From NCBI RefSeq assembly GCF_964204865.1, contig NC_135257.1, positions 11,904,001-11,968,000 of the forward strand: 64,000 nt of DNA, written 5' to 3'. Of the stretch, positions 1-64,000 are shown piece by piece. This stretch comes from Styela clava (lineage: Eukaryota). Below the pieces are notes generated by a model that saw only the letters and a program-made list of their open reading frames with translations, was not told the origin of the DNA and searched no databases. The position numbers and the translations under genes were made by a program. Numbering within the stretch: position 1 is the first letter of the stretch; every line of letters starts with the position of its first letter.

Positions 1-641
1 GGAGACCACACCTCGATAAATCAGCCCTTCATTTTTGCCGAGCTTGCATGAAATTCTCTCAAATTTTGGCTAATCAGGGATAGTATTGTTACGCAATAGA
101 TAGTGAAAAAAATAACTTTCCATTATTATTGTCAATAATCTCAATTGATTGTCCAATTTTGTATTTGGATATTAAAAAACTCATTCTCGCCAGTGTGACG
201 TCTAATTAAAAAAAGCAATTCCAATTTATATTGTATGGGTACTTTGACATCTTAATTTCCCAGAAAAAGAACGCTTATCATAGAAATTAGATTTTATTAG
301 GGTTCGGAAGCAAGTAATCCACAAACAAAAATGATTTACTTATTATGCAACAATACGATGATAGTATCTTACATCCTTGTATTGTGTTTATATTATTATT
401 ATTTATTAGTATAATGAATCAGACGTTGGTGCTGACGTTCTTGCGTTCTTGCATTATTTCCAAATAGGATATTGTGAAGAATTCACGAATAACCAGTCGT
501 TCGTTTTAGTAATAGTTGATTGTTTTTATGGAGCTTCACGATGGCATTATATTGTAAAACACGTGATTTGCTATGTAAACCTGATTGAGCCAATGAGCCA
601 ATATTACATATTGATTTCAGTATATATATTCTTACATACAG

Positions 642-3600
642 AAGCTGCAGCAAGTGTTCATTTATGTGGATTTTCGACTTCTTTATTTTTTGATGAATCA
701 TCCAGTGAGTGCAATATGTCCTATCCCAGTGGAACATTATCAGAAGATGGATTTGGACAAGTGGTTGCAATTTCTCAAGATGGAAATATGAAGGTATATG
801 ATGCAATGATGCGGACTCGCACTCGAGATTTGTGTCTAGGTTCACACTGAGGAAAAACCATAACCATAGAGAATGTATAATATTAACAGAAATATCTTTG
901 TTTGTTACTCCGTGCGTTTTGGCAATATTTTTTAAAAAATTTGTACAAAGAGACCACATATTAAATTGCAGAACTTCTAAAACAAAGTTCGATTCCATGC
1001 GCATAAACAGTGTTCCCAAACATATTAAATAAGACCGCCATCAGAATCACAACTAAATTTAGAATATCAATAGTGAATAATAATCAAACACGTCATATAT
1101 GTGGTGTTAGAAGGAGTCGAATATAATATCCATTCAGACATATCTTTGAAATTCCAAATATGTCTACATTCAGGCATGCTCACCTACGAAAAAACAAGTA
1201 TGTGACAACAATTACTATTCTCCTGGATTTTGTTACGTATCTTCTGATTCCGGATCATCCTGGACAAAAGATGCGCAGACTGATCAACTACGTAAAACTT
1301 ACCTAATCTGCTTTTTTGGGGAATGGTGTAAATTAAATCGGTGAAAAATTCCAAAATAAAAACTAGAAAACATCCTAAAAATTGGAAAACCCTGTATTTT
1401 TTCGATCAGAATTGATATCTAAACTTTAAAATCCGCTAAGCATGTTTTAAAAATTCCTTAACTAAATTTGTTTGCATATTTTTTTCGCAATGTATGACAA
1501 CCTGACATTTCAGGTTGTCCAGCCGGGCACGTTGACGTGTTGTTCGTGATAGATGGATCAAGGAGTGTAGAGGAAGCCAATTTTCAAATCGTAATTGCCT
1601 GGGTGAAGAATGTCACAAAAAAACTCGATTTAGAAAGCGGTCATACCAGTGTTGGCGTTGTTCAGTATTCTTCCTACAACCCGGGGTTTGTAATTTGTAA
1701 TCAGCGAAACTATATATATGTATATACTAAATAACCATTAATAAAAAATTTGACAAAAAATGAAAAGTAATCGATAAATAACAACAGTTGTTTTCTGATT
1801 AAACTTGAACGTTTGTTATTCATACCATATAAATTAAAATAGTATTATTTTGCGCTGTTTCAGACAACCAATAAACGATCAAACATACATAAAGACGGAA
1901 ATCGAAATAGGACAGGAAACTAATCAGACTTCCTTCGAGGTATGATTCAATTTTAACTGATTCAGTTTCAGAGAAATTTTCTACTAAAATATAAATTTAT
2001 TAAGAAAATTTGATCAGATAAATTGCGTTGAAAGAAAATAACATATGTTTACGATAGGTACCACATCTGCAGATCACAAAATTGATAATATTTTCAATGT
2101 ACTGTTTCAGGCAGCAGTTGGCAATATTTCATATTACCAATTTACAACACCTACAGGTTATGCATTGAGAAAAGTGATGTTTGATTTCAATGGAACCAAA
2201 AATTACGGCAGTCATAACAATAAACAAGTAATGATTCTACTCACTGATGGAAAGTAAGATATATTAAACACAAGATAAAATATTTACATATTACATTAAT
2301 CAAAATCAAATTGCTACAAACATTTGGAACACCTCCTTTGACACGCCTCCTTTCCTATGTTGATTTTTTCGATTTCCGTTCCCCAGAAATTACTCGCAAG
2401 TTAGCCTACAATAAATGTCCCACGCGCCACAGTATAGAAACTTGTATTTAGTATAAAATTACAATTATCTTCATATTTTACCCCACCTTCAAATGGAAAC
2501 TTCAACATAAATCTCGCTTTTCAGAGCTAATGCGGCAGATCAAGAATTTATTCCAGAAGCCGCCGCTGCGCTGCGTGATATGGGAGTGATAATTTTTAGT
2601 GTGGGGGTTGGAGATGCGCAACCAACCGAATTGCAGGTAAAAATAAAGTATATAATTATTGTTTTTATGATAATCAGTTTTCTATAGCACATATTTATTT
2701 GTGATATGAACACTTGTAAACAACGTAAAACTTATTTCTACTAATTTTATTTTAATTTAATAAAGCACCGAGATAGCATGTCGGCGGTGTTGTCCATTGT
2801 GCTGAGTCATTCCTGCGTGGGTTTGCAAGCTTGAATCCCATGCAGGGCAAATTGTGTGCAAGAGGATTGCTGGACTCCTCGCCGCCGGTTACGTAACCGC
2901 TGGTCGGTTACGGGTTTCTCCGCCATCAAGTCTATGCATTTGAAAACAACAACAAACTGGTAACCGAACCGTGGCCGTGGTTCGCCATATGATGAAGCTC
3001 TTATCGGATTGCCTCACCTCACCGGGATGAATATGTAAATCCTTTCCCTTCCTATCCAATATAAACAAATATTTCAGATCATTGCCAACGGGGCTGAAGG
3101 CAACAACGAAAGAGTAGAACTGCTGACTAACTTTGAAGATTTGGATAGTATTGTAGATGAGTTGGGAACAGAAATAAGAGCGGTCAATCCCGAAGGTAAC
3201 GTGATACAAAAACATGATATGATTTTTCTTATCATATATCGTCAATACTTTTTATACAATACTTTATATATATATTAGTTAAACATCAAATGGGATTTGT
3301 CAAAATCCAAATATTTCCGTAGCGCACTCCCCGCTGTAATTGGAGCATGGTAAACCGTAGTAGTATATATTTACGGGTAAACTATGCGGTGGAAAAATTT
3401 AGCTCATGTGACCCAGAATGGCATCAGCACTACTAATACTACACTCACCTACCTATTCATGTGGTGGTCACGAGAGGGATATTGAGCTGATCATAATTCC
3501 AAGACTTGCGAAATGAGACCATATTAGTTTATTTTTACGTTAGGTGGAGCTGCGGATTTGTACAATCAGACCGGTTTTTCAATCGCTTATAGCAAGAAAA

Positions 3601-3978
3601 ATGGGGTGAGTTACTTGACCTATAACGAACCCATGACAGAGTGGCTAAGAATGAAAACAAACAAGTTGAAATAAATTATTACAACAAATTTAAACTATAA
3701 ATTGTTTGAAAACTTCCATTTTCATTGGCGTAATTCGTTTTGTAGTTTTGAGGGAATCAGTTTGAGCGGTTTTTTGTTTCGTATACTCATTGGTTTTCTG
3801 TATAAATGTAACTTAGATTGTGTCTAGATTCTAATTAAACTAATAAAATGAACCGTGCTGCCCATATGTTCATAAAATCAAATTACAATCGTGCCATCGG
3901 TCCACACTTTTTGAAAATAAAAACTGTATAAATAAACTCACATTTCAGGATTTCATGCTTGTTTTTATGTTTGTGTGA
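642..3978 (+). CDS. Integrin alpha-like protein with I (vWA) domain; 5' end unresolved, apparently truncated after the I domain
   Basis: Phase-compatible GT-AG exons 642-793, 1174-1291, 1514-1685, 1864-1939, 2111-2253, 2525-2636, 3078-3195, 3544-3605 and a possible last exon 3949-3978. They encode an FG-GAP-like segment (DGFGQVVAIS..ACSP...C..NYYSPGFC), the vWA MIDAS DVLFVIDGSRS, VGVVQYS, VMILLTDG, IFSVGVG and the post-I-domain NQTGFSIA motif typical of integrin alphas. Confidence 0.8.
2765..3058 (+). mobile_element. SINE-like repeat (same family as 38549-38900 and 50990-51075)
   Basis: Shares TGCAAGAGGATTGCTGGACTCCTCGCC, CGTAAC.GCTG.TCGGT.ACGG and GGCCGTG.TTC.CCATATGAT with the copy at 38.6 kb. 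Lies in an integrin intron. Confidence 0.65.
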
Positions 3979-4639
3979 GTGTGAAATGGTGTGACTGGTG
4001 TGTGTACGAATTCTTTCATCGGCTATCGAAATGAAGACGCATCCGATTTTTCGGCGGATTCTGAAGGCTGATCGGTATCATTGCATATTAAGCGTCGTTA
4101 TCCTTTCTCTCTGAAAGTAGGAATTCGGACAGGACATTTCACAAAATATTATTTATGAAAATAAAAACGTGGCGACTGTAACCAAAATTTTACTTCGATT
4201 TTGTCATCAATCGATCTTAATGCATATATTCGCCTGAAAAATATCCCCTTCAATACAAAGTTTGTTTTGAACTCGTTGCGGAGTTAAAAAATATCTGCCG
4301 TATAGGGTATAATGAATCGCGGATGGAATAGATCAGTTGGCTGTTTGGCAAAGATGCAGTCTCGCAGAGACTTTTTGGCATTCAACATTCATGTTTTATG
4401 TGAGTATTTTATTAATTAACTAATATCTGGTACCGGTACCAGTGTAAGTAATTATGAGCAAGGTAGCCAAGCCACTTTTATTCAGATGCCCTTTTCTTCT
4501 CTCAATACAATTACCGATGAAACAGCCGCTAGGTGCTGAGGCGGAGTCGAAATCGTACCCAGGTTGGCTAAGCTTCTTCGTTAGTCGGTTGCTGTATTGA
4601 GCTCATCTTTTGTGATGATATCTCGATCATTTATTAATC

Positions 4640-4695
4640 AGATCAGATTCGGAAATATTCGATTCGAAAATAAAATATTCGAAACTTACATCCCT
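4640..4695. mobile_element. Solo hAT-type terminus (TTCGAA-rich subterminal repeats ending CATCCCTA)
   Basis: GATTCGGAAATATTCGATTCGAAAA...TTCGAAACTTACATCCCTA resembles the ends of the elements at 16167-21804. No partner end was found. Confidence 0.4.
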
Positions 4696-5224
4696 AGACT
4701 CATGGCTAATCTACTCCCTGACTCCTGTACTTCCAAGTACAGAAGTGCTCAAAAAGCTTAGCGCTGTTCTGAATATTACTAATGACAAAATTTCAAAAAA
4801 GTTTTGATACTTCGCTTGTTTTGAATTGTACTTGAAATTTCCTCAGGATGAATATGTAAATCATATCCTAGCAATTCTTAATGCTATTTTACTTTTTCGT
4901 CCGACTAGAGATGAGTGTTGCAAGTGAAAAAAGCTTATTTTCAACCAGCATTGTTCCTAGTGCAGTAGTGTATATACCTACCGTCTACCGATATGTACTT
5001 TTCATCAGTTTGTAATTATTTTAAAAGCAACTCACACTGTTCTGTGTGATGTGAATTGACGTTTTTCTGTGTAAATCTGACTGATAAAGAATATAGCCCT
5101 TACGTTGTTGTAACAATCAGGTTATTACAGAATTAATTTATTCACATACTGTTTTTTAAGAAACTCAAATCTAAAAAATAGCCCGGATATTTTTTAACAA
5201 GTTTTGTGGAAAAGTTGTCACAAG

Positions 5225-7708
5225 ATGTCAGAACCTATGGAGCAGTCGGACGAATATGACTCAAATATATCAGATTATCCATCAAGATGGCTTCATTTAC
5301 GTAAAGTTTTAGAACGTGGTGGGCCATTCTGTCATCCTGATTTTGATCCTTGTCCAGACACTTTGAATTTTATGAAAGCAAATTGCAAAATTTTGGTTAT
5401 TGGTGCTGGAGGTCTTGGATGTGAACTTCTCAAGGATCTTGCATACAGTGGATTTTTGAATATTGAAGTTATTGATATGGATACGATTGATGTTTCAAAC
5501 TTAAACAGACAGTTCCTTTTCAGAGAAAAAGATGTTGGGAAACCCAAAGCTAATGTAGCTGCTGAATTTATTAATAAACGCATTCCAGGTTGTGTAGTAG
5601 TTCCTCATTACTGTAGAATAGAAGATTTTGATGCTGATTTTTATCGGATGTTTCATATTGTAGTCTGTGGTTTGGACTCCATTGTAGCAAGAAGGTTAGA
5701 CTCTCTTAATTTATTATTAGGACACTTTGGCTAATTTTGCAAGCGAATAAGTAGTTAGTTGAATTTGTATTAAAAAATCATCAACTCAAATGCGTCGGTA
5801 TTGTACTGATTTACTACTGTAGTATAATAAATATACAGGGTGGGTGTAAAAAATAGTAACATTTCTTTGTCCCACTCTGTATATTGTGAAACACATGCTA
5901 GGGAATATATTGTAACAGTTTGTGTAATTGATTTTCAGTTTTGATTTGAAGCCTTATTACAAAATGTAACTTAGATAACAGTACAAGCACAGGTGCGTTT
6001 GGAGTTTATATATTTTGCAGCAAAGAAACTTTGGTTTGAATTATTGCTTTGTGAGTTGTTCAATAATGTTAATCTGATTTTTCACAGATGGATTAATGGA
6101 ATGTTTCTGAGTCTACTTGAATTTAATGATCAAGGAGAGCTAGATCAAACAACTATGGTTCCAATTGTAGATGGAGGAACAGAAGGTTTCAAGGGCAATG
6201 TAAGGGTTATACTTCCCGGGATGACTCCATGCATCGAATGCACTCTGGACTTATACCCTCCTCAAGTAAGACCATTATATTTGGATATAAATTTTATGTA
6301 TTTTCTCTTGGCAACAGTGTGTCAATGCTCTATTTTTTTAGTTTTGTGTAGTTGTATGAGACAGAACTTGAATATGTGTCTGAAACCCAATTGAAAAACC
6401 TGATTAAATTGTGATATTTTGTCAATTTGGGGTAAATTTCTATTTCAAATAAAACTTAGAAGCAGCAGCAGAATTTATTCATTCATCCGGAATTATTTTA
6501 TTGTGAATATTAGAATACCTTTTCTCTGATTAAACTGAATTATAATTTAATTCCAGAATATAATTCAAACAGAAAATCACAAAAATGTTGACTTTTTCCA
6601 TAATTATAATTTATATACCTTTACATATAAAGTTGTACGAGTAATTTGAATCATTTTATGAAAACTTGAAACGAATGTCTTCGTTACTTGGTCGCACTAA
6701 ATCCATAAGTATGCTTTAATAATAGAATCCTAGACATATTCCTATGTATGATGGGTTTACTTGGTGTATATTTATTTTAAGGTGAATTTCCCAATGTGCA
6801 CTATTGCTCATACTCCGCGGCTTCCTGAGCATTGTATAGAGTATGTTAAAATCTTGTTATGGCCACAAGAAAAACCATTTGGACTCGATGTTCAAATTGA
6901 TGGTGATGATCCAGTCCATATCAAATGGATTTTCAACAAAGCAGTTGAAAGGGGAAAAGATTACGGAATCGAGGGAGTAACATACAGATTAACTCAAGGT
7001 GTAATAAAGCGTATTATTCCGGCTGTGGCGTCCACTAATGCAGTGATTGCAGCAGCATGCACTTTAGAAGTTTTGAAGCTTGCGTCAAGTTGCTGCATGC
7101 CATTAAATAACTATATGATCTTTAATGACGCCGAGGGAATATACACATATGCATACGAAGCTGAGAAAAAAGAGGATTGTATAGTGTGCAGCCTACGGCC
7201 ACAGAAGCTAAAGTTTCGAAAATCTGACAAGCTGCAAGATGTTCTTGACTATTTGAAGGTGTGTTTTTTGTTTAAGTTGATAAGATACTTAGTAACTCTA
7301 TCAATAAGATGGCTATTCATAGCAATTTAGAATGGATTAAAAGGTTAGTTCAGATCAATGTTTTTGTCTTGGTGTGAAGTAAACTTCCCAAATACAGTGC
7401 TTGTCACTTTGACATTAAATAGATCTTCCGTCAATAAAAAACATTCCGAGAACTTCCTAATTGCTTGCTATACTGATTTACAGGAGAATTCTGCTTTACA
7501 AATGAGAGCTCCCGGTCTCACTACAAGTGTTGGTGGAAAGAATAAAACTCTTTATATGAGTACGGTCAAATCTATCGAAGTTGCCACAAAACCAAACTTA
7601 CAGAAGACATTGGATGAACTCGACATTCAAAATGGACAAGAAATTGTAGTTGCAGATGCAACTTCACCGAACCCATTAATTTTTAAAATGCAGTATGACG
7701 AAAAATGA
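5225..7708 (+). CDS. UBA3: NEDD8-activating enzyme E1 catalytic subunit
   Basis: Exons 5225-5694, 6088-6265, 6782-7258, 7484-7708. Motifs [41 protein letters not shown], catalytic [26 protein letters not shown] and a C-terminal E2-binding domain. Confidence 0.97.
5836..5879. mobile_element. 44-bp Tc1/mariner-type MITE remnant
   Basis: TA-CAGGGTGGG...CCCACTCTG-TA: 9-bp imperfect TIR with TA flanks, in UBA3 intron 1. Confidence 0.45.
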
Positions 7709-9096
7709 ACCTATCTAGTATAATTATAGGTCTATTATTAGATTTTGATTGGTTTATAAAGTTCCTTTTAATTTGCTGAACTGAGTTTGCTTTCCTGCTG
7801 CTAGTCGAAGCTGTGATTGAAAACTTTGCACTGTCGATTTTGTTGTGAATTAGAAACGATGATGTGAAACCGGTATTTTACATATCTCATATCTCTCGCA
7901 TTCTCATTTTTCTTCCATCTGCAATCTCTGAATAAATTATGTAGTCTTAATGAAGATAATTGTGAGGAGTATAGTTTTTCTTCTACATGCAATATGGTCC
8001 AACTTCGCTTCACTGGATGCAATAAACAGCTTTATTTATTTACTGGGTCTGATTTCGCTTGACTGAATTTAAAAATGCAATGAACATCTTGATTTATTTT
8101 CTGGAGTCGCTCCACAACATTTTCACTATCAGTTCTGGCCATGCTTCGTTTACTGAGATAATTTACCGTTAGGAGGAAGTGGTTTTTTCAATGAGTTGTT
8201 TGTTCTGCAGAAGACTTTCCTACAACTCTTGTAATTTCCTAGACTTACTTGCATATATTTTGGACTAGAAAATGGGGACATTTTACCTTGTATGAGAATA
8301 ATAATGCATACGAGTAAGTACTCGCATTAAGCAGTTTTCCATGTTATTTTAGTATGTATACTTCAATAAAATTATGAATCGTGTCAATTTGTAGTGTTTG
8401 TGTACCACAGCAAAGTTAGTTCTTATCTGGATAGGCCTGCAATAAGGTCACCTAGTCAGTCCCAGAAAGGTAATGCGAATCAACAGACAACTCAATGCAG
8501 TATTTTGAACCATGAATGGAGGAAGACCATACTCGTCTACACCAAAACTACTTTCACCTGCGGCTCCTAGTTTTCGGAGCTCTGGCTTCCGTGAATCAAG
8601 TGGTCACAGCAGATTTTGTTAAAGGCAAACAGTGGGGATTCAATGGAAGGTAGAGCATAAAGCCAAATATTTCTCAATAATTACACATCAGTTCACAAAT
8701 TGCAAGGCGCGAGCAGTAAATTAGGTGATTCAAATCTGTCTATAAACCAGGGCTGGGTCAATGCACGCTGGCTCAAAATCACACAAGTATATTCAAACTA
8801 ATTCATTCAGCTTGTTCTTATTAAGAACTAAACTATTGCATCATAAGTGATTTTATGAGCTTTGGTTGCCTTCTTGATGCAAAAGGTTGCCGACCCGTGA
8901 CCTACGGTACATCATACACAATCATATATATGTCAGTGAGAATATTTATTGAACAATAAAGTGTCGAAATATGAAAAATAAGTTATTTAAGTAAGTCCAA
9001 ACGAGAGAAATGCATCATTATAGCAACTCGTTGCAACACCACGTCTACTGACTTCACTTCATAGTCTCTGATACCATTGAATTGCAGCCTGATCAT

Positions 9097-12000
9097 TCAC
9101 CATGAATCAACAAGTTCCTTCATACTGTTCAATTTTTTAACAGAATCTTGAATCTTCTGACCCCTGACAATTTAAACATTATTCCATTTAGTATAACCGT
9201 AGAAACCTATCATATTAATGTTAGGAATTTTTATATAGTAATACGAAGGGGGTATATCATCAAATAGTGATGTATGTGCATGGTGAGTATATATTTGGAA
9301 TATAAGTGACAAGTGCTCTTTTCTTAGTCAATGCATGTCCACAATTTTGATATCAATTCATTTACCTGTATTTTACTGAATAACTGTTTATAAACATGTT
9401 AACAATTTTTTCACAAAAAGTTCCTCAGTTATGCCATTGTTGAACCGTATATATATTCACCATGTAACTTCAATGGAGGTGAGACAAGGTAGGACAAAGT
9501 ATGTTTTTCACTATGAGAAGGGACCTCAAAAAAGGAGATATTGTGTCTTTGAAACGACCAAAGCAACTTGGTGAATGGTAAAAAAATAACTTCAAGAGAA
9601 CAAAAGATCAACATACTCTTCCAACAAAATATCTTTGAATTTTTGTACTTGTACAGAACTTCCAACGGATGGAGTTCTTTGCCTTCTTGTGCTGTTTAAT
9701 TTTTCATCCTCAAAGTGCTGTTTGTTTTGATAGTCGTGTTTGGTCTTCACTTGTTTGATCCTGTTTTCCAAGTGTTTCATTCTATCTGATATATTTCTTA
9801 ATTCTTTTGACATTTCAATTTCAGCCTGTAAAAGTTTGTCATTTTCCAACTTTAATTTCCATTCACCATTACTAATAATACAAAATGATGTTAATATTAA
9901 TTTGAAGTCTGATTTCTGAAAAATCCTTGGTCATATAGGATAAAATGGAATGGGCTTTCGTAATCATTATGGTACTAAACACATATTCAGTTGTAATTGT
10001 TAGACACATTTATGGGCCATACCTTCGACAAAACTGGAACTTTGGACTGAGTTTGTTTTAGAACCATAGCTAGTCTTTCTGACAAAATTTCTTGCTGATC
10101 AACACAATCTTCAAACTTTTCCGCAAGTTGTTCAGCAGTTTTCGTCAAATCCGACCTGAAATGTTGCAACATGGTAATTCTGAAGACTTGAATAGTAAAA
10201 ACAATTAAGGGCTAGACGGTCTGCCCTGGTTACCTTCATATTTTGTTACTGTATATTGCATTATATTCAGCATTTAAAAAAATTTGTTATACCAAGCATT
10301 ACACAGGTTTTAGCACAAAAAATACATGCGTACATTAACAAATGAAAAATGGGACATTTAAGCCTGATTGATAGAATACACTGTCAACAAATGTAGTAAA
10401 ATTCTCTATATCAAAAATTTAAATAATTAAGAATTTCTTATACAATCTTAATAACATTCATTAAATTCTGTGAGCCATTTTGTTTACTATTAATTGTACG
10501 CATAATTTGCACAAATTCGGTATTACAATAGCAATAAATATAATATGACAAGAAAGGTTTTCGCTACTTTGCAATACAGAATAATTCCCAACTGAAATGA
10601 TTAGACGAAGGGAATATAATAGAGTCAGTTGTGCAAAATTCTGTGTTCTAAAGTCGCATAAAATTTTGGTCTATCACCTTCATCTATTCATTTCTGTAAC
10701 AAATTTATTCAGTATTGCAAAGTATCAAAACTATTTTCTGTATACCTTTTTTGTTTGAGCTTATCCAGATCATCCAATTGTTGTTGCTTCTGCTGTGCTA
10801 GTAACCGTGCTCGTTTCATGATAGCATCTTGAGCAATTTTTTGTTTCAAAATATATTCTTTCCTCAGTATTTGAGTTACTCTACCTATGAGACGACTAGC
10901 TTCAGAGTCCATTACGGTATCCCTTGAAGATGCCTCATACCTGTCAAAATAACGATTTTCTGGTATAATATGTTAATTTGGCGCAGTAAGATAATAATTT
11001 ACACAATAAAAAATGCAATGACCATACACCAGCTTACCTCAAAATGGGTTGAGAAGAATCTCTTTGAAGTATAGACCTGAAAACATGATAAATATATAAG
11101 TCTGATTCACAATTAATACGGTAACTATACAAATGTCAGTTATCCCGCATAAAGTAAGATTAAAATCAACAAACCTTATATGATCTTGGAAATCCATCAG
11201 ATTCATCGTTGAAGTCTGTATGGATGAATCATTGTCTGAAGTAAGTGGAACTATAGTGTCGTCATCATATGAAGGCAGTGGAGGTGGTGTTGGCTTGAAA
11301 ATAGTTCTGAACACAACTTGAATTAAGTAAAAAAACATATGCAGAACATTGGAATTTATCAACAAAAACCTTAAATCTAACGCCAACAGCAAGAATCCAC
11401 TCAGCAAATTAGAATAGGAATAAAGACAATATACTATACGTACAATAAAGGAACAGCCATACAATGATTATCAGCAGTTAGGCAAAGTAGAGAAGGCCCA
11501 AATAGTGGATTTGTTGCAAATGTGAAACCTTTCAATAAACAAGGAGCACTTGATGGAGTTGGTTTAGTACAGACTATATGTTCGACAATGCATGGTTGAT
11601 CCTGAAAAAAAAAACGAGAATATCATATAGTAATAATAGCAATTAGCAAGAGCAGCAAAAAATCTAAAATTAAACTCAACGCTTGTTTTTTACATTAAGT
11701 TGAGCAAAGCAAACTTAACAATTATTCTCAGTGATCAGAGACTATAGCTTGAAATCATGAAAAAAAGACTCACTTGAGCTATTTCATTCAAGTTATCTTT
11801 ATCCTCGTCAGCAGCTTCAAAAAACTCTGTTAATTTATCAATCCATGGCAAAACAACAGCATGAACACCCACTCTAGTGCAGCAATGGTAACGACAATAT
11901 AACAATGGATCTGTAAAATGGAGAAACATGAATTTGGTTCAGAGATTCGAAGTCTGGGAATGTTTACCGTTGACGCCGAATCAGTTTCCCTTGCCGATAT

Positions 12001-15000
12001 TCCAAAGAAACCAGAATTTCAAATTGAGTTTGAAAATACGACTCTGGCTCAGTTCACAGCTCCGTTTTGTGCTAATATATATTAAATTAAAATCTAAGAC
12101 AGTACTTTTGCTTAAAAAAATGTGTAGTCTCAATAATCAACCGATATAAAATATGAAGCTACATGGTATCACTAAGGCACCCTCAGGAATCAGTTCGAGT
12201 GGCATCTCTCCTGTATGAGGGGAGTAGTATACCCGCTCTCAAAAAACAAACGGGGGTCAAACACCAGCCTGATTTTACCCAGAAATGAGTTAAGACTTCA
12301 ATAATGTTTTTAATGCCTAGTATGGCGTGTCAACCGTTGAGCCAAAGGCATATAAAGTCACAACAGTTAAAGAGTTTGGCCACTAGAAGTAAGATCGAAG
12401 TCTGTGGTTCGTCGAGTAGGCCTTTGTACCAAATATCTTCATTTTTTACCTTTATACTGAAAGTCTATTCAACATAGATTGAGAAGGCAATCCATCAAGA
12501 AGCAGATACAAGTGATTACACCATTTATATTTATTTCAATATCAAACAACAAATATGCAAAATAAGAAAATTTGGAATCCTAGAAATACAATAATGCAGA
12601 GATACACAAGAATAGTGTAAAAAATAACATTAATGATGAATAGCACCAAATTAAAACTGAGAGATGACGACCTTCAAAGCACCCTTCCCTCTTTTTAAAA
12701 ATTTTCTTTGATCGAGATGCCGGTGATGCCATGTACAAAGTAGCATTGTATTGTTTCTCAATCCTGTCACTGCATTGCAGGCTCCTACCAAATCACTACA
12801 AAATGACAACAAAGATAGTTATTGACAGACCTTAAAAATCAACTAGAAAAAAAAATATAAACTACTGTTTCCATTAACAAGGAAGAATAATTTTCTTGTG
12901 ATATGAGCAGCGTTTGATAATAGGAAAATATTATCGACTTTGAAATTTTCACTTTGAATATCTCTTCCTGATAGTGTGTTTTAATTGATAAAGCTCTCAT
13001 AAATATACAAATCAAGTCATCTGAAAGCAATAACTAACAATAAAAAATAGGACCTGTATACAACTCTGAAAGACCTCTCTCCATGCCTAACAACACTTTC
13101 TATATCTCCATATTTCTGTAGCTCCCTAAGAAACTCATAAAAAGTGTATCTTGATGCAACATTTAAAAAGATCTGAAGACAAGCATTGCAAGATTTCAAG
13201 TTTAAACAAACAAACAACCAGCAATACTAACATTACTAAGTTACCAATAGGACCAATACCAATTAATGCAAGAAATTCTTGCAATATCTCAGGGAAAATA
13301 CTGAATATTTCTGAAGCCAAAACATACCAAAATTGCATTTAAATTTTTTATATTTCAATTTCTCTTCTCTTGGATTCTATCTTCAAGTTTAAATGACCGT
13401 GATTCAAAATCAAGTTGAATATAAAAAATGACAAAAACCTCTACTGTAGATAATGGTGCCTGAACTGCAGAATTTGATTCCAAAGACGATTTCACTGCCT
13501 TTTCCAACCTGTCCTCTGTATGAACAAACAATTCAAAAAACTAAATAATTGAGGCAAACTAATAAATGGCAAGAAGACAAACTAAAAAGACAACAAAGTC
13601 TACCATCAACCAACCTTTTTTATGAAGATAAAGCTGACTGGGTTTTGGACTAAAATATGTTATGCATGGAGGTTCATGATGTTCAACATGTTCTTTATAA
13701 CAAGGCATATCCCTGAGCTGCATCAATTCTGAGCTCTGTTAAAATTGCATTGAGTTTATTTTTCCATTCAGTTAAGATCTTGGCTCAATTACTCCCACAG
13801 AGGAAAATTATTGAATCCTGCCAACTTCTTTAAAATAGAATATATTCCTTGCGACTGAATATCCACTCATGAATTTGGCTGCAATTTCAAGAATAAATCT
13901 GATTTCTGCCAATGAGACATGATGCAAACTAAGTTCACATGATGATTAAATGTAACATAGTTCGCTTAGTTACCTTTATTCTCCTGTTGTGCATTTCCTC
14001 GTATAGTTGTCTTGAAACAGGATTTGGTAAATGCGAAATCATCCGGCACACTTTGTTAAATTCATATATCATTGAAGAAGGTCTTTTCTCTTTTGCTGAC
14101 ATCTTCAAATGTGCTGCAATATTCTTTGAATAGGTATTATCTACATAACTCTGTATGACATTCCGGGTCGTCGGTACCTCAGTTTTAAATTTGGGATCAT
14201 CAATAAAAGAATTTTGAGGTGGATGGACTGGAGTGCTTCTTACTGGGTTCCGAAAGTTAACTTTTCTGGTAGAAACTGGCTTCAGGTGCATTCCATGAGA
14301 AAGGTCAAGACATAGATTTTTGATGCTGTTTTCTGATACTAATTGTCCTTTCCTGAAACATGAAGCAGCATGATTTACTTCATTATCTTCTGAAATGTCC
14401 AATTTAGGCTTCAAGTCTCCTAAAATATCCTGAATTTTTCTGTGATCCTTTTTTGCTTTCTGTGATATAGATGGCTTACTGTCTGCAGTCGGCATCATGC
14501 TACAATTTGATCCATACGGAGCAACAACTCGCAAAGCATTATTTATTGTGCCTGGCATTTTCAGAAGCAACCTAATACAACTTGCATCCGCAACAAACAA
14601 TGTTCCACAATACAAAGGGCATATTTTCAAATTGTTTATTCCCTGACCAGAATGTTGCATTATGATCAAACAATGGATAACTATACAACGTCAGAATAAA
14701 ATCAATTGTAATATCACAGAGGCCAGACAATAGGTATTTTCTTGATGTTTGTAGTTATTTTGATTTTTGCGTAACATTGAGCCTATAATTTTCAGTCATA
14801 AAATACCAAATACAGGCCAAAATGCTACAACTGACTATGATCCAATGCCGAGCAAATTTTTCAATTGCAACACCAGCATGTACAACTGCTTTAATCTTCC
14901 AAATTATTATAACTAAGTGGGATATGGCGGCTAGGACGGCTAGGCCTTAGGACAAACCCAATTTAAATCACCAACTACTCGTGTATCTATAATTTGGATT

Positions 15001-18000
15001 ACTCTGCAGTAAGGTTGAACCAAAGACAAACCAAGTCAGTTTTGTGTCATGTTTACTAACCACTCTATATATATAATATACCCAGCTAAAACAATAATAT
15101 TCAACACGATTCTTCAGATACATACGCCAAAAGCATTTAATCTGACAGGTAGTAAAGTAAAGTTAGGTGGTAAACACGAAAAACTATGTAAGAATACTAC
15201 AAACTGTTGGTGAGCCATTTCATTTGAACACAAACTTTTTTGAAAGAGAAAATTTGTCACTAACCGGAATGTAAGGTAACTGTATGATTTTCTGATTCAA
15301 AATCTCCTCCATCTTCTTCACCCTTTGGTCCCAGATCGATTTCTACAGTTTCATAAACAAACAATGTTGGAGCAGGAAATTCAGCAGATAGTCCTTTGGA
15401 TTGAACAGAAAGAACTGAGGCAGGCCATGAAGCAGTTGACTAAAATTGTAAGATATTTAATTTTAACATATAAGATAACAAGCTAGCAAATGGTGAAACA
15501 GAACATAGGTTGAAGTTCCAGGGATGGCCAATACCGAATAGTTCACTATTTCGAATACATTCGAAATTATTTTTTTCGAATATGAAATTTCGAATACTTC
15601 GAAAATAAAATCCACTAATTGAAGCTTATTTAATGTATGTAGGAATTTCCATACAATAAGCAATGGAATAACTGCTATCTACAAGTTACAACCTAGCTAT
15701 ATTACCAGGCATTTCATATTTGCAGATTATTGCATGATATATATTTGATATACCATGAGTCATGTTAACAGAATTAAATTAATACGACAATAGTGGTATC
15801 GATGATGAATTTGAATATTTGCGCAACACAAAATCATCCTAGTAAAACGCCCATACTTTTAAATACCAACCAGGCAAGGGATAAAGTATGAGGTATTTTT
15901 CCGACTTGTGACAATTTTTTCGTGAGTACAAAAATACGAATCAAAAATTAATTATATTCGGGAATTTTACCACACATTTTAAGTCCGCCGTTGTATGTAC
16001 CGTTGTATGTTTGAGTAATAATACTTTTATTATTTTATAAATATGAAAATAGGAATCAAAAACTATTTATAATCGGGTAGTTTACCACATATTGTAAGTC
16101 CACAGATCGCTGTTGTATTTTGTAAATACGAAAATCAAAAATTAATATTAATCGCGAGTTTGCCACTAGGGATGCCACTTTCGGATTTACGAATCGGATC
16201 GATTCGAATCGCATCTTTTCCGAATCGATTCGAATCAGATTTACGCGATTCGGAAAAAGAGAGCGATTTAGCGAAAAAAAAACATTGAACGTTTGTTAAA
16301 TCGTCGTTTTCGGCGGCTTTAAATCTGCCAGAGTGTGTTTATGCGGCACTCCAAATAACGCCAAATTACGGGACCGAAAAAAAAACATTGAACGTGTGTT
16401 AATCGTTGTTTTCGGCGGTGTTAAAACTACCGAATGCGTTTATGCAGCACTCCAAATAACACCAAATTACGGGACCGAAAGAAAAACATTGAATATTTGT
16501 TAATCGTTGTTTTCGGTGGCGTTTAAACTGCCGAATGCGTTTATGCGGCACTCCAAATAGCAACAAATTACGGGACGTAAATAAATGAAAATGAATTTTT
16601 CGTGATTGACTTTTTTACTTGTCTGCCGTCATTTGTTTCAAGTTCGACACAACACACTCTTTTACGCATCACTCGAGATGATGTGTGGCGTAATTACCAG
16701 CAAACTGCGAGTTCAGTTTTCCACTAAATAGCCGAAGTTTCCATTATGCGCGAATTCAAATGGATCGTATACCTGAAAATTCGTGTCAATTTTGATGAAA
16801 ATTTTCAACAGCACACCTACGCTGCCACTAAGTTATTGTACGCCCTGGCATGATTGGATAAAGAATCGGCTACCGACGTCTGGATAATGTTTAATTTTGA
16901 TTGAAATTTAATTTAAACTTTGTTCTGAGAGCAATATTTCGCGTACATTTGAAGAGAACTATTGCTGAATGAGTTCATCGGCCGGCAATGTTAATTTACA
17001 ATCATGTATCTCATCCTAAAATATATTTTTATTTTGTTTGCGTTTGTCAGGCTTCCACTCGAGTGGCGGTAAACGAAATCAGGGGGACATAATGTAATAG
17101 TACATACACGTCTTTTTTCAGCTGTTACCAAAAAAAGTAGTATTTACTTTTAATTTTGTTAGCGCGATACAAGCGGATAAAACATTTCGGATTATTTCGA
17201 GCAAATGTCATAACGGACAGGTGGGAGTAAATAATACTTGAGGAATGGCAACTTGTGCACTGTTTTACATCAACACGTGGCAGATTTCATACCAGACCGA
17301 GCATACGGTGCGAATGTCGTCTTACTTTAGCCCCAGCGACCATGTTTGATCGAGATAAAGCGTCAACCAATTATCGCTCGTCAGCGCGGCGTCCATTATG
17401 CACATTTGGACTTTCTGAATTACGAAATTAAACGTAGTCCACATTAATAATGAAGCCCGAGTTAGCCAATAACGCTTGTTTGCCACAAATAATACTGTCT
17501 CTAATATTTATGGAAATTTTTGTTCGCAATCGTAGTCGGATGAACGATTGTTTTTATCGAAATTAATTTAATTTAATCGTGGTTAATTTTATCGTCTTCA
17601 ATCATATTCTTGTAAGCATTTCCCATTTATAGTAATTCAGATGCAATTAGAATGTTTTTGTCGTATTACTCTATGCTGCTAGCATAAATATAAAATATTG
17701 TACTAAGATTTTGAAGATAAAGAATCGGTAATAAGGCCGTCCCTAATTCAATATAACAAGAAGGGAAATACCACGGTCACATATACTGGTGTGGGACAAG
17801 GGAAAGCAGTGCTGTTACTGTGTTTACGACATAACAGTACAACTGTTCCCTGCTTATTTTCTCATATGAATTCCATCAAATTGCCTCAGCCCTGATACAA
17901 GTATAACACAATAACTCAGTAATGTAAGACTCACAGATAAGTTGCAACAGCAAGTTTTTCATCAATGCATTTATTAGTGATATCTATGACCTACATTTTT

Positions 18001-21000
18001 TTTATCATGATGAAAATAAGTGTGGCTTATTCACTGAAAAACCCTCATCACCCTTGCTATATAGCCTATTCCATTTTTTTGTGAGTTTGGCCAAACATAC
18101 GCATGTAATAAAAAAAAAAAAGCTTAATGGAATCAGATTCGGAAAGATTCGATTCGAAAAGTTTTGATTCGAGATTCGATTCGAAAAAAAATGTATCCAG
18201 AAGTGGCAACCCTATTTGCCACACAATATATGTCCACAGATTGTCGGGATATTGTGCCGAATATAATTAGTTTTGATTCCTATTTTTGTACTCACGAAAA
18301 ATTTTAACAAGTTTATATTTTATCCCGCTCTTGGGAACTAATTTGGATAATGGTTGCCATTGGTTTGTATTTAAAAGTATGGACTTTTTACTAGGATGAT
18401 TTTGTGCTGCGTAAAATATTCGAATCCATGACCGATACCACTACTTAAAATGCCTTACCGTGTTAATTTAATTCTATTATCATAACTTCAAATGTTGGTA
18501 AATCGGGCAGTTTACCACACATTTGAAGGCCACAGATCGCCGTTGCATTTTAGAATTATTAGTTTTATTATTTTGTAAACACGAATCCGAAATTAATTAT
18601 AATTGGGCAGTTTACCACGTATTTCATGTCCACAAATACCCGTTGTATTTGGCATTAATACTTTCATTATTTTATCAATATGAAAATAGGAATCAATATT
18701 CAATAATATCGGTCAGTTTACTACACATTTTATGTCCACAGATTGTCGATACAACCATGAGTTACGTTGAACAGAATTAAATTAATACGGCATGACATTT
18801 TAAATGCTGGTACCAGTCATGGATTGGATTATTTTGCGCAACAAAAAATCATCCTGGTAAAGGATCAATACTTTTAACTATCGTTATCAGAATTATTTGC
18901 CAGAAATTATTTTCTAATAAATCGACTTTTCCAACTTGTGACAATTTATTGGATATCGTAACAATGACGGCTATAAATACCGTATTTCCCCGGCTAATAA
19001 GTCTTTATGGCAAATAGGACGATGTCTATTTTTAGCACTCAAAAAAGGAGTTTTTCCATATAGGCCTCCAATAAGACGGGTAGAAAAATTCGCTAATAAT
19101 TTTATATGTTCAGAACCAGATCATGTTAGTTTGGTAGAACCATACCCACAGAATTAACTATTTTTAACAATTGAGCAGTAAATTTAAGTTGCAAAGCGGC
19201 AATCATTTTGGACAACCTATTAACCCGAATGTTGAAATAATTTTGGAATGTGATGATAAGTACTATACTGTACGTCCACGGGTTATTTCACAGCTGTGTT
19301 TTCCTGTCCCTGTCGTGTTTTGCTGAATCAGCAAAACGAAAGGGTCACAAATCACTTTTATCTCGGTGGCCGTGTTTCTCTTTAAAGTAACGATAACCGG
19401 CCTGCGATTAAATATCATGATTGGCAGACCCTAAGACCCAAATATAAGGTTACACAAATCATGCTTGAGAAGACTCATGCAAATAAAAATTAGGCCACAT
19501 AGAAATAAAATAAAGATACTTTCTCAATTTTTCGACGTAATGGAAATGAATTTGTAAATTAAAAGCCTCGTACACGAATGTCGGCAATGTCCACCCTCGC
19601 AAAAGTGCAAATGTGTCGCAACACTATGCGCCCTACGGTCGCAAAGAATATAAACAATCAAAGTGCCGATTCTATTTCATCGTCATTACGTGAGACAGCG
19701 TAAAAAGTCGTTTAAAGATTCCCGTAAATAGGGTTGCCACTTCTGGATACATTTTTTTTCGAATCGAATCTCGAATCAAAACTTTTCGAATCGAATCTTT
19801 CCGAATCTGATTCCATTAAGCTTTTTTTTTTTATTACATGCGTATGTTTGGCCAAACTCACAAAAAAGCTCAAATCTAGAAGAAAAAAATTTGAAAATGG
19901 AATAGGCTATATAGCAAGGGTGATGAGGGTTTTTCAGTGAATAAGCCACACTTATTTTCATCATGATAAAAAAGATGTAGGTCATAGATATCACTAATAA
20001 ATGCATTGATGAAAAACTTGCTGTTGCAACTTATCTGCGAGTCTTACAATACTGAGTTATTGTGTTATACTTGTATCAGGGCTGAGGCAATTTGATGGAA
20101 TTTATATGAGAAAATAAGCAGGGAACAGTTGTACTGTTATGTCGTAAACACAGTAACAGCACTGCTTTCCCTTGTCCCACACCAGTATATGTGACCGTGG
20201 TATTTCCCTTCTTGTTATATTGAATTAGGGACGGCCTTATTACCGATTCTTTATCTTCAAAATCTTAGTACAATATTTTATATTTATGCTAGCAGCATAG
20301 AGTAATACGACAAAAACATTCTAATTGCATCTGAATTACTATAAATGGGAAATGCTTACAAGAATATGATTGAAGACGATAAAATTAACCACGATTAAAT
20401 TAAATTAATTTCGATAAAAACAATCGTTCATCCGACTACGATTGCGAACAAAAATTTCCATAAATATTAGAGACAGTATTATTTGTGGCAAACAGCGTTA
20501 TTGGCTAACTCGGGCTTCATTATTAATGTGGACTACGTTTAATTTCGTAATTCAGAAAGTCCAAATGTGCATAATGGACGCCGCGCTGACGAGCGATAAT
20601 TGGTTGACGCTTTATCTCGATCAAACATGGTCGCTGGGGCTAAAGTAAGACGACATTCGCACCGTATGCTCGGTCTGGTATGAAATCTGCCACGTGTTGA
20701 TGTAAAACAGTGCACAAGTTGCCATTCCTCAAGTATTATTTACTCCCACCTGTCCGTTATGACATTTGCTCGAAATAATCCGAAATGTTTTATCCGCTTG
20801 TATCGCGCTAACAAAATTAAAAGTAAATACTATTTTTTTTTGGTAACAGCTGAAAAAAGACGTGTATGTACTATTACATTATGTCCCCCTGATTTCGTTT
20901 ACCGCCACTCGAGTGGAAGCCTGACAAACGCAAACAAAATAAAAATATATTTTAGGATGAGATACATGATTGTAAATTAACATTGCCGGCCGATGAACTC

Positions 21001-24000
21001 ATTCAGCAATAGTTCTCTTCAAATGTACGCGAAATATTGCTCTCAGAACAAAGTTTAAATTAAATTTCAATCAAAATTAAACATTATCTAGACGTCGGTA
21101 GCCGATTCTTTATCCAATCATGCCAGGGCGTACAATAACTTAGTGGCAGCGCAGGTGTGCTGTTGAAAATTTTCATCAAAATTGTCACGAATTTTCAGGT
21201 ATACGATCCATTTGAATTCGCGCATAATGGGAACTTCGGCTATTTAGTGGAAAACTGAACTCGCAGTTTGCTGGTAATTACGCCACACATCATCTCGAGT
21301 GATGCGTAAAAGAGTGTGTTGTGTCGAACTTGAAACAAATGACGGCAGACAAGTAAAAAAGTCAATCACGAAAAATTCATTTTCATTTATTTACGTCCCG
21401 TAATTTGTTGCTATTTGGAGTGCCGCATAAACGCATTCGGCAGTTTAAACGCCACCGAAAACAACGATTAACAAATATTCAGTGTTTTTCTTTCGGTCCG
21501 GTAATTTGGTGGTATTTGGAGTGCTGCATAAACGCATTCGGTAGTTTTAACACCGCCGAAAACAACGATTAACACACGTTCAATGTTTTTTTTTCGGTCC
21601 CGTAATTTGGCGTTATTTGGAGCGCCGCATAAACACACTCTGGCAGATTTAAAGCCGCCGAAAACGACGATTTAACAAACGTTCAATGTTTTTTTTTCGC
21701 TAAATCGCTCTCTTTTTCCGAATCGCGTAAATCTGATTCGAATCGATTCGGAAAAGATGCGATTCGAATCGATCCGATTCGTAGATCCGAAAGTGGCATC
21801 CCTACCCGTAAAACGAAACACCACGTTTACGGCGAAAAGTGGCTACTATTCGGAATTATTCGAAAATCAGCCGAAAAGGTATTCGAATACTTTGATATTC
21901 GAATACATTCGAATATTCGATTCGTTTTGGACAACCCTGGGTTGAACGTGATGCTCCAAACATATTTATGAACATTCCCTGGAAATGACATATTCATTTT
22001 TCAAACATATGAAGAAACAGGCTACACTGGATGATGGACAAAGCAAAACTTTCTTGTAATTATGAGTCATGACTTATTAGGTACGATGTAAGGTATAAAG
22101 CAGACGTCTGTCAAACTGTAATTATGGACATGAAGTGATCATTTATGAAAACAGGGTAGAGTTTTCTATCCCTAAACTAATTAAACGGAGATACAAAACT
22201 AAATGCTATACAATATAATATTCTTGAGTTGAAACGCAGATGATAGGTGCTTGGAGGCAATGGGTGTCTGGTATCGATGGTAAAAATCAAACAACATGGA
22301 AACACAATTGTACCTGTGTGTCTGTAAAATCATCATCAGAATCGTAGTTTGTTGCAAGGGCGACACAATGATGAATTTTACCACTTGCCGTTGCAATAGC
22401 AATGACTGTGGGATTGTGATGAAGAACAAGTATCGAACAAGCATCAACACCATAATTGTCTTCTGCAGGGGGTTGCATAGTCAGAGGCCCATGCATTAAC
22501 CCTTTTCTATACCTGTAATACAATAGTACAATGTAATGTTATTGTTAAATCATACAAATTGCCATGGTTGTGAGCATATTCAATTACCGGCATTTGCTCA
22601 GATCATCAATGTACATTTGTTAAAAACATCCATAGTCAGTTTTATCTGAATCACCCGAATTTATAATATTTGTTATAAAATTTCACAGCTAGTGTTAATA
22701 AATATGAGTCATTCGAATAAACTCATCTTGGAAAACATTTCAATCACAAGCACTGCATAAAATAAACAATTTTGTTAACATTTCACCAAAAGCTCCTTTA
22801 TTTGAAATAAAAATCAAGTTTTCCCATGAGCTTTCTATCCTATAAAATTTATCCTTAAACTTATCGAATTTTTTCACACAAGATTGTTAACCAAACCTGT
22901 TGTCAGTCACAGATGTTAATAACAATAGCACATCTCCATCGCCTTGTAATAAATATATAGGATAAAGAAGAACAGTAGGTGGTTCATCTTTGTCAGCTCG
23001 TCTGGCTTGTAAAATTTTCTTTCTTTTCTCTTGCACTTCCACAGGAGGAGCAAATGAGAATGAAACCGCAGTCTCACCAATGGCAGAACTTATTGAGAAT
23101 CTAGAGTCAAAAAAGAGCAATAAAAATATTCCATTGCAGTCTCAAAGAAGAGTCGTAAACTAATGTAGTTGTCACGATTTGTATCGAAAATGGCAGAATC
23201 AGTATTAGATCATCCACTAACAGAATGCTTCGATTAATGCAATCACAACTGATCGGGGATAAGCTGTAAATTATTAAGAACATTTCCAGATAGCACAACA
23301 ACCTGACATCTTGGATACAATTCTTTAAATGGGGCTCCCAAAGTATGCGAACCAAGATGGCAGACATCGGAATGTAATATGTGTACTAGGTTAGGGTTAG
23401 GCCATAATTTTAGGTATAAATACTACGGGAGGCTCTTGGCTAGTCTTCGAACTGATAATAGGACTAAAATAAGGAAAATTGGGAAAAATCGCCTAACCCT
23501 AACCTGTTACCCATGTTACGTTCCGATGTCCGCCATCTTGGTTCGCACACTTCGGGAGCACTCTTTAAATTGATATAAATTAAGTCATGTTTTTAGGTAA
23601 ATTCAAAAAATGGGAGTATTATAAATTTATAAATCTTCTTAGAAAGCAATAATTACAGAAAATGAGAATGAATTTAATATTTGTGCCAATAACTAATTGC
23701 TATAAATACAATAAAGTCAAAATAGGGAAAAAAGGATTCAAACTTACGCTGAAGAGACTAGAGAAAACCTAGAGGATCCGATGTTGCTGTGACCAAGTTT
23801 GTGAACTTGTGTGGGTGTTTGGTTATCTGCTGTGACATCATAAATGCGCACTGTATTATCCGATAATAGCACAACAAGATGAGAGTGATTTGGAGATCCG
23901 GGATGCCATGAGGCTTGCCGCAACTGCACCATTATACATGTGGTGAAGAACCTTTCAGCTACTGGGAAACATCTGCCGAAAGAGAAGATGAAAAAAGTAC

Positions 24001-25338
24001 AGCTTGAAACTAGCAACGATCCAATACTGTTTCCAGTGTTTTTTGGTTAGATAATTCTGTTTACAGAAGAAATTAAGTTAATCGAAAGCCGAAGGACTGC
24101 ACTGAAAGGATATATATTATTTGGTGTACTTAACAATATATACCAACTCAGACACACAAATCTATTTTGTCCATTTTTCAAGTAATAATGTCACCTTAAA
24201 AGAAGATGGACATGTGGTAGATATGAGATGTAAAACAAGAAAATAGTTTCAACCATAATTTTTTGAAGTTCAGAAGCAATTGAAGACCTATAAAAACCAG
24301 GGCAAATAAAGACTATCTCTGGTAAGAAAAATTTCAGAAGTGTTTTACTTGCAAAACTGGGTGTAATTCTCCTCATCTGGATTTTTCCATTTCTGCGGCA
24401 AACACAAGACTGATATTCCTCTTGAACCAATCAGAGCTACATAAGTCCCAGATTCATTAAATTGAATGCTTCGTACTTCAAACATCGGTGGAGGTGAGCA
24501 CGAGAATTTCTGGAAAAATCAGATAAAAAAAAAACACTTACCTGCAAGAAGTAATATCTCAACAAAGGTTTTGTAATTTGTGAAAATTAATAAATTAGTG
24601 CTTCGTAAGGAGTGGTTATAATATCATTGTTCTAAAATTAAGTGTGGTAGTTCAGTAGTTATTCATGTCGACAGTTCAGATTAATGAGTGAATAACTCAG
24701 AAGAATCAGGACAAGGAGAAAGCGGCAGCTTGTGAAAAGTAAAACCAGAGTATAAATAAAGTTTGAACGATCTAATGTTGTAAGAACATTGCATTGTCTT
24801 CCAATGTATTTTCAACATTACTCTTTTGTTTAGTACCGTATTATATTCAAAATTGGGTTACATGTTTATAATGTTACACATTCCATAGCAATGTACGAGA
24901 AAACCTTCAAGCCAAGTACCATACCTTGTAAATTCAGTAACCCGCTTGTACCAATGTTATTTTTTTTGGACAGTTATAAAACTTTGGGCAAATGGTCAAA
25001 GAAAGCATATCAAGTAGGATTCAGTTGTTATGATCCATGATATTTTGAGACACCCCTTTGAGCAGAGCACATGGTATGATCGACAGTCTCATTAAATAAA
25101 CATCACAGTCAGAAAGTATTATATTTACCTGAACACCTGGCTCTTCAATATCTAATGACATCCTCAAGTTGGTAACATAAAAGCAGCTCTCTTTATTACT
25201 CCATACATAGAGGAATCCATCTTGCACATGCATTAATTGGTCAGCTCTATGTGATATGTTTTCAACTTCAGCATTTTCTTCAACCAATGTTTTGAAAATC
25301 GGATGATTCTCGATCACCTCTTTGAAGTCAGCACTCAT
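9097..25338 (-). CDS. NUP88: Nuclear pore complex protein Nup88
   Basis: Multi-exon gene; examples 25338-25129, ~24509-24349, ~23973-23747, ~23099-22897, ~22512-22314, 15439-15265, 11910-11773, further exons 11.6-9.6 kb, last ~9163-9097. Motifs PVAERFFT, QASWHP, LLSDNTVRIY, GETAVSFSF, GPLTMQPPAEDNYGVDAC, LFVYETVE, DPLLYCRYHCC..GVHAV and a C-terminal coiled coil (ILRKEYILKQ, VPVLSKAEIEM.KEL). Confidence 0.93.
12651..14660 (-). CDS. TEX56/C6orf201 (DUF4523, RRM-like) family protein, ~382 aa, nested on the same strand in a NUP88 intron
   Basis: Exons 14660-13974, 13735-13615, 13515-13439, 13172-13054, 12795-12651 join with GT-AG ends and matching phases (0,1,0,2) and no stops. The C-terminus APLSTVEIFL...ELQKYGDIESVVRHGERSFRVVYSDLVGACNAV...LLCTWHHRHL resembles recalled TEX56 (PMSTIVVRW..RLSAFGPIQSV..CGRQSAIV.F.D..SACNAV..QCSWQQRF). 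AATAAA at 12535-12530. Confidence 0.78.
15752..18950. repeat. Foldback-like array of inverted and tandem repeats interrupted by hAT copy A
   Basis: ~15770-15960 is inverted at ~18257-18478 and directly repeated at ~18755-18950. ~90-110-bp units with a TTTACCACACATT.TA.GTCCACAGAT core recur at ~15965, 16080, 16159/18215, 18510, 18610 and 18717. Confidence 0.65.
16167..18214. mobile_element. Non-autonomous hAT element, copy A (2048 bp)
   Basis: TIRs TAGGGATGCCACTT / AAGTGGCAACCCTA. Exact 8-bp TSD TTTGCCAC (16159-16166, 18215-18222). GATTCGAAT subterminal repeats and an internal 3x ~105-bp tandem repeat (~16270-16580). Confidence 0.92.
19729..21804. mobile_element. Non-autonomous hAT element, copy B (2076 bp), inverted relative to copy A
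   Basis: Reverse complement of copy A with scattered SNPs and a ~28-bp indel. Own exact 8-bp TSD CCCGTAAA (19721-19728, 21805-21812). Confidence 0.92.
23331..23562. mobile_element. MITE with long TIRs and GGTTAGGGTTAGG motifs (GG..CC-type ends, 8-bp TSD; Merlin/MULE-like)
   Basis: ~75-bp imperfect TIRs (GCTCCC.AAGT.TGCGAACCAAGATGGC.GACATCGGAA); TSD CTTTAAAT on both sides. Confidence 0.8.
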
Positions 25339-25977
25339 GATTTCATATAAGAATTAGGAATATTAATTTAGACTGAAGAAATATAAAATATATCTGACAG
25401 GACAGTCAATTTTCAAAATAACAATGTTCGACAGAATTGGATCAGGGTTGATAAAATAGCCTATATTGAGTATATAAGAAATCAGCAAATTAAGAATCAT
25501 TATTTGGCATACAAAAATAAATAAATCTGAAGAAGTGTAGCAGAAGAAGTAAGAACTATGAACGACCAGGACCAAGTGATGAATTATGGCTAGAATTGAG
25601 CTTCTTAATGATGTATCATGTCCCAACATTTTTTAAAACAAATGATCTCTATATTTTGTCATACACGTTGAAGACAATAAAACATCACACCACTGAGATA
25701 TGCAAAATTATCTGTTTTACTTGCAGTTATGCAATATAACACTTGATGACACCACAACAATTTTGACCGGACCCAGTACACTAGATTCTGAAATCTGTAG
25801 TCAATTCAGAACTATGACAATTATTTATGACATGTTCATCAAATGGTACAACGGTAGACAAGTTTAAAAACAGTCATGATAATCTAAAACAATTAAGATT
25901 TCAAATCTTTACATTTTATTTTGAATCATGCCTTGATATCAAAAAAAGAGATCGTGGAACCCCAAACCATAGTAAAA

Positions 25978-26316
25978 TCACTCATTCTTAATCCTCAGTT
26001 CTTCAGGTATGAACCCAGCATCATTTTCAATGCATGTAACACAAAAGCGTTTTTTATGAAACAGGCTACATTTATCATCGACACAAACAGTTGCATTGCA
26101 AAGAGAACAGTGACCTCCCAATACTAACACTTCTCTTGTCTGAACAAAAGGATTGTCCATTATATAGACCTCTTCATGGAAAGTGAGCTTTCTCACACGA
26201 GAAGGTCTTTTTCCAAAATAACGGTATGGAGCTTCTAGTCCACAAATAGAGCAAACAAAGCTAGGTAAGACTTTGTCAGTTTCCTTCTTTTGTTTAACAT
26301 CCAATGATTCTTGCAT
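25978..26316 (-). CDS. CDPF1: Cysteine-rich DPF motif domain-containing protein 1
   Basis: Single exon. F.CSICGL.APYRYFG..P...LTFHEEVYIMDNPF...LVLGGHCSLCNATVCV...CSLFHKKRFCVTCI matches the recalled CDPF1 cysteine pattern. Confidence 0.88.
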   Translation of the reverse strand: MQESLDVKQKKETDKVLPSFVCSICGLEAPYRYFGKRPSRVRKLTFHEEVYIMDNPFVQTREVLVLGGHCSLCNATVCVDDKCSLFHKKRFCVTCIENDAGFIPEELRIKNE

Positions 26317-26866
26317 CACATTACTGGAATTACGACTTAATTGTTCTATTTCAACAGTAAACTACTATATATATATTAATCCTGCATGAAACAATAACGG
26401 TCCATTACTCACAATTTAAACTTGACAGAAAGTTGAATACTAACAGACATGATTTGGTGATCGACCAAACCGTTAATGGGGTCTAACAATATGCATATTC
26501 ATTCAAGATCTTCTTTGAATCATTTTAAAACATGAAATTTAGAGAATGCACCAAATTTTACTGATGTTTTCATTAAATCCACATAAATTGAGATGGAAAT
26601 GGTGCCAAATTCTTATGGAACACACTTTTTAATACATTAGTAATTTTTTCAAGTGATTATGATCAGATCATTCCAAGTCAATATGAAAACAATAACTTTT
26701 ATTATTTGGTAATGGATTTTGAATAATTTATGGTCAGCAACATAATTCTCTTGACATTCATAAAAACTGTTAAGAGTTTATTCAGTTCAAAATGACAATA
26801 ATTTTTTCAACCAATAATGCAATTCCAATTAGACAGAATGTATCATGCTATTTTATACCACAATGT

Positions 26867-28360
26867 TTATTCATTGCCAGCCATATCAACATCATCCTCA
26901 ATAGTTAAATCCTCCAACATCTCCTGTAATGTAATCTTCGGCATGCTCTCATCATCTGTATCAGTTGGTACATGAGAGCGATCAACATAAACATCCACAT
27001 TTTTCCTGAATTCTTTATCTTCCTCTAAATCTTCCATAAATCCAACAAAAGATTCATCATCCGAAGCGGTATTTGTAGCCAGTCTTCGGAGTTTCCAATT
27101 TCTGCGGCGTCTTCTCCTCTGTTTGTCACCAAATACTTTTTTAACAAGTATAACATCAGGTACATCTTGTTCCTTCATTTTATCCAATTCCACATTGCTC
27201 TGATTTGAATTTCTCAAATCGTATCCCAGAACCGTGTCACCAGGGTTTAATAAATGACCAAGATGTGTGACAGTATGAACATAATCCTCATTTATTCCTA
27301 ATTCGCTTGCTTTCACAACCCAACAATCTGCCAAAAGATGTTTGTGGGATTTTGCACCCTCACCAGACTTTTGCTGTCTATTATGAATAGGTTCGATTTC
27401 CATTACTATATATTGTATGAGATTTTTAGAAGAACTACAGGAGTAAAAAGGGTTTCGCCAGTAAGCTGTTCCATTGACCTCGCATAACTGTAGTGTTTTG
27501 AAATCGATCAAATGAATACAATTTGTTACACGAATACAGAGAGCAAGTTGATCCATATTTCCAAGTTGTTGAGCAAGCTTTTTAGGTAAACAGACAATAT
27601 CATCCTTACAGACTGGAGGGATTTCAACAGAAAAAGTAGTTTTATAGTTATAGGTACTTGTATGGACATCATGCGAAATTAACTGCTGTGCTGACTGGTA
27701 ACGACAAGGCAACATGCTCATAAGAAAATCAGTAAATTTTCTGGCATCTTGTTTAGATGAATAGAAGAAATCAAGCCCATTTGGATTTTCAGATAGCTTC
27801 GTACATGTAGAGTGCATTTTATGTTTCAGAATAATTTGTTCCAAATAATAAAATGTCTTCTTATGCGTTGTCTTTTGTCTAGCTTGTACAACAGAATTCC
27901 AGAAATCTTTTGCTTCTATCCTATGGCAGTCATTGCACATATGATTATGAATAACAAATTCGACGACAAAAGTTTGCTGTAAGAATGTGCCACCATCAAC
28001 TTCTTTTTGAATAGCAATTTTAACTTTAATTCGTTTAGAATGGGGTTCAGTCCAAACAAATGCAGCATCCACCAAACGTACTTTTGACAGCGTTGACTTG
28101 AGCCGTTTTAAACAAATTGCGAGTAGTTCTCGCGATTCAAGAGCTGCCTTTGTCCAAGCATTGGGAGGAGAATGATATCTTTCACAATTCCTGCACATTA
28201 GCAAATTTCCAGACTTTGGTATACCATCAGTAATATCAACACGAGAACGAAGGCAGTCGACACATGTATTACTTGGATTGGGTTGTATAGGAATGCCGCA
28301 ATCACAACACAATATTGTGTCCATTGTTTGGGTTGAGGGCATTTCACTCATTGTTTCCAT
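26867..28360 (-). CDS. NMD3: 60S ribosomal export protein NMD3 (intronless CDS)
   Basis: ~497-aa ORF with ILCCDCG.PI.PN..N.CV.CLR, LESRELLAICLK, FVWTEPHSKRIKVK, HKKTFYYLEQ, THLGHLL.PGD, an NLS-like RRRRRRNWKL and a C-terminal NES-like LQEMLEDLTI. Confidence 0.97.
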   Translation of the reverse strand: METMSEMPSTQTMDTILCCDCGIPIQPNPSNTCVDCLRSRVDITDGIPKSGNLLMCRNCERYHSPPNAWTKAALESRELLAICLKRLKSTLSKVRLVDAAFVWTEPHSKRIKVKIAIQKEVDGGTFLQQTFVVEFVIHNHMCNDCHRIEAKDFWNSVVQARQKTTHKKTFYYLEQIILKHKMHSTCTKLSENPNGLDFFYSSKQDARKFTDFLMSMLPCRYQSAQQLISHDVHTSTYNYKTTFSVEIPPVCKDDIVCLPKKLAQQLGNMDQLALCIRVTNCIHLIDFKTLQLCEVNGTAYWRNPFYSCSSSKNLIQYIVMEIEPIHNRQQKSGEGAKSHKHLLADCWVVKASELGINEDYVHTVTHLGHLLNPGDTVLGYDLRNSNQSNVELDKMKEQDVPDVILVKKVFGDKQRRRRRRNWKLRRLATNTASDDESFVGFMEDLEEDKEFRKNVDVYVDRSHVPTDTDDESMPKITLQEMLEDLTIEDDVDMAGNE

Positions 28361-29329
28361 TTTCAGGTTCAAATTAAATTACTTATATTTGATCATGTGT
28401 GATTCCTAAAGAAAATGTGTTACTGGTAATTCAGATAATAGATATTGCCAGGAATGACTAAAAGTCTACGGAATATTTCAAAAATAATATTTTCAAATAC
28501 ATATATTATTTCCTACCTCTCACTATATATTTTCTAAATCATGCCCAACAATTTACATGTTTATAAACTTGAGATGTGCATACATATGTAAATATGTCAG
28601 ACTTCGGTAAGATTAAGTTCATACATAATAACTTCAAGTCAATAAGAAGTTCAATTAAAAATTTAAATTTATTTACAAATATTAGTACATATCTCATCTA
28701 CTCCCTAATTAGGTTTAGTCTGCTAAATTTTTTGGTTAATATTACACCAAAACCAGAAAACCATATGAGAATGTACAAAATAAAAGTTGCTTCAAAAACA
28801 AACACCACTAACAAACATCATCCATGTGAAATGAACACATAGTAAAATAGTGTTCAAAGGAATTATCTGTCATAGCCTAACTGCAGAACTGCATTAGCTG
28901 GGTTACAACAGGTCATTACTTTTTACAGTTTTATAGCACTGCGTTGGACCTAAAATTAAACAAACTTACAGACATACTGTTACTATACCATTATACCAAA
29001 AAACACATTAACATTATTATGCATATAATTAGAAAATGCATGCATTTTTTTTTCTTCAAATGGATCCACAATGTAGATTATTCAATAAGTAAATAATATA
29101 TAAATTAAATATATGTTAAGACATCTTGTGTACTAAAAGTGAAGAAACATATATATCAGTAATATCAAGATAATTCCATCAGATGTAATATTCCATATAA
29201 TCCAGGGAGTTCCAATAATTCATTCGTTGATTTCGTAATACAAATTACATCGTTTATTTTTAATTATTTAGCATAAAAAAACTTAATTTTAGAATCCGTC
29301 ACAATTTATTACATATCATGGCAAGTTCT

Positions 29330-29880
29330 TTTATATAACAAAATTCCTTTCTCCCTTTTTCTATATTTCTTCTCATTATAAGTGAGTTCCTAATTTTCAT
29401 ACCGTAATAACATTATTTATGCTTAGGTTATGATTTTGAAATATCACAGCATTACACTCCAACCAAATTTTATATCTTGCTGTACAAAATAACAATATAT
29501 TAGAGTTACGTTGTATAATGGATAAATTTGAATAACAGTGATCATTTAAGTCCAATAAAATGCAAGTTTTATAAATATTTTTCATCACACAGTTTCTCAT
29601 TTTTAATGCCACAGAAAAGATATAATCATAGACATTCTGTTTAAAAACAATTCCAAAACAAATGAGACACAAATTCAGAATCTTATTTACATAACACACA
29701 AATATTATCCCCAGAAATATGTCTTATTCTTGGCTTAACTTTGATTGATAAAATGTCCCACATTAATTTATAATTGAAAATCTTTACATTATTGGCCAAA
29801 ATTTTAGAATGTATATTTGAACAAGCCCCTATAAAATTACCATCTCTCAAAAAAACAATTCTATCTTCACCCTTCGAATT
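29330..29880 (-). pseudogene. Degraded 3' end of an L1/Tx1-type LINE ORF2 (zf-RVT CCHC region)
   Basis: Minus-strand translation across stops and frameshifts gives KIFNYKLMWDIL...DNICVLCK*DSEFVSHLFWNC, then ARYKIWLECNAVIFQN. This is the typical zf-RVT and downstream IW..RN..IF motif. Confidence 0.65.
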
Positions 29881-30679
29881 ATTAACAATTTTATTACCGT
29901 ATATAAATGTCTATGCTTTTCTTGAATTAAATCAGTTTCAGTGATGTTGTACCGTAAAAGCAGGTAACTTCCGATGGTTTGTAACTTCGGATGAAATTTT
30001 TAATCGTCTATATCTTGACTAAATTACTTCATCTTGTGCTTCTGGCAGTTCTATGGAGAGTCCTTATATATCTAAATCTGATATCGAATGGAATCGCTCA
30101 ATAATATTTATTTTTTTACACAAAAAAACACATTTTAGCCAGAATGTTGATTATAGTTCCATAGTATTTCTGAGAGAAAAAACATGGGATACACTATTAT
30201 TAATAGGCAATTTGAAATATATCTTAATAGAGCACATTTTTCAGCCACCCTAACAAACAAGCCATGTGTTATTTGTAAATTGGACCCCATGTTTCAGTCG
30301 GTCTGTACTGTACTACAGTATTGATATTCAAACAATTTTCTTATTTCCACTTTTTATGGATTGATTAATTTGATTTATTATCAAATCATGACATATAAAA
30401 ACTTCATGCCGAGTCATTGTGAACGGCAATTTTGACGTGAATTTTTGTCTATTACCGGTACCGGTACCGTATTTTCTAATTCTACATAAGAGGGATAAGT
30501 TTGACATCGGGTGTGATTACCAAATTACTTATCTATGGTTATCGATATCCGTCACTACAATTTTTAACCAATCGTTAAAAATTAAACTCTCGTTTGTGGG
30601 TCAACTAAACATGACCGGCGAGTCCACGTTAATTAAACACGCCTCCCTGCCAGACTCTGTTTGCCACTGTCTAACTTTT

Positions 30680-31680
30680 CCTCGGTGATTGGACAATATT
30701 TTATGGGCGCGTCTCTTACGGAGAACCTGATTGGATGATATCATTGATGATTTAGTCAACCGGTTGCGAAATCGCTAAAGTATACGTGATGCTTGGAAAT
30801 TCGAATGCAGCATAGTTACATCATAATGTTCAACCTACGATGATCAAATGCTGTCCTGTGTCAGTGTTGTTGTTATCTAAACAAAATTCGGTTTATGCGT
30901 TCGTTTTACATAGAGCAGAAAAGGTTCCAGATTTAGACTGCTCGCAGTAATTTGATGATTTACGAGACCGTTGATTGTGAATTCAAATGCTACGATACGG
31001 TACGTAATTCAGTAATTAGTTAAGTGATTAGTGTAGCACCAGAGCTTTATCCCTAACGTATATTCATCCACAATCTGGGAATTCTATTGCCATAAACAGT
31101 TGAAGAGTTAACTTTTGATAACTGTGAGTGTGTTAGTCAAAGTGTCAAGATTGTATATGCCTACTGCAGTACTGACATACACACATTAGTATTAATTTTT
31201 TCCGACCCCATAATCAGCATAAAAGGCGGGGATATAATTGATAACAAATAAATACAGAAATAGAATTAGGAGAGCAATGAAAACCTTAAGTCTGCAAGTG
31301 TCAGGGTTTTGCCAAAATGAAATGTCATGCATGTTCACTCATCTAAAATTATCAAATAAATTTACACACACACATTCCCATGCACAACCACAGAGTAATA
31401 ACTCACAATGGAGTTAGGAAATCAGGAAAAACTTAAAATAAATCACATAAAAATTATTTGCCATGCCATATTAATAATTTTATAACAGTTGCTAAATTGA
31501 ATATCGATTTTGTAAATAAGAGTGATTAATAAATAAAATATTTATAAATGAAATGTTGTCACGATATTATATTTGAGTCAAATGCGAAATTGTCCAATCA
31601 AAGTTGAGTGCATGAGCATGAGAAGGTGGGCAGGACCACTTTCAGACTTCATTTGAATTTGTGGCCAATCAAATATTGCT
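30680..31680. promoter_or_regulatory. Divergent promoter region between NMD3 and FBP with paired CCAAT boxes
   Basis: ATTGG at 30688 and 30730 (TGATTGG) and CCAAT at 31594 and 31665 (CCAATCA) point in opposite directions. GC-box-like GGTGGGCAGG at ~31625. Confidence 0.4.
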
Positions 31681-31870
31681 GTCTTGGGAATAATTTATCA
31701 TACTGGAATAAGCTTACATAAATCATGAATTCGTGTAGGGTAAAGCCAAATCAAATCTAATTACTAAATTATGATCTATTCAATTACACATTTTTCCATT
31801 TAGCTTTAAAGTACTTTTCTAACTCTTTAGCTATCGGTGCAATAGCTGCTAGTTAATAAATACAGAAGCA

Positions 31871-33809
31871 ATGTCAACTGAAACGCAATTGGACACAGAT
31901 CCTTGTATTCTGACAAGGCATATAAATGAAAGTGGTAGAAAAGCTGGCGGAACTGGTGAATTGTCACAATTATTGAATAGCATTTGTACTGCTGTGAAAG
32001 CTATCTCTGCAGCTGTAAGAAGGGCTGGAATTGCAAACTTGTAAGTATTGGTATTTCTGTGTTTTCAAGAATTCTTATGTATTTGTAAACAGATGAACTT
32101 GTGATAAGTAAAATTTCATGTCCTTGTATTTCACAGATATGGCATATCAGGTACGGAAAATGCAACTGGTGATCAACAGAAAAAGCTCGATGTACTTGCT
32201 AATGATTTGATGGTGAATTTGCTCAGGTCATCTTACAGTACATGTCTGATGGTCTCCGAGGAAAACGATAATGTGGTTGAAGTTGATTTAAAAAAGCATG
32301 TAAGGACTGAAATTTATGACCTTGCCTACTGTTTCTGAAAACTAGATTAATACTACCAAAGTATAAATTTTAATCAACATCTTTTCACAGGGAAAATATA
32401 TTGTGACATTTGATCCTCTGGATGGCTCATCAAATATAGATTGCCTGGTATCCATCGGAACAATATTTGGTATATTTAAAAAGGTGAGTAGAACAAGATT
32501 TATATTTTGGTCGGAGGATAATATCAAAGTGGTTTGGAAGACTTATGGTTATGTGACATTATAATAATAATGAATATGTTCAGTTCATCAAGTAATGAGA
32601 GTAACAACCCCAATCAACAGGTATTCTCAAGCTTCTGGTGTTACGGAGCCCTTGCAGTGGTTGAGTAGTATTAACGGAGCCCCGCAATTAATTTATAAGA
32701 ACGCGTTTTTATTTACTGATTAATGTCCCTGAGTAAACAAAAATTACTTTATTTGATGATTCTGATGTACTTACTGCTTTGTATTTGAAAAATATTCAGT
32801 ATTTTAATAATCAAATGAATAGCTTGCATAGCCCCAAGTTTTCTCTTACGGAGTACTTTGAGAACCTATGGTCAATAATACTGTGTAAACTATTCCCATT
32901 TCTTAATTTGCTTTTAGGCTTCTGATGGACCACCTACTGCCGCTGATGCTCTTCAGCCTGGAAATAATTTGGTGGCAGCTGGTTATGCACTTTATGGAAG
33001 TGCTACTGTCATTGTGATTGCAACAGAGCTATCAGTGGACATGTTCATGTTGGATCCTGTAAGATTCGTACAATTTGATCATCTTGTGTGTTTGTTTAAA
33101 ACTCTTGACTGTAGTGTTTGGTAAGGTGTGCCATGAAATGGGTATTTACTTTTTCAATATATTAGGTTGAAAACACATGCAAAACTGATTTTCTGTTTTA
33201 ATTTAGAGTATTGGTGAATTCATATTAACACAGAAAGATATCAAAATCAAAAAGAAAGGAAAATATTTCAGCATCAATGAAGGATATACGAAGTACTGGG
33301 ATCCTGCTATAAAGGAATATGTTGACAGGAAGAAGTTTCCACAGGTAACAATTTTTATTATGTTATAAATTATGACTTTTTCATCAAAGTATTATAACTA
33401 TTTGCTTACTTACAGGATGGTGGTAAACCGTACAATGCTCGCTACATTGGTTCAATGGTAGCAGATGTACACAGGACTCTGGTTTATGGTGGCGTATTTG
33501 CTTATCCAGCACACAGCCAGAGCCCAAACGGAAAGGTAATATTTACAATTGAGATTTACATACTCTGTTTCAGCTCTTTTATATGTTGTGTGTGCTTTTC
33601 AGCTACGTCTTCTGTATGAGGCTGGACCCATGGCTTATGTACTGGAGAGAGCTGGTGGAAAGGCAACTACTGGACACCAACGTATTATGGATATAGTCCC
33701 AGAAAACATTCATCAAAGAGTCCCAGTTTTCTTGGGGTCACCTGATGACGTTGATGAATACTTGGAAATTGTGAAAAAACACAAAAATTATGTCGCTAAT
33801 GAAAAATAA
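31871..33809 (+). CDS. FBP1: Fructose-1,6-bisphosphatase
   Basis: Seven exons: 31871-32040, ~32137-32299, ~32391-32483, ~32919-33058, ~33208-33344, ~33417-33535, 33603-33809. Motifs [79 protein letters not shown]. Confidence 0.96.
32618..32870. mobile_element. Degenerate Buster/Charlie-type hAT MITE
   Basis: Ends CAGGTATTCTCAA / TTGAGAACCTATG with repeated ACGGAGCCC. TSD not preserved. Confidence 0.45.
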
Positions 33810-35090
33810 TCTCTAATTTCTCTTTACCTCTACAAACCTGACATGATATGTGATAGTAGCATAGTTTCATATAATGGTAAAACAGGAGTGAATATTTGCC
33901 TTGAATAGTGCCTTAATTTCATTCAAGCAGTAATTGTGCGCTTATGACTTATATATTTCTTATTAACCATTCAATAAATATCCAACCTGCCAATTGTCAT
34001 ATGTAGTAGCTTAATTAAGATGAAGATATAGGTGATAGAAATTGCATCTTCGGCTACAAGTTGGCTTTTTGCAGCAGAAATTTACAGTGAATGACTTGTT
34101 CCACCTTGAAGTATTATTGGCAAGTCTGCTGCAAATCCACAATTGACGAAATGATAACAGAACTCATTAACTACAAGGCCACATGTCAAGGAACAAGCAG
34201 CAGTTGGTTTAGCAAATATTTGGGCAAGATAAGACCTGGACTCTTATCTGACAAAGTTCACAGAGATGAAGCCATATAAATGTGGCTTGATGCTTCCCAG
34301 TTGATGTGAAATAACTACTGAATATTAACCTGCACACCCACTATTAAGCACAATTAGAGAATGGCAAAAAATTAAGCAGGGTGTATGTTTGGGGATCGAT
34401 TTCTCTGCTATCTTACATCCTGTGGAACACCTCTCCCGACGTATCATAAAATTCATATTGTCCGTCAATAGTTGTATTAGCATTAGAGTGTCTAGGAATC
34501 TCATACTTGCTTACCAGTAGCAACAGACTTATTTACTTACATAAGTGGTGGGGTTTGAGAGAACACTACAACAGAATATCGTGATAGTGACACCGTTCTT
34601 GTTTTAGATGTTGGACAACCGCATTGCAGATGACTAGTATTATGTATGACATTTTAGAAGTCTCATATTAGATTTATATCAAGCTTTTATGGTAAAGTAG
34701 CCTAGATATTGACAGACATACATTGTTTGAAATGGAGGAAGCTGTTGTTAATGAGTTGGATACATAAGAGGACCTGTTCTTAAAATTTCAAATCCCACCA
34801 CTGATCTTTCCGCACGCTCAAGCACAAGAATGATATACAATTTATGATTTTATTTAATCATTAAATAGATTTCAACTGCACTCTAGTTTCACTTCCCCCT
34901 AGCATGAAAGTTGCAGTCCAAAGAACTTTCATTCATTTCTTGACCATATCAGTCACATAATATGTCAAAATTCATCTGTAGTTTTTTGACACCCAGATAG
35001 AATCTCTATCAAACCTCAACGTTCTATCTTGTTTGATTATCGATATTCTCAGTCAAGGAAACAACTAAATTCCTATATGATGTGGACATC

Positions 35091-38000
35091 TCAGTTTAAA
35101 GTTGTGCGACTTGCAAAAACAGATCCCTCCGCCATCGAACTCCAAAGTCCACTTCTGTCCGGATTAGTAGAGCCAAGCATACTGCTATTAGCTCCATATG
35201 GGTTTGGTGCTTTGAATCTGAAGTCACTAGTTATGCTGTTTACATCAGGAATATACATAGGTATATAGCTAACACTTCCGTTTGACCAGCACTGGAAAAC
35301 CGATACATAAATAAATAAGTATAGTTTCCGGAAAACAGAAATTATGATGCAAAATTAACCACTTACCACTGTTAAACAGGCACCCATGTCAAAATTGAGT
35401 TTAAAAGCGATGAAAACTGGACTGACACCCTCTTTGCCTTGAAGGAAGCCCCTACATAATATAAGTAACAGATCAGATGCGTCCTTGAAAATTACAAAGC
35501 AAGCTGAAGCACATACGTACACCAACATAGTACTTGCTATAAAAATGCTACAGAGAAAATCAAGTACAACATTCTGGGAGAAATATATTAGGATAAAAAT
35601 GATGAGTGAAATCTAGTCTTACTTTGCTGTGATACTGAACGATGGGTCTTCTGAAGTGCTGAATAATGCTATGAGATGTTGACGTGGATCATCTTTATGA
35701 AACATAATTGCAACCCTTTGACCAGTCTCATCCCACACCATTGAATGAATGCAGTTTGCTCTAAAAATTAGGTAGCCATTGCCAATAAAGTATTCACTCT
35801 GCATTAGTTTTGCGGATATGATAAGCAAAGACAAAAAATTTTACAAACTTAGTTAGTTCCTGCGATTGCCTTTCGCTGTCACTGTCAGCACTTTCATCAA
35901 AATATTTCAAGTCAAGAACGACTGTGGCATGAGCAGATGCAGACGGCGAATCGATACTTTGTGAGTTTGAAAATTTAACACAGTAGATATGTGAATCACC
36001 AGTCAATGCAAAAAGCAATGTCGTTCCTTTTGGGTTCCAGCAGGCACACTGAAATAATTGAATTTCAATTATCAAATCATTTTGACAAACCGAGATTGCT
36101 TTGCTCCTAAAAGGTCTACTCGGCACAATTGGTAATAAAAATCTACCTGAACTCGCCCAGCTAAGTTTGACCATCTCTCATTAGTCCACAATCCTGTTTC
36201 AAAAATACGGAATGAGGAAGAAGGTGTGGCAGCAAGTACTTTGCTCCCATCAGGAGACCACAAGACTCTTGATACCCCTCCACAAGTAGTAACATGTTGA
36301 ATAACTTGATATTCAGCCATGCTAGTATTCCACACCTAGATACATGAAAAGCAAATTCAAATTAGATTGATTGAGTTAATAAAAAAAAATTATTGTAAAA
36401 TAATTACCACTATTGCTGTGTTTAGTGCAGAAACTGCTACAAGCACATCATCACCGGTAGGGCTCCAAGCCAATGAAGTAACAGGACTGTGTCCACTATA
36501 AGAAAGTACTTGTACAGCTCCAGCAGATGGTCTGAAATGAAATGAGCTCTTTTCTCATAAGCGCATAACCAAGCTGACATTATGAGATACTGTTGGTGCA
36601 CTTAACCTGATAAAGTCCATGAAAGTAGCTATATGTTGTCGGCATGATTGTGCGAGCTAATGACTATTATTAAATCACCAACCAAAGATGAAGCTAAAAT
36701 TTGATTGCAATTGCAGGGAATAATAAGATGCTAAGAAAATACAAGTGATATTACAAGAATGACCTTGCTCAAATCTTTGTTCTACAATTCAGTTTTTACA
36801 AAAATAATGACTGAATGCTTATGATGAGTAATGAGTCTGAGTAATGATTGAACTTGCTAAAGCGCTTGCCAACATAGTTGAATATTTGGCGCTACAAAAG
36901 TATGTGTACCAATATGGAGGTAACTAATTCTGTTTGCCTACTTTACATCAAGTTTTGTAAAGGGATGGAAGCCTATGGGCAGGGGATATATTCACTTAGC
37001 TAACAAAAACAGTCCCCGAACTCGTAATAGAACTAAAATAAAGAAAATCTAAATAAAAGTATGCCCTAACCTGGTACACATACTACGGATATACCGAATA
37101 TTTTATACTTGGATAAAGTGAATATATTGAGACAGGAAAAGCACAAAGATTTTAAGAATACTTCATGAATAACAAATATCATAGAATCACCTGGTTGAAA
37201 AAGATGAAGGCTCCACTGTCCATATTAGAATTGCTGTCTGGGAACCAACTGCCAATATTGATGCTGACAAAGGCTTCCATTCTACACAGGTTACATACTT
37301 TTGCAGCTTATGTTTGAGAATGGGAACAAGTGGTCTATAATGTCAAATAACTATTAAATCTTCAAGCAATGTCTGGAAAATGCAGTTACGGTAGTTATTT
37401 TTATTCCACAGTAGGTTACTTGCAGTATGGGTATAGGCCAAACAAGGGCTTTGAGCTGAGCACTTCACCAAAATAGCATTCATTTGTGCGACTATGTGTC
37501 TCTGAAAAACGCTAAACTTACATATTTGTGTAGTGAATTTTAATGGTGTCATCCAGAAGAGCTATTGCTAGCTTGTGTGCTTTAGGGTGCCATGACAAAA
37601 ATCGTATTGGACTAGTAGACCTAAAAATATTAAATTTAAATTAGCACATTTTAAAAACTGCATTCAATGATACAAGCTAAATTATGATATTAGTTCAAAG
37701 TCAAAGTGCTATAGAGTAACAGAAGTTCCTGGATAAAATTAAATATTGATATTATTCAAAGCTAGCATTTTCATAAATGCAACATTGTTATTCCATATGT
37801 GTTCATGATCCTTTCGTTTGCGCTAAGTGTAATAAATTTTTTTTCAATTCAAAAAAATGACATGCGTATATAAAATTACCATTCTCTGTTCATTGAAAAT
37901 TCTGCAATAAGAGCTTCCTGTGAGAGCTGCAAAATCGAGAATTAATATCAAAGTTTTAAATATGTGCATAAATATTATCTTCTACAGTAGTTTCATCGCA

Positions 38001-39940
38001 ATTGTCTCAATATATCTAAATAAAACTGGCAGTAATGATTGCATATTACCAGAGCTATACATATAGCCAGGGATTCCATCGATCTGGAACCCAAAATAAG
38101 GACGACTGGAAAAATATCTGCATTGTGAGCAGAAATAGCTGGCTTTCCTATGGGCTCCAGGTTAATGTCACAATTACAGACGTCACAATGTGCGAAGCAC
38201 TCACCCTTCGAGCTTCGTTTAACTTTGAATTACTTCCCGTACTCACGAAAAACGTTCTTACGTTTGCTCATTTTTAAATTTAGGCTAAAATAGCCACCAC
38301 GACGACAAAACCCAAGGATCGCCACACAAACAAATGAGTAACAATGCTTCATGGCTATCTGTGCCTTGCTTCTTTGTGTTCCAAATAAGATTGTGTTGCT
38401 TTTATGATGCCACAATAAAGCTTTGGCGATAAGACAAACATCTCGAAGCTTCCTTTATGAAGTTCAAATAAGACAGAATAAAGACATGCAAGCCAAAAAT
38501 AAGGAAAAACCTTAGAAATAAGGACGGTATGGAATCCCTGCATATAGCGGTAGTGTGGCGCATAGTACAAAGTGTTGGGAATATGCTCACCACCGCACCT
38601 CTAATTACCTGACGTGAGATAAGAGGTTCGAAACTTGAGGGGTCAAATTATGTGCAACTGCAAGAGGATTGCTGGACTCCTCGCCACCGACCACCGTAGG
38701 GTATAAACGTAACTGCTGATCGGTCACGGCTTCCTCCATCATCAAGTTCATGATTCTGAAACAAATAACTGGCTATCTAATCCCATACTCGACATGGACT
38801 GGTAATAGACGAGAGGCCGTGATTCACCATATGATTAAACCAACTTATCAGCTCTCCTAAATCTGAATCTTAAATATCTAAATCTTATCCGATCCTAATT
38901 AGTAGTTACAAATTATTAACCTTCAAATGAGGAAATAAGGTGAAATTCATTCCACGAATCCATCTCATTCCAATAAGAAGATATTGACAAATATTTTGAA
39001 CAAGTGGATAAACTGGAAAAAAAAAAAAAATCATACAAAATGAACCAAAACCTATCAGAGAGCGAAATAAAATAGACATTGCTATAAGCTGAACTGAAAA
39101 TTCCCAAGTCAATCTTTAAAAAAAAACATCGTACCAATCTGATTTGATTCCTCACTGCATATTTCACCCAACACACCAGCTACTCCAAGATTGTACCTGA
39201 AAAATTTGACGCAAATAGATTCAAATATTCAAGACCAAAATTTTTTTTTATCCCAAGTGTTTTTTTCTGATAACTGCGGTAGAATTTACTACCGCATGGC
39301 TCCCGCTAGCTAGTACGGCCTAACTCAGCAATTAGAAATTTCAGCCCCCCCCCCCCTCCTTTGAAAATTTCTGGCTACGCCCATGTGCACCGTCAAATTT
39401 TCTTATATTATGATACCCTAGTCAGTAGTATCTAAGGATTTACCATGCGGTCTTAAACCTTTGTGCAGTAGTTTCTTTTTGTTCTAAAAATGCAGATTTG
39501 GCAGTTTCCCCAACAATAGCAGGTGTCCTACGTAAACTTTCAGAACTAATTATGATGTAGGGGAAAGTAGATACCTGAAAAAAAAATTCAATACAACAGC
39601 CCGTGTGTTGTAGAATGAAACATCAATAAATACAGAGATACATTTGTTACAACGGAAAAATCTTAGTATAAGATATTTTCATATCGAACACATATCAGCA
39701 TTTTTGAAAAAATTATAGGATGAAAGACTATGTTGAATTTCCAAAAGTACCGTAATATAGTTGAAATAGGATTATTACAATATCACTTACAACTTTGACA
39801 AATACTACACAAATTACCTGACCTTCCATGTATGAATCTATTATTGACTGATCTGTCACATATATAATGTGCCCATTCCTCTCACAAACAGCGATTTCTC
39901 CATCATCTGGTGGTATTAGTGACTGTGACACGCTACACAT
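35091..39940 (-). CDS. AAAS: Aladin (WD40 nucleoporin)
   Basis: Starts [11 protein letters not shown]. Exons encode [15 protein letters not shown]|[10 protein letters not shown]...[90 protein letters not shown] and WSNG.VSYIP; TGA at 35093-35091. Confidence 0.93.
36888..37095. mobile_element. GG..CC MITE (family of 49322 and 62400 copies)
   Basis: GGCGCTAC...GGATATACC with exact 8-bp TSD GAATATTT. Internal sequence aligns with 49322-49526. Confidence 0.8.
38068..38540. mobile_element. hAT MITE (473 bp)
   Basis: 12-bp TIR CAGGGATTCCAT / ATGGAATCCCTG, exact 8-bp TSD CATATAGC, repeated AATAAG(G)AC subterminal motifs. Confidence 0.88.
38549..38900 (+). mobile_element. tRNA-derived SINE
   Basis: A-box-like TGGCGCATAGT and B-box GGTTCGAAAC. 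Body shared with 2765-3058; low-complexity AATCTT/ATCC tail. Confidence 0.7.
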
Positions 39941-40192
39941 CTTTTCGTTGAGTTCAACCCCCAAATTTTGAATGTAAGAATAACATTTGTATCAAACGAA
40001 TAGTCTTTATAATCTGTAACACATAAATGAAATCAATGTTGAAGCTCATTTTTTGAATGTTATTGTTTAGCACAGAATTTGATTATGAGCATTGAATCCA
40101 CATGGGTTTTCTATTTAATATAGTTTAATGAAAAATTCCAAAAATTTTTGAGCTGCCCACCCTTCAGTCCTTATTTACAAATACATTTTTTC

Positions 40193-40379
40193 GGTGACCG
40201 TACATTTGAACCCATGCGTATATCCACGGGTTCAATCTATATGCGGGTGCTAAAACCCATGGGTTAGGGTTAGTATGGGTTTAACTATCCGTGAAACAAA
40301 AAAAATTCCATAGGTGCAATAGCATACAGGTGCAGTTGTCATGGGTTCAAATGTACGTGGGTTCAAATGTAATGAAACC
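40193..40379. mobile_element. GG..CC MITE with 9-bp TSD and GGGTTAGGGTTAG motif
   Basis: TIR core TACATTTGAACCCA / TGGGTTCAAATGTA; TSD CATTTTTTC on both sides. Confidence 0.7.
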
Positions 40380-41316
40380 CATTTTTTCATGCCTTACCTT
40401 ATTTCGCTCGCACTACTTTATGGTAATTTTGAAATAAGGACTGCATTATACATGCAATTATAGAAGAAATATTTCTGGATGGAGATCAAAACATTAAAAT
40501 ATGAACATACTGACATATGCTTTATGACGAAAAATATATGAAACACATGAATAATCAGATAGATGATGCTTATTCCAGTATTCTCCAAACCACCACACTT
40601 AGGCATCAATGTAAAAATATTAATAAAGCAGATTTTGTTTGAATATTCGAACAAAAGATTGCCAATAGGATACTTTGATTCTCATATCAGAATACACGGC
40701 TATTTCGAATTAACTCTGAGCTCATTAAACGGGTATTTATTTTAAGTTCGTTATATTTTATTTTCAGCAATCACAGAATTAAAGCCAAGCAACTTTCATC
40801 GAAGGTTCGTTACACTTCACTTAGCTGCGTTCAGTTTCTGTAACAACTACACGTATATACAAAATAGACATATAAATAACAATTTCAGGAACGAACTTTC
40901 TCACTTGAATTTATTCTTCAATGCAGCCGAGGCGGAACAAATATCCCATGCAAGCAACTTTGAATTCAGGGTAATTTTACCACTGAATTTTACATTTATT
41001 TCATACTCCCTCTCTTGGAGCCATTGATGCGTAAATTTTTTCGCCGTTGAAATTTGTGGTAATCGTTATCATTACTCTAATTTCTGTTAGTAATTGAATC
41101 TAATTGTAATATTTGAACAATAAATTATTTTATTTCATCTAAGTTTCAGCTTTCAATGAAAAATATTGAAGTTTTATTCTTGCTCTATGACGTCATTAAC
41201 TTACCAACCGAAACTCAGAGAATCAACTGGAAGCACGTTGGGTTTGGATTTGGGCGCAGTTGGTTGTCAGTGCTTTATAGTTTGCTTCTTCGTATCTTTG
41301 TATTATATCGTTCAGG

Positions 41317-44300
41317 ATGTCAGCTCCCGTTTTAGTTCTGAGTAAGTATTTGAAACATGGTTGATTGTTCATTTTATTTATCATATGATCTCTAGTAATT
41401 GGTGGTTTGGTGGGAAGGCAATGCTTTTGTTTGAGATTTGCGAAAACCGTCAGGTGGGGACAAGGTTAAGTCTGTAAGTGGTTAGTTACCACACACACCG
41501 AAACTCAAAATTTGGTAAAATAATAACTCCACAGACAGACGGAGGCTTTTCATTTTGGGTTGTTGGCAACATACACATATTACTGTATCCTGGTATCCTA
41601 AATATATCAGTATTTTGGGCAAACACTGTAACTTAACCAATATATTCTGATATTTCCATCTGTCGAACCTAGCTGCCTGGTACTACTGTTTATTAGATCA
41701 CATCATTCCTTTCCATTTCTAAATAATATTATACAAGTCAGCAAGAAGACTAACTTGGGGTTTTTATTTCCAACTTCTTTCAGATCAGAATTCAAAAAGA
41801 GAATCTGGTAAAAAAGTTCAACTTGGAAATGTTAATGCCGCAAAAACGATAGCAGATGTCATTCGAACATGCCTCGGTCCAAGATCAATGATGAAGGTTG
41901 CTATTGATAAATTTATATAAAAATTACTAATTATTTCATCGGTTTTATTCGAAAAAAATTATTCAACTCGAAATTACTGTAAAGACAAAAAATGAAAGTT
42001 AGTTGGCAAATGAACTAAAATCCAATAAGTTGGACCAAAAGTAGTTTGCATTTTCCTGAGATGGTTTTGTAATGCTACGCACCGAGATATTCAACTACTC
42101 AAGATTGTATACATGTATTCAAACTGTAAGCTGGAAACACAATATTATGTTGTTTAATTCACCTATGCATTTTATTAATCTATATCAGTGATTCTCAAAC
42201 TTTTCAAGCCACGCCCCCCTTTTTAGAATTTGTAAAGACTTGTGCCCCCACGTCACAAATACAAGCTACAAATAACAGATAGTAAGTCGAAATTATGTTT
42301 TGTTCGAAAAGCGCGTTAGATATCAGTGGATGAAACATAAAAAATGAAATAAATAAAGTTTTGAAATGTGAATATTCACAATAAGGCGGGCGAGATGAAA
42401 TTAAACAAATATTGTTATTTTTTTAATTAGCTTTACGCACCCTCAAAAAATTGTCTACACCCCTTGTGGGGCGCGACCCACCGTTTGAGAACCACTGATC
42501 TATATATTAGATTAGCTGTCTATATATAGATTCCTTTGTTTTTTAAAAAAGGTGCGCCTGACATATCAGTGACTGCATGTGTAGAGCCTTGTTTTGAGTG
42601 AAGCCATGAAAACATAAAAACCAACTTTTCAAAAATTGTAGCTTCCTACCTTTCAGTGGCTGCTTGTGCAGAGACTTGTTTTGAGTGAAGCCAAGGAAAC
42701 AAAAAACTGACCTTTCAAAAATAGTAGCTTCCTACATTTCAGGGGCTACATGTGCAGTGCCTTGCTTTGAGTGAAGGGGCGAAAAAGTGGTAGAAAAGTC
42801 TTTCCTGAATAACTTAACGACTTATTGGGATCTCAAAATAATTTTGCATTTTTTTAACATAGATGTTGATGGATCCGCAGGGTGGAATTGTGATGACAAA
42901 TGACGGAAATGCTATTTTGAGAGAAATTCAGGTGAAACTAAAATGTGACATTACCATATTCATTTTTGTATTCAAATTGGATGCAATCATTTTGAGACTA
43001 ATCTTGGATTCCGACTGATATTTTGTATACAAATTGATACCAAATATGAAATGAATAAAATAGATTATCAAGATAATAGAGCATATGGCAGTTACAATTA
43101 GTAAAATATGCTACAATGAATGTATATGTCTTCAATTTGCGCTCTGAAAAATTTTGATATTACCGGTAGTTACTGCAAATTTTTCATCATACTAAATGAT
43201 TTCTATCGTTTTAATTATTCAAGTAGAATTTTTCAGACATCTTTAATAATAGTTCCAAATCTTGTTAAATCCTAATTGTTTGAACATTTCTGCTTAAAGA
43301 CTTTGTTAAATGTCGACCACTATTAAGAAACTAAGAAATTTTGTTCGATTTGTAATCTTAGGTACAACATCCAGCTGCAAAATCTATGATTGAAATCAGC
43401 AGAACACAAGATGAAGAAGTTGGTGATGGAACTACCTCTGTCATTATTCTTGGTTCGTGTTACCATCCGTTTTATATTTAAAATGATAATGGGTAAACAG
43501 AAGCTGTGTACTGAAAATTTTTGGTTCGATTGAATAGGTTTTAATATAATCTTTCATCAAATGTTATTGGGTTATTACTACCTGTAAAAAGATTGGGATA
43601 TTGTTCGTTCAAAAGGGGGTAATCGTAGTTACTTTGATTGGCCTTTGTTTACTTTTATTCGACTTATGTCATACCGCATGCTTATTACTTTTTCCTTTTT
43701 TGAGTTGATTAGAAACAGGTTTAAGAGAGATTCAGACTTTATGCCTTCTTTCTGTTCATTCTTATTAGCTATTATCATTATTTAGTAATATATATCCTAT
43801 TCATATTACATAAAGAAGAATTATGATTACTTAGGTGCAGGTGCATATTGTTCCTGCTCTTTTTGTTTAACTAAAGTTTACTTATCTTCAAAACACCAAA
43901 TTTTTATTTTGTCCCAGCTGGTGAAATGATGGCAGCGGCTGAACAATTCTTGGAGCAAAAAATGCATCCTACTGTTATTATTGCTGCTTATAGACAAGCT
44001 TTGGAGGATATGCAAGAGGCATTGAATGAGTTGAGGTAAGTTACTAGTTAGTACTTTGATGCAAATTCCAGAATTCAAGGCTATTGGTGCAGTTTTACTA
44101 TAAATATAATTATAGTGAAGTCAGATGAGAAATTTTCTTTTTATTAAGAGTCTTTATGGTAGTATATTTGTATCAAAAGTCTATTTAAAATGGGAGCACG
44201 CAATATTTCCCCCAAATTTACTGGAATTCACAAACATTGTCTGTATTGAGTATACCTCATGTTGGTGAAAATAATATATTCAACTCACTATAACACAATA

Positions 44301-47300
44301 CAGATTTTGTTAAGGTTTGAAGATGATTGTAAAATGGACTGACTTAGGAAATTTAGTTTTCAGAAACCTGTAATGAAATAAGCTTTCATGTCAAATAAAG
44401 TGCAATGTCAGGTGGTGAAACCATCCCAAGTCCTAAATTTACTCATTTGAATAGAATAGGCAATACAATAAGATCTACCTGGAATGGTTTTAGCAGTAAT
44501 GTGAAGTGTTCATCATTTTTCTATGTTTCTAGTGTAACTGTCGATGTCAGTGATCCGAAAGTAATGAAAAAAATAATTGCAAGTACGATCGGAACCAAGT
44601 TCATTAGTAAATGGACAGACCTTGCATGTGACATGGCAATAAAAGCAGTAGCTACAGTTGCGATTGAAGACAAAAATTCGGGTCAAAAAGAGATTGATAT
44701 CAAGCGATATGCTAAAGTTGAAAAGGTGACTTTATGTTGTTCTTTATAAACATATGTCAATTTGCGAATATGTATCATTGTAAAGCTGCATTTCTAATAC
44801 AAGAGCTCAATTGTCTAATATGGCCAATGCAATGGCAAAATAAATTCTAGCCCAAAAACGTCAAGAGAGTTGTACCGAAAGTCATATAAAGGTGTAGCTG
44901 TTATCAGTTATAATTACCAAGATAATTGAAATATTTTACCTTAAATAATAATAGCCTCGTAGCGACTTCCATCTTTAAATATTGAAAACAGAAGTCAATT
45001 AGCTCGAAAGAAAAAAATAGTTCAAATTAGCTGGGAAGAAAACCAATTTCTCCGAATAAAAACAATAACCCCAATAGGGCACAACAACAATCTTGCAAAA
45101 TAATAAAAGGTTCGTTATTTATTGACAGGCTTACCACATGTCCCGGTTTAGCCGTGACTGATTTTGACAAGCTGTCTGGACCGTAGACTCAAATGTCCCG
45201 GTCATACAGTATGACAGTCATGAATATTTTTTTACTTATTAACCATACAATTTTTTTATGTTAGTCCATTTATCTCTCCAACAGTTCTGTGTGTTTTCCA
45301 ATAATTTCAATCTAGCACAGTGGTTCCCAACCTTTTTTGGCTCGCGACCCCCTTTTGTGATTTACACATACCTTGCGACCCCCTGCCTCACTATCTTTTC
45401 TTATAAATAAAATAATTTAATTTCCCATCAAGCAGCAGTTTTTCTCAATGTTACGGCTGACATTGAAACCCCGTAACCAACTGCGTAATTCGTGGTTGAG
45501 TTTTCGACAAAGCTAATCTCATATATATTATGCTAGACCGGGTTCATGTCGCCGGAAAAATTCTTATTCTTCGTGGTGTATGTGGAATGCTTAGTCTCCA
45601 AATGACATTTCAATTTGGACGATTTCATGGATTCAGCACTGAGAACGACATTGCACAAAACACACTGCGGCTTCCCGCTGATGACGTAGGATGTGAACCC
45701 GAACTTCAAATAGTCTTCCTCATATTGTCGCTTCTTCACCGTGGTATCGTATATAAAATAACGGAATTATAACGTTACTGCAGAATGTATGATAATCTTC
45801 ACGTTGAAACAACATAGACTACAAGCCTACCTCGCAGTAAACCCCCTGGTATCGAAATCCTGGAGTTCCACAGCATTGCTTCGAAGCTTTACCGCATTGC
45901 GGAAATGCAGACGCGTTCGTGTGACGTCACAATGGTTTACATGCCATAAACATCTCGCGCCGCTTGCTTGGTTTCCAAACAAGAAGCGACATTCCGGGGT
46001 CTCACGACAGCTAGTGGAAATATCTCATTCCAGACTTCTTTGCAATCTATTGACAATATTTAACCTAAAGCTTTGTAATATTTTTTACTGTTTTGCAAGA
46101 CTTTTGCGACCCCCCTAGAAACCCGCCACGACCCCCTAGGAGTCGCGACCCCAGGTTGGGAACCACTGATCTAGCATCTAACGTTAGCTGTACTGTCGTA
46201 AATTATTCAAAATGCAGAAACGAAAGTGCACGTTTTCCAATAATTTGAATATTATTGAGCCTCGGAATCGAACCAAGATTTGTCCAATCTGCACTGTCCC
46301 GTATTTTTGATTCATATATATGGTCAACATACCTATTGATTGCCAAATTATATTAGCATTAAATTTTTTCGCAGTGGCAACTGATTTGTGCCAAAAAATC
46401 TTTATTATTACTGACTTATGGCCAATAGTAGTTGTCTGTGACGGAGATGGTCAGATGTATTAACTATTTTATATGACAGGTGCCAGGTGGTACTATTGAA
46501 GAATCCTGTGTACTTCAAGGTGTCATGCTAAACAAAGATGTCACCCATCCCAGAATGAAACGCCGCATTGAGAATCCCAGAATTTTGCTTCTCGATTGTC
46601 CTCTCGAATACACAAAGGGAGAGAGTCAGGTAAAAAGAAATACTTCTACTAAAGCTTAACCTTAACATTGCTGAATGACAATGAAAGCATGGAGTCCACA
46701 GTTTTTTAATCCTTAACCGAGATGTAAAACGGGTTTTGGTACTATATTATTCAACATCAACACTATAGTTTTTAAAATTTCATTTGTGCGCTCCTTTTGA
46801 ACTGTTTTTTTATATAAATAAATTTTGAATATTAAATTAAACTATATTAAATTGACATAAAAAGTGTATATTATTTTTATTTTCAAAAGTTTTATATTTC
46901 ATTATTTTGATAGTCTTAAAGTTGGCTGGCAGATCAGTCAACATTGGTTATGTTAATATGAGTTTACTTTTTATTTACGGATGTCAAAATCTTCTAGTTA
47001 TTTATATATATTTGGGAACAAACTATCAATTTACCAAGCATTTTTAAGTTATTGTACAGCCGCAGATTATTAACGAATAATTTTTCTTCACAGACTGACA
47101 TAGAACTTACAAAAGAAAATGATTTTAATAAAATCTTACAATTAGAAGAAGAATACATACGCCGGGTCACTTCAGAAATTATTGCATTTAAACCTGATTT
47201 GGTTTTCACAGAGAAAGGAATATCTGGTGAGATCAACCTGAAATTATGGATACAGTTTTCGTTAATTATTATGCCATATCACAGGAACAAAAAGGCTCCA

Positions 47301-50134
47301 TTTTGTAAACCCCAAACAAATATATACTATTATTTAGTTAGCGCTAAGATCGAAAAAGATCACAGCAATAATAATAATACAGCAAATCAGTAATAATACA
47401 ATCTAATGTATGATGTTCAAGAGAGTTGTTTTCAAACTATAGGTGAATTAAATCAACTGGAAACATTTACAGCAAACTGATGATTTTTCTAATCAGTCTT
47501 CTGCCCATTCAGAAAATTAGAATTTGAAATAGATCTTATGGAAGAATTATTATTTCAATATAAATTTTTCCAGTAACAATGCTTGCTATTCGTAATCTAT
47601 TTTTTGATAATATTTATCTGAAGATATTGACCAATTTTTTTCAAATCTATTCTTTACCAAAACTATTTCTTTTAGACTTGGCTCAACATTTCTTGGTAAA
47701 GGCAAACATTACAGCGATTCGTAGAGTCAGAAAATCTGACAACAATCGTATTGGTCGTGCAAGTGGTGCCACTGTGTGTTCTAGAACAGATGAAATTAGA
47801 GAAGAAGATATCGGTACTGGAGCCGGTTTGTTTGAGATTCGCAAATTCGGGGATGAATATTTTACTTTCATTACTGAATGCAAGGATCCGAAGGTATTTT
47901 TTGGTCAAAGAAAACAAATCTGTGTTTGTATGCTGTGATATGCTTTAACAGATGGCGAATTTTACTGAATAAATTATTAATTCTGTCATTAAAAACAGGT
48001 TTATTGAATGATTTGAGGTAGAATTTCAAATTTTTGTGCTTTTTAATTGGTAATAGCTTGTTTAATGTTTTTTCCTTCCATTTCTGCATTTGAATATATA
48101 AATTTGTTATTGGTTATTTGCATCCAAAATCAAAGAATAGAAAAAAAAATATTTCTGAAGGATCTCGCTGCTTTTTACCATCAAAACATTTTTCGAAAGT
48201 ATAAATTTGTTTTCATGTTCCTACAGGCTTGCACTATTCTACTGAGAGGTGCAAGTAAGGATATTTTGATGGAAGTCGAAAGAAATCTACAAGACGCAAT
48301 GCAGGTTGTTAGGAATGTCATGGTCGATCCTAAACTTGTTCCTGGAGGAGGAGCAATTGAAATGGCTGTTTCTCATGTGAGATCATTTTAAAATTATTCG
48401 ACGTGTTTGTTTTTTGGATGAATTTTTATTGGTATTACTCAATTTATTTTTAATAAGCAATCTGCATTCTATTTATTTTCCAGCAATTAACTTAATGTCC
48501 AAGAGTAAATAAGACAGGTTGGTAAATCCTAATTTTCCTATGAGGAAATAGTCTTTAAAGCCTTAGAAATCTAAGGGAATGGGGCATTAACAATGATAAA
48601 AACTCTGCATCGAAAGTTGCTAATTCGATAACTCGACATTCCCTTCTTATTATCCCTTCGTATTTTACTATTCAATATAAATTTCCCCATGTTGTAGAAG
48701 CTTGTTTCTGGCGAAATATTATTGTCATGCGTATAAATATATGTATTCAACACATTGTTTATCTGTTATTTATAACTCAAATTTGTATTCATTTTGATAT
48801 ATATCTGTGCTATTCTCATCTTTCGTAAGGTGTTGAACATTTTGTGTGTTTCAGAAATTGGTCGAAAAGGCTAAAACCATGACTGGTGTAGAACAATGGC
48901 CATATAGAGCGGTAGCACAATCTCTTGAAGTTATACCAAGAACGCTGATTCAGAACTGTGGAGCTAGCACAATTCGGAAAATTACTCCATTACGGGTGAG
49001 TTATTTTTTTATACAAGAGTCGCAACCAGTGTTGGTGCATCTTACAGGAGAATGTTTTATGTGTCTTCTCAAAGCACAAAAGTCTGTTCACAAATTCAAG
49101 TTGAAAAATTCCCAGACAACTAGCTTAATATGAATTTATTCTGTATTGGAAGTATGGGGTAGAAAGTATATTAGGATGGTAAATAAAGTAGTACTATATC
49201 TATCTATTCATTATTTAAAACTCTGCCTTCAAGGCAAAAGGGAGTTTCATATATTTTCTGTGTATCTGGTAATAGCCTGTGAGCGGAGTGCGAAATAGTA
49301 GAGTTGTAGCTCTGTTAATAAGGCGCTCCAGAAGTGTGTGTACCAATATGGGGGTAACTAATTTTGTTGTAACTAATAAGTTGTGTAAAGGGACTGAAAC
49401 GTGTGGGCAGGGGTATATTCACTTAGCTAACACAGACAGTCCCCGAACTCGTAATAGAACTAAAAAAAGGAAACTGAATAAAATTATGGCCTAACCCTAA
49501 CCTGGTACACACACTTCGGGAGTACCTTTAATAATAATATATCACACTTTTTCAAGTTATATTTCTACACTATGAGATATTTGTCTTATTCAGTGAACCT
49601 ATTTGCCTGGGTAAAAATGAGGTATTCTGGGATTTTTGTCTTATTAATTTTAATATTTTATTCTGTTATAGGCGAAACACACAGTTGCTGGCAATCATAC
49701 TTGGGGTGTGAACGGAGAGACTGGAGATGTTGTTGACATGAATGAGTTTCAAATATGGGAGGCTCTTTCAGTAAAACTGCAAACTTATAAGACTGCAATG
49801 GAGGTTTGTATTTGAGACAACTGGGATTATTAAAACACAAACTGCACCAATTGCTTTCAAATTTACAAGCGGGATCTGTTATTTCACCTAAAACTTTGAT
49901 GTTTATTTTCAATCGTGTGAACACAAATTTGATATTTGACCCACCTGTCCGGTTATCGAAGCATTGTTCTCTTTTTATTTCCCTCCGCAGTTTTCAGGCT
50001 TCATGGAAGCAATTGGCAATACAGCATTGTATTTTACAATAAAAATCTTAACCATGTTTTCATTTATGCAGACGGCTATGCTATTGCTTCGAATTGATGA
50101 CATTGTTTCCGGAACAAAGAAGCAGGAACAGTAG
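41317..50134 (+). CDS. CCT3: T-complex protein 1 subunit gamma
   Basis: Starts MSAPVLVL|[13 protein letters not shown]. Motifs [99 protein letters not shown]; TAG at 50132-50134. Confidence 0.97.
42186..42497. mobile_element. Buster/Charlie hAT MITE (312 bp)
   Basis: TIR CAGTGATTCTCAAAC / GTTTGAGAACCACTG; exact 8-bp TSD ATCTATAT (nnnTAnnn). Confidence 0.9.
42561..42776. repeat. ~87-bp tandem repeat, 2.5 copies
   Basis: Units start at 42561, 42648 and 42734 (AC.T.TCAG.G.CT.C.TGTG.AG...CTTG.TTTGAGTGAAG...). Confidence 0.85.
45126..46331. mobile_element. Older hAT-like element (TAGGGTGACCA/GTCCCG type) interrupted by the Buster element
   Basis: Degenerate ends CAGGCTTACCACAT / ATATGGTCAACATA with repeated TGTCCCG motifs near both ends. 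Flanks TTTATTGA / CCTATTGA match 6/8. Confidence 0.5.
45318..46168 (-). mobile_element. Internally deleted Buster/Charlie hAT transposon retaining the BED zinc-finger part of the transposase
   Basis: TIR CAGTGGTTCCCAACC / GGTTGGGAACCACTG; exact TSD ATCTAGCA. Minus ORF 45533-45739 reads [15 protein letters not shown]...[28 protein letters not shown]. Confidence 0.93.
49322..49526. mobile_element. GG..CC MITE with CCTAACCCTAACC motif
   Basis: TIR GGCGCTCCAGAAGTGTGTGTACCA / TGGTACACACACTTCGGGAGTACC; TSD GTTAATAA / TTTAATAA. Confidence 0.8.
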
Positions 50135-50426
50135 CAAGAATCACTGAAATCGTGCGGGGATTTGAATTTATCTGCCTGTTATCTGCAGATCAGTGTTCAC
50201 ATCAACTTCTAGTGGATTTTTTCGTGCTTTCGCTGCAAAGTACTGTTCCTAGGTTTTTCATGAATGTAGCATGCTTCAAATAAAATTTGTACTATGGAAT
50301 TCTTATGTTTGGTGATTTATAGTGTACTTCGTGAAGTTGTTTTTGAATACTGGGTCGAGTTTCTTGGTTGAATTGCTTGGGTGAGGATGTTGTTGAATGG
50401 CGCACAGAGGATCATGACTTTTTTTT

Positions 50427-50511
50427 GGACCTCCAGAAGTATGCGCACAACCTGAACATAGCATGTGTGTACCGGTTAGGATTCAGGTTGTGCGCATACT
50501 TCTGGAGCACC
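50427..50511. mobile_element. 85-bp hairpin MITE of the same GG..CC family
   Basis: Perfect 26-bp stem CTCCAGAAGTATGCGCACAACCTGAA (50431-50456) pairs with 50482-50507; poly-T flanks. Confidence 0.75.
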
Positions 50512-50989
50512 CTTTTTTTTCGTTTATTTTGCCTCTAACGGTGACCGATCGGCAATAAGTCAACTATGGTGCACCGATTGGATTTTTGACGTCTCCCGGG
50601 ACATCCTTCTTCGCGTAGCAGGGTTTTTGGGCATGGTTGAAGACACTGGCTCGTTTTCGCGATCTTGCACGCAATTTTTCGTTTTGTAGTTTTATTTTCC
50701 AGAATTTAGGTATAAATCTGATAGCTCATCTGTCATTTTGTCTTCCGAGAAGTTTCATCCATCAAACATTATTCTCGGAAAAGCTGTGATAGGCTCTGGA
50801 TAGGTAAAATTATCTATCTGTAACTTGGCCGATAATTGAACGTTAGGAATTTAATAAAGACAATGTAAGCGAGAAAATACTCTCAAAATAAACGTCGACG
50901 ATGTTTAAGAATCGAAAGAATTTTTTTGAGGCTCGTCGGTTGGCATAATTGCTGATCGCGCCGCTGATTACTCTGCATTGTTCCCACAC

Positions 50990-51075
50990 CGGATGAGAGG
51001 CCGTTGTTCGGCATACGATTGAGCTCTCTTATCCGCATTCCTCTTCCTAGGGATAAATACGCAAATCTTGTCCTA
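50990..51075 (+). mobile_element. 3' fragment of the SINE family
   Basis: GAGAGGCCGTTGTTCGGCATACGATTGAGCTCTCTTATCCG..GGGATAAATACGCAAATC aligns to the 3' part of the 2765 and 38549 copies. Confidence 0.55.
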
Positions 51076-51896
51076 TGTCAAGGGTCGGAAAACCATCCAT
51101 TGCCGGTATAGAACTGAGAAAAGACTATACTGTCTGTTGCTATCAATTTCAATTTTAGCCCCGATATAACATTTTAAAGACAAAAAATTTAACTTTTTCT
51201 CTTCTCCACTTCCAGTTGAAACAGCGGTTATGCGGTCCTCTGAATCTGCTCTACACACACCAATTCTCTCCAACACATTATTTTAGAATGTAAACAAAAA
51301 ATGACAGCTTCTTTTTTAAATTTACATTTAATTTACAGAATAACATAAACATAAAGTAAGGCAAAATGTCTACCAGTAGACGAAGTTGTTACGCTATTTC
51401 CAAGAGATTGCAGAAGTATATTGTGGATATACGGCTAACTGACCTCTCACCAAAGAGTTTTGGAGTCGAATATACGCCTATTATCACCTATTCTATCTTA
51501 CATAGCCTATACATAAAACATTCAAGGGCCAAGCTCATGGGGCCCGCCACCATGATATTAAGAAAAATCTTCTGCTCAGATATTTTTGAATCAGATGTCC
51601 ACAATTTGTGAAGTTGAACAAATTGTTAATTTCAAGACCACGTATATTTTTACACTTATTATATGGTAACAAAGAAAATCATACAATAAAAGAGTTCAAT
51701 AAAACGAGAGGAGAAGCAAATAAATTACATAGTTCAGTTGGAGTCTCCAGTTATCACAATGGAACGATATTCTTCGTCGAGTCTTTACACTGGTCTCAGT
51801 TTATCATTGACACCAATCACAACTGTTTTCGGAGAATGCGATTGCCTGCGAGTCATTAGGAATATAATGACTCGTAGACTACATGCTAGGATAGCT

Positions 51897-54800
51897 TTAA
51901 ATACCGTTGACGGCATTTGGTTCTTGGCAGGATAATTCGTCATTGTGAAGACTAGTTGAACTGTATTCTCTGGCAACGGGTCTGGCTTTCGCCAATTGAG
52001 GAACTTTCACCGTTACTGTCTTTGTGTCAGAATATTCATTAATAGCAGCTTTTCCCCTATAGTGAAAAATTAATTAATATAATAAGCCGACAATTTAGGT
52101 ACATAGTTGAGAGGGTATTTTGTAGAAAGCTCCACCCCTAATGCAAAAATGTGAGATCTGAGAAAACACTAACTGGATGGCTACTATTTTTTTTTGAGCG
52201 GTGGCGGGGATGTTGTTTTTTGGGTGGGGGCTTTCTACAAAAGATCCCGAAAAGATAATGTTAAGGATGGTATTTTCTGTCGTGATATGATCATATTGTA
52301 CTTGTGACAGTAATAACACAATACTCACATTTCTTTTCCTTTCCCGGAAATTTTACATCCGCCGAATGGTGTCTGGGCAGCAAACGCATTGAAGCAATTG
52401 ATCCTACGAAAAAATATTTATAATTAATTTAAAATAAATTTGTATATACCGATAATCCTGGAGACGCAACCTTTCCAATAGTACGTTGATCAATGATGTT
52501 GCCGTCTACCTACCAAACTGTCCCGTTTTCTAGTTCGTTTGCTACTTCAAATGCGGTCGTTATATCATTTGTGAATACGCCAGCAACTAGACCGTAAGGA
52601 GTGTCATTGGCTCTCTGAATAACTTCGTTCAGTGTGCTGAATTTGAAAATGCATTGCACTGGTCCAAAAATCTAAACATGAATAAAAATACCACAATTAA
52701 AATAAAGACAATGGAAATTTTGATGTCGAGATTTACTGAAACGCCAAGCGATTAAAAACTGACAAATAGCCAAGAATAGAAAATATACCAAAAAACTAGT
52801 TTGTGAATGGAATGTTATTCCCTCTACATCGCTATAATTCAAATCACAACTTTAAGATTATGTGGCTTTTGCCCCATGCCATTTATTACATTTTCGCCAG
52901 CGGTTTGAGAAACAATAAGGTAGCTTTCGAAAAAAAAAAGGAAAAAAAGTGATACAAAACGTGATTGTAATTATTTTTATCAACTTCATCAAGGTTGAAA
53001 TATAATGATTTTAAGGTTTGAATGTAAATGAAATATAATAATTTTATATTATGATACCAATCACTGAAATATAACAAAACGATTCATATATGTACATTTC
53101 GTGTCTCATAAACAAGAAATGTCAAGAAAGGAGTAAAGAGACAAGAAGTTACCTCTTCTTTTGCTATGGTCATATGATCTTTGACGTCTGAAAACACTGT
53201 CGGTTGTATGTAAAGACCTTTTTCTCCGTGTCTGTAGCCACCACACTCAAGTTTTGCACCTTCTTTTATGCCCGTTTGAATCAAATTCAAAATTCTGTCA
53301 AAGTGATCTTGGCTTATCTGTAAACCAAAATATATGTTTGTCTTCAAATTTATTGCACCAAATCTAGAGTTCTATACGGAAATTAGCACAATAGATAAAC
53401 AAATCGCACTCATTTATATATAATATAATCTATTAACTACGATATGTAAAAACCCCGTTATTGTAAATCTGAACCGTCACTTGCGATAATGTCGAGTGCA
53501 GTTGAGAGCTAATGAATTGTTGCAATGTATATTCTACTATCAACAGTATGCACTGCTGCATTTTTGTCAAGTTCGAAACAACCAATTAAATTTCATGTCG
53601 GAAGGTGGCAGTGGCGACATGCCGCGACGGTCGCCTTGAAATGCGATCAGTCACGAGGAAACCGAAGGCTGTGAGGTGTGTAGTCGAGCGGTACGTGCTG
53701 CTGGCTATGCGTTGTCGCTGCGTTGGTTAATTAAAAATTGAGATGGTGTCGTGTTTATACGCTGAATGTTTCCTACTTGCAGTTTTCTTTCCTCTGTTGC
53801 AAGTAGGCGCTAAGAACAAAGGTGGGCTTTATTCGTTTGATGTAAGAGATATTCATAACCAAGTGACTTCGCTTGAACAATATAGAGGAAAGGTAGGTAA
53901 ATTGTTTGTTTCGGTGATGCATATTTTTCCAGGGACGCGGATACCTTAATCTTTATTTTGTTGCATTCAAGATATCGCTTGTTGTTAACGTCGCAAGTGA
54001 ATGCGGTTACACAGACGAACATTATCGACATTTGACAGAAATATATAACGAGCTGACCATCGAGAAGAACGAACCGTTTACGGTACTTGCCTTTCCGTGC
54101 AACCAATTTGGAAATCAAGAACCAGATAACAATGAGGAAATATTGAAATTTGCGCAGACGAACTATGCAGCGACGTTTCCCATATTTGGCAAAACAAATG
54201 TGGCCGGACGCAATCCTGATCCAATTTATGGGTATATAAAAGGTAAGTCGGCTTGTAATGATTTTTGTGTCAACTTCTTTTCCTCATATGCTTCGCTAAT
54301 AACGTGAAAAAGGTACACGCGATTTAGAAAATATTCTTCTTTTAGATAGCTTTCATTCCGAACCAACTTGGAATTTTTGGAAATATCTCATTGATGAAAA
54401 AGGCGTCGTTATCAATGGATGGGGTCCCAGAGTGACCGTTAAAGATATAAAAGAAAATATAGTTGGGGCGATAAAGAAACTGAAGACGAAGAGTCACGGG
54501 GAATTATGATATATATATAAAGTTGAGGCATATACCGTTTCACTTGTCTGCAGTACCACACCCCTTTTCCGTGTGTTAGGGGAAGAAGCTATCGGAATGG
54601 AGCTTTTTTTTGCTTGTTCAGTAGCAATTTTGTTTTGAGTTTTTGTTAATGTTTTCGTAAAATTTAGAAACCACTTTATACTTTATTGTCCGTATACAAC
54701 ATCAAGGGAAATTGACAAGGATGTTCAGCTCAATATTTTGGGAAGGTCTTAGGTCAGTAAACGCTTATACCTGTGGTCCTTGTTCGCAAAACAGTTCGAA

Positions 54801-57800
54801 CGGTGACGTGACAACTCGCCGACTAGCTCTTGCCACACTCTTTGCCACGAACTCTTCATAAATATCTTCATGAACGAAAGTCCGTGACCCTGCTGTGCAC
54901 ATTTGTCCTTGATTCATGAACACTGCCTGATGAGCTTGTTCTACGGCAACATCCACTAAACACGAAAAAACAAAAGTATATATTATATATAGTATGGCGT
55001 GTTGTACCAACCAATGCGGGCGGACATCTATTGAATTCTCAGTTATCACCATTCCTATGATGAAAAAACGATAAATGCTACGCGGTATATTCTAAAGCTA
55101 TCCAATTTACAGGAGTTGCCATGTAAAAGGACCAGCTTCGATCTGCTAAATATACTTGTGCAACAGTTTTATATTACAGATCGGTGAACAGTGATTTCGT
55201 TTTCCCGAAGTGGAATTGATAAAACACAATTATGTGACTTCTTTTCACCTTATCACATTTTCGATCAAGTCTGGGGCGTGGGTAAATTGGAGGCCCAATG
55301 ATCAAAATTGCAATTTTATTACTCTTACCGTCGGCGTCTGGAAGAATGATGTTTGGATTATTTCCAGATAATTCGAGGCTGACTTTCTTCAAATTGCTCT
55401 TCGTGGCAGCTTCTTCAATAAGTCTCCCCACCTGTCAACATAATGGCAATCATGCAATCGTCTGTTTATCTCTCATAGCAGACATATCTGATTTCGTAAT
55501 AGCGACGAAAGATATCCGGACAATTTCATTATTGTGGTGAACTGATAGGCAGGTCTCGTTGTTATCTGAAATCCTTTTCTAAATCGGTAACGTTACTCAT
55601 ATTTTTGATAGGGGAAGTAGGTGGTACGATTATTTACGCATTTAAAAAAGGTTGTGTATCTATTTTTCAATTTCCTTAAACATGTAGTAAAATACTGTAT
55701 TCCAAATTAATAGCACATTTGGGGCTCGTATTTACAGTCTGCTAACGACCTATCCCCATTTTGTCATTAAGTCAGTCAATGTGTTTTTGGTTCCCAACCA
55801 TCGATTTTAATTGTCTTGTCCAAATACCTTCACTGATCCGGTGAATGAAACTTTGTTGACGTCTTTGTGTGCTGCAATCGCCGCGCCTGTTTTTCCTGCT
55901 CCGGGCACAACATTGATAACTCCAGCGGGAAACCCAGCCTCTTGAGCCAACGACGCGACAAATAGAGTGGATAGCGGTGTGTATTCTGATGGTTTTACGA
56001 CGACGGTGTTACCGCAACAAAGAGCAGGTCCAAGTTTCATTGCCAGTGATATTAATGGCATGTTCCACTGCAAAAGAGTGATGTTTTATGAAGCTGACCA
56101 CGGTACACTAACACTAGTTGCTTAACCAGGGAAGAAGATAGATCTTTAGAGAGCGAATTGCTGTACTTACCGGTACAATTAATCCACATACTCCCAACGG
56201 CAGCACTTTTGTGTAACTGAGATATTCGCCATCCATTGGCAATGTTTTACCGTGGATTTTGTCTGTCCAACCGGCATAGTAGCGTATAATCTTCGAAATG
56301 CCCAGTGTGTCCATGAAAAACGTATGCGTATACGGTTTTCCGCTATCCATGCTCTCTAGACACTGAAAATATAGAGGTATTTCATGATATAAAAAAAATT
56401 CAAAGCAAATATGCATTCCTTCACGAGTCGCATTCTATACTTACAGCTAAATAGTATTTGTTTTCGTCTATCTTGTCGGCTAGTTTATTCATCAATGCGC
56501 CCCTGTCGGAGGCATCCATTCTCCTCCAAGAAGCAGCAGCGAACGCACGCTTTGCAGCTTGTACAGCCTTATCAACATCAGCCTATAAATTATCATTGAA
56601 GTGAGATTGAGTGAAAACGTGGCGTTTTATTCATATTAACAATGATATAATTGAGTATGTACTACGTACTTTGCACATTGGCATAAAATGCAAGCATTAC
56701 GATAACTTTTTAAAACTTCGTTACTCTAAGTTGTTGCACTTACATCACTTGCGAGGGAAACATCGGCTGTGATTTTTTCAGTTGAGGGACACTTCGTGGG
56801 GAAAGTTTTGCCGCCTTCGGAGTCCACCCACTCGTTGTTGATAAACAGCTGTATAGATAATAAAATCGTTATGTCATGGAAGAGCAAACTCAGTTAACGA
56901 CAACGCATAAAATAAATTGAAATTGTTGGCGGGAGGTATATCACTTTTCACTTTATTAGCGCACGATATCTTTAAAAATCCCCTCCTACTCTTTTATCAG
57001 AGTTGACGAAAGGTGGGTGGACGATTTCGTATATTATATTATGCTAACTTACCATGCCAATATTATTACATTATGAAGATTACGAACAGTAAGATAATCG
57101 CGATCTCAATGACAAATGTGGTTCTGGACTCTCTCAGAGTACATGGTATTTTCGTTAAGCGTATGATCGCACCAAGTTCTTTAATTAATCAAATACCACG
57201 GAAAAACAACATATTTGAGGATTGCTAACACGTCATATTTCAGATATTACGCGGTAAATGCTACATGTTATGCGGCAGTAAGTTGTGTAAGAACGCGATA
57301 CTATCTTCAAAATTGACAATAATTGCTGTTATGACACACCTTTCTTTGCTTCAGAAATAGACTTTTTTTGATATAATGTTGCAAATTTGTAATGCAATCT
57401 GCCTTTTCATCGTATTTTCATGAAGTATGATATTGTTCACTAGTGGCTTTTGTGTGGTTTTATTTCCTAGCTGGTGTAACTATAATTTATGTCAGATTGT
57501 GAGAAGTCAATCAATAACTGGCGTAATAATACAGGGATTCAAGCTGGGTCTTGTTTTCATCCCTCAATAAATTTAAATATGTTTCAAACTCTTTCTGTTT
57601 GCTATTTGTGGAACACGCTACAACGACCAGATTTCTCAGCCAAATATAATTGACAATTTGTGATCATCTCATGGGATAATTTACCACATAAATGGGGTAC
57701 CTACGTATCACAGGGTCACCTCAAAATTTCGAAACATTTGGGCCGATTCAGGTTTTAAACTATTTTGTGGATCACGTGATCCGGGCCTTTCATGATGTAT

Positions 57801-60412
57801 AAGAATAGTTAGGTATTTATTTTTTTTCTAGTCGTTAGAAATAAGACGAGCTACATCCGTTTTTATACTTCGCCAAACAGCAACCAATTTCATAAAGCAA
57901 GTTTTTTTCGCTAATAATGCATTCGTCGGGCTGTTTCTTTACTGAGATATGGATATCCTTACATAACACTTTATGGCGTATTATGCGCTGTTAAACACCG
58001 ATAGTGATCAATATTCCGTAACTTACCAAGAATTTAATATATAAGTATATCGCAACAACAAAGTCAATATAAAGTATCGCGATATCTTAATACTGCGGCG
58101 TATGAATAACTGCGCATAGATTCTTCTGATATCTCACTGATATTGTCTTTTTTCATAAAAAAACATAGAAATAATAACAAATACCTAGCTCTTTAATGAA
58201 ATTTTGAAGACCCCAAGTGACGTCACTCTTCCGCGAATTAGTTGCCTCGCACGCAATATTGCAGGAATCGCGTGTTAATATCAAGATATTCCGATTATAC
58301 ACATAAACACAAGTATTAAATCTGAACCAGACTTATTATACGCGACACGTTATCGTCGATTTCATCGTAAACATCTAAATGTCGTCTAATCATGATTGAA
58401 AAATATCTTAAGCGGTACCGCCCAACTTGTCCCATGCTATTTGCTTGATTTTTATTGGCGTAAAGATACAATCTGATCGCATTGTAGGTTTCCATGTAAT
58501 TGTCAAGGTATGGAATGCTTATCTCCCATACGGATAAAGCAATGGATATATGCGAAAAGGCAAAACAATTTTTCATTTTTCCAAGCTATCGAGAATTGGT
58601 TTCGTTTCGTGAATTGGTCAGAGTGTTGACAAAAAAAAATATTCAATCATTCTGTTTACTTTAACAATTTGAATAAAAATTACAGAAAATTGGATTTGAG
58701 TTTTCGTCATGTTTTGACTCAGACCTGTTTAAATTTATGACTCCTGTAAAAGACAGTTCCGTCGCGTTGGGGAGTAAATGTTACTTAATGGCACTGATTC
58801 ACCGTTTTAGTCGGCCGATTTTAACAGTCACGACGAACGAACCTTATTTTTCGTTCCAGGTGTAGAAAACCTAAATCCTTGCAATAAAACACGGCTTTAT
58901 TACATCTTATATACTGACCATCCCAAACAATTATTTTTACAATCTCAATAAACCATACGACTTGGCGCACGATTTGTGTACATTATTTATATAATATATA
59001 TATAAGAAAATCGATTTTTTTTGTATTGGTATTTTCAGAAAATTTATATTAAACTTCGACTATTATTTAGTACTAAATATCATAAGTTTTTCTATAATAT
59101 AATAACAAGCTGACAGCTTGACATCGACTCACGATATACTTCAATCAGAATTTTCTGCAATAACTTTGTTTGAATTCGCCTGAAGCAATTATGTATACTT
59201 ATTTGAATAATGCAAATTTAAGGAGAATCAAGCGTATCGAATAGTTATGTAAGGGGGTAGCGTAACTAGTATCAGTTAGTACTAATGTCGTAATTTAGCT
59301 TCCAGTAGAGCTTGGCATTCTAAAATACCTATCAGAATTGCATTTCGAACATACGGCTTCAATAAACAAAGAATTAGGAAATCACCTCGACCTTTGGCGG
59401 ACGAAACAAAAAACAAGATGGCGGCGATTCGAAATTTTCGTCCGAACCGATTCGAATATTTCACAATTCAACTCGAAAAATTTACAATTTCATTCGAATA
59501 TTTGGTTTAAAATGTTTCACACTAGTCTTTACATTCCCCAATTCACCAGGCAAGCCGATTATTGATGGATTCGAAATTACTATTATAACGTTATTCTCTA
59601 TTTTACGTTGTTGATACTTGGTAGATTTCGGGTAATCGCTTCTTTCGTGATTTATGATGTCGCTTTTAATGGTAATTGTTGAAAATTACTTAGAATATAT
59701 TGGTCCTAAAATAAAGTGGAATGAGCCAAAGTTCCCCATTTGCTGCCACAAACATGAGCATTTCTGCTTACTTAATAGTGTGACGTCATGCACAAATACA
59801 GACCGTAGGAATACTTCGTAATACCACGCGATTCCAATAAATGTGATAATGATGTTTGCTTACATTGCTATTGGTGAAATATATATTGGGAATCGAATTG
59901 GGGGGTTATAGATTTCGAATGTGGTACAAATAACATGCAAAGAGGCGCATTTCCCTTGTCATAAATGGCGACTATTAAGATGACCAACATTGTGTCTGTC
60001 ACTGTAATTGTTAAAAACATCAAAGTGAACAAATAATTTTTAATAATTCTTTGAACAGCTATTACGTTGGTAAAAGCATGCGTCATAAACTGCGGAATAC
60101 GTGTTGTATTAGTCTATAAACCATCAAATGGAGAATACTAAAAAATCTATATTTACATAAACATGTGGGATTTTTAGCATGACATAAATGGATAGCTAAG
60201 TACAGGCTAACTTGCTGAATATTATTTAAAACTTGTTAAAAATATTACCATACCTTAGTATATTTCACTTCTGGACTTGGGTTCGGTGGTGGGATTGGCC
60301 ACGGTACGCATGCAGCGGCGGGGTCTTTTCCTCCGCACTGGGAGTTCGAAGATTCTTGCAATGGATCAGCGACATTTTCAACAGCTTTTTGTTCGATGAC
60401 TGAAGTACTCAT
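51897..60412 (-). CDS. Aldehyde dehydrogenase, ALDH1A-like (divergent paralog)
   Basis: About 11 exons, from MSTSVIE...PSPEVKYTK|LFINNEW through [36 protein letters not shown], catalytic Glu LELSG, catalytic Cys [26 protein letters not shown] and PFGG to [10 protein letters not shown] plus an extension; TAA at 51899-51897. Confidence 0.92.
53743..54509 (+). CDS. GPX7: Glutathione peroxidase 7-like (Cys-type, ER-luminal), nested antisense in an ALDH intron
   Basis: Exons 53743-53892, 53972-54242, 54346-54509. Signal-peptide-like N-terminus, [12 protein letters not shown] (TGC Cys), [22 protein letters not shown] and C-terminal HGEL*. Confidence 0.9.
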
Positions 60413-62399
60413 GGTGTATATTCTTTTTTTCACTGTATTTTAAATCTACGTGATATAAGAGGTATATACTGGTATTTTCAAAATAAAAGTAAATTATAAG
60501 ATGATATCAGTTTATGGTAAAAACATTGAGGATATTTTTCCGAAAATATCATGACAGTATTTATTCGAAACTACAGAACTATCGTCATATCGAAAATGAG
60601 CAACAGCAATCAAGATCAAATATTGAATTATGTTTCTCAGAGTGCTCCCTTTTAACATATATATACAATATAACACCGTCCCTAGTGTCTGTATGGACAG
60701 TGAACCCCCTTAATATAGCCGTTGTGCAAACATTGAAAATTTACAACAGCGGCTGGCATAAAGTTTTGTAGAACTTAGGATAACAATGTACTTTTCTCCT
60801 TATCGCTATTAATTGTCAAACATAGAACAGTTTTTATAAAACGAAAGAAATTAGCATGAACTTTAACGTAATAAAAACGTTCATGGTCGAAGTTTTCGAA
60901 CGCTCTTCTGTAATGCAACCCAGCATAATATAATTTGATTCAACACCATGCGTACGAATTCTGATCACCCATAGACTTATAATATATATATATACTCTGA
61001 TTAGATGATCAAAATTCTAAACTAACTGATTTCATCAATGGTTATATGATTCTTTACATAAATACGCTATGTTAGCGTTGTTCAAGACATCTGAGAAATT
61101 ATTTACAATATAAACTGATTTATATTTGAAAAAATGTGCACAGACACGTATTGACAAAAAAGATAAGCTAATTCCGTTTACTGTTGTTCTTATGAATATA
61201 GTCTACAGTACAATATATCTTAATTCTCAATGCTCCTGATCTCTCCAAATCTGGTCCTGGGAAATTCACCCCACTTCCTCGCCAAGCTCTCAACATTGAG
61301 CATCTTCGGGATGTCGTCCGTTTTTATAGGCACCGACCACCGATTTTTTCCCGACGACAAATGGAAATTTGTTTTCGTCATATACTTGCGCTGAGTTATT
61401 ATTCAGCAAAATATCACGCAAAAACTGATAACGCGATCGAAGCGTGCGAGTCAAAAGGATTAATGCTGATGTGTATTTAACCTCGTTCGTGTGACATCCG
61501 TATCCGACAGTGAAAAGTGTGAATTAAAAAATTTGTATATTGATATCTGATAATTTTACCAATTAATTTTTGAAGGTGACAGTTCCTGCTGCGACTGTTA
61601 TTTTGGTCACTGATACCAATTGGAATAATTAGCCCCGAATAAATAAATTTAATTCAACATTTGGTTTACTAAATGTGGTATATGGAATGAATACTTTGAG
61701 TTGACGTTTATTCAAGTTAGTAACGTCTAAGTTGATGTTTATGAAAATAGCTCACTATCTTATTTTAGTTAAATCACTGGGTTCTGTAGAAATTCATTGC
61801 AAAACTGCTAAATGATAAATCGGGGTTGTATGACAACCTTAGGTAATTCGATCCAGCTTATTAATTTAGGGCAAATTTGTAAGTACTTTTTCTGCACATT
61901 ACCCACAAAAAACAGCTTTTTTTAATAAAAAATGTCTTTTCAAGATTGTGGAGATAATAACGTATTTTCCAATGAAATCTTATCGACACTTTGTCACATT
62001 ATATCCGCCAGATCGGCGGGATAAACGATTCACGTGAAACCGCGCGATGACAATAAGACTCCCTTATAATATTGAAGCGGAATTTGTTATTTTTGATATA
62101 ATGTAAGTAAATATTTTTCTCAGTCGAAAACGTATTCTGGCTATATACATATGTATATATAAATTAATGGTTATACCTATATTAAATTAATCAAACTAAA
62201 CATACGTTTATAAGGTTTGATTGGATAGTACACGTTTAACTATTCTATTCTAAAACACTAGGTAATAGACCTTACCAGGAAATAGGCACAAGAAATGCAA
62301 AATGAATAATAAAAACAGACCATTAATCTCCCCTGTCTGATATTACATTTTAGACATTTCACTTTCTCGGTATCGAAGACACATGTTAATACATAATTT

Positions 62400-62611
62400 G
62401 GTTCTCCGGTAGCGTGTGTACCAGGTTAGAGTTAGGCCATAATTTTATTAATTTTCCTTATTTTAGTTCTATTTCGAGTTCGGGGACTGTCTGCGTTAGC
62501 CAAGTGAATATACCCCTTGCCCATAGGCTTCAGTCCCTTTACGCAACTTGATGTAAAGTAGGCGAACAAAATTAGTTACCTCCTTATTGGTACACATACT
62601 TCTGGAGCGCC
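62400..62611. mobile_element. GG..CC MITE, reverse-orientation copy of the 49322 family
   Basis: GGTTCTCC...TGGTACACATACTTCTGGAGCGCC aligns to the reverse complement of 49322-49526. Flanks CATAATTT / TATAATTG. Confidence 0.75.
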
Positions 62612-64000
62612 TATAATTGTACATACTGCCAAACCAGATGCAACTGAATTGGGAAAGGAACGTTGTATTATTCTTCCTCTTTTGCTACGCCTTTGTTTGT
62701 CAAAAGTGTTGATATCACGATCAATCGCAAGCTCGTACTGTAATGTCACAAAAGCTATTGTATTAATTTTTATTGTTGCTTTTCATGCGAAATCAAATAT
62801 TACGGAACGTGTGTCAGTCACGATTCGCGGTTTTTCTTTATTGCTTTAATTTTACTCCCCTGCTAAAATACGAGTGTCGCCACATTCGTTTTAAGAAGAT
62901 ATTTCACTATTTTTTGTCGTTTTACGTCTGTGGTGTGCAATATACATATGGGATTGCCAACTAACTACTTATTATTGTCCGCAATCTCCAGTGTATTACT
63001 AAAATGCTCAGCGATTTTTCTTTTTTTGTTGGTAATCATTCGTCACAAAGTTATTTAAGCACAACAAAACATATGAAATTTATCTGTTTAAACTTCTCGA
63101 TTACGAAAATTTTGGCATCACGTGAATATCAATTTTGGTTTATGCTTGCGAAGTCCCCGCTGAACAATGAAACTTAACCACAACTCCGTTTAAACAAATT
63201 TTGTTTTGAGGTACTTTTCAAAAATTTCTAAATATAGAGTACGTACGTCGACAAATTTTAAGCATGAAAACGACTAGTTCTAACTCTTGGAATCAAAAAT
63301 CTCATCAAAACGTGTTATAACCGTATGCGTTTTTCGCTGTTTGTCTTTAACACAGAATTACGCTTTGTGCTACCAGTAAATATAATATTAGGCATAATCA
63401 CTCTATCTGACTCATATAACACTCAGGACTTTGTTAGAAAAGTTTCGCGGTACTCTCCCGTTACGCCCTTCCTGCCGTATGCATTGGAACCAAGTGCTTT
63501 TCCTGCCTGTCGTCTTCGACACAGGATTACCCGTAGAACTACTAACAAATATATTACGAGACAAACTCATTCAATCAGAATCATAAAACATTCTGGATTA
63601 CGTTGGCAATATTCTCAAGCACTTCTAACTAACTGGAGGAATCGGCTGCTCGATAATAAGCCATTTTCTGATGATGCAATTGATGATGTCCCACTAACAA
63701 TAACTACTATTCATTGTTATTATTGAATTTAGCAACAAAGTGGAAGACAACCAATTTAACATCCTAAATTAAGCGTTATGTGGTCGCATAAATTTAGCCT
63801 GAAATGGATTCTCCATATTACACAGATCGTATTGTGACGTCACGTGAAGAAAATTTTTTGCTTCAGCATTTTACCTCTGTGACACTGTGAGCGAGCTTTG
63901 TTTCTCGTTTCTTAAATTCAATTTCTCCCAAATTGAGGTTTCTTTTTTCGAGCATTGAGGCATGGGTGTTTCAATAACTTATTATTGTCGCAGATTTTTC

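Follow-up and report, generated by a model that had tools for sequence, protein, structure and literature searches.

A probable DUF4523/TEX56 orthologue with five exons nested on the same strand within an intron of NUP88 in the tunicate Styela clava

The window, by which we mean the whole 64,000-nucleotide stretch of Styela clava DNA analysed here (contig NC_135257.1), carries the nucleoporin gene NUP88 on its minus strand. The question raised by this locus is whether one intron of NUP88 holds a second complete gene in the same orientation and, if so, what that gene encodes and how its mRNA would be made. Between 25338 and 9592, the ORF pieces of the minus strand all match the Pfam Nup88 profile colinearly. 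Profile positions 334-367 are covered, weakly (E 0.11), by the exon whose last base is 15265, and positions 369-414 (E 2.4e-11) by the exon that opens at 11910. Since these flanking exons match consecutive parts of the profile, 15264-11911 is one NUP88 intron. The nested coding sequence, 14660-12651, is entirely within that intron and shares the strand of NUP88, as the initial annotation had proposed with the same intron borders.

The initial annotation had further called the nested gene hidden, which it is not. A search with the translation of exon 1 alone led to Styela clava LOC120345454, named "uncharacterized protein" in RefSeq. The cluster contains two RefSeq products, XP_039270839.1 (288 aa, referred to here as P0001) and XP_077971025.1 (382 aa, P0003). 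All the in-frame exon pieces are exact substrings of P0003, and the codons split between exons give E270 and S335. Because XP_077971025.1 is identical to the five-exon model, the nested gene is already in the public annotation as an exact 382-residue model, and it is only the older 288-aa model that missed exons 4 and 5. The tests on the whole protein described below were run on the public P0003 sequence, which contains every exon translation exactly. The features needed to follow the argument are these:

11911 to 15264, minus strand: host NUP88 intron, 3354 nt, holding the entire nested coding region, with flanking exons that match Pfam Nup88.
13974 to 14660, minus strand: exon 1 (E1), 687 nt, 229 codons from the RefSeq ATG at 14660-14658; by coordinates and phase, equal to P0003 residues 1-229.
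13615 to 13735, minus strand: exon 2 (E2), 121 nt, phase 0 in and 1 out; equal to P0003 residues 230-269.
13439 to 13515, minus strand: exon 3 (E3), 77 nt, phase 1 in and 0 out; equal to P0003 residues 271-295.
13054 to 13172, minus strand: exon 4 (E4), 119 nt, phase 0 in and 2 out; equal to P0003 residues 296-334.
12651 to 12795, minus strand: exon 5 (E5), 145 nt including the stop TAA at 12653-12651; equal to P0003 residues 336-382.
12530 to 12535, minus strand: predicted poly(A) signal AATAAA, 115 nt past the stop of the nested gene, from the sequence.
14681 to 14682, minus strand: acceptor-like AG, ..TGACGTTGTATAG followed by TTATCC, 20 nt upstream of ATG 14660, from the sequence only.
14558 to 14556, minus strand: ATG of Met35, a conserved alternative start, from the starts of the orthologues.

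The exon structure proposed initially was recovered in full, with the same coordinates, GT..AG borders and phases, and so was the AATAAA that had been placed about 115 nt past the stop, at 12535-12530. The coding sequence totals 1149 nt, or 382 codons plus the stop, and runs through phases 0, 1, 0 and 2. The four introns measure 238, 99, 266 and 258 nt (861 nt in sum), and all are GT..AG. From exon 1 to exon 4, the donors (D1 to D4) are GTAACT, GTTGGT, GTTTTT and GTCCTA. Exon 2, the one with the GTTGGT donor, has the acceptor ..TTTTAACAG; the acceptor of exon 4 that keeps the frame is ..TGCTTGTCTTCAG followed by ATC, with the boundary at 13173/13172. A genome search found the nested gene as a single copy in the 377-Mb Styela clava genome. 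An origin as a paralogue or a retrocopy was considered and discarded, as the genome is without a second copy and the gene has introns.

The older RefSeq model departs from this structure in an instructive way. From a start at Met35, P0001 keeps to exons 1-3 but then continues past the exon 3 donor into intron 3. That read-through is why it is without the DUF4523/RRM-fold domain described below, and the 288-aa product has no Pfam match. In the stretch 13355-13531 (minus strand), P0001 differs from the window at 3 of the ~30 residues encoded by the intron, as against ~5 of the 261 encoded by exons. This pattern fits a non-coding read-through combined with a polymorphic second haplotype or assembly.

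Other features of the window surround NUP88. Just upstream of the NUP88 start (25338) there is a Cys-rich ORF of 113 aa (25978-26319, minus strand). It is followed further upstream by a single 501-aa ORF (26867-28372, minus strand), which by eye we take to be NMD3-like. The NMD3-like ORF, the Cys-rich ORF and NUP88 are close-set and all on the minus strand, and they possibly form a tunicate operon. On the plus strand, ORF pieces at 5204-7708 by eye resemble UBA3, the catalytic subunit of the NEDD8-activating E1.

The initial annotation had assigned the nested gene to the TEX56/DUF4523 family from a C-terminal RRM-like signature, and the profile test bears this out. P0003 matches Pfam DUF4523 (PF15023) over residues 235-363 with 46 bits (E 6.4e-12), where the cut-off is 27. 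When the exons were scanned one at a time as short queries, exon 5 gave a weak DUF4523 match by itself (14 bits, E 0.043) and the others gave none. An exhaustive phmmer search with P0003 of 1.84 billion representatives returned 23 relatives at E <= 0.001, with homologues named for the family among them: P0012, the cluster of platypus XP_007667280.1, a "C6orf201 homolog" (E 1.3e-8), and P0014, an axolotl "testis expressed protein 56-like" (E 6.2e-7). Proteins without a name from Ciona savignyi, Clavelina lepadiformis and the sea cucumber Apostichopus complete the picture. Orthologues carry the identifiers LOC143447326 in Clavelina and H2Z529 in Ciona savignyi. DUF4523 is matched by 19 of the 24 aligned sequences, and the family core residues G317, C341 and W357, conserved in at least 90% of these 24 members, are present in P0003. 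An atlas based on a protein language model offered as look-alikes "C6orf201 homolog" clusters and a cnidarian cluster with DUF4523 plus RRM_1. Among relatives with a recorded species or phylum, the family is distributed over cnidarians, an echinoderm, tunicates and vertebrates. We conclude that the nested gene is very probably the single Styela clava orthologue of DUF4523/TEX56 (formerly C6orf201), with five exons and in the same orientation as its host within one intron of NUP88.

The Styela protein is alike to TEX56/C6orf201 in the motifs LPNPV..L, EPPC..Y.SP.P and PLSTV and in a basic C-terminal tail. It differs in being ~150 residues longer than the 217-260 aa typical of that family, in having a tunicate-specific segment (residues ~50-190), predicted to be disordered, between an N-terminal AL.VV.P motif and the domain, and in reading IFLNV at strand beta1, where most non-tunicate members have V.W. 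An AlphaFold2 model built with the 24-sequence alignment gives low confidence to residues 1-190, which are probably disordered; residues ~35-190 are, by this prediction, the disordered tunicate-specific segment. An atlas search with the segment 35-200 gave no usable match. It had been stated that the N-terminal 230 aa are not recognisable, and this turns out to be too pessimistic. In an orthologue, the DUF4523 match in fact starts within the part that corresponds to exon 1 (its residue 173, ~207 here), and short motifs past Met35 are common to other tunicates and partly reach beyond them. In the alignment, the AL.VV.P motif after Met35 recurs in echinoderm and other members, and ahead of the domain come conserved motifs, helical and linear: LPNPVS..LY, EPPC..Y.SP.PSQ and QAPLSTV.

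The alignment also bears on the start codon. In every long tunicate relative, the first residue is the one that aligns with Met35 (MPGT..), and residues 1-34 are unconserved, with no counterpart in the relatives. For these two reasons, the conserved start is the ATG at 14558-14556, and from the sequence comparison translation may start there rather than at the annotated Met1 (14660), in which case the RefSeq Met1 may fall within the 5' leader. The RefSeq start at Met1 implies a transcript model extending upstream of 14660. There is an in-frame TAG 12 codons upstream of Met1.

The proposal that the C-terminus resembles an RNA recognition motif (RRM) gained support from structure prediction. In the AlphaFold model, residues 196-287 form helices of moderate confidence; they are followed by an RRM topology with pLDDT >= 90 over ~293-360 and then a short extension. 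The secondary structure elements are strands at 293-298, 319-324, 329-334 and 353-357 and helices at 306-314 and 337-346. Exon 4 encodes beta1-alpha1-beta2-beta3 of the RRM-like domain, and exon 5 encodes alpha2-beta4 and the basic tail. The top Foldseek matches in the PDB are all RRMs. First is hnRNP L RRM1 (3r27_A; E 2.8e-4, TM 0.62, 26% identity), and next come SF3b14/p14, PTBP1 RRM1, PID-3/TOFU-6 and others. A sequence search of the PDB gave only one marginal match, to the same domain of hnRNP L (E 0.1), which we take to be meaningful because the fold search agrees with it. The C-terminal domain (~293-370) is thus modelled as an RRM-type beta-alpha-beta-beta-alpha-beta fold with a basic tail.

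The fold is not that of a canonical RRM_1 member. The canonical RNP1 consensus is K/R-G-F/Y-G/A-F/Y-V-x-F/Y. In P0003, strand beta3 reads E-R-S-F-R-V-V-Y, so that the RNP1 aromatics are absent, with S329 and R331 at RNP1 positions 3 and 5. P0003 also has no match to Pfam RRM_1, and it is for these two reasons that we call it an RRM fold rather than a canonical RRM_1 domain. The RNP2 motif fits in Styela, where it is I-F-L-N-V; in most TEX56 members it is V-x-V-R-W. The domain and tail together carry a net positive charge in 22 of the 22 members scored. RNA binding by the modelled domain is plausible but not assured, the alternative being that the RRM is used for protein contacts. The nearest known systems are the RRMs of PTB and hnRNP L (hnRNP L RRM1 and PTBP1 RRM1), which share the fold and likewise are without the classical RNP1 aromatics. 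The Styela protein differs from them in having a single domain rather than tandem ones, in having no RRM_1 match, and in a C..C.W.H segment on beta4 and a basic tail that are peculiar to the TEX56 family. A zinc site in the C..C.W.H.H segment was also considered; it was set aside as neither the His positions nor that of the second Cys are constant across the members. By analogy, the protein might tentatively be cast as an RNA-binding or RRM-mediated protein-binding factor of the non-canonical PTB/hnRNP L-like kind, possibly of the male germ line if the name TEX56 is a guide. A search of the paper library found no functional study of the TEX56/DUF4523 family.

The strength of the splice sites bears on whether this is a working gene. 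Donors were scored over 9 positions against CAG|GTAAGT and compared with the 193 GT sites in the NUP88 intron. The initial annotation had described the nested donors as weak, quoting sequences that are correct, and for D3 and D4 the description stands: both have 5/9 consensus positions, a level reached by 26% of the intron GT sites. It does not hold for D1, which at 7/9 equals the host donor, both being in the top 1% of the 193 sites, nor for D2, which at 6/9 is in the top 7%.

That two of the donors score no higher than random GT sites might be read as the mark of an unexpressed relic or an annotation artefact, its frame open by chance or only recently inactivated. The human family member gives such a reading some precedent, since C6orf201 has been renamed TEX56P by the HGNC and is a pseudogene (PMC9825485). 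Against it, 382 codons are intact over five exons with splice sites that are all canonical, and the domain model is confident. The relatives weigh in the same direction. Three orthologues have been recovered on short, intron-free contigs: P0002 (346 aa, on a 1311-nt contig), P0004 (346 aa, 1748 nt) and P0005 (339 aa, 1163 nt). All three are colinear with P0003 across the four junctions, without introns and without any part of NUP88, and start at Met35. Since the four introns of the window would add 861 nt, these contigs, judged by their size and lack of introns, are most simply taken for spliced transcripts from related species; being colinear and intron-free, they therefore give indirect support to the four junctions. 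Compared with P0002, the N-terminal segment, or linker, is 65% identical and the DUF4523 part 83-90%, as would be expected of a constrained coding sequence. On this evidence, we consider a relic or artefact extremely unlikely and proceed with a working gene. As a separate observation, the predicted protein of the relative P0008, on a 2898-nt Logan contig, has additional in-frame residues, RYISRT...SLRF, inserted exactly between ..VVY and SDL... The insert has the look of a short intron that was read through at the place of intron 4, which suggests, from sequence, that the position of that intron is conserved.

We propose that the nested gene would be made as its own mRNA, separate from that of NUP88. 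RefSeq models the two genes separately. The likeliest origin would be a promoter in the 600 nt that separate the start codon from the NUP88 donor (15264). With such a promoter, a spliced leader (SL) might be added at the then unpaired acceptor, or there might be none. As in every same-strand nested pair, the NUP88 pre-mRNA would have to be spliced over the nested exons and transcribed past their poly(A) site.

The acceptor-like AG in front of the start codon invites two other readings, both of which would tie the gene to the NUP88 transcript. One is that the nested cistron is released from the NUP88 primary transcript by SL trans-splicing, without a promoter of its own, as an "intronic operon". 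Tunicates do use SL trans-splicing, ~20% of Ciona genes are in operons (PMC2760879), and the AG lies 20 nt before ATG 14660. However, the acceptors for which SL addition has been described in Ciona are exclusively those with no donor upstream of them (PMC1488885), whereas the one considered here has the NUP88 donor upstream of it. It is because of this acceptor rule that we hold an intronic promoter to be likelier than release from the NUP88 pre-mRNA, which we regard as unlikely. A stronger form of the same idea, that SL trans-splicing at the intronic acceptor makes each NUP88 pre-mRNA the source of one of two mRNAs, that of the nucleoporin or that of the RRM protein, seems to us unlikely as well. 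If it were true, it would provide a built-in either/or switch, for example, between germ line and soma, and would break the tunicate rule that limits trans-splicing to acceptors without an upstream donor.

The other reading takes the five as alternative 3' exons belonging to NUP88, with donor 15264 joined to the acceptor at 14682-14681; the product would be a fusion of a truncated nucleoporin with DUF4523, its transcript ending at the poly(A) site within the intron. The frame would fit: the NUP88 exon leaves off in phase 1, and from two bases after the acceptor the codons are in frame with ATG 14660. The frame is also open through the 34 unconserved codons upstream of Met35, and Ciona acceptors that have an upstream donor in the transcript are normally cis-spliced (PMC1488885). 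It is, however, not unusual for 34 to 46 codons to be open by chance, and every long orthologue starts at Met35 without NUP88 residues. With residues 1-34 unconserved and a separate gene in RefSeq, we judge the fusion very unlikely as the explanation of the five exons, and some fusion transcripts may be made as a minor by-product. We therefore retain a separate mRNA from an intronic promoter as the preferred, still conditional, account.

The arrangement itself can be compared with nested genes elsewhere. It had been asserted that nested genes are usually antisense. That is so in Drosophila, where 71% are on the opposite strand and 29% on the same strand (PMC3814207), but it does not extend to mammals, the two orientations being almost balanced in mouse and human (PMC11694760). 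Like the same-strand nested pairs of Drosophila and mammals, the Styela pair has a small gene entirely within one intron of a broadly needed host. Of the nested genes of Drosophila, those on the same strand show the strongest enrichment for testis expression (58%; PMC3814207), a bias that agrees with the TEX56 name of the Styela gene. They are also 73% single-exon (PMC3814207), unlike the Styela gene, which has four introns; eight splice sites and a poly(A) signal are therefore added to the intron of an essential nucleoporin. Same-strand nested pairs are a well-known arrangement, and the Styela case is a tidy but ordinary one.

The new points are small: a fold assignment, a family name, a likely start at Met35 and a tunicate-specific N-terminal segment. 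A gene that RefSeq calls "uncharacterized" receives the DUF4523/TEX56 name, and TEX56, wholly uncharacterised so far and with a pseudogene as its human copy, becomes an RRM-fold family on the strength of the model. Multi-exon same-strand nesting in NUP88 offers a clean test case for the way in which the splicing of a host gene passes over splice and poly(A) sites inside its intron. For a first functional test of the TEX56 family, a tunicate whose gonads are accessible would possibly be a convenient system.

What the first reader, a model, noticed from the sequence alone, without database searches (positions are those of the whole stretch)
25338..28405. Candidate NMD3-CDPF1-NUP88 operon: a 60S-export module that may assign a function to CDPF1
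Seen: three co-oriented genes with 550 bp (NMD3 stop to CDPF1 ATG) and 639 bp (CDPF1 stop to NUP88 ATG) between CDSs. Each gap contains AATAAA followed by an unpaired acceptor 34-65 nt before the next ATG, and promoter-like CCAAT boxes were noticed only upstream of NMD3 (~30.7 kb). Known: ascidians have SL-resolved operons, NMD3 is the CRM1 adaptor for pre-60S export, and the Nup88-Nup214 complex is required for that export. Inference: a functionally coherent polycistron implicating the uncharacterised Cys-rich CDPF1 in ribosome or nuclear export, with the nested TEX56-like gene as a possible fourth cistron.
Basis: partly seen in the sequence, partly recalled or inferred. Interest (0 to 1): 0.75.

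Follow-up and report, generated by a model that had tools for sequence, protein, structure and literature searches.

The report
Sea-squirt three-gene housekeeping operon
Three housekeeping genes in a sea squirt sit end to end with RNA running across both gaps, so they likely form an ordinary tunicate operon; the trio is broken up in other sea squirts, so it says little about what the middle gene does, although that gene also neighbours a nuclear-pore gene in Ciona.

Summary
NMD3, CDPF1 and NUP88 are real, co-oriented and 550/639 bp apart, in a genome whose NMD3 matches a Styela clava protein. Spliced RNA contigs cross the CDPF1-NUP88 boundary in 3 of 7 runs and the NMD3-CDPF1 boundary in 1 of 7. 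One NMD3 contig runs through gap 1 to the G of the CDPF1 acceptor, as in Ciona operons. One CpG-rich patch lies upstream (o/e 1.32); both gaps are CpG-poor (0.38, 0.42). Best reading: an ordinary Ciona-type operon with no spacer DNA (about 0.65). No spliced leader was seen, so read-through between separate genes stays open. The 60S-export module is poorly supported: in Ciona the three genes are unlinked, in Clavelina NMD3 and CDPF1 are on different scaffolds, and elsewhere CDPF1 abuts unrelated genes. A nuclear-pore role for CDPF1 is therefore a lead (about 0.12), not a finding.

The parts
30401..31100 (.). CpG-rich promoter-like patch between NMD3 and the divergent FBP1 gene; likely the single promoter of the unit
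   Evidence: 35 CpG, o/e 1.32, against 0.50 for 24200-30400; holds CCAAT at 30734 and 30692. Promoter role is inferred from Ciona (PMC3333190 abstract, PMC3827831 passages).
28406..30400 (-). About 2-kb leader upstream of NMD3, likely an outron removed by trans-splicing
   Evidence: RNA contigs cover it (X1 28407-29184, X8 26872-29164); no joint to 28405 listed; more than 50 ATGs. Includes a polymorphic repeat-like insert at 29953-30140.
28361..28405 (-). NMD3 5' UTR after an unpaired AG acceptor (exon start 28405)
   Evidence: Sequence; weak matrix score 0.6; contigs of one study stop 7-12 nt below it, others run past or stop lower.
26867..28360 (-). NMD3 coding sequence, one exon, 497 aa
   Evidence: Pfam NMD3, NMD3_OB, NMD_SH3; 100% (rounded) to a protein labelled Styela clava.
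26382..26866 (-). Gap 1, upstream part: NMD3 3' UTR, reaching the G of the next acceptor; AATAAA at 26782 and 26703
   Evidence: X6 contig runs 28318 to 26382; X1 contig crosses the boundary; CpG o/e 0.31.
26317..26381 (-). CDPF1 5' UTR after the unpaired CAG acceptor at 26384-26382; predicted leader-addition site 26381
   Evidence: no leader letters seen.
25978..26316 (-). CDPF1 coding sequence, one exon, 112 aa; single copy in the genome
   Evidence: Pfam C6_DPF 1.5e-29; one match in G000; model pLDDT 88.
25373..25977 (-). Gap 2, upstream part: CDPF1 3' UTR; AATAAA at 25920, CCAAT at 25440
   Evidence: RNA contigs cover it well beyond the AATAAA; X1, X3 and X4 contigs cross into spliced NUP88; CpG o/e 0.42.
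25339..25372 (-). NUP88 5' UTR after a strong unpaired acceptor; predicted leader-addition site 25372
   Evidence: Best of 21 AGs in gap 2, score 13.2.
9097..25338 (-). NUP88, 14 coding exons, 747 aa
   Evidence: Exon map of P0271 (Styela clava nucleoporin 88-like) on the window; intron 1 joint in 4 of 4 runs.
12651..14690 (-). Nested same-strand ORFs in NUP88 intron 6, possibly TEX56-like; not shown to be a cistron
   Evidence: 251-aa open frame plus small pieces; DUF4523 E 0.019 on 1 of 6 pieces; no RNA laid here.

Best explanation
NMD3, CDPF1 and NUP88 lie end to end on one strand with RNA crossing both boundaries, and they likely form an ordinary Ciona-type operon of housekeeping genes whose grouping is probably accidental rather than a 60S-export module. 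A single promoter in the CpG-rich patch at 30.4-31.1 kb would make one pre-mRNA of about 21 kb. Spliced-leader trans-splicing at three unpaired acceptors (28405, 26381, 25372) would drop the 2-kb outron and release three mRNAs: NMD3 about 2.0 kb, CDPF1 about 1.0 kb, and NUP88. The gaps are then UTR, not spacer: each upstream mRNA ends at or near the next acceptor. CDPF1 is best read as a small gene that rides on whatever housekeeping transcription unit is next to it. Shown: genes, spacing, RNA cover and bridging contigs, CpG profile, loss of linkage in Ciona and Clavelina. Inferred: one promoter, leader addition, poly(A) sites, accidental grouping.
For: (1) X1 has one contig 25129-26652 that carries NMD3 3' UTR, all of CDPF1 and the spliced NUP88 exon 1-2 joint; it overlaps the NMD3 contigs by 30 nt at each step. 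X3 and X4 also cross 25372 into spliced NUP88: 3 of 7 runs, 2 of 3 studies. (2) The X6 NMD3 contig runs past both AATAAA to 26382, the G of the acceptor. In Ciona poly(A) is added to that G and 16 of 18 operons lack AATAAA within 40 nt (PMC1488885 sections 14-15); none lies within 60 nt here. (3) One CpG-rich patch (o/e 1.32, up to 13 CpG per 200 nt) against gaps at 0.38 and 0.42 (at most 4 and 3 per 200 nt; P 0.019 and 0.011 against o/e 1); in Ciona promoters are unmethylated and gene bodies methylated. (4) NMD3 and CDPF1 are single-exon; 60% of Ciona operons start with a single-exon gene and 185 of 1,310 have three genes. (5) Ciona NMD3 and NUP88 models are named SL1-1 and SL2-1. (6) Gaps hold 16 and 13 ATGs, so the downstream genes need new 5' ends. 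(7) Accidental grouping: Ciona NUP88 = Chr3.88, CDPF1 = Chr3.769, NMD3 = Chr8.1278; Clavelina NMD3 and CDPF1 are on scaffolds of different length in two assemblies; CDPF1 appears fused in gene models to REJ-domain, GCV_T-domain and amino-acid-transporter proteins (4 of 11 long hits scanned).
Against: No spliced-leader letters appear among the loose ends shown (24 of 37, all 6); those near the acceptors align as alleles or are adapter. A contig across two genes does not show a single transcript. Boundary 1 is bridged in only 1 of 7 runs among the rows shown. Acceptors 26381 and 28405 score weakly. The stretch just before the FBP1 start is also CpG-poor (0.38), so CpG-poor promoters may exist. 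In the same family, Botryllus fuhc shows bridging RNA over a 227-bp gap without a leader, read by its authors as read-through. Against 'accidental': Ciona CDPF1 is adjacent to NUP93, and NMD3 and CDPF1 seem to share a 5,611-nt contig in another ascidian.
Confidence: 0.65

Rival explanations
1. Three separately promoted genes packed tightly. CDPF1 and NUP88 start from small promoters inside the upstream gene's 3' UTR, with or without a leader, and the bridging RNA is overlap or polymerase read-through.
For: No leader seen. Boundary 1 bridged in only 1 of 7 runs. AATAAA exists in both gaps and CCAAT at 25440. All 4 CpG of gap 1 lie in its lower 140 nt, around the acceptor. Precedent in Botryllus fuhc.
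Against: Both gaps have gene-body CpG levels. RNA cover runs far past the AATAAA sites, and one NMD3 contig reaches the acceptor G. The motifs are at chance frequency.
Confidence: 0.22
2. A stable unresolved two- or three-gene mRNA, translated by leaky scanning or re-initiation, with CDPF1 as an internal or upstream ORF.
For: Bridging contigs include spliced NUP88. A 5,611-nt contig that seems to carry NMD3 and CDPF1 in another ascidian is close to the summed spliced length here (3,277 + 2,034 nt plus 3' UTR). RefSeq numbers for Styela NUP88 and NMD3 are consecutive.
Against: 13-16 ATGs per gap. Cluster mates of those two proteins sit on separate contigs of 2,287 and 945 nt, near the predicted single mRNA sizes of 2,024 and 1,009 nt. 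No NUP88 was tied to the 5,611-nt contig.
Confidence: 0.05
3. An operon kept together by function, the first reader's module: CDPF1 is a zinc-finger adaptor for nuclear pores or 60S export, and so tends to be co-transcribed with nucleoporin genes.
For: NMD3 carries the CRM1 export signal and Nup214/Nup88 act at the release step (PMC8551241 passages). CDPF1 is next to NUP88 here and next to NUP93 in Ciona; chance for one of two neighbours being a nucleoporin is 0.3-2.3%. NUP93 is on another contig here, so the two adjacencies are not one retained block in this genome. NMD3-CDPF1 linkage seems kept in one other ascidian.
Against: The trio is unlinked in Ciona and partly in Clavelina. The other Ciona neighbour is RAB11 and the best fold matches are Rab-effector and FYVE zinc fingers (Z 4.8, rmsd 2.1, 47 aligned; weak), so neighbourhood could argue for vesicle traffic as well. 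CDPF1 correlates with NUP93, NUP88 and NMD3 at 0.89, 0.83, 0.65, but with 5 of 6 control genes at 0.82-0.96. With a broad set of 300 ribosome and export genes, 1-7 co-operonic pairs are expected by chance in a Ciona-sized operon set. Oikopleura operon genes are not necessarily correlated in function or expression.
Confidence: 0.12

Closest known systems
Ciona intestinalis/robusta leader-resolved operons without intercistronic DNA (Satou 2006 PMC1488885; Satou 2008 PMC2760879, e.g. the DTL-URM1-CHERP tricistron)
   Same: Same-strand housekeeping genes; single-exon 5' members; upstream RNA running to the acceptor G; no AATAAA next to the boundary; RNA across the boundary.
   Different: Here no leader or poly(A) site is mapped; the species is a stolidobranch with a 377-Mb genome; this gene set is not linked in Ciona.
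Oikopleura dioica operons (PMC11067885, PMC4122922 passages)
   Same: Housekeeping content; loose functional relation; membership not conserved between lineages.
   Different: Oikopleura has 23-30 nt intercistronic spacers and a compact genome; here the coding gaps are 550-639 bp of UTR.
Botryllus schlosseri fuhc sec/tm gene pair (PMC3691228 passages)
   Same: Styelid ascidian; two close co-oriented genes; RNA linking both.
   Different: There the downstream gene lacked a leader and read-through was favoured; here unpaired acceptors lie at the boundaries and leader status is unknown.
Other tight CDPF1 gene pairs: PKDREJ-CDPF1 in mammals, IBA57-CDPF1 in arthropods
   Same: CDPF1 abuts an unrelated gene closely enough to be fused in gene models (REJ and GCV_T fusions; squirrel record).
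   Different: Those lineages are not known to use leader-resolved operons (recalled); the partners have nothing to do with nuclear export. The IBA57 name comes from an earlier AI note.

Membership tests
Ciona-type leader-resolved operon | Co-oriented genes whose transcripts abut (under 100 bp apart) | tested here: inconclusive
   RNA contigs cover both gaps; one NMD3 contig reaches 26382. Contigs cannot map true ends.
Ciona-type leader-resolved operon | RNA crosses the gene boundaries | tested here: met
   Boundary 2 in 3 of 7 runs (X1, X3, X4), boundary 1 in 1 of 7 (X1), among rows shown; not single-molecule evidence.
Ciona-type leader-resolved operon | Spliced leader joined at the downstream acceptor | tested here: inconclusive
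   No leader letters among loose ends shown; contigs drop rare variants and the Styela leader sequence was not found.
Ciona-type leader-resolved operon | One promoter, no start site in the gaps | tested here: inconclusive
   CpG proxy supports it; no CAGE or ATAC data available.
Ciona-type leader-resolved operon | No canonical poly(A) signal just upstream of the boundary (16 of 18 in Ciona) | tested here: met
   No AATAAA or ATTAAA within 60 nt of 26381 or 25372.
Ciona-type leader-resolved operon | Poly(A) added at the G of the acceptor AG | tested here: inconclusive
   X6 contig is laid to that G with 5 letters left unlaid and unseen; allele variation could also stop the alignment there.
Ciona-type leader-resolved operon | Single-exon 5'-most gene (typical, 60% in Ciona) | tested here: met
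   NMD3 and CDPF1 coding sequences are unbroken.
Ciona-type leader-resolved operon | Leader RNA gene in the genome | tested here: inconclusive
   Two Ciona-based patterns gave 36 against 37 and 25 against 57 control matches.
Functionally coherent operon (60S-export module) | Linkage conserved across tunicates | tested here: not met
   All three unlinked in Ciona; NMD3 and CDPF1 on different scaffolds in Clavelina. Probably kept in one closer ascidian (shared contig length 5,611).
Functionally coherent operon (60S-export module) | Co-expression above background | tested here: inconclusive
   Ciona embryo series, 16 samples: export genes 0.65-0.89, 5 of 6 controls 0.82-0.96; dominated by the maternal pattern.
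Functionally coherent operon (60S-export module) | CDPF1 binds or acts with pore or pre-60S factors | not testable with these tools
   Needs localisation, pull-down or knockdown.
NMD3 family | Pfam NMD3, OB and SH3 domains over cut-off | tested here: met
CDPF1 family (PF10170) | C6_DPF over cut-off with conserved cysteines | tested here: met
   102.6 bits against cut-off 27; C22, C25, C70, C92 invariant in 105 sequences.
NUP88 family (PF10168) | Nup88 profile over cut-off, full exon chain | tested here: met
TEX56 / DUF4523 (nested gene) | DUF4523 over cut-off | tested here: inconclusive
   15.2 bits against 27 on one 55-aa piece of 6; exon pieces only.

The most novel reading that the evidence does not exclude
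CDPF1 is an unrecognised zinc-finger cofactor of the nuclear pore or of CRM1-dependent 60S export. Tunicate operons betray this by placing it beside a nucleoporin gene twice independently: between NMD3 and NUP88 in Styela, and beside NUP93 in Ciona.
Probability: 0.12. Interest if true: 0.7.

Novelty: new member of a known kind. Interest (0 to 1): 0.3.

Why it matters
As an operon it is one more of a class with about 1,300 members in Ciona. Its modest value is as a testable case in Styela, where my searches found no operon study (no mention in the genome paper; 3 papers hold 'Styela clava' and 'trans-splicing', 2 listed, neither on operons by title), and as a gene that annotation may have folded into UTR. 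If the double nucleoporin neighbourhood is not chance, it gives a first concrete hypothesis for CDPF1, a conserved animal gene with no functional paper among the listings. One localisation or proximity-labelling experiment in human cells would test it.

Tried and rejected
AATAAA and CCAAT as evidence: chance level. Loose ends as leader: the three checked align to the genome as alleles; two others are adapter. Two X2 contigs ending exactly at the AG of 25372 are explained by an allele bubble closing there, so not used. Stretches without cover (X8 at 26369-26609; all four runs at 30707-31188; intron 1 nearly empty) and contig stops near the acceptors (5-55 nt below 26381 in 5 runs; 12 and 21 nt below 25372 in 2 runs) fit separate mRNAs, but no DNA run was laid, so they are not counted. 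Depth differences between the genes in X6 were not used, since contig depth cannot rank genes. Depth arithmetic hints that an unlisted X5 contig also stops near 26381; not counted. No holder is on record as RNA; the spliced joint is my ground for treating them as RNA. Leader RNA gene search: no excess over control; a triple at C5 has no Rfam match and was dropped. Rfam on 24000-32000: nothing. Word-based homologue search for CDPF1 found nothing although a 65% relative exists, so that blank is no evidence. No PDB chain matches CDPF1 by profile (1 row, E 0.64); Foldseek had no match at E 0.001; the atlas returned only CDPF1 clusters. No complex prediction was run, because neighbourhood alone does not justify it. 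Orientation and operon status of Ciona CDPF1-NUP93 could not be found (the KH gene-model supplement was too large). PMC312621 and PMC2860165 are not held. Clavelina NUP88 and NUP93 positions were not obtained. An ancestral NUP93-CDPF1-NUP88 block gets no support here: NUP93 is on C19.


Full report
What is there. The minus strand carries a single-exon NMD3 (28360-26867), a single-exon CDPF1 (26316-25978) and a 14-exon NUP88 (from 25338), 550 and 639 bp apart. The NMD3 protein matches one labelled Styela clava, and the NUP88 exons match Styela clava nucleoporin 88-like. CDPF1 is single-copy in G000. FBP1 runs the other way from about 31.87 kb.

AATAAA occurs in both gaps, but a gap of this size holds one by chance with P 0.55-0.60, and the sites are 320-550 nt from the acceptors. 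CCAAT also occurs inside the gaps. The acceptor at 25372 is strong, the best of 21 AGs in gap 2. Those at 26381 and 28405 score weakly in a rough 13-site matrix.

RNA. Nine runs guessed as RNA hold half or more of the stretch's words; I laid 7 of them, from 3 studies, as assembled contigs. They splice NUP88 intron 1 (joint 25129-24509 in 4 of 4 runs). X1 has one contig from 26652 through CDPF1 into spliced NUP88, and its path continues into NMD3 by 30-nt overlaps. X3 and X4 also cross the CDPF1-NUP88 boundary. That gives 3 of 7 runs for boundary 2 and 1 of 7 for boundary 1, among the rows shown (118 and 25 rows were hidden). In X6 the NMD3 contig runs through gap 1 to 26382, the G of the CDPF1 acceptor, with 5 letters unlaid. 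No joint pairs any of the three acceptors with a donor. No leader letters appear in the loose ends shown; those near the acceptors are alleles or adapter. Contigs cannot show ends or single molecules, so this supports but does not prove one transcript.

Promoter proxy. CpG o/e is 1.32 at 30401-31100, 0.50 across 24200-30400, and 0.38 and 0.42 in the gaps. In Ciona, start sites are CpG-rich (PMC3333190, abstract), and promoters are unmethylated while housekeeping gene bodies are methylated (PMC3827831, passages). This favours one promoter. Caveats: those CpG-rich stretches are short, and the DNA just before FBP1 is CpG-poor too.

Comparison with known operons. Ciona has 1,310 candidate operons, 185 with three genes; 60% start with a single-exon gene (PMC2760879, passages and section 10). 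Genes abut, poly(A) is added to the acceptor's G, and 16 of 18 lack AATAAA within 40 nt (PMC1488885, abstract and sections 14-15). The warning case is Botryllus fuhc, where RNA links two close genes but no leader was found (PMC3691228, passages).

Is the grouping functional? NMD3 is the CRM1 adaptor, and Nup214/Nup88 act at release (PMC8551241, passages); the specific Nup88 requirement for 60S export is recalled, not read. In Ciona, NUP88 is KY21.Chr3.88, CDPF1 Chr3.769 and NMD3 Chr8.1278 (supplement rows of PMC10951915 and PMC12258801). In Clavelina, NMD3 lies on scaffolds of 24.6 and 12.2 Mb and CDPF1 on 28.8 and 3.6 Mb in two assemblies. An unnamed NMD3 (77% identical) and an unnamed CDPF1 (65%) both list a longest contig of 5,611 nt, which suggests linkage in one closer ascidian; I could not fetch that contig. 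Of 11 long CDPF1 hits scanned, 4 are fused to other domains: REJ twice, GCV_T, amino-acid transporter. An earlier AI note reports a tight IBA57-CDPF1 pair in arthropods, which fits the GCV_T fusion. Oikopleura operon members are not necessarily correlated in function or expression and are rarely conserved (PMC11067885, passages). By chance, a Ciona-sized operon set holds 0.01-0.12 pairs from a narrow 40-gene export set and about 1-7 from a broad 300-gene set (set sizes are my assumptions).

The result against my reading. Ciona CDPF1's numbered neighbours are RAB11 and NUP93. One of two neighbours being a nucleoporin has a chance of 0.3-2.3%, higher if any ribosome or export gene would have counted. 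NUP93 is on another contig here, single-exon and followed by a coiled-coil gene. Strand and spacing in Ciona are unknown. Ciona embryo expression does not separate export genes from controls. The CDPF1 model (pLDDT 88) weakly resembles RIM, FYVE and Rab-effector zinc fingers (best Z 4.8, rmsd 2.1, 47 aligned), which says nothing specific about function. I raise the functional idea to about 0.12 and leave it as a lead.

Verdict. Likely a real but ordinary tunicate operon (0.65), a new member of a known kind. Independent genes with read-through remain possible (0.22). The 60S-export module is not supported as a conserved unit. Interest 0.3. Other papers seen: PMC7986045 (passages, supplement search), PMC4691747 and PMC4122922 (passages), PMC7540406 (term search, no hits), PMC10810493 (supplement search, no hits). 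Supplements I could not read (the KH gene models) may settle the Ciona orientation.

Noticed in passing
window 16167-21804, NUP88 intron 5: Near-perfect inverted repeat: arms of about 1.9 kb (16167-18077 and 19894-21804, 99-100% complementary) around a 1.8-kb spacer, CpG-rich unlike the gene body. Looks like a young foldback element or inverted duplication; would form a long hairpin in the pre-mRNA.
   Followed up: partly
Ciona KY21.Chr3.768-771: Order RAB11, CDPF1, NUP93, UBE2S: CDPF1 beside a second nucleoporin gene. Strand unknown.
   Followed up: partly
window 34000-40000, minus strand: AAAS (aladin), another nucleoporin gene, lies a few kb upstream on the same strand, beyond FBP1 (Pfam 6e-9). 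In Ciona it is on an unplaced contig.
   Followed up: partly
L021 157-7708 (G000:C19 9.874-9.882 Mb): Single-exon NUP93 followed about 1 kb later by a same-strand multi-exon coiled-coil gene (CCDC186-like by recall, no Pfam call): a second candidate operon with unrelated members.
   Followed up: partly
window 29953-30140: 187-bp insertion absent from RNA contigs of three runs (non-canonical joint) and flanked by repeat-like loose ends; likely a polymorphic mobile element.
   Followed up: no
window 25978-26316: RefSeq numbers for Styela NUP88 and NMD3 are consecutive and this CDPF1 sequence is not in the collection; the gene may be unannotated in that release.
   Followed up: partly
window 30401-31850: The CpG-rich patch may serve both NMD3 and the divergent FBP1; the stretch nearer FBP1 is CpG-poor but has two CCAAT boxes near 31595 and 31666.
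   Followed up: no
L020 2461-4327: DDE_Tnp_4 (Harbinger-type) transposase frames about 5 kb upstream of NUP93.
   Followed up: no
window 53918-54307: A glutathione-peroxidase-like frame (by recall) nested on the opposite strand within an aldehyde-dehydrogenase-like gene.
   Followed up: no
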